Shown: positions 1 through 64,000, counted from the stretch's first letter. The stretch is 64,000 nt of DNA from Alphaproteobacteria bacterium (GCA_041584475.1 JBFHDX010000004.1:8576-72575); one strand, 5' to 3'. Numbers and translations are program-made. The notes: generated by a model from the sequence alone, not told the origin.

Positions 1-497
1 GTAAGGATCGCGTTCTCCAGCTCCGAGGCGGTTTCCGGGCTCACGACGGCGTTCTCCCATTCGCCGGAGCCGCCCTGCACCTGCCGGAACACGGTGACCC
101 TGACGCCATCCGCCCTGAGCTGGCGGTCGAGGATGTAGATCTGTACCTTGAATCGCTCGCCGACCGCTTCCGGTGGCGAATACCAGTCGGTAATGATGAC
201 GCCGCCGAACGGATCCGCCGAATTGAGCGGCATGAACGACATCGTGTCGAGCGATGCCCGCCACAGAAACCCGTTCACCGCGACACCGCCGGTGCCGGCA
301 GACGTGTCCTCGCGTCGTTTGGCGCCCGGCCCGAACACGAGCGCCTCCTCGCCGAAGAGTTTTCCAACGCGGCTCTTGCGTTGCTCCTCGGACGTCATCA
401 TGTCCTCCTCGGTTGGCCGCGAAGAGCCGCCGCAGGACGCAACGGCAAACGCAGCCAGCAAGAGGAGGAGCACGCCTGTATTGCGGCGATTTGTCAT
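1..497 (-). CDS. lipoprotein, DUF3576-like (3' end runs off the window)
   Basis: Manual minus-strand translation from ATG at 497-495 gives MTNRRNTGVLLLLLAAFAVASCGGSSRP (signal peptide plus lipobox Cys), then ..VNGFLWRASLDTMSFMPLNSADPFGGVIITDWYSPPE... The frame is open to nt 1. It is absent from the ORF track because there is no stop in the window. Family name is recalled from memory. Confidence 0.5.
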   Translation of the reverse strand, partial: MTNRRNTGVLLLLLAAFAVASCGGSSRPTEEDMMTSEEQRKSRVGKLFGEEALVFGPGAKRREDTSAGTGGVAVNGFLWRASLDTMSFMPLNSADPFGGVIITDWYSPPEAVGERFKVQIYILDRQLRADGVRVTVFRQVQGGSGEWENAVVSPETASELENAIL

Positions 498-656
498 GCA
501 GCCTCTTTTTCCCCGGCAACCGGCACACGGGACCGGGCCGACTATACATAAACGTTTGTTCGGGAAAAGAGGAATCAAAAGCCCGGCCGCCGCGGGCGGC
601 CATGCTCACGACGATGGCATGGGTCCCTCGATACCGGACGCGGGCCGACCGATACC

Positions 657-1496
657 CTAGAAATTCACGCCGGTGCCCAGCACGATCACCGTACCGAGCC
701 GCTGATCGCTCTCGACGGTCGGGTTGTCGACGACGTTGAACTCGCCGTATACCAGCAGACCGGGGAGGACGGCGTAATCGGCGCCGAACGACAGGATCGC
801 GATACCCGACGGGGTTCCCTCGACCTCGCGATACGTCGACTCGTAACCGGCGCTGAGCGAGACCGCACCGCTCGACCAGCCGACACCGACATCCCACTGC
901 AGGTCGCCGACTCCGGGCTCGGTAGCCGCCGGATCCATGTCGGACGCTGCCAGGGACAGGCTGGTCGAGCCCAGCATGCCGGTGATCCGCCACGCCGATG
1001 CCCCCACGCCCGATCCGTCGCCTTCGCTCAGAAGGGCGGTAAGGTCCGCGCGCAGGCCCACGCGCTCCAGTTCTCCGGTCGTCAGTATGCGGCTGACGGC
1101 GCGCGGCGAACGATGCTGCGACTCCGTCACGTCGGGTCGCCAGTCGAAGCCGAACTCCATGCGGTCAAGCCAGGAGCTGGTACCGTACGTGGTCGCCGGC
1201 CCGGGGACGTCGGACCCCCAGAAGCCGACGAAACCGCCCTGGGCGGGACCACCAAGGAAGACCATCGAATCGGTCTCGGCCCCGTCGACGTCGTCGCGCG
1301 GCGGGTCAACGTAGAAATGGCGGACACGAGCAATGTCACGGCGCAATGCCGCTTCATCGAACACGAAATAATGACTGCTTTGGTTACTGACATTTTCGGC
1401 GTTGGCATCCGCAAGTACGGCGCTCGGAAATCCGATCGCGGCAGCCAACACGGAAAGGCAGAAAATATCTCGATTCAAATGTCTACATCCGGTCAA
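657..1496 (-). CDS. outer-membrane beta-barrel / porin-like protein
   Basis: 279-aa ORF with signal peptide ..IFCLSVLAAAIGFPSAVLA|DA, an alternating beta-strand-like pattern, and C-terminal ..VLGTGVNF ending in Phe as in OM barrels. The start is TTG at 1496 or the in-frame TTG at 1478; no ATG is available. Confidence 0.55.
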   Translation of the reverse strand: MTGCRHLNRDIFCLSVLAAAIGFPSAVLADANAENVSNQSSHYFVFDEAALRRDIARVRHFYVDPPRDDVDGAETDSMVFLGGPAQGGFVGFWGSDVPGPATTYGTSSWLDRMEFGFDWRPDVTESQHRSPRAVSRILTTGELERVGLRADLTALLSEGDGSGVGASAWRITGMLGSTSLSLAASDMDPAATEPGVGDLQWDVGVGWSSGAVSLSAGYESTYREVEGTPSGIAILSFGADYAVLPGLLVYGEFNVVDNPTVESDQRLGTVIVLGTGVNF

Positions 1497-1548
1497 ATCG
1501 TTGCCGGGACAGGCATCGCAGCAGATCCCGGTTATATCTCGCTGCTGG

Positions 1549-1564
1549 TTAACGTTCCGTTAAC
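1549..1564. promoter_or_regulatory. candidate CtrA box (TTAA-N7-TTAAC, perfect)
   Basis: TTAACGTTCCGTTAAC lies in the AT-rich 136-bp spacer upstream of the porin-like gene. Confidence 0.4.
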
Positions 1565-1632
1565 GACGAATAATCCTAACAACATACATCAACATTTAGT
1601 AATAGTCTTGCCAAAAAAAGGCAATCGATGCG

Positions 1633-4600
1633 TCATCCTGCGACTATTACTTTCATGCCTCGCAGGGCATCGATCAGTTCCCGGCGCGCCGGATCGACAA
1701 GCGACGGGAAGGCGTCACGCAACTCCGCCTCGGAAAAGGCGGATCTGGAAACGATCCACGACACGGGTTCTTCCATGCCCTCGGGGATCGGCACCGAACC
1801 CTTGCCGCCCGACAGCCGCCATTTCCCGTCGCGCTGCTCCACCGTCAGATCCCGGGCATTCAGCCTAAATTGCTTCGACGACGGCGCCACCGGCAGCCGA
1901 ATGCCGCCGCGCGCGTATCGGAACTGCGCCTGGTGCCGGCGAATTGCCTGAACGGCCTCTCGATCTTGCGTGAAATCGGCGAGTCGATGACCCAGGTCCG
2001 CCAACCACTCGGCGACGGTATCGCTGTCCTCTGTGCTGCGCGGCATGTTCCTGCGGAACGCCGGTTCGCCGACCGCCATGTCCCAGAGCATGTCCAGGGC
2101 ATCCATCCCGGTCACGTAGGTGACCCCAAACGCAATGTGGATGGTCCCGTCACTCGTCGCGAGCGCGTCGTGGTACAAACCGCGCGGAATATAGAGAAGA
2201 TCGCCGGGCCTCATGAGGATCTCGTGTGCAACGGCGCCCTTGTGCTGTTCGTGCCATTCCTGACCGAGCGTCTTGAAGCGCGGGTGGGCGATCGGGTTGT
2301 CGATTCGCGTCTCGTAGAGGCGCCAGACCTTCTCGCCGGCAATGTGCAGGGCGTAGACGTCGTGCGTGTCGAAATGGCTGGCAAAGGCCTGTCGCTCCCG
2401 CCAAGAGCAGTAGAGGTTGGCCTGGGCCTTCCCGTTGAGAGCGTTCTCGAGCGCCGAGGCAACGCCGGCCAGTTCCGGTGTCAGCGTATCGATGTCGTTG
2501 GCGACCAGCGAGGCACCGTTCCGCAGCAGGTCCATCACTCTTTCCGAATCCGGCTGGAGCACCGCCCCGCCGTCTCGGTTCTTTGCCTCGTGGCAGTAAC
2601 GGCGCGGGGGAACGACCTCCCTGTCGAGGACGAGCTGCAGCGACGAGGACGACCAGATCGCGGTCATGTTGAGAAGGTCGCTGAGCACGTCCCACGACAT
2701 CACCGTCGAAAATTTCGCCTCCCCGCCAGGGACGTGCAAATGTTTGCGATCGTAGAACTCTTCGAAGAACTCGCTCTCCGCGACCGGGTGAATGACATCC
2801 GCGAAACTGACCGGTGCGCTCTCGATCGCCTGCCCGTGCGTCATCGTCGTTGCCTCGTTCTCCTGCAGTTTCGTCGTCGGTGCGGCCCGTTCAGCGGTTC
2901 CGGCGGCAGCAGGCCCGATGATATCGGCCAGGGCCGCCGCGAGGGAACTCAGTTGATCCGCAAATCGCCGCCACGTGCCGATCGACGACCGATAGATCGG
3001 CTGGCGTACCTGGACCTGACTGGCCGTCATCACGGGCCTTCCCGTCTCGTGAAACGTCAAACAGGCATCGTTCCAGTCGAGATCGAGAAAGCGAATGAGT
3101 CGCTCGGTCTCCATCCTCTGGTTCTCGACGAGCGCCTCATAGTCGATTTCGAGCATCGGCGCCGGCAATACGCGTCGCCAATGATCCATGAGGCGCATGT
3201 ACAGACGATAGGCGTGGGCGAGCGAATCCAGGTCGTAGGCGAACGCATGGCCGTGGCCGCTGAAATTCTGAAAGAAACAGGACAGGCACGTGTCCATGGG
3301 GTCACGTCTCGCGTGGATTATGCGGGCGTTCGGAAAGAGCCGCGCGATGAGCCCCAGATGCCGGAAATTGAGGGGCATCTTGTCGACGTACCGGTCCTTG
3401 CGGCCGCCCAGGTCTCGAAGCCTCCGCAAGTACGCGTCGGCCTCTTCGCGCAACGTCTCCGCCGACGGCGGCTGCGCCGGATACCCCGAGTCCTGGCTCA
3501 GCCGGTTGGCCAGCGCGGCCATGTCGCCGAGTTCACCGGCACCGAAAACCGCCGGGTGGGACGCGAGAATCTGTTCGATCAGCGATGTTCCCGATCGCGG
3601 CATGCCGACGACGAATACCGGCGCCTGTGATGTCGACCCTCCGGGCCCGGCGAACGAGGCCGGTCCAAACGCCGCGATCAGTTGCTCGACGGCCCGCTCC
3701 TCGCGCGGCGGGTCGTACGCGCGTTTCGCGCGAGCGAGAATGTCGCGCTTGATGGCGTTGGCCTTCTCGAAATGCGCCATCGCGTCGCGGTCCCGTTCGA
3801 GGAAGAGGCATCGTTTGCCCGCCGTGAAATGGAGCTGGCATGCGCTCTGCGGATGGAGCTCCCCGGCGCCGAGGGCGGCGTTGATCTGCTCGAGCCGCCG
3901 GGGGTCTTCCCGGTCGCCTCCCGCCTCCGCCAGATACATGTGCGCGTCGGCGAGCCCTGGATCGATGTCAAGCGCCTCGCGCAGCGCGGCGCACGCGGGT
4001 TCACGATCCCCCCGGGCGAGACGAACGGCTCCCCGCATCGTCAGCATCACCGCGTCGTCGGGCCGGCGCCCGAGCGCGCTCTCCACGGCCTGTTCTGCTT
4101 CGTCGATCCGGCCGCTCGCGAGGAGTTGCGGTAGCAGGAGCCGGCCAGCGACCTCCATATCTGGCTGAATTGCCAGCGCACGCTGCAGCATCGCGATCGA
4201 TTCCCGTGGCCGTCCCGCATCGCGCAACGCCATCGCATAGTTGAGCAGCAAGTCGGCATTGCCGGATTGCCCGTCGACGGCAGCCCCGAGCACGGCAAGC
4301 GCCTCGTCGACCCGGCCCGTCTGGATCAGCACCGCCCCTAGATTGATCGCCGCCACCGGATGATGCGGCTCGAGCCGCAGCACCTCGCGAAGGTCCGCGA
4401 TCGCCTCGTTCCGGTTCCCGGCGCGCAGCAGGGCATCCGCGCGGGCCAGCCGGGCCCGGGTCGAGCCTGGTTCCGCCGATACCAGATCGGTGAACGCCTC
4501 GGCCGCGCCTGCGGCATCGCCGGTGGCCATTCGTGCAGCGCCGAGCGTCCCCAACCATTCGGGATTGATCTTTCGTTTCGCCCTGCGCTGTCCGGCCAGC

Positions 4601-4800
4601 GCCTGGTCGATCAAAGCCGCGGCTTCGCGCGCCCAACCGGCTCTCAGCCGGCACTGGCCGAGAAGAAAAAGCGCATCGGCGTTGTCCGGCGCAATATCCA
4701 GGATCGCCCGGATCTTCGCTTCCGCTCCAGCCAGGTCGCCCTTGTGCTGCAAGGCTGCGGCGGCGCTCAATTCCCGTCGGTCGGTCGACATGACAGCCAA
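1633..4800 (-). CDS. TPR repeat / sulfotransferase / JmjC-cupin (RoxA/YcfD-like 2OG oxygenase) fusion protein
   Basis: 1055-aa ORF. Res ~1-380 are TPR repeats. Res ~395-640 are a sulfotransferase with GMPRSGTSL (nt 3583-3603) and IHARRDPMDTCLS PAPS-binding motifs. Res ~690-1055 are a cupin with HFD (nt 2368-2376) and YIPRGLYHDA (His at nt 2170-2172) plus a C-terminal winged-helix-like tail. Confidence 0.8.
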   Translation of the reverse strand: MAVMSTDRRELSAAAALQHKGDLAGAEAKIRAILDIAPDNADALFLLGQCRLRAGWAREAAALIDQALAGQRRAKRKINPEWLGTLGAARMATGDAAGAAEAFTDLVSAEPGSTRARLARADALLRAGNRNEAIADLREVLRLEPHHPVAAINLGAVLIQTGRVDEALAVLGAAVDGQSGNADLLLNYAMALRDAGRPRESIAMLQRALAIQPDMEVAGRLLLPQLLASGRIDEAEQAVESALGRRPDDAVMLTMRGAVRLARGDREPACAALREALDIDPGLADAHMYLAEAGGDREDPRRLEQINAALGAGELHPQSACQLHFTAGKRCLFLERDRDAMAHFEKANAIKRDILARAKRAYDPPREERAVEQLIAAFGPASFAGPGGSTSQAPVFVVGMPRSGTSLIEQILASHPAVFGAGELGDMAALANRLSQDSGYPAQPPSAETLREEADAYLRRLRDLGGRKDRYVDKMPLNFRHLGLIARLFPNARIIHARRDPMDTCLSCFFQNFSGHGHAFAYDLDSLAHAYRLYMRLMDHWRRVLPAPMLEIDYEALVENQRMETERLIRFLDLDWNDACLTFHETGRPVMTASQVQVRQPIYRSSIGTWRRFADQLSSLAAALADIIGPAAAGTAERAAPTTKLQENEATTMTHGQAIESAPVSFADVIHPVAESEFFEEFYDRKHLHVPGGEAKFSTVMSWDVLSDLLNMTAIWSSSSLQLVLDREVVPPRRYCHEAKNRDGGAVLQPDSERVMDLLRNGASLVANDIDTLTPELAGVASALENALNGKAQANLYCSWRERQAFASHFDTHDVYALHIAGEKVWRLYETRIDNPIAHPRFKTLGQEWHEQHKGAVAHEILMRPGDLLYIPRGLYHDALATSDGTIHIAFGVTYVTGMDALDMLWDMAVGEPAFRRNMPRSTEDSDTVAEWLADLGHRLADFTQDREAVQAIRRHQAQFRYARGGIRLPVAPSSKQFRLNARDLTVEQRDGKWRLSGGKGSVPIPEGMEEPVSWIVSRSAFSEAELRDAFPSLVDPARRELIDALRGMKVIVAG

Positions 4801-4968
4801 CTATGCGCTTCGAAAGATCGGCAGCAAGCGATTTTTGCCGCGGCCGGGCGCGCCGTCCGACTCGACGCACCCGACTCGACCGACATGGGGTCGCCGCGCC
4901 CCTTGCGCGGGCTAGGCACCTCGAATCGTGTCTGTTACCGTTCTCGCATTGCGGGAAGCGGGACGGCG

Positions 4969-5664
4969 ATGCCTGGGATCAGCAGTGAGGACGTGGCGGC
5001 CAACCTTCGTGCGGTGCTCCGCCGGATCGCCGCCGCCGCCAGCGAGGCCGGGAGGCCTGTCGACGGCGTGACGCTGGTTGCGGTCGGGAAGGGACACGAC
5101 GCGGTAACCGTACGGGCGGCCCTCTTGCATGGCCACCGTGTATTCGGCGAAAACCGGGTTCAGGAAGCGGTCGCGAAATGGCCGGCCCTGCGCGCCGATT
5201 TCCCGGACATCAGGCTGCACTTGATCGGGCCGCTGCAAACAAACAAGGTGCGCAGCGCGGTCGAGCTTTTCGACGTCATCGAGACCGTCGACCGGCCCAA
5301 GCTGGCGCGCGCCCTGACAAAGGAAATGGCTCGGTGCGACCGGCATCCCCGCTGTTTCGTGCAGGTGAACACCGGCGCCGAACCGCAGAAGGCGGGTGTC
5401 CTGCCGCAGGATGCGGATGCCTTCATCGCCCAGTGCCGGAGCGAATACGGGCTTTCGATCGACGGGCTGATGTGCATACCGCCCGTCGACGAGGAGCCAT
5501 CGCTGCATTTCGCCCTGCTCCGCGACATTGCGGCCCGCAACGGCATTTCCCACCTCAGCATGGGGATGAGCGCCGACTTCGAGATCGCGATCGCGTTCGG
5601 AGCCACGCTGGTCCGCGTCGGCACCGCTATTTTTGGCGAGCGCCCGGTCCGTTCGCCGGACTGA
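4969..5664 (+). CDS. yggS: YggS-family pyridoxal-phosphate homeostasis protein
   Basis: Starts at an internal ATG of track ORF 4360..5664. Sequence reads MPGISSEDVAANLRAV..VAVGKGH..FGENRVQE..HLIGPLQTNK..SMGMSADFEIAIAFGATLVRVGTAIFG. The upstream part of that ORF is antisense to the TPR gene. Confidence 0.85.
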   Translation: MPGISSEDVAANLRAVLRRIAAAASEAGRPVDGVTLVAVGKGHDAVTVRAALLHGHRVFGENRVQEAVAKWPALRADFPDIRLHLIGPLQTNKVRSAVELFDVIETVDRPKLARALTKEMARCDRHPRCFVQVNTGAEPQKAGVLPQDADAFIAQCRSEYGLSIDGLMCIPPVDEEPSLHFALLRDIAARNGISHLSMGMSADFEIAIAFGATLVRVGTAIFGERPVRSPD

Positions 5665-6169
5665 CCGTGATGTGATCGCCCGTGCCGCAATCGACGAGCA
5701 TTGCGCGAAGATCCTCCAGCGCCACCGCGATGCACCCTTCGGTGGGACCGTAATCAGGCCGCGCCACGTGCAGGAAGATCGCGCTGCCGTGACCCGGTCG
5801 CGGCGGATCGTCGTTGTGACCGAGCACGACGATCAAATCGTACAGGCCATCGTCGCGCCAGAGCCTCTCGTGGCGCCCCGCATGGGGGACGCGTATCTGG
5901 CGGTTGTAGCTCGGATCGTTAGGATCGTCGCACCATCCGTCGGCGGGGTTCAGCGCTTCCAAGGGCAATTTCGTGGCGGGCGGCTGCTCGAGCCGATCGG
6001 CGCGGTAAAGGACGCGCCGCAGCGGGAACCGTCCCGCGGGCGTCGCGCCATCCCCTTCGCGCTTCGTCCGGCGCACGCCAGCACGGCCCAGCGCACAGCG
6101 GAACTTGCGCCCGCCGCACCTCAGCCAACCCTGGGTCGGCGTATCCGCCGGCGCTACGGTGATTTCCAT
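5627..6169 (-). CDS. L,D-transpeptidase (YkuD) catalytic-domain protein
   Basis: Starts at an internal ATG (6169-6167) of track ORF 5627..6601. Sequence reads MEITVAPADTPTQGW..GSAIFLHVARPDYGPTEGCIAV (His..Gly-Cys catalytic motif). It lies 5 nt downstream of the ribA stop. The 3' end overlaps yggS convergently by 38 nt. Confidence 0.7.
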   Translation of the reverse strand: MEITVAPADTPTQGWLRCGGRKFRCALGRAGVRRTKREGDGATPAGRFPLRRVLYRADRLEQPPATKLPLEALNPADGWCDDPNDPSYNRQIRVPHAGRHERLWRDDGLYDLIVVLGHNDDPPRPGHGSAIFLHVARPDYGPTEGCIAVALEDLRAMLVDCGTGDHITVSPANGPGARQK

Positions 6170-6174
6170 GGCCG

Positions 6175-7317
6175 CTAGAGAATGTGGCCGGCGCGCGACG
6201 CCTTCGTCCGCAGGTAGCGGTCGTTGTGACCGTTTGCGGGAAACGCATGCGGCACTCGATCGATGACTGCGATTCCGCAGGCGGACAAGCCTTCGACTTT
6301 CGCCGGGTTGTTGGTCAGCAGCTTGACCTTCGTAAAGCCCAACCGTCGCAACATGGCCGCCGCAGGGCGATAGACCCGCTCGTCGGCTTCGAAACCAAGA
6401 CGCTCGTTGGCCTCGATCGTGTCGAATCCCTCGTCCTGGAGCTTGTAGGCGCGCAGCTTGTTGACCAGGCCGATACCGCGCCCCTCCTGGGCCAGGTACA
6501 GCAGCACGCCGCCGCCGGCTTCGGTGATCGCCCTGATAGCGCCGCGCAGCTGCTCGCCGCAATCGCAGCGCAGGCTTCCGAGGAGGTCGCCCGTGAAACA
6601 TTCCGAATGGATGCGGGCAAGAACCGGCTCATGCGGCTCCGGTTCGCCGATGACGATCGCCAGATGCTCCTTGCCGCCGTCCGCCGGCCTGAACGCATAG
6701 ATCTCCGACCGCTCCGCGCCGTCGAGCGGGACCGGAGCGTGGGTCGCGACGCTCAGGGACACGTCCTCCAACGCGTCGCGATACCGAGCGCAGGCGTCGG
6801 TCGTCACGGTCAACAGGTCATGGTCGCGGACGATGCCTTCGGCGTCTCCGGTTATTCTGGCAATCACCGCTGCCGGCACGAGTCGCGCCAGCTTGACGAG
6901 CTCGAGCGCCGCGTCCTGCATCTGGTCCGACGGCGCGGCGGCGAGTCGGTCCGCTGCCGGGGTCCCTCCCTCGATCCCCGCGATCGCTGCGATAAACGAT
7001 GCATCCGGCACAAGCCGGCTCTCGCCGGCCGGTCTGACGGTCATGTTGCGGCCACGCGGCAGCAGGCCGAGCGCCTCGGCCCGGCCCGCGGTCACGACGC
7101 ACGCCGGCACCGTGCCGGCGACCGCCAGGGTCCTGACCGCGGCCTCCGCGGTTTCCGCGGCGGCGACCAACACGGCCGGCGCGTTCCCGTCAGGGTCGGC
7201 GAGCATCACGGGCGATCCCCGGCGCAGCTCCGCCAAGGCGCGCTCGACCGCTGCCCGCGCTGCATCCGCGCGCGCGACATCCGTCGTAAGGTTGCGCTGG
7301 CCGTGGTCGTTCGCCAT
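6175..7317 (-). CDS. ribA: GTP cyclohydrolase II with N-terminal degenerate DHBP-synthase-like domain
   Basis: C-terminal half reads ..ARIHSECFTGDLLGSLRCDCGEQL..LYLAQEGRGIGLVNKLRAYKLQDEGFDTIEAN..KLLTNNPAKV. The N-terminal ~170 aa lack DHBPS catalytic motifs. Confidence 0.85.
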   Translation of the reverse strand: MANDHGQRNLTTDVARADAARAAVERALAELRRGSPVMLADPDGNAPAVLVAAAETAEAAVRTLAVAGTVPACVVTAGRAEALGLLPRGRNMTVRPAGESRLVPDASFIAAIAGIEGGTPAADRLAAAPSDQMQDAALELVKLARLVPAAVIARITGDAEGIVRDHDLLTVTTDACARYRDALEDVSLSVATHAPVPLDGAERSEIYAFRPADGGKEHLAIVIGEPEPHEPVLARIHSECFTGDLLGSLRCDCGEQLRGAIRAITEAGGGVLLYLAQEGRGIGLVNKLRAYKLQDEGFDTIEANERLGFEADERVYRPAAAMLRRLGFTKVKLLTNNPAKVEGLSACGIAVIDRVPHAFPANGHNDRYLRTKASRAGHIL

Positions 7318-7633
7318 GATGAGCTCCGGAAATCACCGCTATTACGCATCCGCGTGCCGCTGACCACGCGATCGTGGATTTCCGAAGATATAGTGCATGA
7401 TGCTTGGTCAGGGAATGCACTCGTGACCGATCGGGGCCCTTTCAGCGCTCAGGATGCGCGGCGCGGCCGTCGAGGCTTGCGTTACCCTGCGACTGCGCCA
7501 TGTTAGAATCTTCAGGCCGTGCCGCGTGTGTTTCCAGCCGTCCCGGCGCCAGGCGGGCGCGCATGCGGGATGGGGGCGGCCGCTTGCAACGGAAATTCGG
7601 GGGACCCGTCCCGTGCGACGGGGACGCGTTAGG

Positions 7634-8320
7634 ATGACTGGCAAAAACATTCTCCTCGTCGACGATGACGACGCCTTGCGTAAGTCGCTGGCGGAGCAGC
7701 TGCGGCTGCACGAGGAATTCGATACGACCGAGGCGGCCAGCGCCGCCGAAGCGCTCGACAAGGTGAAGGGCAGCTACTTCGATGTGATCTTGCTCGATGT
7801 CGGCCTGCCGGACATGGACGGTCGCGAATGCTGCCGGCTCATGCGGCGCGGCGGCGTGACCGCACCGGTCATCATGCTGACGGCACACGATACCGACGCC
7901 GATACGATCCTCGGACTGGATGCGGGCGCCAACGATTACGTCACCAAGCCATTCCGGCTCGGCGTGCTGCTCGCCCGCCTGCGCGCTCAGCTGCGGCAGC
8001 ACGAGCAGAGCGAGGATGCCGTGTTTTCGGTCGGCCCGTATACCTTTCGGCCAGCCGCAAAGATGCTCATCGAAGAGGACAGCGACCGCAAGATCCGTCT
8101 GACCGAGAAAGAGACGGCAATCCTGAAATACCTCTACCGGGCTGGCGACAAGGCGGTCGGGCGCGATCAGCTGCTCGGGGAAGTGTGGGGTTACAATGCC
8201 GGCGTGACGACGCACACGCTCGAGACACATGTATACCGGCTACGCCAGAAGATCGAGCGCGACCCGTCCCACGCCGAGATCCTGGTCACCGAGCCGGGCG
8301 GCTACAAACTGGTGCCGTGA
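7634..8320 (+). CDS. OmpR/PhoB-family response regulator
   Basis: Receiver domain (ILLVDDDD..VILLDVGLPDMDG..MLTAHD..DYVTKPF) plus winged-helix output (..LTEKETAILKYL..THTLETHVYRLRQKIE). I chose the ATG at 7634; an in-frame GTG at 7613 is also possible. Confidence 0.85.
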   Translation: MTGKNILLVDDDDALRKSLAEQLRLHEEFDTTEAASAAEALDKVKGSYFDVILLDVGLPDMDGRECCRLMRRGGVTAPVIMLTAHDTDADTILGLDAGANDYVTKPFRLGVLLARLRAQLRQHEQSEDAVFSVGPYTFRPAAKMLIEEDSDRKIRLTEKETAILKYLYRAGDKAVGRDQLLGEVWGYNAGVTTHTLETHVYRLRQKIERDPSHAEILVTEPGGYKLVP

Positions 8321-8373
8321 CCCGCGCGCTCGTGACGGCGGGTGCAAGAGCGGCCGAGCTGGAGTGCTGATCG

Positions 8374-9237
8374 GTGCAGGGGGTGGACACGTTCAGCGTG
8401 CGGTTCTGGGGCGTCCGCGGAAGCATTGCGTGTCCGGGTGCCGACACCATCCGCTATGGCGGAAACACCTCGTGCCTCGAGGTATCGTGCGGTGGTCGAC
8501 GTCTCATCTTCGATGCCGGAACCGGACTGCGCGCGCTCGGCGAGACCATGGCGGCGAACAAGAAACCGTTCGACGGCGACATCTTCCTGACCCACACCCA
8601 CTTCGACCATATTTGCGGCTTGCCGTTCTTTCGACCGTTCTTCGTCGCGCGGAACCGGTTCAGGATCTGGGCCGGCCATCTGGTGCCCGACCAGACGCTC
8701 AAGACCGTAATATGCCAAATGATGATGGCGCCGCTGTTCCCGGTGCCGCCCGAGATATTCGCGGCCGACATCGACTACAAGGATTTCAGCGCGGGCGAGA
8801 CGTTGCGGCCGTCGCGAGCCATCGCGATCAGGACCGCGCCCCTCGATCATCCCGACCGTGCGACGGGCTACCGGGTCGAATATCGCGGCCGATCGCTGTG
8901 CTACATCACCGACACCGGACACGTCGTCGGGCAGCGCGATGAAGCACTGGTCCGGTTTGTCTCGGGCGCGGACATGATGATCTACGATTCGACCTTCACC
9001 GATCGGGAGTTCCCGAGCTTCAGTAATTTCGGGCATTCGACGTGGCAAGAGGGCATGCGCATAGCGGATGCCGCCAACGTCGGTCAGCTGGTCATCTTTC
9101 ACCACGATCCCTCGCACGACGACCGCTTCATGGATACGGTGGCCGCCGAGGCCGCGGCGGCGCGACCGGGGACCGTCGTCGCCTGCGAAGGTATGGAGCT
9201 CTCGCCGGGCGCACCCGTGTCCGGCGGCCAGAAGTGA
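8374..9237 (+). CDS. MBL-fold metallo-hydrolase
   Basis: GTG start with GGAG 9 nt upstream. Sequence reads FWGVRGSIACPG..YGGNTSCLEV..LIFDAGTG..IFLTHTHFDHICGLPFF (HxHxDH motif). Confidence 0.75.
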   Translation: MQGVDTFSVRFWGVRGSIACPGADTIRYGGNTSCLEVSCGGRRLIFDAGTGLRALGETMAANKKPFDGDIFLTHTHFDHICGLPFFRPFFVARNRFRIWAGHLVPDQTLKTVICQMMMAPLFPVPPEIFAADIDYKDFSAGETLRPSRAIAIRTAPLDHPDRATGYRVEYRGRSLCYITDTGHVVGQRDEALVRFVSGADMMIYDSTFTDREFPSFSNFGHSTWQEGMRIADAANVGQLVIFHHDPSHDDRFMDTVAAEAAAARPGTVVACEGMELSPGAPVSGGQK

Positions 9238-9240
9238 CCG

Positions 9241-10098
9241 GTGATGGTTGCATTGCGCGCGTGGCACCGGCAACTGCGCCTCGGCATTCCGACGCTGCTG
9301 GGGCTTGCGCGCCGCGGCTTCTTCATCCCCTATCGCCATGCGGGCGAGGTTCCGGCGTCAGCGGACCGCACGCCGTACGATGCGCTCGGCGGCGTTCTCG
9401 ACCGCCGCCGTGATGCGTTTGCGGGCTGGCTCGACGTGATCGAACGATACGCCGACATGCTGGAATCGTTCGATGCGGGGCCGCCGCTGGCGCCACGCTG
9501 GACGCAGGACTGGTTTCCGCGGCTCGACGCCGCCGCGGCCTATGCGATTACGCGTGAAACGCGGCCCCGGCGCATCGTCGAGGTAGGTTGCGGCCACTCC
9601 ACCCGTTTCTTTGCCAGGGCCGTGGACGACGGGGCGCTGGCGACGCGGATCCTCGCGATCGATCCGGCCCCTCGCGCCGAGATCGGGCAGCTCGCAGGTG
9701 TCGAACTGCGTCGCGAGACCGTGCAGGCGGCGGGCGAAGCGCCGTTCCGCGCGCTGCGCCCGGGCGACATACTGGCCATCGACTCGAGCCACATCCTGAT
9801 GCCCGGCACCGACGTCGACATGCTTCTCAACCGCGTTCTCGTCTCGCTGCCGACAGGCGTGATGGTCCATGTCCACGACATCTTCCTGCCGGACGATTAC
9901 CCGCCCGACTGGGAATGGCGCGGCTACAACGAACAGCTCGGGGTGGCCCAGCTGGTCGCGGGTGCGGGATGGCGGATCGAGTTCGCGAGCCACTACGTGG
10001 TGACCCGCATGGCCGACCGTATCGCGCGGGGCGTCATCGGCCGCCTGCCCCTGCCCGCCGGGGCGCGGGAGTCGAGCCTCTGGCTCAAGAAACGGTGA
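9241..10098 (+). CDS. class I SAM-dependent methyltransferase-like protein
   Basis: RIVEVGCGHSTRFFA glycine-rich SAM motif, then ..ILAIDSSHI..VHVHDIF. Starts 4 nt after the preceding gene. Confidence 0.6.
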   Translation: MMVALRAWHRQLRLGIPTLLGLARRGFFIPYRHAGEVPASADRTPYDALGGVLDRRRDAFAGWLDVIERYADMLESFDAGPPLAPRWTQDWFPRLDAAAAYAITRETRPRRIVEVGCGHSTRFFARAVDDGALATRILAIDPAPRAEIGQLAGVELRRETVQAAGEAPFRALRPGDILAIDSSHILMPGTDVDMLLNRVLVSLPTGVMVHVHDIFLPDDYPPDWEWRGYNEQLGVAQLVAGAGWRIEFASHYVVTRMADRIARGVIGRLPLPAGARESSLWLKKR

Positions 10099-10192
10099 AC
10101 AGACGCGCGCAAAGCTTGATTGTCGCTTCGCCGCCCCGGCTGCCTATCTGGAGGGAGTCCGGTGCGCGAACCGTCTGCGGGGAACCAACGGC

Positions 10193-11545
10193 ATGGAAAT
10201 GGTAGCAGTGACGTGGCGATGGTGGTCGCCGAACAAATCCGGCGCCTTGCCGGCGCGGGTCAGCACCGCGATCGTACGACAACAGGATGCCAGCGAGCGT
10301 CTCGCCGCCTGGGTCCAGTTTGGGGTCGTCGTGTTCTTCGCCGTGCTGTACGCGGTGGCACCGAAGACCTATGCCGGCGACTGGATGTTCCCGCCCGTGA
10401 CATTCGCGCTCGCGGCGTTCTTCATCGTCGGCGTGGTCCGCATTGTCGTGGTCCGGAGGGGGCATGTACCGGGCTGGTTCGTCGCGGCATCCGTGGTCGC
10501 GGAGCTCACATTGCTGCTCGTCCTGATCTGGAGCTTCCACATCCAGTACGAACAACCCCCGGCGTTCTATCTCAAGGCCCCGACGCTACTATACATTTTC
10601 ATCTTCATCGCGCTGCGCGCCCTGCGCTTCGAGGCCCGTTACGTCCTGTTGGCCGGTGGAACCGCCGCCGTCGGCTGGCTGGCCATGGCCGCATACGCGG
10701 TCTACGCGGACCCGTCAACCGATGTCGTCACACGGGATTACGTGCGTTATCTGACGTCGAATTCGATCCTGATCGGCGCCGAGCTCGACAAGATCATCGC
10801 CATCCTGCTGGTTACCGCGATCATAGCGGCTGCCCTCGTGCGGGCGCGCCGGCTCTTGGTTCGCTCGGTCGTCGAGGAGGCTGCAGCCCGCGATTTGTCG
10901 CGGTTCTTCGCGCCCGAGATCGCATCGCGGATCATCGGCTCGGAAAATCGAATACGGCCCGGACACGGCGAGGCGCGCGAGGCCTCGATTCTGACCATCG
11001 ACATTCGTGGCTTCACGAATCTGGCCAACACGTTGCCGCCGTCGGAACTGATCGGCGTGCTCGTCGAGTACGAATCGCGGATGGTGCCCGTGATCCAGAG
11101 GCATGGCGGCTGCATCGACAAGTTCCTGGGCGACGGCATCCTTGCGACCTTCGGCGCGGCCGCCCCGAGCGAGACGCACGCCGCCGACGCGCTGCGCGCG
11201 CTCGAGGAGGTCGTAACCGCGGCGGACGACTGGAACCGTGAACGCGCAATGTCGGGCAAGCCGCCACTGCGGATCGGGGCGGCGGTCGCCACGGGCCGCG
11301 TCGTGTTCGGCGCCGTCGGCGACGACACGCGGCTCGAATACACGGTGATCGGCGACGCCGTGAACCTCGCCGCCAAGCTGGAGAAGCACAACAAGGTCGG
11401 CGAGACGCGCGCGCTGGCAGCCGACGATGCTTTCGAGCTGGCGACGCGACAAGGCTACGTTCCGTCGGGGGCGGTCGAGCGCGTAGGGCCGGTGCATATA
11501 CTCGGCGCCGAGGCGCCCGTCGATATCGTCATCGTGGCGCGCTAG
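10193..11545 (+). CDS. membrane-anchored class III adenylate/guanylate cyclase
   Basis: N-terminal multi-TM region, then a cyclase domain: ASILTIDIRGFTNL..GGCIDKFLGDGILATFGA..RIGAAVATGRVVFGAVG..EYTVIGDAVNLAAKLE. The metal-binding Asp residues and the Asn are present. Confidence 0.8.
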   Translation: MEMVAVTWRWWSPNKSGALPARVSTAIVRQQDASERLAAWVQFGVVVFFAVLYAVAPKTYAGDWMFPPVTFALAAFFIVGVVRIVVVRRGHVPGWFVAASVVAELTLLLVLIWSFHIQYEQPPAFYLKAPTLLYIFIFIALRALRFEARYVLLAGGTAAVGWLAMAAYAVYADPSTDVVTRDYVRYLTSNSILIGAELDKIIAILLVTAIIAAALVRARRLLVRSVVEEAAARDLSRFFAPEIASRIIGSENRIRPGHGEAREASILTIDIRGFTNLANTLPPSELIGVLVEYESRMVPVIQRHGGCIDKFLGDGILATFGAAAPSETHAADALRALEEVVTAADDWNRERAMSGKPPLRIGAAVATGRVVFGAVGDDTRLEYTVIGDAVNLAAKLEKHNKVGETRALAADDAFELATRQGYVPSGAVERVGPVHILGAEAPVDIVIVAR

Positions 11546-11553
11546 CGGTGCCG

Positions 11554-12726
11554 CTACTTGTAGGGGTCCGCGGCATCGCGAAGGCCGTCGCCGAGGAACT
11601 GGAACGCCAGGACGACGAGGATCACCGGGATGACCGGTAGCATGAGCCACGGATAGATCGCGACGACGTTGATGTTCTGCGCCTCGTTCAGCAGTACGCC
11701 CCAGCTCGTCATCGGCGGCCGCAGCCCCAGCCCGAGAAAGCTCAGCGCGGTCTCCGCCAGGATCATCGAGGGGATCGAGAGCGTGGCCGACGCGATCAGG
11801 TGGCTCATGAAGCTGGGCATGAGGTGACGAAAGATGACCCGGGTCGGCCGCGCGCCCATCAGCTGTGCCGCGGTGCAGAAATCCTCCTCGCGCAGGGCGA
11901 GGAACTTCGAGCGCACGGCGCGCGCGAGCCCCGGCCAGTCGAGTAGAGCCAGGATCACGGTTATACCGAGATAGACGAGCATCGGGCTCCACGTGACCGG
12001 GAGCGCAGCCGACAGGGCCATCCACAGCGGCAGCTCCGGGAACGAGCGGATCACCTCGATGGTCCGCTGGACGGCGCTGTCGACGAAGCCGCCGTAGTAG
12101 CCGGCGACCCCACCGATCGCCAGGCCCATGACAAAGCTCAGCGTGATGCCGATCAGCCCGACGGTCAGCGAGATGCGCGCGCCATAGACGATGCGCGAGA
12201 ACATGTCGCGGCCCAGCCGGTCGGTGCCGAACAGGAAGAGTTGGCCGCCTTCCGGCGGGCAGAGCAGGTGGAACCGGCCTTCCGCCAGCCCCCAGAACCG
12301 GTATGCCGATCCCGGATAGTCGTCGACACAGAAGAAACGCAGCGGCTGGATACGCGCCGCATCGATCGTGTAGTTCCAGCGCATCTTGGCCAGATCGAGC
12401 GACTTCGTGAAGGGATGCACGTAGGGACCGACGAACGCGCCGTCATGGAACAGGTGAATGCGCTGCGGAGGGGCGTAGAGAAAGTCGGTGTGGCGATGGT
12501 GCAGCTCGTACGGCGCGATGAATTCGCTGACCATGATCGAGAGATACATGAGCAGCAGGAAAACGCCGCACGCGACGGCGATGCGGTGCCGCCTGAACCG
12601 CCACCACATCAGCTTCCACTGGCTCGCCGTGTAATAGCGCTCCTGCTCCGGAGTCAGCTGCATCACGGCCTGCGGGTCGAACGGCGCCGCGTTGACGTAG
12701 TGCCGAACGTCGGTGCGGCCGCTCAT
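11554..12726 (-). CDS. ABC importer permease (YejE/DppC-type)
   Basis: 390 aa. N-terminal extension (..LTPEQERYYTASQWKLMWWRFRRHR..), then a membrane domain (..GTDRLGRDMFSRIVYGARISLTVG..). ATGA overlap with the upstream permease at 12723-12726. Confidence 0.85.
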   Translation of the reverse strand: MSGRTDVRHYVNAAPFDPQAVMQLTPEQERYYTASQWKLMWWRFRRHRIAVACGVFLLLMYLSIMVSEFIAPYELHHRHTDFLYAPPQRIHLFHDGAFVGPYVHPFTKSLDLAKMRWNYTIDAARIQPLRFFCVDDYPGSAYRFWGLAEGRFHLLCPPEGGQLFLFGTDRLGRDMFSRIVYGARISLTVGLIGITLSFVMGLAIGGVAGYYGGFVDSAVQRTIEVIRSFPELPLWMALSAALPVTWSPMLVYLGITVILALLDWPGLARAVRSKFLALREEDFCTAAQLMGARPTRVIFRHLMPSFMSHLIASATLSIPSMILAETALSFLGLGLRPPMTSWGVLLNEAQNINVVAIYPWLMLPVIPVILVVLAFQFLGDGLRDAADPYK

Positions 12727-13721
12727 TTCTGGGTTCCCCCGCCGAGCCGGATGCGCGGGTCAAGGGCGGCCAGCGCGAGATCGGAGATCAGCGTTCCGAT
12801 CACGGTCAGCAGCGCCAGGATCATGAGGAACGAGCCCGCGAGGTACATGTCCTGGCTCTGCAGCGCGCGCAGCAGCATCGGCCCGGTCGTCGGCAGCGAC
12901 AGCACGACGGAGACGATCGCCGCCCCCGAGATCACCTGCGGGAGCAAATTGCCGATGTCTGCGATGAACGGATTGAGCGCCACCCGCAACGGATACTTGA
13001 TGAGGATCCGGAACGGGTGCAGCCCCTTGGCGCGCGCCGTCACGACGTACTGCTTGTGCAGCTCGTCGAGGAGGTTGGCGCGCAGGCGGCGGATCATGCC
13101 GGCGGTGCCCGACGTGCCGATGACGACGACCGGTATCCAGAGATGCTCGAGGACCGAGATCACCTTCCCCCAACTCCAGGGCTGGTCGATGTACTGGGGT
13201 TCCATCAGACCCCCGATCGACGTCCCGAAATAGACGTTGGCGATCCAGAGCAGGACGAGCGCGAGCAGGAAATTCGGCGTCGCAAGCCCGACGAACCCGA
13301 GGAACGACAGGGCGTAGTCGCCGATGCTGTACTGATAGACCGCCGAATAGGTGCCGATCACGAAGGAGACGATCCAGGTGAAGACGATCGTCGCGAAGGA
13401 GACGACGAGGGTGAGCAGAATCCGGTCACCGACGACCTCGGACACCGGCAGGCTGTATTCGAACGAGTAGCCGAAATCGCCTTGCAGCAGCCCGCCGAGC
13501 CAGATGAAGTACTGCTCGACGAGCGATTTGTCGAAACCGTACTGCTGGCGCAGGAATTCGATTCGCTCGGCGCTGACGGATTCGCCCTGGCTCTGGAGCT
13601 CGTTCAGGTAGGTGGTGAAATAGTCGCCCGGCGGCAGCTGGATGATGATGAACACGAGCGCGCTGATGGCGACCAGCGTCGGCACCATGACCAGCACCCT
13701 GTGTACCGTGTAACGAAGCAT
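12723..13721 (-). CDS. ABC importer permease (YejB/DppB-type)
   Basis: 332 aa reading MLRYTVHRVLVMVPTLVAISALVFIIIQLPPGDYF.., a typical Opp/Dpp-family permease N-terminus, with multiple TM segments. Confidence 0.85.
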   Translation of the reverse strand: MLRYTVHRVLVMVPTLVAISALVFIIIQLPPGDYFTTYLNELQSQGESVSAERIEFLRQQYGFDKSLVEQYFIWLGGLLQGDFGYSFEYSLPVSEVVGDRILLTLVVSFATIVFTWIVSFVIGTYSAVYQYSIGDYALSFLGFVGLATPNFLLALVLLWIANVYFGTSIGGLMEPQYIDQPWSWGKVISVLEHLWIPVVVIGTSGTAGMIRRLRANLLDELHKQYVVTARAKGLHPFRILIKYPLRVALNPFIADIGNLLPQVISGAAIVSVVLSLPTTGPMLLRALQSQDMYLAGSFLMILALLTVIGTLISDLALAALDPRIRLGGGTQK

Positions 13722-13751
13722 TGCCGCGGGTCCCGATCGCCGACCGAGGGC

Positions 13752-15638
13752 TCAGTCGTCGAACCAGAACGTGTCCGGCCCGTAGATGCCGAAATGCGCG
13801 CCCGGGTCCCAGCTGTACAAGCCCTCGTCCGGGACGTTGCGCAGCTTGGCGTTGACGACCACCGGCTGCATCGCCCCGCTGACGATACCGATCGTGAACA
13901 GCTGGTCGGTCCAGATATCGAGCATCTGGTGCCAGATCTGCGCGCGCCGCGACCGCTGCCCGGCCTCGTACCATTCGCCGAGCAGCGCAAGCAGCCGCTT
14001 CGCCTCCGGCATGTCCGCCGGCTCGCCGCTGCGCCCGCCGGTCTCGATGTACTGGCCCCACATCGGCCACTGGTAATGGATCTGTCGCGTCGGCGCGAGC
14101 TCTTCCGGGATCGTGTCGGCCGCCGGCAAGCCGTTTTCGAGTCCCTCCCAGATCGACATCAACGTCTCCCCGGCATAGATCCGGTTGCGGACGACTTCGC
14201 GCTGCGACGGCTTGCTGTGGAGCTGAATGCCGACCTTCCGCCAGCTGTCGCGAACGAGCGCGAGGACATCGGTCTGTTCCGTGCTTTCGCCGGCGGTCTC
14301 GACGATGATTTCCATGGCACGGCCGTCGGGAAGCAGCCGCAGGCCGCGACCGTCGCGCTGCGTGAGCCCGATCTCGTCGAGCAGGCGGTTTGCCTCCGCG
14401 ACGTCGAAGTCGGTCCAGGCCTTCTGGTAGGTGTCGCGGAACAGGGGGCTCTGCGGTAGTACCGTGTTCTGCGAGGGGATCGCCAGGCCGTAATAGATCA
14501 CCTGGTTGACCTCGTGGCGGTCTATCGCCAGCGACAACGCACGCCTGAACCGAACGTCGCGCAGCACCGTGCGCCATGCCAGGTCGCGCACGTTGAGGTT
14601 CGGATAGAGGGTCATGTGCGATCCCTTGCCGTCGCGCCACAACAGCGTGCGAAACCCGTTTCTTTCCTCGTTTTGCTTGAGAAAAGTGTAATTGTCGAAG
14701 CGCAGGTATCGTGCCTGCAGATCGGATTCGCCGGTGCCGGTCTTCGCCGGGATGATCTTGGCGTTGGCGATCTGCATCACCACCCGGTCGATGTAGGGGA
14801 GCTGCCGTCCCTCCGGGTCGACACGATGGAAATACGGGTTGCGGACGAATATGAAACGCTCCGAGGGCATGCGCGTCGTGTTGATCCACGGCTGCAGGCT
14901 CGGCAGTTCCGTGTTGTCGTTCTTGTAGAGGTTGTCCACCATGTTGTGCAGCGCCGCCCAGTTGCGCTGGCCCTTCTCGGCTGCCAGCCGGTTCAGCGTC
15001 GCCTCGTCCGCGTAGCGCGCGTGAAACCGTTTCAGGTAATGGGCCGGCCGATAGATGAAGAGCGGACTCGCCGAGGCCAACGCCGGCAGGAATTTCGGAT
15101 TGGGTCGCGACCAGCTGAAGCGGATCGTCGCCTGGTCGATGATTTCGACCGTCGGCAGTTCGCCGTCGAGTCGCAGCTCAATCGGCGGGCCGGTCGGCGT
15201 CAACTGCCGATTCTGGGCGACGTCTTCCCACCAGTAGCGGAAATCCTCGGTCGTGAACGGCGCGCCGTCGGACCAGCGGTGCCCGGGGCGGAGGTGCAGC
15301 GTGAAGCTGCGCCCGTCCTCGATTTCGATGTCCCTGAGAATGTCGGGGACGATCTCGTAATCGTGCCGGTAGCGGGCGAGGCGCGCGTAGCCATAGACGA
15401 CCATTTGCCGCACATCCTTCGTGCGCGCCATCAGCAGGTTCAGGGTTCCGCCGTATCTGCCGATCGTGCGGCCGTCATTCATCTCCACGGTGAGCGGCGG
15501 CCGCGGCAGTCGATCGCCGACCGGGGGCAGCGTCCCCGCAGCCACCGCATCCGCAAGAAAGGGCGGTTCGACGGGCCCCGCCGCAGCCGCCGTCGAAACG
15601 GCGAGAACCGCGGCAAGGCAAGATAACGAGCACCTCAT
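13752..15638 (-). CDS. ABC importer substrate-binding protein, family 5 (YejA/peptide-opine-oligosaccharide type)
   Basis: Starts at an internal ATG (15638-15636) giving signal peptide [22 protein letters not shown]. ~628 aa. The start shares one base with the upstream ATPase stop (TGATG). The longer track ORF (to 15923) overlaps the ATPase gene. Confidence 0.8.
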   Translation of the reverse strand: MRCSLSCLAAVLAVSTAAAAGPVEPPFLADAVAAGTLPPVGDRLPRPPLTVEMNDGRTIGRYGGTLNLLMARTKDVRQMVVYGYARLARYRHDYEIVPDILRDIEIEDGRSFTLHLRPGHRWSDGAPFTTEDFRYWWEDVAQNRQLTPTGPPIELRLDGELPTVEIIDQATIRFSWSRPNPKFLPALASASPLFIYRPAHYLKRFHARYADEATLNRLAAEKGQRNWAALHNMVDNLYKNDNTELPSLQPWINTTRMPSERFIFVRNPYFHRVDPEGRQLPYIDRVVMQIANAKIIPAKTGTGESDLQARYLRFDNYTFLKQNEERNGFRTLLWRDGKGSHMTLYPNLNVRDLAWRTVLRDVRFRRALSLAIDRHEVNQVIYYGLAIPSQNTVLPQSPLFRDTYQKAWTDFDVAEANRLLDEIGLTQRDGRGLRLLPDGRAMEIIVETAGESTEQTDVLALVRDSWRKVGIQLHSKPSQREVVRNRIYAGETLMSIWEGLENGLPAADTIPEELAPTRQIHYQWPMWGQYIETGGRSGEPADMPEAKRLLALLGEWYEAGQRSRRAQIWHQMLDIWTDQLFTIGIVSGAMQPVVVNAKLRNVPDEGLYSWDPGAHFGIYGPDTFWFDD

Positions 15639-17542
15639 CAGGCGTTCTCCATCTCGATTGCGTCCAGGTCCGCGCGTGCGTCGATGCGCACCAAGTGATC
15701 GTGCCCGACGGCGCGCAATACGGGGGAAGCGGTCGCGTTTTCGGCGAACGGAGGCGGCCAGGCCGCGGGGTCCGACGCGCGTTCCTCCATGAGCCGCTCG
15801 AAATGCAGCGGGTGGTCGAGGCTCGGTTCCGGGACCGCCGCCAGCAGGCCCTGGGTGTATGGGTGGACCGGGTTGCGGAACAGGATGTCTCTCGGTGCCA
15901 GCTCGACGAGGCGTCCGCGGCACATGACCGCGATGCGGTCGGCGATATAGTCGACGACGGCCAGGTTATGCGAGATGAACAGATAGGTCAGCCCGAGCGC
16001 CGACTGCAGGTCCTTGAGCAGGTTCAGGATCTGGGCCTGGATCGAGACGTCGAGCGCCGACACCGGTTCGTCGCAGATCAGAAGGTTGGGACGCAGGGCG
16101 AGGGCCCGCGCGATGCCGATCCGCTGCCTCTGGCCGCCGGAAAAGCTGTGCGGGAAGCGCCTGGCGTGACGGATGTCGAGACCGACCAGCCGCAGCAGTT
16201 CCTCGACGAGCTCATTGCGCTGCTTGCGGTCGCCGATACCGTGGATCAGCAGCGGTTCCGCGATGATGTCGGCGACGCGCATACGCGGATTCAGCGAACC
16301 GAACGGATCCTGGAATATGAACTGAATCTTGCGCCGGAAGGCCATCAGGTCATCACCCTCCAGCGCCAACACGTCAATCGGACCGTCCGGCCCGTTATAT
16401 TCCACGCTGCCGGAATCCGGGGTGAGCGCACGCATGATGATCTTGCTGAGGGTGGTCTTGCCGCAGCCGCTCTCGCCGACGAGGCCCAGGCACTCGCCGC
16501 GGCGGATTTCGAAACTGACGCCGGCGACGGCGTCGATCCGGGCGGCTTCGGCGGTGCCGATCCACGACTCCGTTCGGATCGTGAAGGTCTTTCGGACGTC
16601 GCGGACCGTCAGCAGCGGCGAGACATCGTCGGCACGACGTTCGGTGGGCTCGGCGATCGCGTGCTGCAACAGCGCCCCGGTCGGGGGCGCGATCTCGCGG
16701 ATCGGCACGAGCCGTTCCCCCGGTTCCATGCTGAACCTCGGTACGGCCTTGAGCAGGGCCTTAAGATAGGGATGACCCGGGGTGCGGAATATGTCCTCCA
16801 GCCGTCCCGATTCCATGATTTCGCCGTGATACATGACGACGACCCGCTCAGCGGCGTTGGCGACGACGCCCAGATCATGCGTGATGATCAGGACCGCCAT
16901 GCCCAGCTCCCGCTGCAGATCCCTGATCTGCTTGAGGATCTGCGCCTGGATCGTGACGTCGAGCGCGGTCGTCGGCTCGTCTGCGATCAGCAGCGCCGGG
17001 TGACATATCAGCGCCATGGCGATCATCGCGCGCTGGCGCAGGCCGCCCGACAGTTCGAAAGGATAGGTCTTCATGGCGCGGTCCGGATCCGGAAATCCGA
17101 CCAGGCGCAACATCTCGCGGGTTGCTTCGCGACCTTCCGCCCGGCTGCACGCGCGGTGCAGGTGGAGCGCCTCGGCGACCTGGTTGCCGACCGTGTGCAG
17201 CGGTGACAAGGACGTCATCGGCTCCTGGAAGATGATCGAGATGCGGCCGCCACGGATCGACCGCATTTCGCTCCCGTCGGCATCGAGGGCCGCTATGTCG
17301 ACGGGCCCGGCGCGCGTCGGGTCCCGAAACAGTATCGAGCCGGAGGTAATGCGTGCCGCCTTCGGCAGGATGCCCATGATGGCTTGCGAGACAACGGTCT
17401 TCCCGGAACCCGATTCGCCGACGAGCGCAACCGTGGAGCCCGGCGGCACCGAGAACGAGACGCCGCGTACGGCTTCGATCCGGCCTTCCGCGAGATCGAA
17501 GGACACCCTCAGGTCGCGAACCGTCAGCAGGTCGTCGGTCAC
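15638..17542 (-). CDS. ABC importer ATPase, two fused NBDs (YejF-type)
   Basis: Walker [10 protein letters not shown] and GESGCGKTT; signatures LSGGLRQR and FSGGQRQR; Walker [13 protein letters not shown] and [12 protein letters not shown]. The GTG start overlaps the upstream stop (GTGA). Confidence 0.9.
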
Positions 17543-18045
17543 GCCGCAACCCCGCGCTCGCTTCGGGTTCTCACGTCGATGCCGAGCGCGCCGAAATTGG
17601 CGACGGCGGCGTCATTGAGCGGAATCGCACGGTCTTGCGCGGTGCTGGCGACCGCCGCGGCGAGCTGCTCGAAGCGGTCGATCGTCGAATCGACGCGAAT
17701 GCGACGATGGCGCCCGCTGACCTTGAGCTGCATCCAGCCGCGCGGCGGTTCGCGACGGGTGGCGAAATAGTCGAGCCGCAACTGCGTCACATCGCGCCAC
17801 GGGATGTGACACGGCATCGGGCCGCGCGAGCGGATGCCGTCGACGGTGAGTTCGATGACGGTGGCCTGGCGCAAGCCGGTGCGTAGCGCGAAAGCGCCGA
17901 ACAGAAGTGCCACGGCCCCCAGCACGACGGCCACGACGGGCGCCGGCTCGAGCAGCAACAGCGGCCCCGCGGTGACCGCGAGACCGAAGCCGGCGCGCGC
18001 GTAATCGGCCGCGAGTACCCTCGCCGGATAACGGTGTCGGCTCAT
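17539..18045 (-). CDS. small membrane protein, unknown function (2 TM plus soluble domain)
   Basis: Starts at an internal ATG (18045-18043) of track ORF 17539..18771. Sequence reads [54 protein letters not shown].. followed by ~100 soluble residues. ATGA overlap upstream and GTGA overlap downstream. Confidence 0.5.
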
Positions 18046-18905
18046 CTGCGCGGTCCCGCGATCGTCTCGAACCCAGAGATCCAGTGACCCGCGGGATGAT
18101 CCGAGACCACCGCAACGAGACGCGACAGGAAGCGCCAGCACGCCGCATCGTGGTCTCGATGGTGGGTCAGCAGGCCGGTCGGCTCGTCGCCGTCCGCCGC
18201 GCCGGTGCGGCGCGCCGCGAGGTGGGAAATCGCCAAGCGGAGAACCGCGGCTTCGCCCACGAAGCGCCGCGTCCCGCGCCAGTCGATGATGTCCACATGG
18301 GTGTTGACGACGGCCGCACCGCTGCCGTGCCGGCGTGCGCCGTACGCCGATAGGCCGACGAGTCCGGCCTCGCCGAGGCGGTCGGCGAGGGCAGGGGCGA
18401 CGCGGTTCCACGGTGGCACGAGGATCGGCCGAAACCGCTCGCCAAAAAGGGATCGCAGGCGCCGCCGGCCGTGCGTCAATTCGTCGAGCATCACCGGCTG
18501 CGGCCGGTGCAGGCCGAACTCCGCTTTCTTCTCGGTGGCCGGCGCATGATTGATGTGCGCAAAGCCGTGCTGGAGGATCGATAGCTGGCCGCCGCGGGCA
18601 GCGATTTCGTCGACGGTTTCGGCGAGCTCGTCGCGAGCGGCGGCGGGGATAACCGCGAGCGCCAGTGGCGTCGTTCCCGCGACATTGAAGAGTCTCGACA
18701 ACTTCCTGCCGGGCCGCGTCGCGTCGTCGTCGCGCCACCAGAACGTCGCCCGCCGACCGCAGACACCCCAAGCGTCGAGTTCGGCCGTCAAGGCCGCCCA
18801 GGTCCCCGCCGCCGGGGCCACGGCGACCGCTGCGTCCACCCCGGTCATCTCCTCTGCCAGCGCCCTGCCCGCCATGCCGCGAGTATAGGCACAGTTGGGC
18901 GGCAT
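18042..18905 (-). CDS. polysaccharide deacetylase-like protein
   Basis: 287 aa reading ..ATFWWRDDDATRPG..LALAVIPAAA..ILQHGFAHINH.., which resembles the glycoside hydrolase/deacetylase superfamily. The assignment is by pattern only. Confidence 0.5.
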   Translation of the reverse strand: MPPNCAYTRGMAGRALAEEMTGVDAAVAVAPAAGTWAALTAELDAWGVCGRRATFWWRDDDATRPGRKLSRLFNVAGTTPLALAVIPAAARDELAETVDEIAARGGQLSILQHGFAHINHAPATEKKAEFGLHRPQPVMLDELTHGRRRLRSLFGERFRPILVPPWNRVAPALADRLGEAGLVGLSAYGARRHGSGAAVVNTHVDIIDWRGTRRFVGEAAVLRLAISHLAARRTGAADGDEPTGLLTHHRDHDAACWRFLSRLVAVVSDHPAGHWISGFETIAGPRR

Positions 18906-18918
18906 CGCATAGTCACCC

Positions 18919-20064
18919 TCAACCGCGCGGTGCGTCCATCAATTCCACGATGGTACGGGCGGTTCCGCCGGCGCCGTCGAGATTGACCGTTGTCGGGGCC
19001 GGCGCCGGCATGGCGGCGGCGGCGTCGATCTCGGCGGCCAGGCCGGCCGCCGTCAACGCGTCCTCAGCGAGGGTCCGCACCCGTCCGTGGTCGGCGAGCA
19101 ATTGCGCACGTAGACCCTGCTCCGTCTCCTTTCGCTCGCTGAAGGGCACGAGCACGGCCCGCACACCGGTGACCAGGATGTCCATCACCGTGTTGTACCC
19201 GGCCTGGCTCACGGAGACGTCCGCGCCGGCGAGCAGCTCCCGGTAATCCGTCCGCAGCGTATCGATCGTCACACCCGGCGGCGGCGACAGCGCTTCCCGC
19301 TCTGCGGCGGGCAGGTTCGGCCCGGTAACGAGGCGCCATGGCGCCTCGCCGAGGCGACTGAGCGAACGCGCCTCGAGCGCCGTTCGCAGCAGCCGCCCGC
19401 CGACCGCGCCACCGCCGGCGGCGACGACCACGGCGCTGCGGTCGCGTTCCGATAGCGTGCGTTCGGGTCGCGGCGGGGCAACGTATCCGGTATAGCGGAT
19501 CCGGTCGCGAATCCTGTCGGCCGCCGCGAACGTGGCGTCGAAGGGGACCAGTGTCGGATCGCCATGCACCAGAACGGCTTCGAAATACCGGCGGATCGTC
19601 CCGACCACCGCGTTGAGACGGTTCGCATCGTGCTTCGGCACCAGGATGTCGCGAACCGAAACGGCGGCCCGCACCTTGGCGTCGCGCGCGGCCTCGAGCA
19701 GCGGAAGCAGCTCGAACCGAAATTGCCAGCGCCCGAACGGAAAGGTCTCGACAAGGATGAAATCGGGCCGCTCGTCCGCGAATGCCTGGAGCAATGCGCG
19801 TCGGCGGCGGTCGCGCCAGCCGTCGTCGATGTCCCGCCCGTCGGCGTCGATGAGCCGCGCGAAACTGGCGTCGGCGGCCCGCACCGGCGGCAGCTGCACG
19901 CGACGCGCGTTCCCCAGATCCGCGATTTCGCCCGTTTCGCCTCCCGAGACGCAGGTGACATCCAGGCCGTGCCACTGCAATGCCCGGATTATGGCCGCGG
20001 CCCGTATCTGGTGACCGATGCCCAGCAGGTGCTGCACGTAGACGAAGACACGGCGCCCGGTCAT
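18919..20064 (-). CDS. glycosyltransferase (GT28/MurG C-terminal-domain type), paralogue of 23050..24294
   Basis: Starts at an internal ATG (20064-20062) in ATGA overlap with the phosphatase stop. Sequence reads MTGRRVFVYVQHLLGIGHQIRAAAIIRAL..SQAGYNTVMDILVTGVRAVLVPF... The 5' 270 codons of the track ORF overlap the phosphatase gene out of frame. Confidence 0.7.
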   Translation of the reverse strand: MTGRRVFVYVQHLLGIGHQIRAAAIIRALQWHGLDVTCVSGGETGEIADLGNARRVQLPPVRAADASFARLIDADGRDIDDGWRDRRRRALLQAFADERPDFILVETFPFGRWQFRFELLPLLEAARDAKVRAAVSVRDILVPKHDANRLNAVVGTIRRYFEAVLVHGDPTLVPFDATFAAADRIRDRIRYTGYVAPPRPERTLSERDRSAVVVAAGGGAVGGRLLRTALEARSLSRLGEAPWRLVTGPNLPAAEREALSPPPGVTIDTLRTDYRELLAGADVSVSQAGYNTVMDILVTGVRAVLVPFSERKETEQGLRAQLLADHGRVRTLAEDALTAAGLAAEIDAAAAMPAPAPTTVNLDGAGGTARTIVELMDAPRG

Positions 20065-20657
20065 CGCTTCGTCGCCGACAGGGGGATGTTGAGCTCGACG
20101 ACCGCCGGCGTGCCGTCGCCGGCGATCGCGAACACATGGGCACAGGCCTCGCGGAGCTTGGCCGGCGGTTTGCCGGTCATGTCCCAACCGACCGCGAGGG
20201 CGTAAATGGCGCGGATCACGCCTCTGTGCGTCACCGCCAGCGTCGGTCTGCCCGCGGCCGCGACCTCGGCAAGGAATGGCCTGACGCGAGACTGCACGTC
20301 GCGCGGGCTCTCCCCGCCCGGCGCGCGAAAATCCAGGCCCCTCGCCTCCCACGCCGCCATGAGGTCGCCCAGCTGCGAGCGCAGCGCCTCGAGCGTCCTG
20401 CCTTCCCAGTCTGCCCAATCCATCTCGACGAGCCGGTCGTCGCCGCAAACCGGGCCACCGCGCAGAATCTCGGCGGTCTCCCGGGTTCGTGTCAGCGGGC
20501 TGCAGACCCACGCGAACCCGCGCAGCCGAGGCGGAACGATCCAGCGCTCGACCTCCCGGCGTCCCGCCACACTCAGCGAGACATCCGTGCGACCCTGAAC
20601 GCGTCCGACCGCATTCCACTCGGTCGGGCCGTGCCGGATTACGGCCAGTTCGGTCAA
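20061..20657 (-). CDS. histidine phosphatase (phosphoglycerate-mutase-like) family protein
   Basis: LAVIRHGPTEWN (RHG motif), SPLTRTRETA and AVTHRGVIRA. The TTG start is in TTGA overlap with the upstream stop. Confidence 0.8.
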   Translation of the reverse strand: MTELAVIRHGPTEWNAVGRVQGRTDVSLSVAGRREVERWIVPPRLRGFAWVCSPLTRTRETAEILRGGPVCGDDRLVEMDWADWEGRTLEALRSQLGDLMAAWEARGLDFRAPGGESPRDVQSRVRPFLAEVAAAGRPTLAVTHRGVIRAIYALAVGWDMTGKPPAKLREACAHVFAIAGDGTPAVVELNIPLSATKR

Positions 20658-21802
20658 CGCACGCTCCCCGGCACGGCCGGACGCGCCGCTTCGCGTATGA
20701 TCGCGTCCAGCCGCCGTGCCGCCGAGGGCAGGTCGTGCTCGCTTTCGACCCGTCGGACCGCGGCGTCGGACATCGCTTTGCGGAGGCGCGGGTCGGCCAG
20801 CAATCCCGCGATCGCAGCCGAAAACGCGCCGGCCTCGGCGGACCGGACGATGTAGGCGGTGTCACCGCCTGCGACAAGCTCGCGAACGCCGGGACGATCC
20901 CCGACGACGAGCGGCAGGCCCGCCGCCTGCGCTTCGAGCAGCGCCATTCCGTAGGCCTCGTTCACGGCGGGCCAGACACCGAGATCCGCCGCCGCGTGCA
21001 GCGCGTCGACGTCGTCCTGCTCCAGGATCCCCAGGAACCGCACCCGTTCGTCGAAGTCCAGCGCCGCCGTCACCTCGCGCCGTGCGTCTCCGCCCCCGGC
21101 GACGAGCAGTACCCATGCGCGATCGGCAAGACCGTGCAGCGCCCGCGCAAGCAGGCGATAGGAGGCGAGCTTGTCGCCGGGGCGCATCATCGCGGTCACG
21201 GCGATCCAGGGTACCGCGGGATCGATCGAGAGGCGCCGCGCGAGCCGCCGGCGGTGGCGTGCCCGCTCGGCGCGGGCGCGTCGCGGCGGACCCGCATCGA
21301 GAAACGGCCGCATCATCGTCAGGCGGCTGTCGTCCGCGAGTAACGGCCGGATGCACGCCGCGTCGTCGGGATTGAGGCAGATCACCTGGTCCGCACGCCG
21401 CAAGGCGCGCGCTACCGCCTCGTGTCCCGACGCCCAGTTTCCGCCGGCCCGTTTGGGTGCATAGCTCGCCTCGGCGACGAGGTAGGGTACGCCCAGGCGA
21501 TCGGCGACGACCGGCCCGAGCCAGTCCGGCGCGCGGTGATAGAGGTGGTAGGTGAACCACAGATCGGGCGGCACCCGTTTCGCCTGCCGCAGGTAACGTT
21601 CGGCGAGGCGTCCCGCCAGCGCCTGCAGGCGGTGCTGGCGATGCCGGTCGCCGGCGATGTCGAGGCTTCGAAACGTCGACGCCAGCTCCACGTCATGACC
21701 GGCCAGTCGCAGGGCGTCGACGAACAGGCGCGCCATGCGGCGGTCGCCGGACGGCACTGGGTGGTAAGGCGATTTCAGGGGCGCGTAGTACGCTACTCGC
21801 AT
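20654..21802 (-). CDS. glycosyltransferase family 4
   Basis: Starts at an internal ATG (21802-21800). Sequence reads MRVAYYAPLKSPYHPVPSGDRRMARLF..VWPAVNEAYGMALLEAQAAGLPLVVGDRPGVRELV. 10-nt overlap with the upstream GT4 gene. Confidence 0.75.
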   Translation of the reverse strand: MRVAYYAPLKSPYHPVPSGDRRMARLFVDALRLAGHDVELASTFRSLDIAGDRHRQHRLQALAGRLAERYLRQAKRVPPDLWFTYHLYHRAPDWLGPVVADRLGVPYLVAEASYAPKRAGGNWASGHEAVARALRRADQVICLNPDDAACIRPLLADDSRLTMMRPFLDAGPPRRARAERARHRRRLARRLSIDPAVPWIAVTAMMRPGDKLASYRLLARALHGLADRAWVLLVAGGGDARREVTAALDFDERVRFLGILEQDDVDALHAAADLGVWPAVNEAYGMALLEAQAAGLPLVVGDRPGVRELVAGGDTAYIVRSAEAGAFSAAIAGLLADPRLRKAMSDAAVRRVESEHDLPSAARRLDAIIREAARPAVPGSVR

Positions 21803-23046
21803 GCCGCGATCCGGCCTGCCTCCGACGCCACGCCAAAGCGGGCGGCGATCCCCTCGACGTTGACCGCCAGCGAGAACCGTTCGCGTACGCGCGCGGCCCC
21901 CGCGCCTCCGAGGCGTTGCCGCAAGGCCGGATCGAGGATCAGCCGGGTCAGCGCGCGAGCCAGCGACCCCGGGTCGCCGGGCTCGCACAGCATGCCGGTC
22001 CGCCGGTCGGTAATCAGTTCGGGGACCGCCGACACCGAGGTCGCGACGACGGCGACCCCCTGGCTCTGCGCCTCCATCAGGACGTTCGGCAGGCCGTCGC
22101 GGTCTCCATCCGGCGCGATCTTGCTGGCGAGCGCAAAGATGTCGGCGCGACGCAGCTCGCCGAGGACGGTCTCCTGCGATTGAGGGCCGAGCCACGTCAC
22201 CCTCTCGGCGATGCCCAGCCGCGCTGCAAGCTGCTGCAGCTCGCGCATCCGGATGCCGCCACCGATATGTCGGAACCGCCAAGCCAGGCCAGGGGCAAGG
22301 CTCGCAAGCGCGCGCAAGAGATCGGGATATCCCTTCTTGTCGACCGCACGACCGACCGAGAGGATGACCACCGGGTCCGCCGGGTCGCCGCCGTCGCGCG
22401 GCGGACGATCGCTGCCGGGCGGCGGAAAGCGGTCGAGATCGACACCGTGGTAGACCAGACCGACCGTTTCGGGTGCCGGCGCGAGGCCGCGCAGCCGCTC
22501 GAGTCCCGCGGCCGTACAGGTCACCGCCCACGCGACGTCCGCGAGCTTGTCCCTGATCTCCCAGTCCGGCGACGTCCAGATGTCTTTCGCATGTGCCGCG
22601 ACACTCCACGGCAGGTCGCGCATCAACGCTGCGTAACGTGCCACCGAGGCGGGCGTGTGGATGAAATGCGCGTGCAGATGGCGGACATCATCCTCCAGTT
22701 CCAGCGCGAGCACGCAAGCCTGCCCGAACCGTCGGACGCGATTGCGCGTCGGGTCCCGTCGCAGGTCGCGAAGCCATGCGGATCGCGCCGCGGCGAAGCC
22801 GGGCCGCCGCCGGGCCGCCGCCACGGCGCCAAGGACGCGCAGCGGCTCCCGATGCAGGTACTCCGGCAGGTATCGGACAGGGGCGCCGATCTCCCGATGC
22901 ACGCGGTGCGTCCGGGCGTCGGTCGGTCGGCGCAGCGAGATCAGCCGAAGCTCGAGGCCGCGACGTTCGAGCTCGAGGATTTCCTGTGCGATGAAGCTCT
23001 CTGACAGGCGCGGGTACCCCTTGAGGATGACGGCAACCGCCGACAC
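21793..23046 (-). CDS. glycosyltransferase family 4 (WcaL-like)
   Basis: 417 aa reading MSAVAVILKGYPRLSESFIAQEILELERRG..DGLPNVLMEAQSQGVAVVATSVSAVPELI. Confidence 0.8.
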   Translation of the reverse strand: MSAVAVILKGYPRLSESFIAQEILELERRGLELRLISLRRPTDARTHRVHREIGAPVRYLPEYLHREPLRVLGAVAAARRRPGFAAARSAWLRDLRRDPTRNRVRRFGQACVLALELEDDVRHLHAHFIHTPASVARYAALMRDLPWSVAAHAKDIWTSPDWEIRDKLADVAWAVTCTAAGLERLRGLAPAPETVGLVYHGVDLDRFPPPGSDRPPRDGGDPADPVVILSVGRAVDKKGYPDLLRALASLAPGLAWRFRHIGGGIRMRELQQLAARLGIAERVTWLGPQSQETVLGELRRADIFALASKIAPDGDRDGLPNVLMEAQSQGVAVVATSVSAVPELITDRRTGMLCEPGDPGSLARALTRLILDPALRQRLGGAGAARVRERFSLAVNVEGIAARFGVASEAGRIAACE

Positions 23047-23049
23047 CGC

Positions 23050-24294
23050 CTACTGCTCCGCGCCGGCGACCGCCAGTCGCTGTTCGGTCCGTGCCGCGTC
23101 GGGCCGGCGCGCGCGCTCCTGCAGGAGCCAGTCCGCCAGCCGATTCACCGTATCGAGCCCGTCCAGCATGCCGCGCGGCATGGCGTGCGACGGCCGCGAT
23201 TGGCTGGCAATTCCGCGCAAGGCGTCGATCATTTCCGCGGGTCGACGCACGCCGTCGTTCGCGAGCATGCGCACGAGGCCGAGATCCTGGGCGCGGCTGG
23301 CGCGGATGTACTGCTCCATGCGCGGAACCGTTCGCGGCACGATGAGCGCCGGCTTGTCGAACGAGAGGATCTCGCAGAACGTATTGTAACCGCCCATCGC
23401 GACGACTCCGACGGCCCTGTCGAGCAGGCTCTCCATATGGGCGTCGAACGTGATCGCCTCGACGTCGGGGAGGCGGTCGCAGCGGGCGAGGAACTCCGCC
23501 TGATCATCCGATGCCATGAACGGCCCGAGGACGATGAGGGCGGGAAAGGGAAGGTCGGTCGCCGACTCGTAGGCCCGCAGGACCCAATCCACCATCTCCT
23601 GGCCGTCGCCGCCACCACCGGGTGTGACCAGGACGTAAGGTGGCGCGATCTTGGACAGCGGCGAATGGGCCGTCGATCCGCTCGGAAGATCGCGGCGCAG
23701 ATAACCCGTGAAGCGGATCTTCTCCCGAATCGATCGCGGAATGCCTATGCCCGCGAGCGGATCGCAGATATCCGGCATGCCGTAGACCCAGATTTCGTCG
23801 TAGTAATCGCGCAGGGCCGGTGCCGCCTGCTTGCGGTTCCATTCCGAACGCAGGGTCACCGGATCATCGAGGATATCGCGGAGGCCGAGCACGAGGGGGA
23901 TTCCCCTGCGTTTCAACAGCTTGAGCGTCTCCGAGACCTCGCCCCGCAGCCCCAGCGGTTCCTTGTCGACGATAAACAGGTCGGGGTCGAACGCCGCCGC
24001 GGTGTGCTGCACGATCGACGCCCGTATCGCCAGGGTCTCCTCGATGTCGATATGGAGGGAAAGCGGCGTGTAGTCGCCGTTGCGCAACTTGATGACCCCC
24101 GGCACACGCACGAAGTCGACGCGTGCACGGAAATCGAAATTTCCGATTATCGGTGAACCCGAAAGGATGAGAACCGAGAGATTCCGTCCATTGCCGACGA
24201 GCGAATGCGCGATCGCCCGACAGCGCCGCAAATGTCCCAAGCCGAACGTGTCATGGCTATAGATCAGGACACGGGCATCCCCGTCTCTGCCCAT
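23050..24294 (-). CDS. glycosyltransferase (GT28/MurG C-terminal-domain type)
   Basis: 414 aa reading ..RVLIYSHDTFGLGHLRRCRAIAHSL..VAMGGYNTFCEILSFDKPALIVPR... First gene of the minus-strand string. Confidence 0.75.
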   Translation of the reverse strand: MGRDGDARVLIYSHDTFGLGHLRRCRAIAHSLVGNGRNLSVLILSGSPIIGNFDFRARVDFVRVPGVIKLRNGDYTPLSLHIDIEETLAIRASIVQHTAAAFDPDLFIVDKEPLGLRGEVSETLKLLKRRGIPLVLGLRDILDDPVTLRSEWNRKQAAPALRDYYDEIWVYGMPDICDPLAGIGIPRSIREKIRFTGYLRRDLPSGSTAHSPLSKIAPPYVLVTPGGGGDGQEMVDWVLRAYESATDLPFPALIVLGPFMASDDQAEFLARCDRLPDVEAITFDAHMESLLDRAVGVVAMGGYNTFCEILSFDKPALIVPRTVPRMEQYIRASRAQDLGLVRMLANDGVRRPAEMIDALRGIASQSRPSHAMPRGMLDGLDTVNRLADWLLQERARRPDAARTEQRLAVAGAEQ

Positions 24295-24488
24295 GGCAAC
24301 ATTGCTCCCTGCCGTGCCGACCCGGTAGCTTCGCCTTCTCGTAACGGCGACCGACTATGGCACGGCCAGCGTTCGCCCGGAAGCACCCTTGTTCAATTTT
24401 TCGCCAAGTAAGCTTTTTGACGGCCCCGGAAGCTGGGATAAGCTCGGCGCAACGGGCGGCGTAGCGGAGAGCGGGATCTCGGCGACGG

Positions 24489-27197
24489 ATGGACTCCACC
24501 ATCTTCAGATACATACTGCGCTACAGCAAGGCGCAGCAGCTCTGGCTGCTGGCGGTCATCGTCGTCTCGTACCCGTTCCTCTACCTGTCGCTGGATATGC
24601 CGAAGCTGATCGTCAACCGCGCCATCGGCGACCAATCTGGGCCCCCTTACGACATCCCTCTGTTCGGCGTGCCGGTTTTCTCCGTCACGGCGAGTCAGAT
24701 CGAATTCCTGATCACGCTGAGCCTGATCTACCTGCTGCTGGTCCTGATCAACGGCGTGCTGAAATATTACATCAACGTCTACAAGGGCCGACTCGGCGAG
24801 CGCTTGCTGCGGCGACTGCGATACCAACTCTACGAGCGCATCCTGCGCTTCCCGATTCCGCATTTCCGCAAGGTTAGCCAGGGCGAGATCATTCCGATGA
24901 TCACGGCGGAGGTCGAGCCGCTTGGCGGCTTCATCGGCACGGCCTACGCCGATCCGTTGTTCCAGGGCGGGCAGCTGCTGATCATCCTTGCCTTCATCAT
25001 GGTCCAGGACCCCATCCTCGGGGCCGCCGCCATCGCGCTCTATCCGCTGCAGATCTATATCGTGCCGAAACTGCAGCGGAAGGTGAACGAGCTCGGCAAG
25101 GAGCGCGTCCGCACCGTCCGACTGCTGTCCGACCACATCGGCGAATCCGTGTCCGGGATTTCGGAGCTGCACGCGCACGACACGATCCGGCTCGAACTGT
25201 CGCGCTTCGCCCGCCGACTCGGCGAGATCTACTGGATCCGTTACGACATCTATCGCCGCAAATTCTTCATCAAGTTTCTCAATAATTTCATCGACAAGCT
25301 TACACCGTTTTTCTTTTTCTCCATCGGCGGCTGGCTCGTCATCGAAGGTGGACTGAGTTTCGGGGCGCTCGTCGCTGTGCTGGCAGCATACAAGGACCTC
25401 GCTGCCCCGTGGAAAGAGATGCTGACGTGGTACCAGCAGAAGGAAGACGCGCGCATCAAGTACGAGCAGGTCGTCGAACAGTTCGATCCGCCCGGACTGC
25501 TCGATCAGCGCCGCCTCCTCGCCGAGCATGACGATGCGGCCGAGCTCAAGCTCGACGGCGAGATCGCGGTCAAGAACGTCAGTCTGATCGACGAGGACGG
25601 GCGCCGGCAACTCGACGGCGTGACGACGACGATCGCCCCGGGAAGCCACATTGCCGTCGTCGGCGACGGCGACAGCGGCAAGGGCGACCTCCTCACCGTG
25701 ATGGCCGGGCTGGTGGAGCCGACGGGGGGATCGATCTCGGTCGGCGAGTGGGACATCAAGACGGCACCGCGGGCGATTACCGGGCGCCTCATGGCCTATG
25801 TCGGGCCGAGCGCCTACATCCATGCGGGCACGCTCGCTGCCGCGCTGGTCTACGGGTTGAAACACCGGCCCGTTGCGGAACGGCAATACGAGGGCGCAGA
25901 GCTCAAATTCCGCCAGGCGGAAGTGGCGGAAGCGGCGGACGCTGGCAACATCACGCTCGATTACGGCGCGGACTGGGTCGACTACGAGGCGGCGCAGGTG
26001 TCGGGACCGGACGAGCTCCAGCAGGCGATGCTCGAGGTGCTCCACGCGGTCGATCTCGCCGACGACACGTATGGCTGGGGACTCCGCGGCAGGTTCGATC
26101 CCGACGACGACCCCGCATCGGCGGAGAAGATCCTTGAAGCGCGATCGGCGGTCCGCGAGCGCCTGTCCGATCAATCGGTTTCCCGCCTCGTCGACCCGTT
26201 CGATGCGGCGAGCTACAACATGAACGCGACCGTTGCCGAGAACGTTCTCTTCGGCGTACCGCTGGGCGACGTCTTCGCGGAAGATCGAATCGCCGAGCAT
26301 CCGTACATGAAACGGACGCTCGAGCGTGTCGGGCTGACCGGTGACTTCCTGAAGATCGGCGAGCGCGTCGCGGAGACGATGGTCGAACTGTTCGCCGGTC
26401 TTCCCCCCGGGCACGAGTTCTTCGACCGGTTCAGCTTCATCTCGGCGGAAGACCTGCCCGAATTCCAGACGATCCTGGGCCGCGCCGCACGAGGCCTGGA
26501 CGCGCTCAGCGCGGGCGATCGCAGCAAGCTGATAGCGCTCCCGTTCAAGCTGATCCCGGCACGACACCGACTCGATCTGATCGATGAGAAGTTGCGCGAG
26601 AGGCTGCTCGAGGCACGACGCGCCTTCGCCGCGGACCTGCCCGCCGAGCTCGCGGACCAGATCGCCTTTTTCGATCTGGAAGCCTACAATCGGGCAGCGA
26701 CGATCCAGGACAATATCCTGTTCGGCAAGATCGATTTCGGCCAGCCCAACGCCGAGCAGCGGGTCGGAGCCCTGCTTGCAGACGTGCTGGACGGGCTGGG
26801 CATGCGGAACGTCGTCATGCGGATCGGCCTTAACTCGGAGACCGGATCCGGGGGCTCGCGGCTCTCGCCGACGCAGCGCCAGAAACTGGCCCTCGGCCGT
26901 TGCCTGCTGAAGAAACCGGCGGTTCTGCTGATCAACGAAGCGGCCGCGGGCTTCGAGTCGCGCCTGCAGAACAAGATCGTCGGGAACGTGTTGCAGGCCA
27001 GCCGCGGCCGCACCGTGATCTGGTCGCTGAGCAACGTTGCCCTGGCGAACCGGTTCGATAGGGTGCTGGTGATGGATCGCGGCCGCATCGTATCCGAGGG
27101 CGCTCCCGACGAGCTGCTGGCCAAGCGGGACGCACCGTTCGGCCGGCTTCTCGGTACCGAAGACGAAGAGGTCGAAGCGACGAGGACAGGGCAATGA
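24489..27197 (+). CDS. ABC exporter-type TMD-NBD protein with degenerate, expanded NBD
   Basis: 902 aa. The ABC-exporter membrane domain (res 1-~330) is followed by an NBD with GDGDSGKGD (nt 25662-25685), LSPTQ (nt 26862-26876) and VLLINE (nt 26922-26939). About 400 residues separate Walker A from the signature, against ~100 in canonical NBDs. Confidence 0.8.
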   Translation: MDSTIFRYILRYSKAQQLWLLAVIVVSYPFLYLSLDMPKLIVNRAIGDQSGPPYDIPLFGVPVFSVTASQIEFLITLSLIYLLLVLINGVLKYYINVYKGRLGERLLRRLRYQLYERILRFPIPHFRKVSQGEIIPMITAEVEPLGGFIGTAYADPLFQGGQLLIILAFIMVQDPILGAAAIALYPLQIYIVPKLQRKVNELGKERVRTVRLLSDHIGESVSGISELHAHDTIRLELSRFARRLGEIYWIRYDIYRRKFFIKFLNNFIDKLTPFFFFSIGGWLVIEGGLSFGALVAVLAAYKDLAAPWKEMLTWYQQKEDARIKYEQVVEQFDPPGLLDQRRLLAEHDDAAELKLDGEIAVKNVSLIDEDGRRQLDGVTTTIAPGSHIAVVGDGDSGKGDLLTVMAGLVEPTGGSISVGEWDIKTAPRAITGRLMAYVGPSAYIHAGTLAAALVYGLKHRPVAERQYEGAELKFRQAEVAEAADAGNITLDYGADWVDYEAAQVSGPDELQQAMLEVLHAVDLADDTYGWGLRGRFDPDDDPASAEKILEARSAVRERLSDQSVSRLVDPFDAASYNMNATVAENVLFGVPLGDVFAEDRIAEHPYMKRTLERVGLTGDFLKIGERVAETMVELFAGLPPGHEFFDRFSFISAEDLPEFQTILGRAARGLDALSAGDRSKLIALPFKLIPARHRLDLIDEKLRERLLEARRAFAADLPAELADQIAFFDLEAYNRAATIQDNILFGKIDFGQPNAEQRVGALLADVLDGLGMRNVVMRIGLNSETGSGGSRLSPTQRQKLALGRCLLKKPAVLLINEAAAGFESRLQNKIVGNVLQASRGRTVIWSLSNVALANRFDRVLVMDRGRIVSEGAPDELLAKRDAPFGRLLGTEDEEVEATRTGQ

Positions 27198-27664
27198 GCC
27201 TGCAACAGGAAGTCGACATTCTGCGCAAGATTCCGATGTTCGCGAACATCGACCAGGCGAAGCTGAAGCTGCTGGCGTTCACGAGCGAACGCCTCTCATA
27301 CGCGGCAGGGGACGTTCTGTTCCGTCAGGGGGACGTCGGGGATGCCGCATTCCTGATCATCCGCGGCCAGGCCGAGGTCAGCATCGATACGAAGACGGGC
27401 CCGCTGACCGTCGCGACGCTGCAGGACCATGATTTCGTCGGCGAAATCGCGATCATTTGCGATATCCCCAGGACCGCCACCGTCATCGCCAAGAGCGACC
27501 TGGAGGCACTGCGGATCGATAAGGAGCTCTTCTTCCGTCTGATCGGCGAGTTCCCCGAGATCGCCAAGGAAGTGATGCGGGAGCTGGCGCGGCGCCTAGA
27601 GCTGACGAATGCGCGCCTGCGGGAAATCGCGACGCGCGTGAACGACGGCAAGAAGCCCGGATGA
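27194..27664 (+). CDS. stand-alone cyclic-nucleotide-binding domain protein
   Basis: 156 aa reading ..LRKIPMFANIDQAKL..GDVLFRQGDVGDAAFLII.G..FVGEIAIICDIPRTATVIA.. with an intact phosphate-binding cassette. ATGA overlap with the ABC gene stop (27194-27197). Confidence 0.85.
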   Translation: MSLQQEVDILRKIPMFANIDQAKLKLLAFTSERLSYAAGDVLFRQGDVGDAAFLIIRGQAEVSIDTKTGPLTVATLQDHDFVGEIAIICDIPRTATVIAKSDLEALRIDKELFFRLIGEFPEIAKEVMRELARRLELTNARLREIATRVNDGKKPG

Positions 27665-27698
27665 CGGCCCGTTCACTGCCCGGCGACAGACGCCGCGC

Positions 27699-28223
27699 TT
27701 GCGGAGCGCGCCCGTGAGTCGGCTCGACAGCGTCATCCGCCGCCTGCAAGCGCAGCGGATCTGCCTCGACTGGGCGACCCAGGCGGTGGCCGGACGGCCT
27801 GGCGCGATCCTCGAGCTCGGCCTCGGCAACGGCCGCACCTACGATCATCTGCGGCAGCGCTGTCCGGAGCGCGAGATCTACGCCTTCGAGCGGCAGTTGA
27901 GCGCCCACCCGGATTGCGTCCCGGATGACGACCACCTGTTTCTCGGGGATCTCGTCGATACGTTGCCGGCGGCCGCGCGCAAGCTCGGTCGCTGCGCCAT
28001 CCTCGTGCACTGCGACATCGGTACGGGCGACGCCGCACGCAACGCCCGCGTCGCCTCGCGGATCGGTCCCCTTATCGGGAACCTCGTTCGCCCCGATGGC
28101 ATCGTGCTGAGCGACCAGCGACTGCCCGTCGCCACGGCATGGCAGGAGCTCGCCCTCCCGGACGGTGTGGCCGCGGGACGGTATTTCCTCTATCGCGTCC
28201 GCGCTCGAGGCGGCGCGGAATGA
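27699..28223 (+). CDS. small SAM-methyltransferase-like protein, paralogue 1
   Basis: ..ILELGLGNGRTYDHLRQRCPEREIYAFERQL..HLFLGDLVDTL..AILVHCDIGTG... The start is TTG at 27699 or GTG at 27714. Confidence 0.55.
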   Translation: MRSAPVSRLDSVIRRLQAQRICLDWATQAVAGRPGAILELGLGNGRTYDHLRQRCPEREIYAFERQLSAHPDCVPDDDHLFLGDLVDTLPAAARKLGRCAILVHCDIGTGDAARNARVASRIGPLIGNLVRPDGIVLSDQRLPVATAWQELALPDGVAAGRYFLYRVRARGGAE

Positions 28224-28285
28224 TGCGATCATGCGCTCGTCGCTCGGATTCCACCCTGCGGTCCGTTCGCGGTAGGCTGTGGCCG

Positions 28286-28834
28286 ATGACCGCAGATCGC
28301 GAAGCCCGCTCCGCTTCCGGCCCGGACCCGCAAGACGCGCTCGAACGCATGCTCGCCCGCCTCGAGGCGCAACGCGCCTGGCTCGACTTCGCGGCCGAGC
28401 GCATTGCCGCGGTGCCGGGACCGGTGTTCGAGCTTGGGCTGGGCAAGGGTCGTACCTACGACCGCATGCGTCGCGTCATGGCCGATCGCGAGATATTCGC
28501 CTTCGATCGCGAACTCCATTGCTCGCCGCGCCTGAGCCCGCTGCCGGAGCACCTGTTCCTGGGCGATTTCCGCGATACCCTGCTTGCCGCGGCCGAGCGG
28601 TTCGGCCGTTCGGTGGCCCTGGTCCATGCCGATATCGGCAGCGAAGTGCCCGCGCGAGACGCGGCGATCTGCCGGGATATCGGCCCCTTGATCGAGCGCG
28701 TCGTACGACGCCAGGGGCTGGTTCTCTGCGATCGCCCGCTGCCCCTGTCCCGCCCCGGCTGGGAACCCCTGCCGCCGCCGGCGGCTGCCGCGACGGCGGG
28801 GTGGCCCTATTTCGGATGGTGCCGGTCGCGCTGA
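28286..28834 (+). CDS. small SAM-methyltransferase-like protein, paralogue 2
   Basis: Starts at an internal ATG of track ORF 28139..28834. Sequence reads ..VFELGLGKGRTYDRMRRVMADREIFAFDREL..HLFLGDFRDTL..VALVHADIGSE.. and is colinear with paralogue 1. Confidence 0.55.
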   Translation: MTADREARSASGPDPQDALERMLARLEAQRAWLDFAAERIAAVPGPVFELGLGKGRTYDRMRRVMADREIFAFDRELHCSPRLSPLPEHLFLGDFRDTLLAAAERFGRSVALVHADIGSEVPARDAAICRDIGPLIERVVRRQGLVLCDRPLPLSRPGWEPLPPPAAAATAGWPYFGWCRSR

Positions 28835-28941
28835 CGGTTCCAGTTATGTTCGCGGCGACCGCGACTCGAATGTAGATCGAAGAAAATAGGCACTAAGCAT
28901 AGTATTCTGCGGACAGCATGTAATTGTTTCGGCTGTAGTCC

Positions 28942-29730
28942 CTACGCCGCGAGGTCGAGGATTACGGGTACGTGATCGGACGGTTTTTCCCAGCCGCGGG
29001 CGTCTCGCAGGACGGACGCGCCGGAGAGCCGACCCGCGAGGTCGGGCGATGCCCAGAAGTGATCGAGCCGCCGGCCGCGATCGGAGGCCGCCCAATCGCG
29101 CGCGCGGTAACTCCACCACGAATAGAGCTTGTCGCGAGGCGGGAAGAAACGTCTGACGGCGTCGATCCAGGCACCCGCCTCGAGGGCTCGTTCCAGCTTC
29201 TCGACTTCGATGGGCGTGTGACTCACTACGTTGAGCAGCTGCTTGTGCGACCAGACGTCCGTGGGCAACGGGGCGACGTTCAGGTCGCCGGCGACGATAA
29301 CCGGCCGGCCGGTCCCGCCGAGCTGCTTCGACCAGCCGGTCATCTCGTCGAGAAAGGCGAGCTTATGCGCGAATTTTTCGTTGATCTCCGGATCAGGGGC
29401 GTCGCCGCCGGCCGGAACGTAGAGACAGTGCAGATCGATGCCGTCGACGCGCGCCGCGACGTGCCGGCTGTCGGCCCGATCGCAGAAGCGCCGGTCCGCG
29501 AGCCGCTGCAGCGGCAGTCGAGAGAGAATCGCCACCCCGTTGTAGCTCTTCATGCCCTGAAAGACGGCATGCTCGTATCCGAGCCCGGCGATCGCCCCGC
29601 GCGGAAAGGCGTCGTCGACCACCTTGGTCTCCTGCAGACAAATGACGTCCGGCGCGGCCTCGGCAACGAGGCGCTCCAGGAGCGGCAGGCGCAGGCGTAC
29701 CGAGTTGATGTTCCAGGTGGCGATGCGCAT
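28942..29730 (-). CDS. xthA: exodeoxyribonuclease III
   Basis: MRIATWNINSVRLRLP..VICLQETKV..IVAGDLNVAP..SDHVPVILDL. Confidence 0.9.
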   Translation of the reverse strand: MRIATWNINSVRLRLPLLERLVAEAAPDVICLQETKVVDDAFPRGAIAGLGYEHAVFQGMKSYNGVAILSRLPLQRLADRRFCDRADSRHVAARVDGIDLHCLYVPAGGDAPDPEINEKFAHKLAFLDEMTGWSKQLGGTGRPVIVAGDLNVAPLPTDVWSHKQLLNVVSHTPIEVEKLERALEAGAWIDAVRRFFPPRDKLYSWWSYRARDWAASDRGRRLDHFWASPDLAGRLSGASVLRDARGWEKPSDHVPVILDLAA

Positions 29731-29817
29731 GGCAGTCTCCGAGACGGCGCTGAGGACTCGATGGTCGCGGCCCGCCCCGCATGCGAGGCAGGGATCGGGG
29801 GCCGCGGCGGCCGGACT

Positions 29818-30633
29818 CTAGGCCGCGTTGTTGCGTCGCCGGCCGCCGCGACGCTCGGCGCCGCCGCGGCCGGCATGGCGGTTGCGGCAGGCGTCGCCGA
29901 AAGCCGCGAACATCGCCCGCGACAACGGCCAGTCGAGCGCTACCGGATGTTCGGGATGCCACTGCACCGACAGCGCAAAGGCTCGGGCCCCGGTGACGCT
30001 TGTCGCTTCGATGACACCGTCTTCGCTCACCGCCTCGATCTCCAGCCGGTCGGCCAGGCGGTCGATGGCCTGGGCGTGCAGCGAGTTGACGAGCGCCGTG
30101 TCGGCGCCGCCGTTGAGCGCCCGGAGCACCCCGCCTTCCCGGATGCTGATGCGGTGGCACGCGCGGTAGCGGTCATCGTACGGCAGGCTCTTGTTCGAGC
30201 GGTGGTCCCGCTTTCCGGGCAGTTCATGGACGTTCTGATGCAGGGTGCCGCCCAGCGCGACGTTGAGCTCCTGGTGACCCCGGCAGATGGCGAATAGCGG
30301 AACGCCGCTGTCGAGCGCGCCGCGGATGGCCGGCAGGGTGGTCGCGTCCCGCGCCGCGTCGTGCGCGGTTCCCGCTCGGCTCCGCCCGCCGCCGTAACGC
30401 TCCGGCTCGACGTTGGACGGGCTCCCCGTGAGCAGAAGTCCGTCGAGCCGGGACATCAGGTCGGCGCTATCGTACCAGTCGCCCAGCGCCGGTATCAGCA
30501 CCGGCATGCATTGCGCGGCGTGCACGACGGACAGGATGTATTTCTGGCCGACCCGGTGGTAGGCGTCGCCCGTTTGCGGCGACATGACGCACGCCGGAAT
30601 ACCGACGAGGGGCCGATCGCTTCCCGGCATCAC
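29818..30633 (-). CDS. class I glutamine amidotransferase / gamma-glutamyl-GABA hydrolase (PuuD, peptidase C26) family
   Basis: ..GLLLTGSPSNVEP..LFAICRGHQELNVALGGTL..SVQWHPE.. with the Cys-His-Glu triad context. Confidence 0.8.
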   Translation of the reverse strand: MMPGSDRPLVGIPACVMSPQTGDAYHRVGQKYILSVVHAAQCMPVLIPALGDWYDSADLMSRLDGLLLTGSPSNVEPERYGGGRSRAGTAHDAARDATTLPAIRGALDSGVPLFAICRGHQELNVALGGTLHQNVHELPGKRDHRSNKSLPYDDRYRACHRISIREGGVLRALNGGADTALVNSLHAQAIDRLADRLEIEAVSEDGVIEATSVTGARAFALSVQWHPEHPVALDWPLSRAMFAAFGDACRNRHAGRGGAERRGGRRRNNAA

Positions 30634-30781
30634 GCGCTACGCCCGGGAGCAACGGGCAGGACCGCACAAGGCGAAGGCAGGCGGACCTCAGCGATCGGCG
30701 GAGCGGTCCCCGAACCGCCCCGATGTCTGGCGCCGCCGGCAGATATCCCGGCATCGCGTGCCACGGATCGGATCGGTCGTT

Positions 30782-31513
30782 TCATTTCTCCGGTCGTTTC
30801 CGGTCGAAGGTGTTCACGAACCGGAACAGGTCGTTGTCGAGTCGCAAACCGTAGCGCGGATCCATCAGGGTGACCTGGATGCGCTGGCCCTGCGCGTCGA
30901 GAATCGTCCAGCTTCTGAGGGTGACCGGATTCTGTTGGAATGTCATGCTGATGCGACCGATCTCCGGGTCTTCGGCATCGACCAGGTCGAGGCGGATCGT
31001 ATTGCTGCGACGTTCGATTCCCGTGATCACCAGGCCGTCGGAGAACGAGAATTCCTCGCGCAGGAGCACGTCGGCCGGCGTCTTGCTCAACGGCAGGTAC
31101 GTGACCTGCTCGAGCTGCTTGTCGACATAGATGAACCACCTGCCGTCCGAAACGAGCAGATAGGGAACCGGCGGATCGTATTCGAAGCGCATGCGACCCG
31201 GTCGTTTCAAATAGAAATTTCCCCTCGCATAGCTGCCGCTCGCCGTGAGCTGCACGAACTCGGCCTGAAGCGTCGTTATGCCGTTCAGGAACGCCTCGAT
31301 CTCCGCCACCGCAGCGCGATCCCGCACCGTCAGCGCGATCGGTTGCGGCGGCGCCGCAGCCGGCGCCTCGCCGACGCCGACCGCCAGCGACAGGACAAGC
31401 GCGAAAAGCGTCACGCTCGAGATGCGGGCCCAGACGGGTCCGACGCAACCGCTAGCGGTTTCCGCCAGCGAGGACTTCACGCTTGCCAACATGGTTTGCG
31501 GGGCTGACCACAC
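30782..31513 (-). CDS. lolA: outer-membrane lipoprotein carrier LolA
   Basis: ..[49 protein letters not shown]... It follows ftsK, as in many Proteobacteria. The start is uncertain: the track start overlaps the ftsK 3' end by 62 nt, and a later start near 31492-31410 is possible. Confidence 0.7.
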
Positions 31514-33791
31514 CTTGCTTCTCCATCTGCTCGATTATCCGTGCCGCACGATTGTAACCGATCTGCAAGTGGCGCTGTATGAAACTGGTCGATGCGCGAC
31601 CCTCGCGAACCACCAGCTCGACGGCGCGCTGATAGAGCTCATCGCCCGCCGCCTCGGCGCCGAATCCGTCCAGACCAGTCTCCTCCTCCTCCTCGGTGAT
31701 CCCTTCGACGTAGGCCGGCTCACCTTGCGTACCGAGGTAGTGCGCGACCGCCTCCACCTCGTGATCGTCGACGAACGGTCCGTGAATGCGGGTGATCCGC
31801 CCGCCGCCCGCCATATACAGCATGTCGCCCTGGCCCAGCAGCTGTTCCGCGCCCTGTTCGCCCAGGATGGTGCGACTGTCGATCTTCGAGGTGACCTGGA
31901 AGCTGACGCGCGTCGGAAAGTTGGCCTTGATCGTGCCGGTGACGACGTCGACCGAGGGCCGTTGCGTGGCCATGATGAGATGGATGCCTGCGGCGCGCGC
32001 CATCTGCGAAAGACGCTGGATCGCGGCCTCGATCTCCTTGCCCGCGACCAGCATGAGGTCCGCCATCTCGTCGACGACGACGACGATGTAGGGCAGGGGG
32101 GTAAGGTCGAGCGGCTGGTCTTCGTAGACGGGGCGTCCGGTCTCCGGATCGAACCCCGTCTGAACCTTGCGCATCAGCACCTCGCCCTTCTTGCGCGCAT
32201 CGCTCAGCCGGGCGTTGTAGCCCTCGATGTTGCGCACGCCGAGCTTGGACATGGCGCGATAGCGCTCCTCCATCTCGCGCACCGTCCATTTGAGCGCGAC
32301 GACGGCCTTCTTGGGCTCGGTCACGACCGGAGACATCAGGTGCGGGATGCCGTCATAGATCGAGAGTTCGAGCATTTTCGGGTCGATCATGATGAAACGG
32401 CAGATGTTCGGCGTCATGCGGAACAGCAGCGAGAGGATCATCGCGTTGATGCCGACCGATTTCCCGGAACCCGTCGTCCCCGCGACCAGCAGGTGCGGCA
32501 TGCGCGCCAGGTCGACGACGACCGGGGAACCGCCGATATCCTTGCCGAGCGCCAGGGGCAGCTTCGCCGAGGCCTGTTCATAGGCGCGGGACGCCATCAG
32601 TTCGCGCAGGAATACCGTCTGTCGCGAACTGTTCGGCAGCTCGATGCCGATGACACTGCGTCCTGGAATCGTTGCGATGCGGGCCGAAACCGCGCTCATC
32701 GAGCGGGCGATGTCGTCCGAGAGGCTGATTATCCGGCTGGTCTTTATGCCCGGAGCGGGTTCCAGCTCGTACAGGGTGACCACCGGGCCGGGCCGAACCT
32801 TCACGATTTCACCGCGAATGCCGAAATCCTCGAGGACCTGCTCGAGGAGGCGCGCGTTCTGCTCGAGCGCATCGGGCGACATGGTCTTTGCCCGCGCTTC
32901 CGAGTCCGGCACCGGCTCGAGAAGATCGAGCGGCGGCACCCGGAATTCGCCGTTCGGGCCGCCCAGGTTCAGCGACGCCTGGCTCGCCTTCGCCGGCGTC
33001 GCCGCTTTCTTCGGCTTGCTGAGCCGCGAGCGGCGTTCCGGTCGACGCTCCGGCGGCATCTGCCATTCCGCCGCGCCGTCCTCGGGCCCGGCCTCGAGAT
33101 ACGGTTCGGCACGATCGACCCCGTTGCCGCGCCGCAGTTGCGGCAAGCGAATTCCCCAGGCCGCTGCCGAGGAGGCGCCACCTGCAGGAATGAGCCGGCC
33201 GAACCGCGCGCCGAGGGAGCGCCACTCCGCCCGCGACAGGCCCATCGTCCAGAATGTGAGCAGCAGGCTCAGCAAGCCGGCGACGGTGCCGATGACCAGC
33301 GGGTTCGTCAACGGACCGGCGCCGCCCGCCAGGCGCGCCGCCTGCGAAACGATGAGCGTGCCGACCAGCCCCCCGAGTCCGGGATCCAGCGGCCAGGATT
33401 CCGGTGCCGGCGCCGCGGCGAGGGCGACGGAACCGAAGAGCAACGCGAATACCAGCGAAGCGATACGCAGCGACGGCTGCGGCAGCGCGTGCCGGCTGGC
33501 CAGGCGGCCCCCCCAGGCGACGAGAACGGGTACGAGGAGCGCCGCCGCCAGCCCCAGAGTCTGCAGGGAGAGGTCCGAAATCACGGCCCCGGGTCTGCCC
33601 AGGAAATTGTTGATCCGCCCCGTTCCGCGAGCCGTGTTCAGCGACGGGTCCGACGGATCGTAGCTGAGCAGCGCAATGACGAACATCGCCCCGGCCGCGA
33701 GCAGCAGAAGCCCCAGCAGCTGCAGCACCCGGCGCCGCACGAATTCCACGAATCCGGCCGGGAGCAAAGCCTTGCGACGCCGCGTGGCCAT
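31452..33791 (-). CDS. ftsK: DNA translocase FtsK
   Basis: 779 aa with N-terminal TM segments, Walker [18 protein letters not shown], and a C-terminal gamma domain ..[30 protein letters not shown]. Confidence 0.9.
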
Positions 33792-33794
33792 CGC

Positions 33795-35006
33795 CTATCG
33801 CTCCAGCGCCTCGGCGAGGCGCGTGAGGCCGGCTTCGGCGGTGGCCGCGTCGTGGATCAGGGCAACGCGGATGTATCGGCGGCCGGGATCGCCGCCATTG
33901 ACGGGGTCTGGCCGGCTCATATAGCTACCCGGCATGACCTTGACGGCTCCGTGGCGCCACGCCTTTCGGGCCGCGGCCTCGCCGTCGCCGACATCGAGCC
34001 AGAGAAAGAAACCGCCCGGCGATTCGTGATAGCCCGCGCGATTGCCGAGGATCCGCCGTGCCAGGTCGAACAGCGTGCGATAATGGGCGCGCATCCGCTC
34101 GACATGGACCTCGTCGCGCCACAATGCGGCCGCGGCCGCCTGAATCGGCCCGGGTACCTGGGCGCCGCCGTAGCTGCGCAGGCGCTTTAGGCGCGATATC
34201 GCGGCTTCGCCGCCCGCCACGAAGCCCGCCCGCAGCCCCGCCGCGTTGGATCGCTTCGACAGCGAATGGAATACCAGCAGATGATCGAGGCCGGTCCCCA
34301 GCCGGGCGCAGGCCTCCAGCCCGCCGACGGGGGGCGAACCGCGCCAGATCTCGGAATAGCACTCGTCGAGCGCGAGCAGGAAATCTTGCTCCTGGGCCAG
34401 TCCGATGAGGTCCTCGAGCTGCTCGAGGGACGCCACCGCGCCCTGCGGATTCGCCGGCGTGCACAGGTAGGCGAGCGCGGTGCGCTCGAGCAGCGCACGT
34501 TCGAGACCGCCATAGTCGGGCAGGAAGCCGCTGTCCGCGGTTGCCGCGACGGGAACCGGCTCCGCCCCGGCCATGACCGCGGCACCGTAATAGACGTGGT
34601 ACATGGGATTGGGCATCAGCACCGCCGACCGACCGGCGCCGCCGGAGGCGGTCGACCTGCCGACGGCGATCAGCGCCACCTGAAACAGCGCCTCGCGCGT
34701 ACCGCTCACCGCAACGACGTTGCGTTCGGGGTCGATCATGCCGGACGGCAGGTGGTAGCGGCGGGCGAGCCACTCCGCCGCCGCTGCCCGGAAATCCTCT
34801 GATCCGTTCGCCGGCGGGTAGCGGTTCCAGAGATCGGCATGGCGCGCCACCGTTTCGGCGACGAAATCCGGCTGCGGCAGCTGCGGCTCGCCCATATGCA
34901 TGAGGACGGGCTCCAGGCCCTCGGCCGGCGCGACGTCGCGCAGCAGCGTGGCGAGGCGCTGGAACGGATAGTCGCCGAGGCGGTCGAGAGCGGGATTTTC
35001 GCGCAT
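33795..35006 (-). CDS. class I/II PLP-dependent aminotransferase (DapC/AlaC-like)
   Basis: MRENPALDRLGDYPFQRLATLL.. and ..FHSLSKRSNAAGLRAGF (PLP-lysine motif). Ends 3 nt before the ftsK start. Confidence 0.8.
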   Translation of the reverse strand: MRENPALDRLGDYPFQRLATLLRDVAPAEGLEPVLMHMGEPQLPQPDFVAETVARHADLWNRYPPANGSEDFRAAAAEWLARRYHLPSGMIDPERNVVAVSGTREALFQVALIAVGRSTASGGAGRSAVLMPNPMYHVYYGAAVMAGAEPVPVAATADSGFLPDYGGLERALLERTALAYLCTPANPQGAVASLEQLEDLIGLAQEQDFLLALDECYSEIWRGSPPVGGLEACARLGTGLDHLLVFHSLSKRSNAAGLRAGFVAGGEAAISRLKRLRSYGGAQVPGPIQAAAAALWRDEVHVERMRAHYRTLFDLARRILGNRAGYHESPGGFFLWLDVGDGEAAARKAWRHGAVKVMPGSYMSRPDPVNGGDPGRRYIRVALIHDAATAEAGLTRLAEALER

Positions 35007-35205
35007 TACTCAATCAATAAATCGCGCGCCGCCCGGCAGCCGGCGCGACGGCGCGTACAAAACGGAAACTTTGAGCCGGGATATTAGCTGCGCCTCGCCC
35101 CGACCTCAAGCGGCGCGGTCCCGTCGCCCGTCCACCGTCGATTGCCTCGTGCCGGACCGCTGCGCCGCGCGACCGGCCGCGCGGCACCGCGGGGCGTATG
35201 CAAGA

Positions 35206-35228
35206 CGAGGGGGCACGTGGCCCCCTCG
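35206..35228 (-). terminator. candidate hairpin terminator after amtB
   Basis: CGAGGGGGC-ACGTG-GCCCCCTCG forms a perfect 9-bp GC-rich stem with a 5-nt loop, 29 nt past the amtB stop. The T-tract is only weak (TCTT). Confidence 0.4.
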
Positions 35229-35256
35229 CAAAGTGGTTCCCGCAGCGACCCCGCGC

Positions 35257-36567
35257 CTATTGCACGGTCTCGCCGTGGAGATTGAGGTCGAGCCCCTCGA
35301 TTTCCGCTTCCGGTTCGACCCGCAGACCCATGAGCGCCTTGAGGACGAACAGGATCGCCGCGGTCGCGATCGCGGCCCAGGCGACGGTGGCGACGATGCC
35401 CTCGATCTGGATCCAGATCTGGCCCGCGTTCCCCTCGAGCGCACCAGGCGTGCCGCCGATCGCCTCCACCGCGAAGACGCCGGTGAGCACGGCGCCGACG
35501 ATGCCGCCGATACCGTGCACGCCGAAGCAATCGAGCGAGTCGTCGTAACCGAGCTTGTTCTTGAGCCACGTCGCCCCCCAGAAACACGCGGCGCCGGCGA
35601 GCAGGCCGATGACGAGCGCGCCGCCCGGCGCGACGAAGCCGGAGGCAGGGGTGATCGCCACGAGGCCGGCGACGGCGCCCGAGACGATGCCGAGAACGCT
35701 CGGCTTGCCGCGCACCGCCCATTCGATGAACATCCAGCTCAGGCCCGCGGCCGCGGTCGAGATCTGGGTGACCGCCATCGCCATGCCGGCGCTGTTGTTC
35801 GCGGCGACCGCCGACCCCGCGTTGAAGCCGAACCAGCCGACCCACAGCAGCGATGCGCCGATGATGCTGTAGACGAGGTTGTGCGGCGCCATGTTCTCGG
35901 TGCGGTAACCGGTCCGCTTGCCCAGGATGATCGCCGCAACGAGGCCCGACACGCCGGCATTGATGTGGACGACCGTGCCGCCGGCGAAGTCGAGTACGCC
36001 TTCTTCGGCCAGGAATCCGCCACCCCACACCCAGTGCGTGATCGGCGCGTAGACGATCAGCAGCCACAGCGTCATGAAGACGAGGAGCGTGGAGAATTTC
36101 ATGCGATCGGCCAGCGACCCGGTGATGAGCGCCGGCGTGATGATCGCGAAGGTCATCTGAAACGTCATGAAGACCGTTTCCGGTATCGTGCCCGACATCG
36201 AGTCGACCGAGAGCTCCGCGAGGAACACGTTGCTCAGGCCGCCGACGAACGCGTTCATCGCACCGCCGTCACCGAACGCCAGCGAATACCCGGCGACCAT
36301 CCAGACGACGGTCATCAGGCAGGCGATCGCGAAGCTCTGCATGGTCATCGCCAAAACGTGCTTTTTGCGCACCATGCCGCCGTAGAACAGGGCGAGCCCC
36401 GGGATCGTCATCATCAGGACCAGGAGCGTCGCGGTCAGCATCCACGCCGTGTCTCCCGTGTCGAGCGTGGCGTCCTGCGCGAACGCCGGAGCCGCCAGGG
36501 TCGCGGTCACCGCGGCGAGGAGCGCCGGCGCCGCAACGCGCGTCAGAGTCGTTTTCATTTTGTCCAC
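35257..36567 (-). CDS. amtB: ammonium transporter
   Basis: 436 aa with a signal peptide, then ..DTGDTAWMLTATLLVLMMTIPGLALFYGGMVRKK.. and ..FGVHGIGGIVGAVLTG... Confidence 0.9.
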   Translation of the reverse strand: MDKMKTTLTRVAAPALLAAVTATLAAPAFAQDATLDTGDTAWMLTATLLVLMMTIPGLALFYGGMVRKKHVLAMTMQSFAIACLMTVVWMVAGYSLAFGDGGAMNAFVGGLSNVFLAELSVDSMSGTIPETVFMTFQMTFAIITPALITGSLADRMKFSTLLVFMTLWLLIVYAPITHWVWGGGFLAEEGVLDFAGGTVVHINAGVSGLVAAIILGKRTGYRTENMAPHNLVYSIIGASLLWVGWFGFNAGSAVAANNSAGMAMAVTQISTAAAGLSWMFIEWAVRGKPSVLGIVSGAVAGLVAITPASGFVAPGGALVIGLLAGAACFWGATWLKNKLGYDDSLDCFGVHGIGGIVGAVLTGVFAVEAIGGTPGALEGNAGQIWIQIEGIVATVAWAAIATAAILFVLKALMGLRVEPEAEIEGLDLNLHGETVQ

Positions 36568-36570
36568 CTC

Positions 36571-36933
<363 letters not shown>

Positions 36934-36996
36934 TCACGGTCGGGCTCTTGCGCGCCCGCCACCGCCCATTGTGCGGTGCATCATCACCGAGGCCTT

Positions 36997-37012
36997 AACA
37001 AGATGCGTGCCA
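36997..37012 (-). promoter_or_regulatory. candidate sigma-54 promoter for glnK-amtB
   Basis: The minus strand reads TGGCAC-GCATC-TTGTT, against consensus TGGCAC-N5-TTGCW. The -12 GC is GT. It lies ~88 nt upstream of the glnK ATG. Confidence 0.3.
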
Positions 37013-37202
37013 GACTCGCCGGATGAGGAAAATTCATTTTTTTGCAATGTGTTAGGGCGATATTCCACCCACCCGGACGGCCGACCGACCGTCCATTATT
37101 GATGAAATTTCGTGCGATTCGCCGAGACTGCCTAAATTTTGTGCAGTCGCAGGCGCGCCATTTTCGCTGGACGGCCTGCCCGGCAAGAAGGATGCTCCGC
37201 CC

Positions 37203-38453
37203 ATGGACGGCGCAACGACGGAAGACGGCTCTCTGCAAACGGAAGTCTTGATCGTCGGCGGCGGGTTGACCGGCATGACGCTGGCCGCGGGGCTCGCGGG
37301 GGCCGGCGTCGACACCGTCGTCGTCGACGCCGCGCCGCGCGACGCGCGCGTCGATCGCGGATACGACGGACGGGCGTCGGCGATCGCCTTCGGGTCGGCG
37401 CAGGTGTTTCGGGCCATAGGCCTGTGGCCGCGGCTCGAGGCCGAGGCGTCGCCGATCCTCGATATCCGGGTTGCGGACGGTACGCTCGCGGCCGGTCCGT
37501 CGACGCTGTTCCTGCATTACGATCATCGCGAGATCGGTGACGACGCGTTCGGCTACATGATCGAGAACCGGATCATGCGCGAGGCGCTGTTCGGTCTGGC
37601 CGATCGCCTGACGAACCTGCACCACCTCGCGCCGGCGAACGTGGTCCGGCTCGATCGCCGCGCGACCGGCGTATCGGCCGAACTGGAGGACGGGCGCACG
37701 ATCTCGGCCGCAATCGTCGTCGGTGCCGAGGGGCGCGCGTCGCCGACCCGGGCGCAGGCCGGCATCCGGATCGCCCGCGTGCCGTATGCTCAGACCGCGA
37801 TCGTGTGCACGGTCGCGCACGAGCGCGCCCATGATGGCGTCGCGGTCGAGTATTTCCTGCCGGGCGGGCCGTTCGCGATGCTGCCGATGACGGCGCAACG
37901 GATGAATATCGTCTGGACGGAGGACGAGGAGCGCGCGGCGCCCTTGTTCGCCCTGGACGACGCCGCGTTTCTCGCGGAATTGCGCCGCCGGTTCGGCGGC
38001 TGGCTGGGCGAGCTCGCTCTGGTTGGCCCGCGCTTCTGCTATCCGCTGAGCCTGCAGCTCGCGCAGCGCTACACGGATGCCCGGCTAGCGCTGGTCGGCG
38101 ATGCGGCGCACGCGATTCATCCGATTGCCGGGCAGGGCCTCAATCTGGGATTGCGCGATGTGGCGGCCCTTGCGGAGGCGATTATCGACGCCCGGCGCCT
38201 CGGGCTCGATATCGGGGCAGCCGAAGTCCTGCGGCGGTATGAGCGGTGGCGGCGCTTCGACTCGGTGCTGCTGGCGGCGGTGACCGATGGCCTGAACCGG
38301 CTTTTCTCCAACGACCTGCCGCCGCTGCGAGCGGCCCGCGATCTCGGTCTTGCGGCGGTCGGCCGATTGCCGCCCCTCAAGCGGTTCTTCATGCGCCACG
38401 CCATGGGCGTGGTCGGCGAGCTGCCGCGGCTTGTCCGCGGCGAGCCCCTGTGA
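37203..38453 (+). CDS. UbiH/UbiF/Coq6-family FAD-dependent ubiquinone biosynthesis hydroxylase
   Basis: VLIVGGGLTGMTLAAGLA (Rossmann motif) and ..LVGDAAHAIHPIAGQGLNLGLRD... Confidence 0.85.
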   Translation: MDGATTEDGSLQTEVLIVGGGLTGMTLAAGLAGAGVDTVVVDAAPRDARVDRGYDGRASAIAFGSAQVFRAIGLWPRLEAEASPILDIRVADGTLAAGPSTLFLHYDHREIGDDAFGYMIENRIMREALFGLADRLTNLHHLAPANVVRLDRRATGVSAELEDGRTISAAIVVGAEGRASPTRAQAGIRIARVPYAQTAIVCTVAHERAHDGVAVEYFLPGGPFAMLPMTAQRMNIVWTEDEERAAPLFALDDAAFLAELRRRFGGWLGELALVGPRFCYPLSLQLAQRYTDARLALVGDAAHAIHPIAGQGLNLGLRDVAALAEAIIDARRLGLDIGAAEVLRRYERWRRFDSVLLAAVTDGLNRLFSNDLPPLRAARDLGLAAVGRLPPLKRFFMRHAMGVVGELPRLVRGEPL

Positions 38454-38474
38454 CGCCGGCGCCGGATCGCGCGT

Positions 38475-38522
38475 GCGGTGGGCGGCATCGCCGTCGGCCG
38501 GGCGATCGCGCCGCCGCACCGC
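38475..38522. terminator. extended GC-rich hairpin between convergent genes
   Basis: Hand pairing gives 38475-80/38517-22, 38481-86/38510-15 and 38487-92/38501-06: 18 bp with one bulge, one 3-nt internal loop and an 8-nt apical loop. There is no U-tract. Confidence 0.3.
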
Positions 38523-38529
38523 GGCGACC

Positions 38530-38913
38530 TCAGGGGTCCCGGCTCAGCCCGCGCTCCTCGATTGCCCGAAGATATCTGGCCCAGATGACGTCCTTGTCGC
38601 GGCCGAGCCGGTACAGGTAGTCCCAGCTGTAGATGCCCGTATCGTGGAGATCATCGAATTTGATGCGTACGGCGTAGTTGCCGACCGGCTCCAGCTCCAT
38701 GATGCCGACATGCCTGCGACCCGCCACCACCTGTTTCTGGCTGGGCACGTGACCCTGCACCTCGGCGGACGGACTCTCCACGCGCAACAGCTCGGCGGGC
38801 AACGCGAAACGGCTGCCATCATCGAAATCGATCTCAAGGACCTTCTCTGCCTTGCGCAGACGGATCTCGGTCGGCCAGTGGTCGACACTGAACCGATTGG
38901 CGTCGCCGCTCAA
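38530..38913 (-). CDS. DUF971 (gamma-butyrobetaine hydroxylase-like N-terminal) domain protein
   Basis: 127 aa reading ..[54 protein letters not shown]... The TTG start is in TTGA overlap with the upstream stop. Confidence 0.7.
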
Positions 38914-39116
38914 GTTTCTTTGCCCTTTTCGTCGTCGAGACGGCGCGCCTCATCGACCAGCATGATCGGTACGCCATCGCGCACCGGATAGGCGAGCCGC
39001 GCCTTCTCGCTGACCAGCTCGCCGCGCTCGGCATCATAGCGCAGCGGCCCCTTGGTCAGCGGACAGACGAGGAATTCCAACAATTTCGGGTCGACACTGG
39101 ATTTCGACTGGGCCAT
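38910..39116 (-). CDS. Trm112/YcaR-family small protein
   Basis: 68 aa reading ..[35 protein letters not shown]. Confidence 0.8.
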
Positions 39117-39140
39117 TGCAGGCGACTCTCCCGGGGACGG

Positions 39141-39803
39141 CTACTGGCAGGACCCGCCGTGACAGGCCGGGCGGTCGCCGAGCGCCGCCATCTCGACCAG
39201 CGTGGTCAGGACCTCCGCCCTCGTCGGGACGTCCGCAGCCTCGAGCAGCGCCTGCTTCTCCGAAGCCCCGAACGGACAAATCATCGCCAGGCAGGTGACA
39301 AGCCGCTCGTCCGGGGCCGCGCTGACGGCCTCCCAGTCCGCGGCGATCCCCTGGGCGTCGAAATAGCCCCGCAGCGAGGCAAGAAGTCGTTCCCGGTCGA
39401 GCCTGACGTCGCTGCACGGCGAGAGGTCGCCGCGGTACGCGGACCAGTCCACCGCCATCCGGCGATAGCCGCGCTGCTCGGCAAGCTCCTTGGCGATGCT
39501 GAACCGGCACACGCCGTGCAGCACGATCAGGAAACGGCCGTCGTCCGTCTCCTCGAATCGGACGATGCGACCGGCGCAGCCGGTCCGGTACAGTTCCGGC
39601 CGGCGCTGCCGTTTCTCCGGTTCCCTCGGCTGGATCATGCCGATCAGCCGGTCCGCCGCCAACGCGCCCTCGACCATCGCGAGGTAGCGCGGCTCGAAGA
39701 TGTTGAGCGGCAGGCGGCCGCGCGGCAGCAGGAGGACCTCCGGCAGGGGAAATACAGGGATGCTCTCCGGCAGATCCCCCAATGTCTGGTCGAACGCACT
39801 CAT
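39141..39803 (-). CDS. LON substrate-binding (Lon N-terminal) domain protein
   Basis: ..IPVFPLPEVLLLPRGRLPLNIFEPRYLAMV... ATGA overlap with the upstream thioredoxin gene. Confidence 0.75.
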   Translation of the reverse strand: MSAFDQTLGDLPESIPVFPLPEVLLLPRGRLPLNIFEPRYLAMVEGALAADRLIGMIQPREPEKRQRRPELYRTGCAGRIVRFEETDDGRFLIVLHGVCRFSIAKELAEQRGYRRMAVDWSAYRGDLSPCSDVRLDRERLLASLRGYFDAQGIAADWEAVSAAPDERLVTCLAMICPFGASEKQALLEAADVPTRAEVLTTLVEMAALGDRPACHGGSCQ

Positions 39804-40717
39804 GAGAAGAGGATCGACGAGAGTTTTCGGCGCGCTTCGGCGGTCAGCGGATCCGTCGGCCCGAGCGCCTCGAGAATCTTCAACACCTGTTTTCGCGCCG
39901 CCTGGTCATTCCATTCGCGGTCGCGCCGGACGATTTCGATCAGGGCGTCGATCGCCGCCCGTGCGCTGCCGGCCCGATACAGGCCCAGCGCCAGGTCGTA
40001 GCGCGCTTCATGATCATCGGGGTTCTTCGCCAGCCTGGCTTCCAGCGCAGCGGTGTCGACCGCCGCGGCCGAACCGTCCGACGCCAGCTCGACGGCCGCC
40101 CGCACCGCCGCGACCTCGGGATCCCCTGCCCTGGCGGCCGGAACGGCGTCGATCGCCGCCTGTGCCTGCTCGAGCCGGCCCGCCTGCAGGTGGCAGCGCG
40201 CCAGTCCAGCGCCGGCGCGCGCCTCTTCGGGATCGTGCTGCAGGATCTGCTGATAGATCGCGGCCGCCGTATCTGCGTCGCCCGCCTCGAACGCGGCGCG
40301 TGCCTGTTCGAGGGCCTCGTCGACCGGCGACGGGCCCGCCTTGCCGCCGCCCGCGGCGATCAGCTTGTCGACGAAGGCACGCACCTGCGATTCGGGCAGC
40401 GCGCCCGCGAAACCGTCGACGGGGCGTCCGTTGGCGAAACCGTAAACCGTGGGAATCGATTGGATACGCAGTTGCTGCGCGACAACCGGGTTTTCGTCGG
40501 TGTTGACCTTGACCAGTCGCACCTTTCCCCGTGCCGCCTTGACGACCTTCTCGAGGGCGGGCGTCAGCTGCCGGCACGGGCCGCACCACGGCGCCCAGAA
40601 ATCGACCACGACCGGTACCGTCTTGCTCGCCTCGATGACCTCTTCGGCGAACGTTGCGTCCGTTGCGTCGCTGATCGGGGATTGGGCCTCGTCGGGCTGG
40701 CCTATCAGTTGCTCCAT
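39800..40717 (-). CDS. thioredoxin-domain protein with C-terminal TPR-like region (YbbN/CnoX-like)
   Basis: Starts at an internal ATG (40717-40715). Sequence reads MEQLIGQPDEAQSP..VVVDFWAPWCGPCRQL.., followed by an Ala-rich helical repeat region. Confidence 0.8.
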   Translation of the reverse strand: MEQLIGQPDEAQSPISDATDATFAEEVIEASKTVPVVVDFWAPWCGPCRQLTPALEKVVKAARGKVRLVKVNTDENPVVAQQLRIQSIPTVYGFANGRPVDGFAGALPESQVRAFVDKLIAAGGGKAGPSPVDEALEQARAAFEAGDADTAAAIYQQILQHDPEEARAGAGLARCHLQAGRLEQAQAAIDAVPAARAGDPEVAAVRAAVELASDGSAAAVDTAALEARLAKNPDDHEARYDLALGLYRAGSARAAIDALIEIVRRDREWNDQAARKQVLKILEALGPTDPLTAEARRKLSSILFS

Positions 40718-40805
40718 CTCTGTCTTTCCGGATCCAGATCGTTGTTGCGCGATGGAATTTGCCGTCCTGACGGCCCGGCCCGCAACCGGGTTTCTGTCCA
40801 GCGAG

Positions 40806-41372
40806 TTAAATGGACGTTTGTTCCTCCGATGACAAGCCCCCGGCGGGAGCCTCGCCGCCATTCATGTCGCCGAAATCCAGCAGTTCGGGAGGGTGGCCTT
40901 CGGCCTCGAGGAAGCGCACGAGGTCCTGCGGCGCGATCGCCGTCGTCCGGTCGTTCCGCAACGGGTGTGCGTTCACCGGGCCGTGCGCCAGCACCGCCTC
41001 GTCGAGTACCATGCTGACCTTGCCGGCGCGGTCGTTGATCACCGCGAACGGCGTCACCGCGCCGGGGATGACCCCGAGATGCTCCATCAGCAGCTCGGCG
41101 CTGCCGAACGAGAGCGTCCCCTGGGCACCGAGTCGGCGGCGCAGCGCCTTGAGATCGATCTCCCTCGATTCCAGCACCGTCAGCAGCCACATGCGACGTT
41201 TCTTGTCGCGCAGGAACAGGTTCTTGATGTGAACGCCCGGGAGATCGCCGCGCAGCGCCCGCGACTGCTCGACCGTGTACAGCGGGGCGTGCGCGTGGGT
41301 CCGGTGCTCGAGCCCGAGCTCGTCGAGGCGGCGGAACAGGGCAGAATCGTCGAAGTCCGTGTCACGTGCCAT
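40806..41372 (-). CDS. YbaK/ProX (prolyl-tRNA synthetase-associated) domain protein
   Basis: 188 aa reading ..HIKNLFLRDKKRRMWLLTVLESREIDLKAL..GVIPGAVTPFAVIND... Confidence 0.7.
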   Translation of the reverse strand: MARDTDFDDSALFRRLDELGLEHRTHAHAPLYTVEQSRALRGDLPGVHIKNLFLRDKKRRMWLLTVLESREIDLKALRRRLGAQGTLSFGSAELLMEHLGVIPGAVTPFAVINDRAGKVSMVLDEAVLAHGPVNAHPLRNDRTTAIAPQDLVRFLEAEGHPPELLDFGDMNGGEAPAGGLSSEEQTSI

Positions 41373-41546
41373 GGCGCTCGACTCTTAGCGGCAGCGGCGC
41401 GCCGCCGCAAGCCGCGTCGGCACGCCCGCCAGGCCGCCGTGACCGTCGATCGCGGCCACACGCCGCTTGCAAACAGCGTCGCTTTGCGTATTATGCCCGC
41501 CGCACCGGACGGCCCTGGCGCGGCCTCTCCGGCCTGTATGCGAAGC

Positions 41547-41621
41547 GCGGGCGTAGCTCAGGGGTAGAGCGCAACCTTGCCAAGGTTGAAGTCGTGGGTT
41601 CGAATCCCATCGCCCGCTCCA
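41547..41621 (+). tRNA. tRNA-Gly (anticodon GCC)
   Basis: Hand-folded cloverleaf: GCGGGCG/CGCCCGC acceptor stem, GCTC/GAGC D stem, CAACC-TTGCCAA-GGTTG anticodon arm, GTGGG-TTCGAAT-CCCAT T arm, encoded CCA. 75 nt. Confidence 0.9.
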
Positions 41622-41888
41622 TAACCCGGTCATCTGCAGATCCTGGTCGCGGACGACGCCGCAGCCGTGCCGCGGCCGGCGGTCCGGTCGCGCCGTTCCC
41701 CCGTCGCCTGGCGTGACGGCACTTGCCCCGGCCTCGTCTGTGGGACTTTAATGAGTTCCGGGCCGCATCGCCGCCGCACGACGATCGGACGGGCCGCGGA
41801 CCGGCCCGCGTGGGGGCGGTCCCGGCGGCGGCAAGGTCCGCCGGCAAAAGGCGGGCGGCCGCGCGCCAAGGACGGGAGGAGAGGGGTC

Positions 41889-44800
41889 ATGACAGCGCGG
41901 ACGACGACGCAGAAGGACGAGACGGTCGACACCGTCGTCTCCCTCATGCGGGCGCGCATCGCCGATGCGAAGGCCGAAATCGCGGAACGATTCATCCGGC
42001 AGTATTACGACGATATCGCGGCCGAGGACATTCTCGGCACCGATCCGGAGGATCTGTATGGCGCGGCGTTGTCGCTGTGGCAGTTCGGCGCCCAGCGCAA
42101 GCCGGGTGAGACCAAGATCCGGGTCTACAATCCGCGCGTCGAGAAGCACGGCTGGCACTCGGCCCATACGGTGGTCGAGATCGTGCAGGACGACATGCCG
42201 TTCCTCGTCGACTCGGTGACCATGGCGCTGCACCGGCGCGGCCTGACGGTGCATCTCGTCGTGCACCCACAGTACCGCGTCGAGCGGGACCGCTCGGGCA
42301 AGCTCGTCGCCTTGCGATCGCGCAGCGATGACGGTGATGGTGTCGCCGCGGAGTCGTTCATGCATGTGGAGGTGGACGAGCAGGGCTCGCCCGAGCTGCT
42401 GCGCGCGATCCACGACGAGATCGACGCCGCGCTCGGCGACGTGCGCTCGGCGGTCACGGGATGGCGCGGGATGTGCGACCGTGTCGCGGCGCTGGTCGAC
42501 GAACTCAAGCAGTCGCCGCCGCACGGCGTCAGCCAGGAGGAGGTCAACGAGACGATCTCCTTCCTGCGCTGGCTGCTCGACGATCATTTCACCTTCCTCG
42601 GCTATCGCGAAATGGCGATCGAGGGAGAGGATCGCGAGGCGCGCATCCGCGTCGACGAGGAGAGTTGCATCGGCCTGCTTCGCGATCCCGCGATCTCGGT
42701 GTTCCAGGGTCTGCGCCGGCTCGGTCAGCTGCCCGCGGAGGTGCAGCGCTATCTGCGCGAGCCGCACGTCCTGGTCCTGACCAAGAGCAACCAGCGCTCG
42801 ACGGTGCACCGCCCGGCCTACATGGACGCGATCGCGGCCAAGCGGTTCGATGCCGACGGTCGGGTCGTCGGCGTGCGCCTGTTCGTCGGTCTGTTCACCT
42901 CGTCGGTGTACAACCAGACGCCACGCGAGATCCCGCTGCTCAGGCGCAAGGTGTCCGAACTGATCGAGCGCGCCGGCTACGGCGAGACGAGCCACGCCGG
43001 CAAGGCGCTCGTGCACATCCTCGACAATTTTCCGCGCGACGAACTGTTCCAGATCGGCATGGACGATCTGTACGAGATATCGCGCGGCATCGTGCAATTG
43101 CAGGAGCGCAAGCGGATCGCCTTGTTCCTCCGGCGCGATCCCTTCGAGCGCTTCTTGTCGGCCTTCGTCTACGTCCCGAAGGATCGTTTCAATACGGCGC
43201 TGCGGATGGCCTTCGAGCGGATCCTGACGACGGCGCTCGGGGGCACGATCGGGGGCCGCTACACGCATATGAGTGACGATGTGCTCAGCCGCCTCCACTT
43301 CATCATCGAGACCCGGCCGGGCAAGATTCCGGATTACGACGTCAAGGAGATCGAGGCCCGCCTCGTCGAGGCCGGCCGCTCGTGGAACGACAGGCTGCAG
43401 CAGGCGCTGACGGAGACGCTCGGAGAGGAACGGGGGATCAAGGTCCTGGCGCGCTACGAGGACGCGTTCCCGGTCAACTACAGCGAGGCGTTCTCGCCGC
43501 ACACCGCGATCTACGACATCAGTTGCATCGAAAGGACGCTCGAGACCAACGAGCTCGGCATGAACCTCTATCACCCGATCGAGGCGGCCGAGCACGAGGT
43601 CCGGTTCAAGATCTACTGCACCGGTGAGCCGATCCCGCTGTCCGACGTGCTGCCGATGATGGAGAATATGGGGCTCAGGGTACTCGGCGAGGTGCCGTAC
43701 GAGATCACGCCGCGCGACGCCAAGCGTTCGGTCTGGATGCACGATTTCTCGCTGGTCACGGCGGACGCGAGGCCGGTCGAATTCGACCCGCTGCGCGAGC
43801 CGTTCCACGAGAGCTTCGCCCGCATCTGGCGCGGCGAGATGGAAAATGACGGGTTCAACCGTCTCGTCGTGACCGCCGGACTCGGCTGGCGCCAGATCGT
43901 CGTGCTGCGCGCCTACTGCAAATACCTGCGTCAGGCGGCGATCCCCTTCAGCCAGGCCTATATGGAGCAGACGCTGGCGCGCAACGGGCCGATCGCCCGC
44001 CTGCTCGCCGACCTGTTCGAGGTTCGCTTCGATCCCGACTTCGAGGGCGATCGCGAGGCCGAGGAGGCGCGGATCACCGAGGTCGTCGTCGCCGCGCTCG
44101 ACGGTGTCGAAAACCTCGACGAGGACCGTATCATCCGGCGCTTCATCAACATCGTCCAGGCGACGCTGCGGACCAATTTCTACCAGCACACCGGGGACGG
44201 GCTGCCGAAGGAGCGCCTCGTGTTCAAGCTCGATGCACGGCGGATCGACGAATTGCCGGCACCGCGGCCCTATCGCGAGATTTTCGTATACAGCCCACGC
44301 GTCGAGGGCGTGCATCTGCGCTTCGGTCCGGTGGCGCGCGGCGGGCTGCGCTGGTCCGACCGGCGCGAGGACTTCCGGACCGAGATCCTCGGCCTGGTCA
44401 AGGCGCAGCAGGTCAAGAACGCGGTCATCGTTCCCGTCGGCTCGAAGGGCGGGTTCGTGCTCAAGCGACCGCCTCCGCCGGGCGACCGCGAAGCCCTGCT
44501 GGCCGAGGGCATCGCCTGCTACAAGACCTTCATCTCCGGCATGCTCGACGTGACCGACAACCGCGTCGGCGACGACGTCGTGCCGCCGCCGCGCGTGTTG
44601 CGCAAGGATGAGGACGATCCCTATCTCGTTGTCGCCGCCGACAAGGGGACCGCGACCTTCTCCGACATCGCCAACGAGATCGCGCAGGACTACGGGTTCT
44701 GGCTCGACGACGCCTTCGCCTCCGGCGGTTCCGCCGGTTACGACCACAAGAAGATGGGAATCACCGCCCGCGGCGCCTGGGAGTCCGTGAAACGCCATTT

Positions 44801-46724
44801 CCGGGAGATGGGCCACGACACCCAGAGCGAGGATTTCACGGTCGTCGGTGTTGGCGATATGTCGGGCGACGTGTTCGGCAACGGCATGCTTTTGAGCGAG
44901 CACATCCGACTGCTCGGCGCCTTCAATCATCTGCACATCTTCGTCGACCCCGACCCCGACGCGGCGAAGAGCTTTGCCGAGCGCAGGCGCCTTTTCGAAC
45001 TGCCGCGCAGCAGTTGGGCCGACTACGACCCGAAGCTCATCTCCAAGGGCGGCGGCGTCTTCGAACGGCGCGCCAAGTCGGTGGCGATCTCGCCGCAGAT
45101 GCGCAAGGCGTTCGACATCGAGGCCGAAAAACTGACGCCGGCCGAGCTGGTCCGCGCGATGCTCAGGGCGCAGGTCGACCTGCTGTGGTTCGGTGGCATA
45201 GGCACCTACGTCAAGGCGTCGTCCGAAACCGACGGCGATGTCGGCGACCGCGCCAACGACGCGCTGCGCGTGGCCGCGCGCGACCTGCGCTGCAGGGTGC
45301 TCGGCGAGGGCGCCAATCTGGGTGTGACGCAACGCGGCCGTATCGAATACGCGCTGCGCGGTGGACGCATCAACACCGACGCCATCGACAACTCCGCCGG
45401 CGTCGACACCTCCGACCACGAGGTCAACATCAAGATCCTGACGGGCGACCTGATTGCCCGCAAGAAACTGTCGCGCAAGCAGCGCGACAAGCTGCTCCAG
45501 GAAATGACCGAGGAGGTGGCGGCCCTGGTGCTGCGGGACAACTATCAGCAGACGCAATCGATTACCGTCGTCCAGTTCCAGGGTACGCAGCGCCTCGACG
45601 AGCAGCAGCGGCTGATGCGGGCGCTGGAGCGGGCCGGCCGCCTCGACCGCGCGCTCGAATTCCTGCCGGACGACGAGACGATCGGCGAGCGCCATTCCGC
45701 GAGCCAAGGTCTGACGCGGCCCGAACTGGCCGTGCTTCTCGCCTACGCGAAGATCGTTACCTACGACGCCCTGCTCGCCTCGGACCTGCCGGACGACCCG
45801 CTGCTGCGCGACGATCTCGCGCGCTATTTCCCCGAGCCGGTCCGCAAGAAATTCTCCAAGGCCATCGAGCGCCACAGGCTGCGCCGCGAGATCATCGCGA
45901 CCGGCCTCACCAACTCGATCATCAATCGGACCGGGCCCGGCTTCATCAACGAAATGCAGCTGAAGACCGGCATGGACGCGCCGGCGATCGTGCGCGCCTA
46001 CACGGTTGCACGCGAGGTCTTCGACCTGCGCTCGATCTGGCAGGACATCGAGGCCCTCGACAACACGGCTCCGGCCGAGGCGCAGACCCTCATGCTGCTG
46101 GAAACGGTGCGCACGATCTGGCGCACCTCGCCCTGGTTCCTGGCCAACTGCGCCCAGCCGCTGGACATCACCGCCGCCGTCGCCGAGTTCCACGAAGGCA
46201 TGCAGCGGATCGCGGCGGTATTGCGGGACATTCTCACCGACGCGCAACGGGACGATCTGGTTCAGCGGACCCGGCCCTACGCCCAGCCCGGTGTTCCTGA
46301 AGACCTGACCGTTCGTCTGGGCCGCCTGAAGGCGCTGTCGTCATCGCTCGACATCGTGCGCATCGCCGCGGCCAGCGGCCAGCAGGTGGAAGACGTGGGC
46401 GCCGCCTATTTCCTCGTCGGCGACCGCTTCCGGCTCGACTGGCTGCGCCTGGCGGCCGGCACCATGAAGGCGGACAATCATTGGCACCGACTAGCCCTTG
46501 CGGCGATCATCGACGATCTGTGGGGCCATCAGAACGATCTCACGTCGGCCGTCCTGTGCAACGGCGAGACCGGGGTCGCGGCGGTCGCGCGCTGGCTCGA
46601 GTCGCGTGCCGAACGGATGGAGAGTCTCGACCAGCTGCTGCACGATATCGAGTCGTCGACTGCCCCCGATCTGGCGATGCTCGCCGTTGCCAATCGCCAG
46701 CTGCGCGCGGTGGCGGCCGGTTGA
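41889..46724 (+). CDS. gdhB: NAD-specific glutamate dehydrogenase, large (~180 kDa) class
   Basis: Starts at an internal ATG with GGAGGAGAGGGG upstream. 1611 aa reading MTARTTTQKDETVDTVVSLMRARIADAKAEIAERFIRQYY..VQDDMPFLVDSV... This is the characteristic giant GDH architecture. Confidence 0.9.
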   Translation: MTARTTTQKDETVDTVVSLMRARIADAKAEIAERFIRQYYDDIAAEDILGTDPEDLYGAALSLWQFGAQRKPGETKIRVYNPRVEKHGWHSAHTVVEIVQDDMPFLVDSVTMALHRRGLTVHLVVHPQYRVERDRSGKLVALRSRSDDGDGVAAESFMHVEVDEQGSPELLRAIHDEIDAALGDVRSAVTGWRGMCDRVAALVDELKQSPPHGVSQEEVNETISFLRWLLDDHFTFLGYREMAIEGEDREARIRVDEESCIGLLRDPAISVFQGLRRLGQLPAEVQRYLREPHVLVLTKSNQRSTVHRPAYMDAIAAKRFDADGRVVGVRLFVGLFTSSVYNQTPREIPLLRRKVSELIERAGYGETSHAGKALVHILDNFPRDELFQIGMDDLYEISRGIVQLQERKRIALFLRRDPFERFLSAFVYVPKDRFNTALRMAFERILTTALGGTIGGRYTHMSDDVLSRLHFIIETRPGKIPDYDVKEIEARLVEAGRSWNDRLQQALTETLGEERGIKVLARYEDAFPVNYSEAFSPHTAIYDISCIERTLETNELGMNLYHPIEAAEHEVRFKIYCTGEPIPLSDVLPMMENMGLRVLGEVPYEITPRDAKRSVWMHDFSLVTADARPVEFDPLREPFHESFARIWRGEMENDGFNRLVVTAGLGWRQIVVLRAYCKYLRQAAIPFSQAYMEQTLARNGPIARLLADLFEVRFDPDFEGDREAEEARITEVVVAALDGVENLDEDRIIRRFINIVQATLRTNFYQHTGDGLPKERLVFKLDARRIDELPAPRPYREIFVYSPRVEGVHLRFGPVARGGLRWSDRREDFRTEILGLVKAQQVKNAVIVPVGSKGGFVLKRPPPPGDREALLAEGIACYKTFISGMLDVTDNRVGDDVVPPPRVLRKDEDDPYLVVAADKGTATFSDIANEIAQDYGFWLDDAFASGGSAGYDHKKMGITARGAWESVKRHFREMGHDTQSEDFTVVGVGDMSGDVFGNGMLLSEHIRLLGAFNHLHIFVDPDPDAAKSFAERRRLFELPRSSWADYDPKLISKGGGVFERRAKSVAISPQMRKAFDIEAEKLTPAELVRAMLRAQVDLLWFGGIGTYVKASSETDGDVGDRANDALRVAARDLRCRVLGEGANLGVTQRGRIEYALRGGRINTDAIDNSAGVDTSDHEVNIKILTGDLIARKKLSRKQRDKLLQEMTEEVAALVLRDNYQQTQSITVVQFQGTQRLDEQQRLMRALERAGRLDRALEFLPDDETIGERHSASQGLTRPELAVLLAYAKIVTYDALLASDLPDDPLLRDDLARYFPEPVRKKFSKAIERHRLRREIIATGLTNSIINRTGPGFINEMQLKTGMDAPAIVRAYTVAREVFDLRSIWQDIEALDNTAPAEAQTLMLLETVRTIWRTSPWFLANCAQPLDITAAVAEFHEGMQRIAAVLRDILTDAQRDDLVQRTRPYAQPGVPEDLTVRLGRLKALSSSLDIVRIAAASGQQVEDVGAAYFLVGDRFRLDWLRLAAGTMKADNHWHRLALAAIIDDLWGHQNDLTSAVLCNGETGVAAVARWLESRAERMESLDQLLHDIESSTAPDLAMLAVANRQLRAVAAG

Positions 46725-46736
46725 TGACCGCCGTGG

Positions 46737-47057
46737 TCAGCGCAGTCGCACCGCCGTGCCGCTGACCGCAACCATGAGCATCGACCCTTCCGTGCCCACC
46801 GCCTCGTAGTCGACGCTGACCCCGACGACGGCGTTCGCGCCCAGCTCGCCGGCGCGTTCCTGCATGTCCTTCATTGCCTCTTCCATGCCGCCGCGAAGCA
46901 CGGACTCGTATGCGCCCGAGCGCCCACCGAGGAAATCGGTAATGCCTGCGAACAGGTCGCGAAACACGTTCGCCCCGTAGATCGCTTGCCCCGCGACGAC
47001 GCCGAGATAATCCTCGACCTGGTGCCCCTGGACGGTGTCGGTTGTGGTGATCAGCAT
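46737..47057 (-). CDS. YbjQ/UPF0145 family protein
   Basis: 106 aa reading [63 protein letters not shown]... Confidence 0.85.
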
Positions 47058-47158
47058 CGCGTTCGCTCCTCGGTCAATGCGTCGTTCCGGCTTCTTCCGA
47101 TCGCGCCGGCATGGTAGGCACTGTCGGTGGTAATTGCCATTGCGAAGGGGGAACCGAA

Positions 47159-48415
47159 ATGGCAGGGCGGCGGGCGGTCCTCTCCTGGTGCCTCTACGAC
47201 TGGGCGAACTCGGCCTATCCGACGATCATCACGACCTTCATTTTCGGGACCTATTTCACCAAGGCCGTTGCCCCGTCGCCGGAGTCCGGCACCGCCGCCT
47301 GGGGCAACGCGATCGGCATCGCCGGCTTGGCCGTCGCCCTGCTCGGCCCGGTCGTCGGTGCGATCGCCGACCAGGGCGGGCGCCGCAAGCCGTGGCTTGC
47401 GGTCTTCACCGCGCTCGCCGTCGGCGGCACCGCCCTGCTCTGGTACACGCTTCCGGATCCCGACTACGTGTTGTGGGCCCTGGTGCTCGTGGCGCTGACC
47501 AACATGGCGTTCGAGTTCGGCATGGTTTTCTACAACGCGATGTTGCCCGACATGGTCGGGCCGGATCGCGTCGGCCGCGTATCCGGCTGGGGCTGGGGCG
47601 TCGGCTATATTGGCGGCCTGCTGTGCCTCGTCATCGCTTTGTTCGGGTTCGTCGAGACCGAGGCGCCGATTTTCGGTGTTACGACCGAGGCCGCCGGCCA
47701 CGTCCGGGCGACGACGCTGCTGACGGCCGTCTGGTTCGCGCTGTTCGCCGTGCCGTTGTTTCTGTTCACGCCGGACCGCCCGGCCGGCGGAATCGCGCCA
47801 CGAGACGCCGTGCGCGGCGGCATCGCGGCGCTCATCAAGACGTTGCGCGAGATCGGTCGTTACCTGCCGATCGTGCGTTTTCTCGTGGCGCGGATGTTCT
47901 ATGCCGACGGGCTGGTGACGCTGTTCGCGTTCGGCGGCATCTATGCGGCGGGGACCTTCGGGATGAGCTTCGCCGAAGTCGTGCAGTTCGGGATCGCGCT
48001 CAACGTCTCGGCCGGTCTCGGGGCGCTCGCCTTCGCCTCGGTCGACGATCGGATAGGCGCCAAGCCCGTCATCGTGATATCGCTGCTGGCGCTGATCGTG
48101 CTCGGCACCGCGGCGCTCGCGGTCGAGTCGAAGACGGCGTTCTGGTTCATCGGTGTCGGGCTCGGCATCTTCGTCGGTCCGGTGCAGGCGGCCAGCCGTT
48201 CGCTGATGGCCCGCCTGGCGCCGGCCGACATGCGCACGGAGATGTTCGGTCTCTTCGCGCTATCGGGCAAGGCGACGGCGTTCCTGGGGCCGCTCGCCTT
48301 CGGCTGGGCGACGCTGATGTTCGACAGCCAGCGCGCCGGCATGGCGACGTTGCTGGCCTTCTTCATTGCCGGTCTGCTCATCCTGACGCGCGTGCGGGAA
48401 CCCTGGCCGCCATGA
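47159..48415 (+). CDS. MFS transporter (UMF1/Atg22-like)
   Basis: ATG at 47159 preceded by GAAGGGGGAA. Sequence reads [29 protein letters not shown].. with ~12 TM segments. Confidence 0.75.
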
Positions 48416-49515
48416 AACGCTGCGATCTGGCGATCGTCGGCGCCGGGTTCGCCGGGCTGGCCTGCGCCAGGGTGGCGGCCCGGCGCGGGCTGCGCGTCGT
48501 GGTGCTCGACCGCAAGGCGGAACCGGGTGCGCAGCTGCATACGACCGGCCTCGTGGTCAAGGAGGCGGCGGAGGAACTCGCCATGCCGGCGCATCTGTGC
48601 CGGGCAATCACCGGGGTGAGGCTGTATTCGCCGCGGCTCCGGAGTATCGACCTGCAGTCGCCCGGTTATTTCTTCGTTGCGACGGACACCGGCGGGCTGC
48701 TGCGCTGGCTCGCCGACGAGGCGGCGCAGGCCGGTGCCACGCTCGCATTCGGTCGGCCTTTCACCGGCGCGCGAGCCGACGGCGACGCGATCGTGCTCGA
48801 CGAGCCGCCGCTGCGGGCGCGCTACCTGGTCGGCGCCGATGGCTGCCGGTCGGCCGTGGCCCGGGCGTTCGGCCTCGGCGTGAACCGGCGCACGCTCATC
48901 GGTGTCGAGACCGAGTATTCCGGGCTGCTCGGCGTCGAGCCGGACCGTCTCCATTGCTTCCTCGATCGCGACCTGGCCCCGGGATATATCGGCTGGGTCG
49001 TGCCGGGTGTCGGCGTCACCCAGGTCGGGCTCGCCAGTCGCGACGGCACCAAACCCCGTTACGATGGGTTGCTCGGAAAGCTCAGCGAGACGTTCGACTT
49101 CACGCGCGCCCGCGTCGTGGAGCGCCGCAGCGGCCCGATCCCGATCGGCGGAACGGTCGCACCCTTCGCAGGCGACCGTGTCCTGCTCGTCGGCGACGCC
49201 GCCGGGCTGGTGTCGCCGCTGACCGCCGGCGGAATCCATCCCGCGCTACGGTTCGGTCGGCGCGCCGCGGAGCTGATCGCCGACCATCTGTGCGAAGACG
49301 GGCCCGATCCCGGTCGCATTCTCGCCGCCGAATACCCGCGATACCGCTGGAAAATGCTGCTGCGGCGGGGCATCGACCGGGATCCGCCGAACTGGATGTA
49401 CGACTGGTCCCTCGGCCTGCCGGTGACGCGCGCCCTGGCCCGGCTTATCTATTTCCATCACAAGGGGCTGAAATCGGCCGCCGCCTGGCGCGACTTGCTC
49501 GGCCCCAACCCCTGA
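48412..49515 (+). CDS. FAD-dependent oxidoreductase (geranylgeranyl reductase family)
   Basis: ATGA overlap with the MFS stop. Sequence reads [65 protein letters not shown]. Confidence 0.75.
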   Translation: MKRCDLAIVGAGFAGLACARVAARRGLRVVVLDRKAEPGAQLHTTGLVVKEAAEELAMPAHLCRAITGVRLYSPRLRSIDLQSPGYFFVATDTGGLLRWLADEAAQAGATLAFGRPFTGARADGDAIVLDEPPLRARYLVGADGCRSAVARAFGLGVNRRTLIGVETEYSGLLGVEPDRLHCFLDRDLAPGYIGWVVPGVGVTQVGLASRDGTKPRYDGLLGKLSETFDFTRARVVERRSGPIPIGGTVAPFAGDRVLLVGDAAGLVSPLTAGGIHPALRFGRRAAELIADHLCEDGPDPGRILAAEYPRYRWKMLLRRGIDRDPPNWMYDWSLGLPVTRALARLIYFHHKGLKSAAAWRDLLGPNP

Positions 49516-49524
49516 CCCGTCAGG

Positions 49525-49654
49525 CTAGAGCCTTATCCGATTGATTCGCTCCAGCCCGCGCCGCCACCCGGCCAGCCAACGGTATCGTATGCCGTGGGTG
49601 CCCGGATGGGGGAGCGGGCCGGTGCCGATTCCACGTAAGTGGATGATGTACTAG
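49525..49654. repeat. short interspersed repeat, long (130-bp) copy, inverted relative to 56289..56338
   Basis: Bounded by CTAG at both ends. By hand alignment, the 24-nt arm at 49631-49654 matches 56289-56312 at 23/24 and the 26-nt arm at 49525-49550 matches 56313-56338 at 21/26, both as reverse complement. The two arms plus a shared TGG (49551-49553) are separated here by a 77-nt insert. Confidence 0.6.
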
Positions 49655-51210
49655 TGCCTGAAATGCCGGATTCCGGTGAAGACCATGGCGATGCCGGCAT
49701 CGTCGGCCGCCCGGATGACATCGTCGTCGCGGACCGATCCACCGGGCTGGATCGCTGCCGTGGCGCCGGCCTCGATCGCCGCCAGCAGACCGTCGGCAAA
49801 CGGGAAGAAGGCGTCGGACGCGACGACGGAGCCCCGCGTGCCCTCGTGTTCCGCGGCCTTGTGGACGGCGATGCGCACGGAATCGACGCGGCTCATCTGG
49901 CCGGCTCCGATGCCGACCGTGGCCCCGTCGCGGGCGAACACGATCGCGTTCGATTTCACGTGCTTGCAGACCTTCATCGCGAACAGCAGATCGGAGACTT
50001 CCCGCTGCTCGGGACCCCGGTGCGTCACGGTCTTGAGATCGCCGGGTCCGACGCCACCATCGTCCCGCGTCTGAACGAGATAACCTCCGGCCAGCGAGCG
50101 CACCGTCAGCCCGCCTTCGCGCGGATCCGGCATGCCGCCGGTGCGCAAAACGCGCAGCGCCTTCTTCGCCGCCAGGATTTCGCGTGCCTCGTCGGATATG
50201 TCGGGGGCGATTACCACTTCGGCGAACAGGTCCGCGATGAGTTCCGCGGCGGTGCCATCGAGCTTGCGGTTGGCGGCGATGATGCCGCCGAACGCACTGA
50301 CCGGGTCGCAGGCTAGCGCCTTGCGGTATGCGGCCGCCAGCGTATCCGCCTCGGCGACGCCGGCAGGGTTGGCGTGCTTTATGATGGCGATTGCCGGCCG
50401 TTCGAACTCGGCGACCAGCTCGAAGGCGGCGTCCGTGTCGTTGAGGTTGTTGAAGCTGAGCTCCTTGCCCTGCAGCTGCTCCGCGTCGGCGACGCCCGGG
50501 CGGGTTGCGCCGCCGACGTAGAGCGCCGCTTCCTGATGCGGGTTCTCGCCGTAGCGCAAGGTCTGCTTGAGCTTGCCGCCGAGCGCGAGCCGTTGCGGCA
50601 GCCCGCTGCCCAGTTCGGTGCCGAGCCAGCCGGCGATGGCCGCATCGTAGGCACCCGTGTGGGCGTACGCCGTGGCCGCCAGGCGCCGGCGCAGCGCCGC
50701 GCTGGTCGCGCCGTCGTGCGCCTTCATCTCGTCCGTCACCGTGCGGTAGTCCCGCGGATCGGTGACGATGGTGACGAACTCGTGGTTCTTGGCGGCAGCG
50801 CGGATCAGCGCCGGGCCGCCGATGTCGATATTCTCGACGCAGGTGGCGAAGTCGGCCCCGCCCCGCACGGTCGCCTCGAACGGATAGAGGTTGACGACGA
50901 CGAGGTCGATCGGAGCGATGCCGTGCGCGGTTGCGGCCCGCATGTGCTCGGCATCGTCGCGGCGGGCGAGGATGCCGCCATGGATCAGCGGGTGCAGCGT
51001 CTTGACGCGGCCGTCCATGATTTCGGGGAAGCCCGTATGGTCGGAAACCTCGGTCACGGCGATGCCTGCGTCTCTCAGCGCCTTCGCCGATCCGCCCGTC
51101 GACAGGAACTCCACACCGGCCTCGGCGAGCGCCCCCGCGAACTCCGCGAGGCCGGCCTTGTCGGAGACGGAAATAAGGGCGCGCTTGATCGTGTGGCTGG
51201 ACATCGGCAT
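49651..51210 (-). CDS. purH: bifunctional AICAR transformylase / IMP cyclohydrolase
   Basis: 519 aa reading ..[55 protein letters not shown]. Confidence 0.95.
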
Positions 51211-51441
51211 CCCCTGTCTTGGTCACTCGCCCGGGCACGTCGGGCATCCTCCGTGCCCCCGCGCCGGAGATCTCGGCGGCGCGCCTCGTTCGGTCGGGTG
51301 CCGTCCGCCGACCGGCGCTCCCCGATATCCGCTGCACCGATCACGACGGGACGGCTGCAGGATATCGCCGCGGTTTCATAGTGCCGGCGCAGAGCGATGG
51401 CAAGGGTCGCGAAAGCGGCCGTTGGTCGCGCCGACGCCGGG

Positions 51442-53076
51442 TCAGCGGCCTGCTCCCTCGCGCTGCAGCGCCCACTTGACGGTCGTTCCATCGTCATCCG
51501 TCACGCCGGGGATGACGATCTGCAGGCTTCGTTTCGGCTCCGGCGAGCCCTCGAAATATACGCTGTCGGTCAACTCGATCGGCGCGCTCGCCCGCAGCCG
51601 CCAGCCGCCGCCCTTGCGTAGTTTCAGCAAGGCCGCGCGGCCGCTCTGCAGCAGCGATGCGTTGACCGCGGGATGAAGATGGAATCGCACGGCGAAGGGC
51701 ACGCCGGCCCGTCCGCTCAGCGAATCCTCGCCGCGAAGGTCCGCGCCGTCGCCGCTGAGATAGAGCCGGCGCTGATGCACGATACCGTCCGACTCGAGAT
51801 AGCCGTTGTGGCTCATCGTCAGCAGCTGCGCGCCGTCGGCGGCGCTTCGCTGCGTCTTGGTAACCGCCCGCCGCGCGCCGAGGCGGCCGTCGGCGAGCAG
51901 CTGGCTCGAATTCCGCTCGTTGACGGTCACCGTCGAATGAGCCGCCGTCGTGCGCTGGGCGTGCAGCCAAGCATCGCCGGCAGTGCGTGCGGCGCCGCAA
52001 TTGACGATGAGCAGGTCGCTGCCGGCGCTGACCTCGAAACTGAGGGTTCCGGCGTGCGCGCCGTCGTCGAAATAGGGTCCGGCCGGTGCGCTGCCGTCGA
52101 CGATCGCCAGCAGATCCCCGGCCGCGAGCCGCTCGAAGCCGGTCGCCGGCGCCCGTGATGCCCGCGCGCGGTCGGGATTGGCCTGATCGACGACCATGTC
52201 GACCAGGCGCGGGTCCTCCGGCCAGGTTCCGTTGAACCGTGCCAGCGTGCCGTCGCCGAGACGCAGGAACTCGATCATCGGCCCGATCCGGTCGATGCCG
52301 CGTTGCAGCGCCGCGGGCACCTCGCGCTTGGCCGCCACCAGCGCCCCGCGCAAATCCAGGAAATCCCGCAGCACCAGCAGGAGCAGCGCGGGGTTCCTCT
52401 GGACATGGCCGCCGTCGGGCAGGATCTGACGGTCGATTTCGTCGAGCAGCCGGCGAATCCCGGTATCGAAGTGCTTCTCCCGGCCCAGACACAGGCCGCC
52501 ATAGATCAGGCCCTTGAGCGCGGCGATGCGCGCCGCGCCGCGCGTTTCCAGTCGCCACGCGCGGTCGAGGTGGCGAAGCTGCCGCACCATCGACTCCGCG
52601 AGCCGTTCGCGAAACCGGTCCTCGCCGCTGGCGAAGAAGGTCTCGTAATGCGTCAGCCAGGCCGCGAGGCGGCGCCCCGTGACGTCGGCCCGCCACGCCG
52701 GCAACGACCAGCGCCGGTGTTGCGCGAGCCAATCCGCCACGATCTCCCGCGCGGCGCGGCGCGCCTCCGCGCCGCCGAGCTCGCGCAGATCGCGAAGCCA
52801 GTCGAAGCCGTGCAGCGCGCACAGCGCCGCATGGGAGAGATCAGCGGAGTTCCACATGCCCCGGGGCGTCTCGCCATCGCCCGCCGATCGGTCCGACCGT
52901 TCGGCGACGAGCGTCGCGCCGCGCGCCGCGTCGCCCGGCCAGGGATCGGCCGGCGTCAGACGCAGCGCCACGGGACGGCGGCCGATCAGGGTCACGCGGT
53001 AGGCCGGCGATGCGAACAGCCATTGCGCGGCGTGCCGGAGGTAGCCGGTCGCGCGGTTCTGCAGGCGCGCCGGCAT
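51442..53076 (-). CDS. heparinase II/III-like family protein
   Basis: Starts at an internal ATG (53076-53074), 13 nt after the rpe stop. Sequence reads MPARLQNRATGYLRHAAQWLFASPAYR..HGFDWLRDLR..HNGYL... Family recalled from the conserved rpe-x-purH neighbourhood. Confidence 0.6.
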   Translation of the reverse strand: MPARLQNRATGYLRHAAQWLFASPAYRVTLIGRRPVALRLTPADPWPGDAARGATLVAERSDRSAGDGETPRGMWNSADLSHAALCALHGFDWLRDLRELGGAEARRAAREIVADWLAQHRRWSLPAWRADVTGRRLAAWLTHYETFFASGEDRFRERLAESMVRQLRHLDRAWRLETRGAARIAALKGLIYGGLCLGREKHFDTGIRRLLDEIDRQILPDGGHVQRNPALLLLVLRDFLDLRGALVAAKREVPAALQRGIDRIGPMIEFLRLGDGTLARFNGTWPEDPRLVDMVVDQANPDRARASRAPATGFERLAAGDLLAIVDGSAPAGPYFDDGAHAGTLSFEVSAGSDLLIVNCGAARTAGDAWLHAQRTTAAHSTVTVNERNSSQLLADGRLGARRAVTKTQRSAADGAQLLTMSHNGYLESDGIVHQRRLYLSGDGADLRGEDSLSGRAGVPFAVRFHLHPAVNASLLQSGRAALLKLRKGGGWRLRASAPIELTDSVYFEGSPEPKRSLQIVIPGVTDDDGTTVKWALQREGAGR

Positions 53077-53089
53077 GCCGGCGAGGGCG

Positions 53090-53755
53090 TTAATCGTCGC
53101 CGCGCAACCGACGGATATTGGCCGCATAGGACGCCGGCCCCCCGGAAAATGTGGCGGTGCCCGCAACCAGCACGTCGGCGCCCGCGCCGACCGCCCGCGT
53201 CGCGGTCTCGAAATTGATGCCGCCGTCGATTTCCAGGTCGACCGGTCGGCCCGTGGCATCGATGCGCTGCCGCAGCGCCTCGACCTTGTCGAGCTGGGAT
53301 TCGATGAAGGCCTGGCCGCCGAACCCGGGATTGACGCTCATCACGAGGACGAGATCGAGATCGTCGAGCAGGTAGTCGACCGCGGCAACCGGCGTCGACG
53401 GGTTCAGCGACAGCCCGGCCTTCTTGCCGAGGCTGCGGATCAGCTGAACGGTCCGGTGCACGTGTGGTGTCGCCTCGGCGTGCACGGTGATGATGTCGGC
53501 GCCGGCGTCGGCGAACGCCTCGATGTAGGGGTCGACCGGGGCGATCATCAGGTGTACGTCGAAGGTCTTCTTGCTGTGCGGACGCAGAGCCCGGACCACG
53601 CTCGGTCCGATCGTGATGTTCGGCACGAAATGCCCGTCCATCACGTCGACATGGATGTAGTCGGCGCCGGCCGAGTCGATGGCGCGGACCTCTTCGCCAA
53701 GCTTCGCGAAATCGGCCGAAAGTATGGACGGAGCAATGCGGGTCGGCTGCTGCAT
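53090..53755 (-). CDS. rpe: ribulose-phosphate 3-epimerase
   Basis: ..[44 protein letters not shown].. Confidence 0.9.
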
Positions 53756-53814
53756 GGCACCCTCTACCTAGAGGCTTTCCCGGCGGTCTGCAAGCGGCAG
53801 CGGGGACGCCGCGC

Positions 53815-55104
53815 CTATCCTGCCCGGCGCAGTCGCGCCGCATAGAATCCGTCGATGCCGCCGCGCTCGGCCCAGTGGCACGGCAGCGTCCGCAGATCGC
53901 CCGCCGCGCTGATCGCCTGATCGAGCCCGGCGACCTCGCCGGCCTGCAGCGGGGCGCGCGCCAGCGCCGGATTGCGCTCCAGCAGGCGCGCGATGCGGCG
54001 CTCGCCCTCCTCGGGCTGCAGCGAGCATGTGGCGTAGACGATGGTGCCGCCGCGGCGGGCGAGCCGCGCAGCCGCGTCGAGCAGGCGATCCTGCAGCGCC
54101 GCCAGCCGGGCAACATCCTCCGGCCCCTTTGTCCAGGCGATGTCCGGGTGCCGCCGCATCGTGCCCGTCGCCGAGCACGGGGCGTCGAGGAGCACGGCGT
54201 CGAAGCGCTCCGACGGCGCCCAGTCCGCGGCGTCGATAGCGACCGTCTCGGCGGCGAGCTTCAGCCGGGCGAGGTTTTGCGCGAGCCGCCGGAGCCGCCG
54301 CGCCGAGGCGTCGACCGCCGTGACGCGGGCCCCGGCGGCGGCAAGCTGCGCCGTCTTACCACCCGGCGCCGCGCACAGGTCGGCGACGCGCAACCCGGCG
54401 ACGTCGCCCAGCAGGCGCACCGGCAGGGCGGCCGCCGCATCCTGCACCCACCATGCGCCCTGCTCGTAGCCGGGCAGGGTGGATACCTCGCCGCCGCTGG
54501 TCCGCCGCAGGCTTCCGGTCGGCAGGATCTCGGCAGCGAGCGCCGCCGCCCAGCGCGCGGCCCCGGCGGCGTCCTTCAGCGTCAGGTCGAGCGGCGCCTC
54601 GGCGAGGTTGGCGCGGGCGATGGCGGCCGCGGTTTCCGCGCCATATGCCGCGGTCCAGCTCCGCCACAGCCAGTCGGGCGTGTTCAGGTGCCCGGGGTCG
54701 TCGCGCGGCAGCGGCCCGGCCTCCGCGACGCGCCGCAGCACCGCATTCACCAGCCCCTTCAGGCCCGCGTGGCCGCGCTCCGCGGCAAGTTGCACCGCGG
54801 TGTCGACGGCGGCGTGCGGCTTCAGGCCGAGGATCGCCAGCTGCGCCACGCCGAGGCGCAGGATATCGTGCACCACCGCGGCCTTGGCCGGCAGCGGGCG
54901 CTCGAGCCGCGCGCCGATCGCCGCATCGATCTGGCCGCGGCGGCGCAGCACGGTGGCGACCAGCAGCCGCACGAAGGCGCGGTCGCGCGCCGCGAGCCGG
55001 GGCAGGAAGCGGTGCGTCGCCAGCGCCTCGTCGAGCGGGCGGCGGCGGCGCAGGACGGCCTGCACGAGATCGAGCGCGACGGCGCGCGACTCGCTCAGCG
55101 CCAC
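53815..55104 (-). CDS. rsmB: 16S rRNA (cytosine-C5) methyltransferase, RsmB/Sun family
   Basis: NusB-like N-terminal domain, ..[14 protein letters not shown].. and ..[16 protein letters not shown]... No ATG is available after htpX. I chose the GTG at 55104, which overlaps the htpX stop region by 10 nt. The start is uncertain. Confidence 0.75.
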
Positions 55105-55958
55105 GGCCCGCGCGCCGCGCCCGAGGAGTCCTCGCCGGCCATCGCGCGCAGCCGGTGGATGCGCTCGCGCATCGGCGGATGCGTCGAGAACAGCCCGTCG
55201 ATCGCGTGCGCGTGCAGCGGATTGACGATGAAAAGGTGCGCCGTCGCCGGGTTTTCCTCGGCCTGCGGATTGTCGATGGCGGCCGCCCCGCGCTCGAGCT
55301 TCTCGAGCGCGCTGGCCAGCCACAGCGGATGGCCGGAGATCTCGGCGCCGCCGCGATCGGCCTCGTATTCGCGCGTGCGGCTGATCGCCATCTGCACGAG
55401 CGCCGCGCCGAGCGGCGCCAGGATCATCACCAGCAGCACGCCGACGATGCCGAGCGGATTGTCGCGGTTGCCGCGCAGGAAGAAGGCGAAGTTCGCCAGC
55501 ATCGAGATGGCGCCGGCGATCGTCGCCGTGATCGTCATGATCAGCGTGTCCCGGTTGCGCACGTGCGCCAGTTCGTGCGCCATCACGCCGGCGACCTCGA
55601 CGGCGCTGAGATTGCGTAACAGGCCCGTCGTCGCCGCCACCGACGCGTTCTGCGGGTTGCGCCCGGTGGCGAACGCGTTCGGCTGGTCGTTGTCGATGAT
55701 ATAGACTTTCGGCATGGGCAGGCCGGCGTTGCGCGCCAGCTGTTCGACCATGCCGTAGAGCGAATGACCGGGCTCGACGGGCCGCGCCCGGTACATGCGC
55801 AGGATCATCTTGTCCGCGTTCCAGAAGGCGAAGGCGTTCATGGCGAACGCGAGCACGAGGGCGATCACCATGCCGCCCTCGCCGCCGAGCAGCCAGCCGA
55901 CGGCCATGAACAGCGCCGTCAGCGCCGCGAGCAACAGACCTGTCCTGAACAGATTCAC
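55095..55958 (-). CDS. htpX: zinc metalloprotease HtpX
   Basis: GTG start at 55958 gives (M)[25 protein letters not shown].., then ..NAFATGRNP.. and the HEXXH motif VMAHELAHV. 287 aa. Confidence 0.85.
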
Positions 55959-56046
55959 CGCGTCGATCCTCCGCGAGCGATAGATAGGCGCTGCCCCGGC
56001 CGCTTCAAGGCTTGGCAAGACGCGCCGGAGACGGCATATCTTCGGC

Positions 56047-56292
56047 ATGAGCGACGACGAGAAGAGCGCGGCCGCGACCGTGGACGACGCCCACGGCGCC
56101 ACCTTCGATCCCGCGGTGCGCGGCGTCGACGCCAGGCGCCGCGCCGACCGGGTCGCCGAGGAGGCGGGCAAACGGGCCCGCGCCGCGGCCAGGGCGCGCG
56201 GGGAGACGATAGCGGAAACCGGCGGCCCGGAAGGGCTCGAGCCGACCCGCTACGGCGACTGGGAAAAGGCCGGCCGCTGCATCGATTTCTAG
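56047..56292 (+). CDS. DUF1674 (SDHAF4-like) protein
   Basis: 81 aa ending ..[22 protein letters not shown], the family-typical C-terminus. Confidence 0.75.
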
Positions 56293-56338
56293 TACATCAT
56301 CCGCTTACGTGGAGCGAACGAACCGGATAATGCTCTAT
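56289..56338. repeat. short interspersed repeat, short (50-bp) copy
   Basis: CTAGTACATCATCCGCTTACGTGGAGCGAACGAACCGGATAATGCTCTAT. Its two ends include the TAG stops of the convergent DUF1674 gene and the TfoX-C-like reading frame. Confidence 0.6.
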
Positions 56339-56618
56339 GGGCTCCCGGCGTCCGCGGTCCCGCCTGCGTCCGTGGCTTCGCGGCGCAACGCCTGCTTTAC
56401 CTCCGGCGGCAGCTCGTTCCAGTGCACGTCGACCAGCGCGCCGTAGAGCGCGTAGAGCCCGACCAGCGAGGTTTCACGCGGGGCCGCTTCAGCCGCCGCC
56501 ACGCCTCGACCGGACCGAGGCGGCGCAGCGCCGCGCTGTCCTCGACCCCAACCGCGGCCAGTGCCCGCGCCGTCTTTGGGCCAATATTCTTCAGATATTT
56601 CAGTGAGTCGGAGCCTAT
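56335..56618 (-). pseudogene. TfoX/Sxy C-terminal-domain gene, apparently frameshifted and lacking a canonical start
   Basis: One frame reads ..SLKYLKNIGPKTARALAAVGVEDSAALRRLGPVEAWRRLK (helix-hairpin-helix half). The frame one nt offset reads APRETSLVGLYALYGALVDVHWNELPPEVKQALRRE..GSP* (second half). The junction lies near the G4/C4 run at 56480-56483. ATA sits where an ATG would be expected (56616-56618). Confidence 0.4.
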
Positions 56619-56686
56619 ATACGAGAAATCACTTGAAGTAGGGCCGGACGCCTCGCCGCTGCATTCGCCGATCGATCGGGCGTCCG

Positions 56687-57688
56687 TCAGTCGCCCGGCA
56701 GCTCGGCGCGGAACGGCCGCGACAGCACCTCGGCGATCGCCGCATCGATGTCGGCGCTGCGGTTGACGATGCGGTCGACGGCGCGGGCGATCGGCATGTC
56801 GACGCCTTTGCGGTCCGCCAGTTCGACCACCGATGACGCCGTTGCCACGCCCTCGGTCACGCTGCGCCGTTCGGCCAGGATTTCCGTCAGCGGCCGCCCC
56901 TCGCCGAGGCCGACGCCGAGCGTCAGGTTGCGCGACAACATGCCGTTGCAGGTCAGCGACAGGTCGCCAATGCCCGACAGGCCCATCAACGTCTCGCCGC
57001 GCGCGCCCATCGCCCGGCCGAGGCGGACGATTTCGGCGAGGCCGCGGGTCATCGTCGCCGCCCGCGCGTTGTCCCCCATGCCGCGGCCGATCATGATGCC
57101 GCAGGCGATGGCGATCACGTTCTTCACCGCGCCGCCGATCTCGGCGCCGACGGGATCGTCGCTGTAATACGGCCGAAAGGCGGTCGAGCCGATCATCCGC
57201 ACGAGCCGCTCGCCGACCGCCCTTTCCGCAGCGGCCAGCGTGATCGCGGTCGGCAGTCCCTGGGCGACCTCGCGCGCGAAGGTCGGGCCCGAGAGCACGG
57301 CCAGCGGCGCCTGCGGCAGCGTCTCGCCGACGACGTCGGTCATCAGCGCGCAACTGCCTTGCTCGATCCCCTTGGCGCAGATCACCGCAGGGACACCCGT
57401 CGCCAGATCGGTGCGCAGCTTGCCGGCGATTTCGCGCAGGAACTGCGCCGGCACCGCGAGCAGCAGCGCCGTGGCGCCATCGAGTGCTGCGCCCATGTCG
57501 GTGGTCGCGGTGATGCCGTCGGAGAGTTTGATATCGGGCAGATAGGCGGGGTTGCCGGCGCCGGCGTTGATCGAGTCCGCGATCGCCGCATCGCGCGCCC
57601 AAATCGTGGCCTCCGAGCCGGCGCGCCGGGCGGCGCACGCCAGCGCCGTCCCGAAGGCGCCGGCGCCGACGATGGCGATGCGGGTCAC
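56687..57688 (-). CDS. gpsA: NAD(P)H-dependent glycerol-3-phosphate dehydrogenase
   Basis: The GTG start is in GTGA overlap with the tsaD stop. Sequence reads (M)[37 protein letters not shown]... 333 aa. Confidence 0.9.
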
Positions 57689-58749
57689 CGGCCGGCCTCC
57701 GCGGCGGACGATGTCGCTTCGCCGTGCTGCTCGTCGAGCGGCCAGCGCGGCCGGGCCGCGAAATCGAGCCCGTCGACGCGGCCGAGACGCAACCGCTCGA
57801 TCCCGGCCCAGGCGATCATCGCCGCGTTGTCGGTGCACAGGCGTGGCGGCGGCGCGACGAAGGTCAGGTCATGGGCCTTCGCCGTCGCCGCGATGGCGTC
57901 GCGGACGCGACGGTTGGCGGCAACGCCGCCGGCGACGACGAGATGGCGGGCCCCGGGGTGCTCGCGCCGGAATCGTTCGATCGCGTTGCCGGTGCGGTCG
58001 GCCAGCACGGCGGCCACGGCCTCCTGGAAGGCGGCCGCCAGATCGGCGGCGTCGTGCGCCGTCGGCGTGCCGCCGGGCAGCGCCGCGACGGCATGGCGGA
58101 CCGCGGTCTTCAGCCCGGAAAACGACATGTCGCATCCGGCCCGGCCGGCCATCGGCCGCGGCAGGTCGAAGCGGCCGGGATCACCCTTGCGCGCCGCCCG
58201 TTCCAGCGCCGGGCCCCCGGGATAGCCCAGGCGCAGCAGCGCCGCCGTCTTGTCGAAGGCCTCGCCCGCCGCGTCGTCGACGGTGCCGCCGTAGCGCACG
58301 TAGCGGCCGACGCCCTCGACCGCGAGCAGCTGGCAGTGGCCGCCCGAGACGAGGAGCAGCAGGTACGGGAAGTCAATGCCGTCGGAGAGGCGGGCGGTCA
58401 GCGCGTGACCCTCCAGATGGTTGACGGCGACCAGCGGCAGCCCGTGCACGAGGGCGATGGCCTTCGCCGTCGTGAGCCCGACGAGCACGCCGCCGATCAG
58501 GCCCGGGCCCGCCGTCGCGGCGACGCCGTCGACCTCGCCCCAGTCGACGCCCGCCTCGTCGAGCGCGCGGGCCACGAGCCGGTCGAGATGATCGAGATGG
58601 CTGCGCGCCGCGATCTCCGGCACGACGCCCTCGAACGGCCGATGCTCGTCGATCTGCGAGAGCACGATATCGGCGAGAATCCGGCGTTCGCCGGTCACGA
58701 TCGCAACCGCCGTCTCGTCGCACGACGTCTCGATTCCCAGAACTCTCAT
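57685..58749 (-). CDS. tsaD: tRNA N6-adenosine threonylcarbamoyltransferase
   Basis: Starts at an internal ATG (58749-58747). Sequence reads [50 protein letters not shown]... Confidence 0.9.
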
Positions 58750-58839
58750 GACAAGGATGTAGCGGCTGCGTCGCACGACTGCAACGCGGGTCGCAAAATC
58801 CCTTCCGCTGCTGCAGCCAAGGCGGTACACAGTGCAGCC

Positions 58840-59769
58840 ATGACGACCTCGGTTTCCCGGCCGGACCTCAGGATCGGCACGCGCGGCTCGCCGCTGGCGC
58901 TGGTGCAGGCGCACGAGGTGCGCGATCGGCTCGTCCGGCTGCATGACGGGCTCGCGGTCGAGATCGTGGTGATTTCGACGACCGGCGACAAGGTCCAGGA
59001 CCGCCGGCTGTCCGAGGTCGGCGGCAAGGGCCTGTTCACCAAGGAGATCCAGGAGGCCCTGCTCGACAGCCGCATCGACCTCGCCGTCCATTCGATGAAG
59101 GACGTCGAGACGTGGCTGCCCGATGGCACCGCCATCGCCGCCCTGCTAGAGCGCGAGGATCCGCGCGACGCGCTCATTTGCGACAGCGCGACGTCGCTGG
59201 ACGCGCTGCCGTCCGGCGCCGTCGTCGGGACCTCGTCGCTGCGGCGCCAGGCGCAGATCCTCAATCGCCGGCCCGACCTCAAGGTCGAAACGCTGCGCGG
59301 CAACGTGCAGACACGGTTGCGCAAGCTCGGCGAGGGGCGCTTCGCGGCGACGCTGCTGGCGCTCGCCGGACTGAAGCGGCTCGGCGACGCGCAGGTCGCG
59401 GCGGCGGTGATCGAGCCGGACGTGATCCTGCCGGCCGTCGCGCAGGGCGCGATCGGCATTGAGATCCGCCGCGACGACGACCGGGTGCGCGGACTGGTCG
59501 CGCCGCTCGATCATGCGCCGACGGCGCTGCGGGTCGGGGCGGAACGCGCGATGCTGGCGGCGCTCGACGGCTCCTGCCGCACGCCGATCGCCGGACTTGC
59601 CGTGCTGCAGGACGAGTCGCGGCTGAGCCTGACCGGGCTCGTCGCCATGCCGGACGGCAGCCGGCTCTGCCGCGAAGTGCGCAGCGGGCCGGCAACCGAT
59701 TCGGCGTCGATCGGTGCCGACCTCGGGCGCGAGTTGCGCAGCCGCATGCCGGCCGACTTCTTCGCCTGA
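58840..59769 (+). CDS. hemC: hydroxymethylbilane synthase
   Basis: [67 protein letters not shown]... Confidence 0.9.
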
Positions 59770-59849
59770 CCGGGCGGCACCTGGACTGACCGAGTGCCGT
59801 CACCGGGCGAGGCAGCCGGCCGCGTGCGGAACTGTATGGGGGAACGCAG

Positions 59850-60578
59850 GTGCGGGCGCTGATCACCAGACCGAAGGAGGACGCCGCCGGGCTCGAACTG
59901 GAATTGCGGCGCCGCGGCTATCGCGCCTTCGTCGAGCCGATGCTGGCCATCGAGCGCCTGCCGGAGTCCGCCCTCGACCTGGCGGACGTTCAGGCGCTGC
60001 TGTTCACGTCGAGCAACGGCGTGAGGGCCTTCGCGGCGCTCTCCGAACGGCGCGATATCTCCGTCTTCGCGGTCGGCGACGCGACGGCGCGGACCTGTCT
60101 CGAGCGCGGCTTCGTCGACGTTCGCAGCGCGGGCGGCAACGTCGACGACCTGGCGAACCTCGTCATTGCCGAATGCCGCCCGCGCGATGGCGGGCTGCTG
60201 CACATCGCCGGCAGCGTGACCGCGGGCGACCTAGCCGGCGCCCTCGAGGCCGCCGGCTTCCACGTCGCCCGCGTGCCGCTCTACGTCGCGCGCGCCGCCG
60301 AAGCGCTCAGCGGAGAGCTGCAGACGCTGCTGAAGCGCGGCCGCCTCGATCTGGCGCTGTTTTTCTCTCCCCGGACGGCGGCCACCTTTGTTAGTCTTGT
60401 GCGCACGGCCGGTCTTGAGGATGCCTGTCATCGCGTCGACGCGCTATGCCTCAGCCCGGCCGTCGCCAGACGAGCCGGCGATCTCTCCTGGCGCCGCTTG
60501 ACCATCGCCGCCGAGCCGACCCAGGCCGCCCTGCTTGCGGCCCTCGATTCGCAGATTTCCCGGGAAAGACCGACCTGA
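59850..60578 (+). CDS. hemD: uroporphyrinogen-III synthase
   Basis: GTG start with GGGGGA upstream. Sequence reads (M)RALITRPKEDAAGL..ALLFTSSNGVRAF..FFSPRTAATF... Positioned after hemC. Confidence 0.75.
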   Translation: MRALITRPKEDAAGLELELRRRGYRAFVEPMLAIERLPESALDLADVQALLFTSSNGVRAFAALSERRDISVFAVGDATARTCLERGFVDVRSAGGNVDDLANLVIAECRPRDGGLLHIAGSVTAGDLAGALEAAGFHVARVPLYVARAAEALSGELQTLLKRGRLDLALFFSPRTAATFVSLVRTAGLEDACHRVDALCLSPAVARRAGDLSWRRLTIAAEPTQAALLAALDSQISRERPT

Positions 60579-60583
60579 CCGAC

Positions 60584-61984
60584 ATGAACACGAACGAGAA
60601 CGAACCCAGCTCCCGCACGGCCCTGTCCGATGAAGAGATCATCGAGCGGTTCGGCGGTATCCGTCCGATGGCAGCCAAGCTGGGCATCGCGGTCACGACG
60701 GTGCAGGGCTGGAAGAACCGCGGCCACATCCCGGAGAATCGCCGCACGGAAATAATCGCCGCCGCCGCGACCCATGGCGTCGATCTGGGCGGTGCGGGCG
60801 TTGCGCCGTCGCCGGCGGCGCCCGCACGGCCGGACGCCGACAAGCCGGCAGCCCCCGCGACCCCGGCCGCGCGACCGGCGGCCGGCGGGCCGGATCGGGC
60901 GCGGGCCGGCCCGGAGAAGCCGACGCCGGCGAAGGGCGAGGCGCCGGCACGGGCCGGGCCGGCATTGCTGCCGGCCTGGGTCGCCCTCGTCCTCGCACTG
61001 CTGGTCACGGCCGGCCTGCTGACGCGGCCCTATTGGGAATCGCAAATCCATCGCTCGCTCGGTACGGCCGCAGGGGATGATGCGAGGGCGCTCGGGCGAC
61101 GGGTCGATGGCATCGCCGAACGGGCACAACAGCAATACGACGAACTCAAGGGCCGGCTTGGTGCGCTCGAAGCCGGCGGCGGTGAGGCCGGACGGGCGTT
61201 TGCCGACCAGCTCACCAGCCTTCAGTCCGCGACCGACGAAATAGGCCGCACCCTGCGGTCGCTCGAAGCGGCCCAGCGCGAGCAGGCGGCCGACGCGGAG
61301 TCGCTGCGTGCCGAAATCGCCGCGCTGCGGCAGCAGATCGATGCCCAGGAAAAGGTCGTCGCCGACGGCCTCGGGTCGCTGCGCCAGACGCTCTCGGCTC
61401 TCGACAAGCGGACCACCGAGCTCGAGGCCCGGCCGGTGCAGACGGGCGAGAAGATCGCGGCGCTGGCGCTCGCCGTCGGCCAGGTGGAGGCCGCGTTGAA
61501 CTCGGGACAGCCCTATCGCGACGAGCTGACCCGGCTCGAGGCGATCGCGCGCGACGACAAGCTGATCCTCGAGGGCGAAGCGATGGCGGTGCTGGCGCGG
61601 TGGGCCGATTACGGCGTCCCGACCCGGACCACGCTGTATCGGCGCTTCGTCGAGATCGCGCCGCAGGTCGGCCATGCGCTCGGGCGCTCGCCCAGCGACA
61701 GCTGGCTCGAAAGCGCGTGGGACAGCGTGCGCGGTATCGTCTCCGTCCGCCGCACCGAGGGCGGCGAAGACCTCTCGCCGGTCAGCCGTGCCGAGGCGGC
61801 GTTGCAGGACGGCGACCTCGGCGAGGCGGTGTCGGCGTTCTCGGGGCTCGGTTCCCTGGGTGCGACCGGCGACGCCTGGCTGACACGCGCGCAGTCGCGG
61901 CTCGAGGCGGAACGGCAGATCCGTGCGCTGTACGGCCAGGTCATCGCGCCGCTCGCCGGCAAATCCGGGGCCGGCGCACAATGA
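60584..61984 (+). CDS. Mic60/mitofilin-like membrane protein (HemX position)
   Basis: ATG 5 nt after the hemD stop. The N-terminal ~50 aa look like a helix-turn-helix. These are followed by a Pro/Ala-rich linker, one TM (ALLPAWVALVLALLVTAGLL), a long coiled coil, and a C-terminal ..WADYGVPTRTTLYRRF..AEAALQDGDLGEAVSAF..WLTRAQSRLEAE.. mitofilin-type domain. Confidence 0.6.
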   Translation: MNTNENEPSSRTALSDEEIIERFGGIRPMAAKLGIAVTTVQGWKNRGHIPENRRTEIIAAAATHGVDLGGAGVAPSPAAPARPDADKPAAPATPAARPAAGGPDRARAGPEKPTPAKGEAPARAGPALLPAWVALVLALLVTAGLLTRPYWESQIHRSLGTAAGDDARALGRRVDGIAERAQQQYDELKGRLGALEAGGGEAGRAFADQLTSLQSATDEIGRTLRSLEAAQREQAADAESLRAEIAALRQQIDAQEKVVADGLGSLRQTLSALDKRTTELEARPVQTGEKIAALALAVGQVEAALNSGQPYRDELTRLEAIARDDKLILEGEAMAVLARWADYGVPTRTTLYRRFVEIAPQVGHALGRSPSDSWLESAWDSVRGIVSVRRTEGGEDLSPVSRAEAALQDGDLGEAVSAFSGLGSLGATGDAWLTRAQSRLEAERQIRALYGQVIAPLAGKSGAGAQ

Positions 61985-63345
61985 CTCGCGCGCTGCTCCT
62001 GTTCGCCCAGATCGCGGTCGTCGTGATCGTGGCGGTCGTGCTCGCCCAGCATCCGGGCGAGGTCGCCATCCAGTTGGAGGGCTGGCGCGTCGACACGTCG
62101 CTTGGCGTCGTCGTGCTCGCCATCGTCGTGATCGTGGTCGCCGCCGTCGTCGTCGCCCGCTTCTGGGGTGCGATCCGGCGTGCCCCCGGGCGCTTTCTCG
62201 AGTCGCGCCGGGCCAGCCGCCGGCAGCGCGGCTACAAGGCACTCACGCAGGGCATGGTCGCCGTCGCCGCCGGCGACGTGGCCGAGGCCCAGCGCTGGGC
62301 GCGCAAGGCGGACGCGTTGCTCGACGAGCCGCCCCTGACCATGCTGCTTTCGGCGCAGGCGGCGCAGCTCGGTGGCGAGGAGGCGGCGGCACGGCGTTAT
62401 TTCGAATCGATGCTCGACCATCCGGATACCGCGTTCCTGGGCGTCCGCGGACTGCTCATGCAGGCGATCAAGACCGACGACAAGGGCGAAGCTCTACGCC
62501 TCGCCGAGCGCGCCTACGCGCTGCGCGCCGATACCGGCTGGGTCGTCGATCAGCTGTTCCAGCTGCAGGTCGAGGCGGGCCTCTGGGGCGAGGCCAACCA
62601 GACCATGATCGAAGCCATCCGGCGGCGGACGATTCCGGCGGCGCAGGCGCGCCGGCGCCGGGCCGCCGTGCTAGTCGAATACAGCCGCGTCGCCGACGCC
62701 GAGGGCGACCCGGAGCTCGCGCTCAGCCGTGCCCGCGAGGCGCACGATCTCGATCCCACGCTGGTCCCGGCGACGGTCATGCTCGCCGGTCTCTTCCGCG
62801 CCCGCGAACGGGCCGGCAAGGCGGCCCGCATGATCGAGGAGGCGTGGGCCCGCGCGCCGCATCCGGAACTCGCGCAGGCCTATGGCTCGCTCGTCGAGGA
62901 CAAGGACGCGCTGGCCCGCGTCAAACGCTTCCAGCGCCTGTTCAGTTTCCGCCCCGACCATCCGGAAAGCCACATCGCCCTGGCCGAGGCCTCGCTCGCG
63001 GCCCGGCTCTGGGGCGAGGCCCGCAAGCACCTCGAAACCGCCGCCGGCAAGACGCCGACGGCGCGCGTATGTCGCCTGATGGCCGAGCTCGAGGAATCGG
63101 AAAACGGCAACATGGCGGCGGCCCGGCAGTGGCTCGCCCGCGCCACGACGACCGCGCCCGACGAAGCCTGGGTATGCAACGAATGCGGCGCCGTCGCCGG
63201 TGCCTGGAACGCGTTGTGCGGGAATTGCGGGGCGTTCGGGTCGCTGGCCTGGCAGACACCGCCGCGGGCGGTGCGGCTCGGGCCGCCGGCACGCAAGCCG
63301 ACGCGCGCGCTTCCGGTGCGGGCGGCGGGCGGGGGCGGAAGCTGA
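61981..63345 (+). CDS. HemY N-terminal-domain / TPR membrane protein
   Basis: ATGA overlap with the upstream gene. Two N-terminal TM segments, then ..YKALTQGMVAVAAGDVAEAQRWARKA.. and a C-terminal CxxC..CxxC (CNECG..CGNCG) motif. Confidence 0.75.
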   Translation: MTRALLLFAQIAVVVIVAVVLAQHPGEVAIQLEGWRVDTSLGVVVLAIVVIVVAAVVVARFWGAIRRAPGRFLESRRASRRQRGYKALTQGMVAVAAGDVAEAQRWARKADALLDEPPLTMLLSAQAAQLGGEEAAARRYFESMLDHPDTAFLGVRGLLMQAIKTDDKGEALRLAERAYALRADTGWVVDQLFQLQVEAGLWGEANQTMIEAIRRRTIPAAQARRRRAAVLVEYSRVADAEGDPELALSRAREAHDLDPTLVPATVMLAGLFRARERAGKAARMIEEAWARAPHPELAQAYGSLVEDKDALARVKRFQRLFSFRPDHPESHIALAEASLAARLWGEARKHLETAAGKTPTARVCRLMAELEESENGNMAAARQWLARATTTAPDEAWVCNECGAVAGAWNALCGNCGAFGSLAWQTPPRAVRLGPPARKPTRALPVRAAGGGGS

Positions 63346-63442
63346 GTCGGGGCCCGACAGGCGACCCGTCGGTTTGCGCCGCGCCGCCGAAACGAGATGT
63401 TGCGATCTCGCGTTCGCGGGCCTATGTTCCCGTCGCTTTCGT

Positions 63443-63517
<75 letters not shown>

Positions 63518-63742
63518 TCTCTCTCCCGCCGCCGCGGCTGGCGCACGTCCAGTACCGGCAAATCGGTCGCGGACCCGTCTCGTGTAAAACCACAGCGAAT
63601 ATTTGTCTGTTTACCCGCACCGCGGCGCTCGAATCGCGGCCTCCGGCCGAACAAACCCAACGAGTCCTTGTTGTGCTTTCGGAGTCATGCGGGTCACTGC
63701 AAAATCAGCAACCGCCGGATCCTTCGACTCCGCGGTCCCGCG

Positions 63743-63775
63743 TTAAGCAACGGTTAATCATAATTTGCTAACCAT
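63743..63775. promoter_or_regulatory. candidate CtrA sites (TTAA-N7-TTAA and CTAACCAT half-site)
   Basis: TTAAGCAACGGTTAAT at 63743-63758 and CTAACCAT at 63768-63775, 77-109 nt upstream of the receiver-domain ATG. Confidence 0.3.
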
Positions 63776-63851
63776 TCCGTGTTTGTTCGGGGTCCGACAA
63801 TATTGGCCGGACGAATATTCGCGGGGGTAGGCGCGCTCGCGCAAACGCATC

Positions 63852-64000
63852 ATGTCTGGATTGCTCGTCATCGACGATCGGCCTGCGCAGCGGGATCTGC
63901 TGCTCGCGCTCGCGGCGTCAGTTGCCGCCGAGGCGGGCGTCGAGGGCTACGCCGAGCCCCGTGTCGCCCTAGAGAGTGCGCGCGAATTCTCGCCGGATCT
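63852..64000 (+). CDS. response-regulator receiver domain protein (5' part only)
   Basis: Manual translation gives MSGLLVIDDRPAQRDLLLALAASVAAEAGVEGYAEPRVALESAREFSPDL.., with a receiver-type DD pocket and PDL strand. It runs off the window. No obvious SD. Confidence 0.5.
   Translation, partial: MSGLLVIDDRPAQRDLLLALAASVAAEAGVEGYAEPRVALESAREFSPD

Follow-up and report, generated by a model that had tools for sequence, protein, structure and literature searches.

Active transport by ABC exporters is defined by ATP-driven alternating access, and to our knowledge at least one site still works or binds ATP in each of the recognized exceptions (CFTR, SUR, and one-degenerate-site heterodimers). The window analyzed here, by which we mean the whole 64-kb stretch of DNA, carries a gene for a 902-aa exporter-type protein in which a first-pass annotation found every catalytic motif of the nucleotide-binding domain (NBD) to be substituted. 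What could such a protein do, and what would control it?

The protein has the build of an ordinary exporter. The frame is open with a coding-type composition (GC3 0.84, GC2 0.40), Pfam ABC_membrane (PF00664) covers aa 69-298 (E 3.4e-21), and the AlphaFold2 (AF2) model (pLDDT 85.5, pTM 0.81) contains six long helices, in agreement with the earlier description of a normal-looking six-TM exporter domain. Both features of the type IV ABC exporter fold are present, namely a six-helix ABC_membrane transmembrane domain (TMD) and a C-terminal NBD fold. HMMER comparison with solved exporters gave E-values down to 1e-24 to 1e-30, and Foldseek matched TmrAB, MsbA, PCAT1, and TM287/288 (TM 0.55-0.64, target-normalized), with SUR structures also among the fold matches. 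The profile search proposed in the first pass matched both families, with ABC_tran (PF00005, 44.6 bits against a cut-off of 25) split into two stretches either side of an insert. All 25 listed families of curated exporter equivalogs (NCBIfam) scored far below their cut-offs; the top one, MsbA_lipidA (TIGR02203), reached 151.5 bits against 602, and the HepA, CydD/C, LssB, NHLM ABC, and ChvA equivalogs also fell short.

Table 1. Features of the window (positions in nucleotides from its first letter; aa, residues of the 902-aa protein).
Feature	Position	Strand	Evidence
ABC exporter-fold gene, degenerate NBD, 902 aa	24489..27197	+	ORF, translation, Pfam, AF2, Foldseek
Transmembrane domain, aa 1-335, six long helices	24489..25493	+	DSSP of AF2 model
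Walker A-like GDGDSGKGD, aa 392-400	25662..25688	+	Ste6/ABCB1 alignment
Module 1, aa 428-562: Q-loop-like segment (Pro440) and helical piece	25770..26174	+	Ste6 alignment, hhalign
Module 2, aa 563-720: second Q-loop/helical-subdomain-like copy	26175..26648	+	hhalign, invariant columns
Module 3, aa 721-812: helical-subdomain copy in canonical position, with LSPTQ	26649..26924	+	Ste6/ABCB1 alignment
Walker B-like VLLINE (aa 812-817), D-loop AGFE (aa 820-823), H-loop Ser848	26922..27032	+	Alignment
Stand-alone cNMP-binding (CNB) protein, 156 aa	27194..27664	+	Pfam PF00027, E 1.1e-20
Tandem Methyltransf_17 (SAM methyltransferase) genes	27699-28223, ~28316-28834	+	Pfam E 2.2e-55, 2.4e-37
GT28/MGT-like glycosyltransferase GT28a	23050..24294	-	Pfam Glyco_tran_28_C
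GT4 glycosyltransferase GT4a	21793..23046	-	Pfam Glycos_transf_1, E 3e-29
GT4 glycosyltransferase GT4b, start approximate	20654..21800	-	Pfam Glycos_transf_1
GT28/MurG-like glycosyltransferase GT28b, start approximate	18919..20330	-	Pfam Glyco_tran_28_C, E 2.6e-12
Conserved 287-aa protein	18042..18905	-	54/80 loci
Opp/Gsi-type ABC importer operon	11554..17542	-	Pfam/NCBIfam
Importer double-NBD ATPase, canonical, GsiA-type	15638-17542	-	Pfam/NCBIfam
Importer family-5 SBP	13752 to ~15580	-	Pfam/NCBIfam
Importer permeases	12723-13721, 11554-12726	-	Pfam/NCBIfam
Class III adenylate/guanylate cyclase-domain protein, 450 aa	10193..11545	+	Pfam Guanylate_cyc, E 1.5e-11

Motif positions were set by HMMER alignment to the solved exporters Ste6 and ABCB1, and this alignment upheld every one of the earlier motif assignments. 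Walker A departs from GxxGxGK[ST] in that Lys398 is kept and the Ser/Thr is Gly (GKGD for GK[ST][ST]). The Q-loop Gln is Pro440, and Gln is missing from each of the three Q-loop-like segments of the protein. The signature LSGGQ reads LSPTQ (aa 792-796, nt 26862-26876, plus strand), Walker B (VLLINE, nt 26922-26939) has Asn for Asp and retains the catalytic Glu817, the D-loop reads AGFE in place of SALD, Ser848 occupies the H-loop His position, and no A-loop aromatic is present (Asp368 region). The nucleotide coordinates first given for the motifs were correct, except that the Walker A range of 25662-25685 spans eight of the nine residues quoted. A single chain is degenerate on both sides of the composite site, in Walker A/B and the H-loop on one side and in the signature and D-loop on the other. 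From these substitutions, we infer that ATPase activity has been lost. The Walker A glycines and Lys largely persist in the family, and Lys398 and Glu817 are both present in the window protein, so this particular member may still bind nucleotide or hydrolyze it weakly.

A sequence with every catalytic motif off consensus could also come from a decaying pseudogene, or a sequencing artifact, of an ordinary MsbA-like exporter. However, the frame is intact, an identical protein (P0001) is present on other contigs, and the nearest relatives share 53-74% identity with conserved length. More than 180 full-length relatives carry the same motif states and insert, which already refutes the pseudogene reading, and we regard its probability as negligible. 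The first pass had allowed that orthologues might carry canonical motifs and that this copy was simply decaying; among 181 full-length members none did, and no member kept more than four of the seven catalytic states. In Walker A of these members, G392 (96%), G397 (94%), and K398 (73%, with Arg in another 14%) were common, S/T399 was found in 38%, and the following position 400 was Glu or Asp in 72%. The Q-loop Gln occurred in 14 of the 181 (8%) and the H-loop His in 8 (4%), the latter position being Asn in 52%. The signature kept L792 (92%), S793 (70%), and Q796 (85%), and practically never the GG pair (G794 4%, G795 15%). Walker B had Asn in 72% and Asp in 12%, with Glu817 in 62%, and D823 of the D-loop was found in 81%. 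Non-canonical states common to 181 relatives indicate that the pattern is not chance, and since motif states, TMD, and the remainder of the NBD are conserved across the family, decay of this copy is refuted. Judged by this conservation, the degeneracy is family-wide and under purifying selection.

The replacements are themselves conserved (Walker B Asn, H-loop Asn, and the acidic residue after the Walker A Lys), which could mark an alternative chemistry. The protein would then still be an ATP-driven or ATP-gated exporter with a non-canonical active site, and the CNB protein encoded downstream would merely modulate its rate. Lys398 and Glu817 of the window protein, together with family frequencies of 94-96% for the P-loop glycines and those given above for Lys and Glu817, are consistent with this. 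By contrast, in Rhizobium and Sinorhizobium the orthologues replace the Walker A Lys with Ala or Gly and the catalytic Glu with Arg or Gln (Walker B reads N-R or N-Q), yet they keep the TMD and the insert. The function shared by the family therefore cannot depend on these residues. We also know of no active ABC ATPase that has lost the Q-loop Gln, H-loop His, signature glycines, A-loop aromatic, and Walker B Asp together, and a review of degenerate sites treats such motif changes as inactivating (PMC7756269). Continued ATP dependence seems to us quite unlikely; at the sequence level, the family-wide motif loss and the rhizobial orthologues favor one of the two possibilities raised in the first pass, a non-hydrolytic ABC derivative. 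Roseobacters carry a TMD-only relative, so the TMD of this lineage can occur with no NBD at all.

An active site could instead be supplied from outside. In heterodimeric exporters such as TM287/288, TmrAB, and BmrCD, a chain whose Walker B and H-loop are degenerate keeps a consensus signature for the active site of its partner. The window protein might be one half of such a pair if another part of the genome encodes a canonical half-transporter; heterodimers of this one-degenerate-site type are common (PMC7756269), and our partner search in other genomes covered ±10 kb around the gene. However, heterodimer genes are normally adjacent, and a canonical half-transporter (TMD plus NBD) was absent from this interval in 79 of the 80 closest loci and present in one. 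These loci represent 80 distinct assemblies with one gene copy each. Within the 64-kb window, we found no second ABC exporter and no canonical NBD beyond that of the importer ATPase, so that the earlier statement that no partner NBD gene lies nearby holds for exporter half-transporters but passed over this double-NBD gene. The expected asymmetry is also missing: Walker A/B, Q-loop, H-loop, signature, and D-loop are all degenerate in one chain, and because both of its contributions are degenerate, a canonical partner would be unable to restore a fully consensus site. We consider a heterodimer very unlikely, and a lone half-transporter gene implies a homodimer.

The first-pass annotation described the NBD as altered, which is true of its motifs, but overlooked that the domain is also split by a helical insert of ~265 aa (aa ~459-722), which accounts for the 902-aa length. 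The insert is confidently folded in the full AF2 model (pLDDT >90). In the alignments, the canonical Q-loop segment of Ste6 corresponds to module 1, which opens the NBD expansion, and the Q-loop-to-signature region of Ste6 and ABCB1 corresponds to module 3. With hhalign, module 2 matched module 3 at 96% probability (E 2e-9, 59 columns) and module 1 at 81% (E 1.2e-5), and modules 1 and 3 matched at 53% (E 1.4e-4), compared with ≤1.2% for controls. Module 2 carries the family-invariant motifs PFDxxxYNxNATVAENLLFG, LPPGHEFF, and ARHRL; it had no Pfam family at E≤1 and no match in a PDB fold search (best E 0.84). By these profile comparisons, the insert is family-specific and is made up of two additional, diverged Q-loop/helical-subdomain copies. 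Clustered at 50% identity, insert-bearing relatives fall into 857 representative clusters. The size of the family, the extent of its CNB partnership, and its conserved gene cluster had, like the insert, gone unremarked in the first pass.

If ATP does not control the protein, a cyclic nucleotide might. The downstream CNB protein, mentioned only in passing before, proved central as a conserved and sometimes fused partner. Its gene start overlaps the ABC stop codon (ATGA), and in 79 of 80 loci the two genes occur together, the CNB gene lying directly downstream on the same strand in 77. In all nine long members scanned, a CNB domain is fused to the C-terminus of the ABC protein, and two of these add a GGDEF domain. 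The phosphate-binding cassette G-E-x-A ... R-[ST]-A is present as GEIA...RTA, with G83, E84, R93, T94, and A95 nearly invariant across 88 loci. One possible source of the signal is the 450-aa cyclase-domain protein, a link suggested by a 51%-identical orthologue at the distant locus L087 and by cyclase-domain genes lying directly after the cNMP gene in L044, L051, and L060. An Apyc1-like MBL gene in L082 adds to these neighboring genes of cyclic-nucleotide metabolism.

A CNB-type domain attached to or encoded beside an ABC exporter is also known from HetC, from other cNMP-domain peptidase-containing exporters, and from TIGR03896 (cyc_nuc_ocin), which the window CNB protein resembles weakly (42.8 against a cut-off of 161, below membership). 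In HetC the domain is required for exporter function, lies N-terminally, and binds ppGpp rather than cAMP in vitro, so that CNB domains can take other ligands, and HetC depends on the catalytic Glu of its ATPase (PMC10986499). By contrast, the CNB domain of our family is C-terminal or separate, its predicted cNMP-contacting residues are canonical, and the accompanying ATPase site is predicted to be dead.

The same pairing could describe a Pycsar-kind anti-phage effector, in which a cNMP-binding domain triggers a membrane-disrupting domain. In PADLOC, the CNB protein hit PycTIR and related effector models over their cNMP-binding part (E 2e-18), and the Apyc1-like MBL gene adjoins one fused member (L082). 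However, the PADLOC matches span the generic CNB domain only, the ABC protein had none, and in place of the effector-domain match and adjacent pyrimidine cyclase of Pycsar systems we found a nearby cyclase with a generic class III domain. Moreover, the gene sits amid housekeeping genes, with stable, vertically inherited synteny with FtsK, LolA, and Xth in at least 508 species representatives, unlike patchy defense islands. We give a defense role very little credence.

The remaining neighborhood points to sugar chemistry. GT28a and the ABC gene point away from each other across 194 bp of intergenic DNA, and GT28a was found in 75 of 80 loci as well as in the clusters of Rhizobium leguminosarum and Sinorhizobium meliloti. 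GT4a, whose nearest solved relatives are PimB', MshA, and BshA, was present in 73 of 80 loci and in the rhizobial clusters. GT4b and GT28b were each found in 60 of 80 loci, GT28b also in the rhizobial clusters and GT4b missing from them. The Glycos_transf_1 domain of GT4b occupies the C-terminal part of an ORF at 20654-22609 with conservation from about ORF residue 268, and GT28b is conserved from ORF residue ~183-272. The importer ATPase occurred in 57 of 80 loci and the SBP in 52, and the same four importer genes lie directly upstream of the glycosyltransferases in R. leguminosarum and S. meliloti and at the distant loci L087 and L088. Housekeeping genes are likewise syntenic in the 80 closest loci (the unrelated Xth in 43 of them), so part of this signal is phylogenetic inertia. 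Still, from Rhodospirillales to rhizobial plasmids the ABC-CNB pair keeps the company of three or four glycosyltransferases and an Opp-type importer. This association has withstood a change from divergent to co-directional order and, in Rhizobium and Sinorhizobium, relocation to plasmids or chromids, and it recurs in the distant members L087 and L088. The glycosyltransferase link was missing in the sampled fused members L081, L082, and L084. The Methyltransf_17 pair was found in 52 of 80 loci and is missing from the rhizobial cluster. The 287-aa protein had a weak DUF2334 match only (E 0.035) and no PDB relative; its RDDDA and HGFAH motifs, which we take to resemble NodB-type motifs, make it a possible carbohydrate deacetylase-like protein.

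The ABC protein might not transport at all. Anchored in the membrane and responsive to a cyclic nucleotide, it could regulate or scaffold the glycosyltransferases or the adjacent Opp-type importer, much as SUR does for KATP channels; an importer with its own canonical ATPase does belong to the conserved cluster. In CFTR and SUR, which have degenerate sites, the ABC fold has likewise become a channel or regulator, and the invariant motifs of the insert would suit a protein-docking surface. Yet the TMD is the best-conserved part of the protein (mean majority-residue frequency 0.68, compared with 0.55-0.58 for NBD parts, in the 181 members; invariant blocks include EVEPLGGF and KFFIKFLNNF), and its full six-helix exporter architecture exceeds the needs of a membrane anchor. 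ABC-CNB pairs also occur without glycosyltransferases (L089, L084), and some lack both these and the importer. A purely SUR-like role is in our view unlikely.

Since catalytic residues are lost family-wide and a cyclic-nucleotide sensor is paired or fused, the family probably works without ATP hydrolysis and under second-messenger control. We give an even chance to our preferred reading, in which the protein is a translocator or regulator that serves a glycoconjugate, is controlled by a cyclic nucleotide, and needs no ATP hydrolysis, its substrate and mechanism being deduced rather than observed. The ABC protein would act as a homodimer without hydrolyzing ATP, its dead NBDs and their helical expansion forming a regulatory platform. 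The CNB subunit would bind cAMP or cGMP, possibly from the nearby class III cyclase, and dock on this platform; this would shift the NBD-like dimer and, through retained coupling to the TMD, open or close the translocation path. Judging from the neighborhood, the cargo would most likely be a glycolipid or small glycoside or oligosaccharide made by the co-clustered GT28-type and GT4 enzymes, moving down its own gradient or being handed over rather than pumped, and the Opp-type importer may import a precursor or recycle the product. A bolder version proposes a new mechanistic class, in which loss of catalysis and triplication of the helical subdomain turned the NBD dimer into a CNB receiver, and cAMP or cGMP binding drives inward/outward switching of the TMD to release the glycoconjugate. 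We find this conceivable but rather doubtful.

Transport by an exporter-type TMD dimer without ATP hydrolysis has a precedent in SbmA/BacA-type proteins, which have an exporter-like TMD without an NBD and are proton-driven, SbmA importing peptides. Unlike SbmA, the family retains a full, expanded NBD that is predicted to be inactive. MsbA, Sav1866, the PCAT1 core, and HlyB share the fold, the order of ABC_membrane then NBD, and the single half-transporter gene, whereas the family differs in its wholly non-canonical ATP-site motifs, its repeat-derived insert, and its CNB partner. TM287/288, TmrAB, BmrCD, MsRv1273c/72c, TAP, CFTR, and SUR illustrate that ABC sites can lose hydrolysis and turn structural or regulatory (PMC7756269). 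Exporters of the one-degenerate-site kind keep one consensus site, and their degenerate site still binds MgATP, whereas our chain is degenerate for both contributions, Walker B Asp is mostly Asn, and some orthologues lack the Walker A Lys. The phrase "two degenerate" appears nowhere in that review (PMC7756269). Control of a membrane domain by a CNB domain, as we propose here, is shared with MloK1/CNG channels and Pycsar PycTM effectors, but the membrane domain in this case is an ABC exporter TMD rather than an ion channel or simple TM effector.

If the degenerate site, the unique insert, and the obligate sensor hold together, the exporter scaffold would prove re-wirable to a different input, and bacterial cAMP/cGMP signaling would gain a non-transcriptional membrane target. 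Members occur in the tractable S. meliloti (pSymB), R. leguminosarum (plasmids), and Azospirillum, making the hypothesis directly testable. Our literature search found no publication on this ABC family, and its present annotations ("ABC transporter ATP-binding protein," "ABC transporter transmembrane domain-containing protein," and "multidrug transporter") are likely misleading.

The ABC gene is an open frame with a product of 902 aa, and its codon-position GC content (GC1 0.67, GC2 0.40, GC3 0.84) is that of a real gene within a 62-74% GC window. In Pfam searches, the protein matched ABC_membrane at aa 69-298 (E 3.4e-21) and ABC_tran as two separate stretches, and it matched many NCBIfam exporter families, all far under their cut-offs (the best being MsbA, 151.5 bits vs. 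602). The full-length AlphaFold2 model (pLDDT 85.5, pTM 0.81) matched the type IV exporters TmrAB, MsbA, PCAT1, TM287/288, and HlyB with target-normalised TM-scores of 0.55-0.64. To assign the motifs of the nucleotide-binding domain (NBD), we used residue-by-residue HMMER alignments to the solved exporters Ste6 and ABCB1. Every motif assignment of the first-pass annotation held in these alignments, in which the A-loop aromatic was also absent, and its motif coordinates were right, with the Walker A range covering eight of the nine residues quoted. The protein shares the fold of MsbA/Sav1866-type exporters, but each of their defining catalytic features was tested and none was found in canonical form. 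We therefore file it as an ABC-fold protein rather than an ABC ATPase. A non-canonical pump that still depends on ATP is unlikely.

NBD motif states in the ABC protein and across 181 aligned full-length family members
Motif	Canonical	ABC protein	Family (n = 181)
Walker A	GxxGxGK[ST]	GDGDSGKGD	Glycines retained in 94-96%; Lys 73%, Arg 14%, Ala 8%; Ser/Thr following Lys 38%; residue next after Ser/Thr position Glu/Asp 72%
Q-loop	Gln	Pro440	Gln 8%
Signature	LSGGQ	LSPTQ	Glycines 4% and 15%
Walker B	hhhhDE	VLLINE	Asp 12%, Asn 72%; catalytic Glu 62%, Asp 19%
D-loop	SALD	AGFE	Asp 81%
H-loop	His	Ser848	His 4%, Asn 52%

These substitutions belong to a large family. A word-indexed search returned >120 proteins of 861-943 aa with 53-74% identity and 96-99% coverage to the ABC protein, mostly from Alphaproteobacteria and Rhodospirillales. 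An exhaustive phmmer search of 1.84 billion cluster representatives, with the NBD insert described below as sole query, gave 857 hits at E<=1e-3, of which 583 reached E<=1e-10. At least 508 loci encoding the family were found by scanning GTDB species representatives, among them cultured Azospirillum, Thalassobaculum, Nisaea, Inquilinus, and Sneathiella. A plasmid collection contributed another 331 records, 144 of them from Rhizobium and 80 from Sinorhizobium (pSymB), with full-length identity of ~40%. Database names of family members are generic, and we found no published description of the family in searches covering ABC with cNMP and glycosyltransferases, two-degenerate-site exporters, cysts and cGMP in R. 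centenum, and both Clr and pSymB in S. meliloti.

None of the 181 aligned members had more than four of seven canonical states. With no relative carrying the canonical motif set, the earlier proposal of a non-hydrolytic ABC derivative is supported and the finding behind it is real. The orthologues of R. leguminosarum and S. meliloti have lost both the Walker A lysine (GSGAEA and GGGGEA, respectively) and the catalytic glutamate of Walker B (FNR and FNQ), and both retain the transmembrane domain (TMD) and the insert. Conservation is highest in the TMD, where the majority residue has a mean frequency of 0.68 vs. 0.55-0.58 in the NBD parts. This conservation and the invariant positions of the insert, alongside the loss of catalytic residues, indicate that purifying selection maintains the protein without maintaining ATP catalysis. 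Family conservation rules out a pseudogene or artefact; because the same degenerate state recurs across members, the chance that this copy is a decaying gene is practically negligible.

The NBD is also split, a feature that the first-pass annotation overlooked. Canonical NBDs contain nothing that corresponds to residues ~459-722, and in alignments to PDB structures the flanking stretches, aa 431-458 and 723-746, both align with one and the same canonical Q-loop segment; a third Q-loop look-alike lies at aa 567-590. Profile-profile comparison of alignment slices related module 2 (aa 563-720) to module 3 (aa 721-812) with 96% probability (E 2e-9, 59 columns), module 1 (aa 428-562) to module 2 with 81% (E 1.2e-5, 22 columns), and module 1 to module 3 with 53% (E 1.4e-4, 23 columns). 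Since 12 control comparisons with unrelated slices of the protein reached at most 1.2%, the insert arose by tandem duplication of a Q-loop/helical-subdomain segment. It holds many positions invariant in the family, and in the full-length model the NBD and insert are largely helical with pLDDT mostly >90. The insert matched zero Pfam families at E<=1, and a model of the insert only gave no fold match in a Foldseek search of the PDB (best E 0.84), although a fold could have been missed given that model's moderate confidence (pLDDT 79).

The downstream CNB gene encodes a stand-alone cyclic-nucleotide-binding domain of 156 aa (PF00027, E 1.1e-20), whose start codon shares the sequence ATGA with the stop codon of the ABC gene. 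A homologue was present in 79 of the 80 closest loci, and in 77 it is the next gene on the ABC strand. Family members of at least 1005 aa number 17 of 181, and all nine that we scanned are natural fusions of ABC_membrane, a split ABC_tran, and a C-terminal cNMP_binding domain. Two of these nine, P0201 and P0215, carry an extra GGDEF domain after the cNMP-binding domain, a hint that the system may communicate with c-di-GMP signalling. Across 88 loci, the phosphate-binding-cassette residues of the CNB protein (G83, E84, A86, R93, T94, A95) are almost invariant; thus, the partner's nucleotide site has been strictly kept while the ATP site of the ABC protein has not. On these sequence grounds, a family-wide non-catalytic NBD together with a CNB partner is very probable. 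The system is more interesting than first described: a widespread, uncharacterised ABC exporter variant in which an expanded, presumably inactive NBD is paired with a sensor of cyclic nucleotides, and present in model rhizobia, where it is testable.

Genes for cyclic-nucleotide turnover occur nearby in several genomes. One gene of the window specifies a protein with a class III adenylate/guanylate cyclase domain; its orthologue at a distant locus (L087) is 51% identical. At three loci (L044, L051, L060), the gene right after the CNB gene has a cyclase domain. At L082, a fused member is immediately preceded by genes for an Ion_trans channel and an Apyc1-like metallo-beta-lactamase, the latter possibly with a cyclic-nucleotide phosphodiesterase fold. 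Matches in PADLOC were confined to the generic CNB domain, so defence-system membership was rejected and a Pycsar-like effector is very improbable.

Locations of the features discussed
Feature	Position (nt)	Strand
TPR/Sulfotransfer_3/JmjC_2 protein, window	1633-4800	-
Cyclase-domain gene, just past Opp-type importer	10193-11545	+
Opp/Gsi-type importer: double-NBD ATPase, then family-5 SBP and two permeases	15638-17542, down to 11554	-
287-aa protein without family assignment	18042-18905	-
GT28b	18919 to ~20330	-
GT4b	20654 to ~21800	-
GT4a	21793-23046	-
GT28a	23050-24294	-
ABC gene	24489-27197	+
CNB gene	27194-27664	+
Two tandem Methyltransf_17 genes	27699-28223, ~28316-28834	+
Chromosomal housekeeping genes	28942-35006, 35257-53259	
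tRNA-Gly	41547	
tRNA-Thr	63443	
Apyc1-like and Ion_trans genes, L082	5192-5971 and 4066-4872	
Fused member P0215, L083	1798-5418	
TMD-only relative, L092	7773-9266	
S. meliloti 1021 copy, L093 (NC_003078.1)	841723-844426	

A 194-bp gap separates the ABC gene from a divergent minus-strand run of glycosyltransferase (GT) genes, the gene for the 287-aa protein, and importer genes. Their presence in 52-75 of the 80 closest loci is weak evidence alone, since xth, for example, is unrelated and yet syntenic in 43 of 80. The deciding observation is that R. leguminosarum (pRLgr12_2) and S. meliloti (pSymB) carry the same set in one direction, as a cluster of nine genes (importer ATPase, SBP, two permeases, GT28a, GT4a, GT28b, ABC, CNB). 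GTs and importer still adjoin the ABC gene in the distant metagenomic members L087 and L088. Gene content that outlasts rearrangement, replicon transfer, and divergence to ~40% identity argues for a functional unit. Other members (L089, L084, L082) have the ABC-CNB pair only, which makes these two genes the core and the GT/importer module a common add-on. The nearest solved relatives of GT4a are PimB', MshA, and BshA, whose acceptors are lipids or small molecules, suggesting by analogy an acceptor of this kind; no PDB sequence relatives were found for GT28a. The conserved 287-aa protein likewise had no PDB relatives and only a weak DUF2334 match (E 0.035). Its motifs RDDDA and LQHGFAH recall NodB/CE4-type deacetylases, and by this resemblance it may be a deacetylase. 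The papers examined on R. centenum and on Clr say nothing about the cluster, so a tie to encystment under cGMP control among Azospirillum relatives is a speculative lead. The Methyltransf_17 (SAM methyltransferase) pair after the CNB gene is conserved in ~52 of the 80 closest loci and absent from the rhizobial cluster.

The first-pass annotation had also reported no partner NBD gene nearby. For exporter half-transporters, this was borne out when ORFs combining a Walker A with an LSGGQ motif were sought in the window and the 80 loci: only importer ATPases and one unrelated exporter (L036) emerged, and we dropped a half-transporter partner in cis. A heterodimer with a distant canonical partner is disfavoured because the ABC chain is degenerate on both sides of the composite site, and we consider it improbable. 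The analysis establishes an exporter fold, a family-wide degenerate NBD, a repeat-derived insert, an obligate or fused CNB partner with an intact ligand site, the lack of an exporter partner gene in cis, and a frequent association with GTs and the importer. We propose that the ABC protein would form a homodimer that does not hydrolyse ATP, whose inactive, expanded NBDs could provide the CNB subunit with a platform for its action. Binding of cAMP or cGMP would be passed to the conserved TMD, and the TMD response would gate translocation or hand-over of a glycoconjugate. We give this composite model about an even chance of being correct. The nearest conceptual relatives are one-degenerate-site exporters, the derived channel CFTR, and the regulator SUR; a regulator or scaffold without transport function is unlikely here. 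A review of degenerate sites covers only cases keeping one active site (PMC7756269). HetC resembles the family in carrying a CNB-type domain on an ABC exporter, but its domain is N-terminal and binds ppGpp, and its ATPase glutamate is essential (PMC10986499); the CNB domain here is separate or, when fused, C-terminal.

A roseobacter relative consists of an exporter-type TMD without an NBD. Such TMDs can exist without NBDs, as in SbmA/BacA. This 497-aa plasmid protein (L092, Phaeobacter gallaeciensis pGal_B134; similar hits, H63-H75) matches ABC_membrane only and shares 41-43% identity with the ABC protein across aa 1-332 of the latter, and it may represent an NBD-less sister lineage of its TMD. 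The gene lies in a copper-resistance island with copper oxidase, plastocyanin-like, TolC, SCO, and PCuAC genes.

No signs of mobile elements were seen around the ABC gene in the window, where the housekeeping genes include exodeoxyribonuclease III, peptidase C26, LolA, FtsK, an aminotransferase, AmtB, a 1685-aa NAD-glutamate dehydrogenase, and PurH. The window also encodes an unusual 1055-aa fusion of TPR repeats, Sulfotransfer_3, and JmjC_2. On S. meliloti 1021 pSymB, the ABC gene copy aligns over 2704 nt, compared with 2703 in other strains and 2702 in a few other assemblies, which suggests a 1-nt indel, either a frameshift or a sequencing error, in the reference strain.
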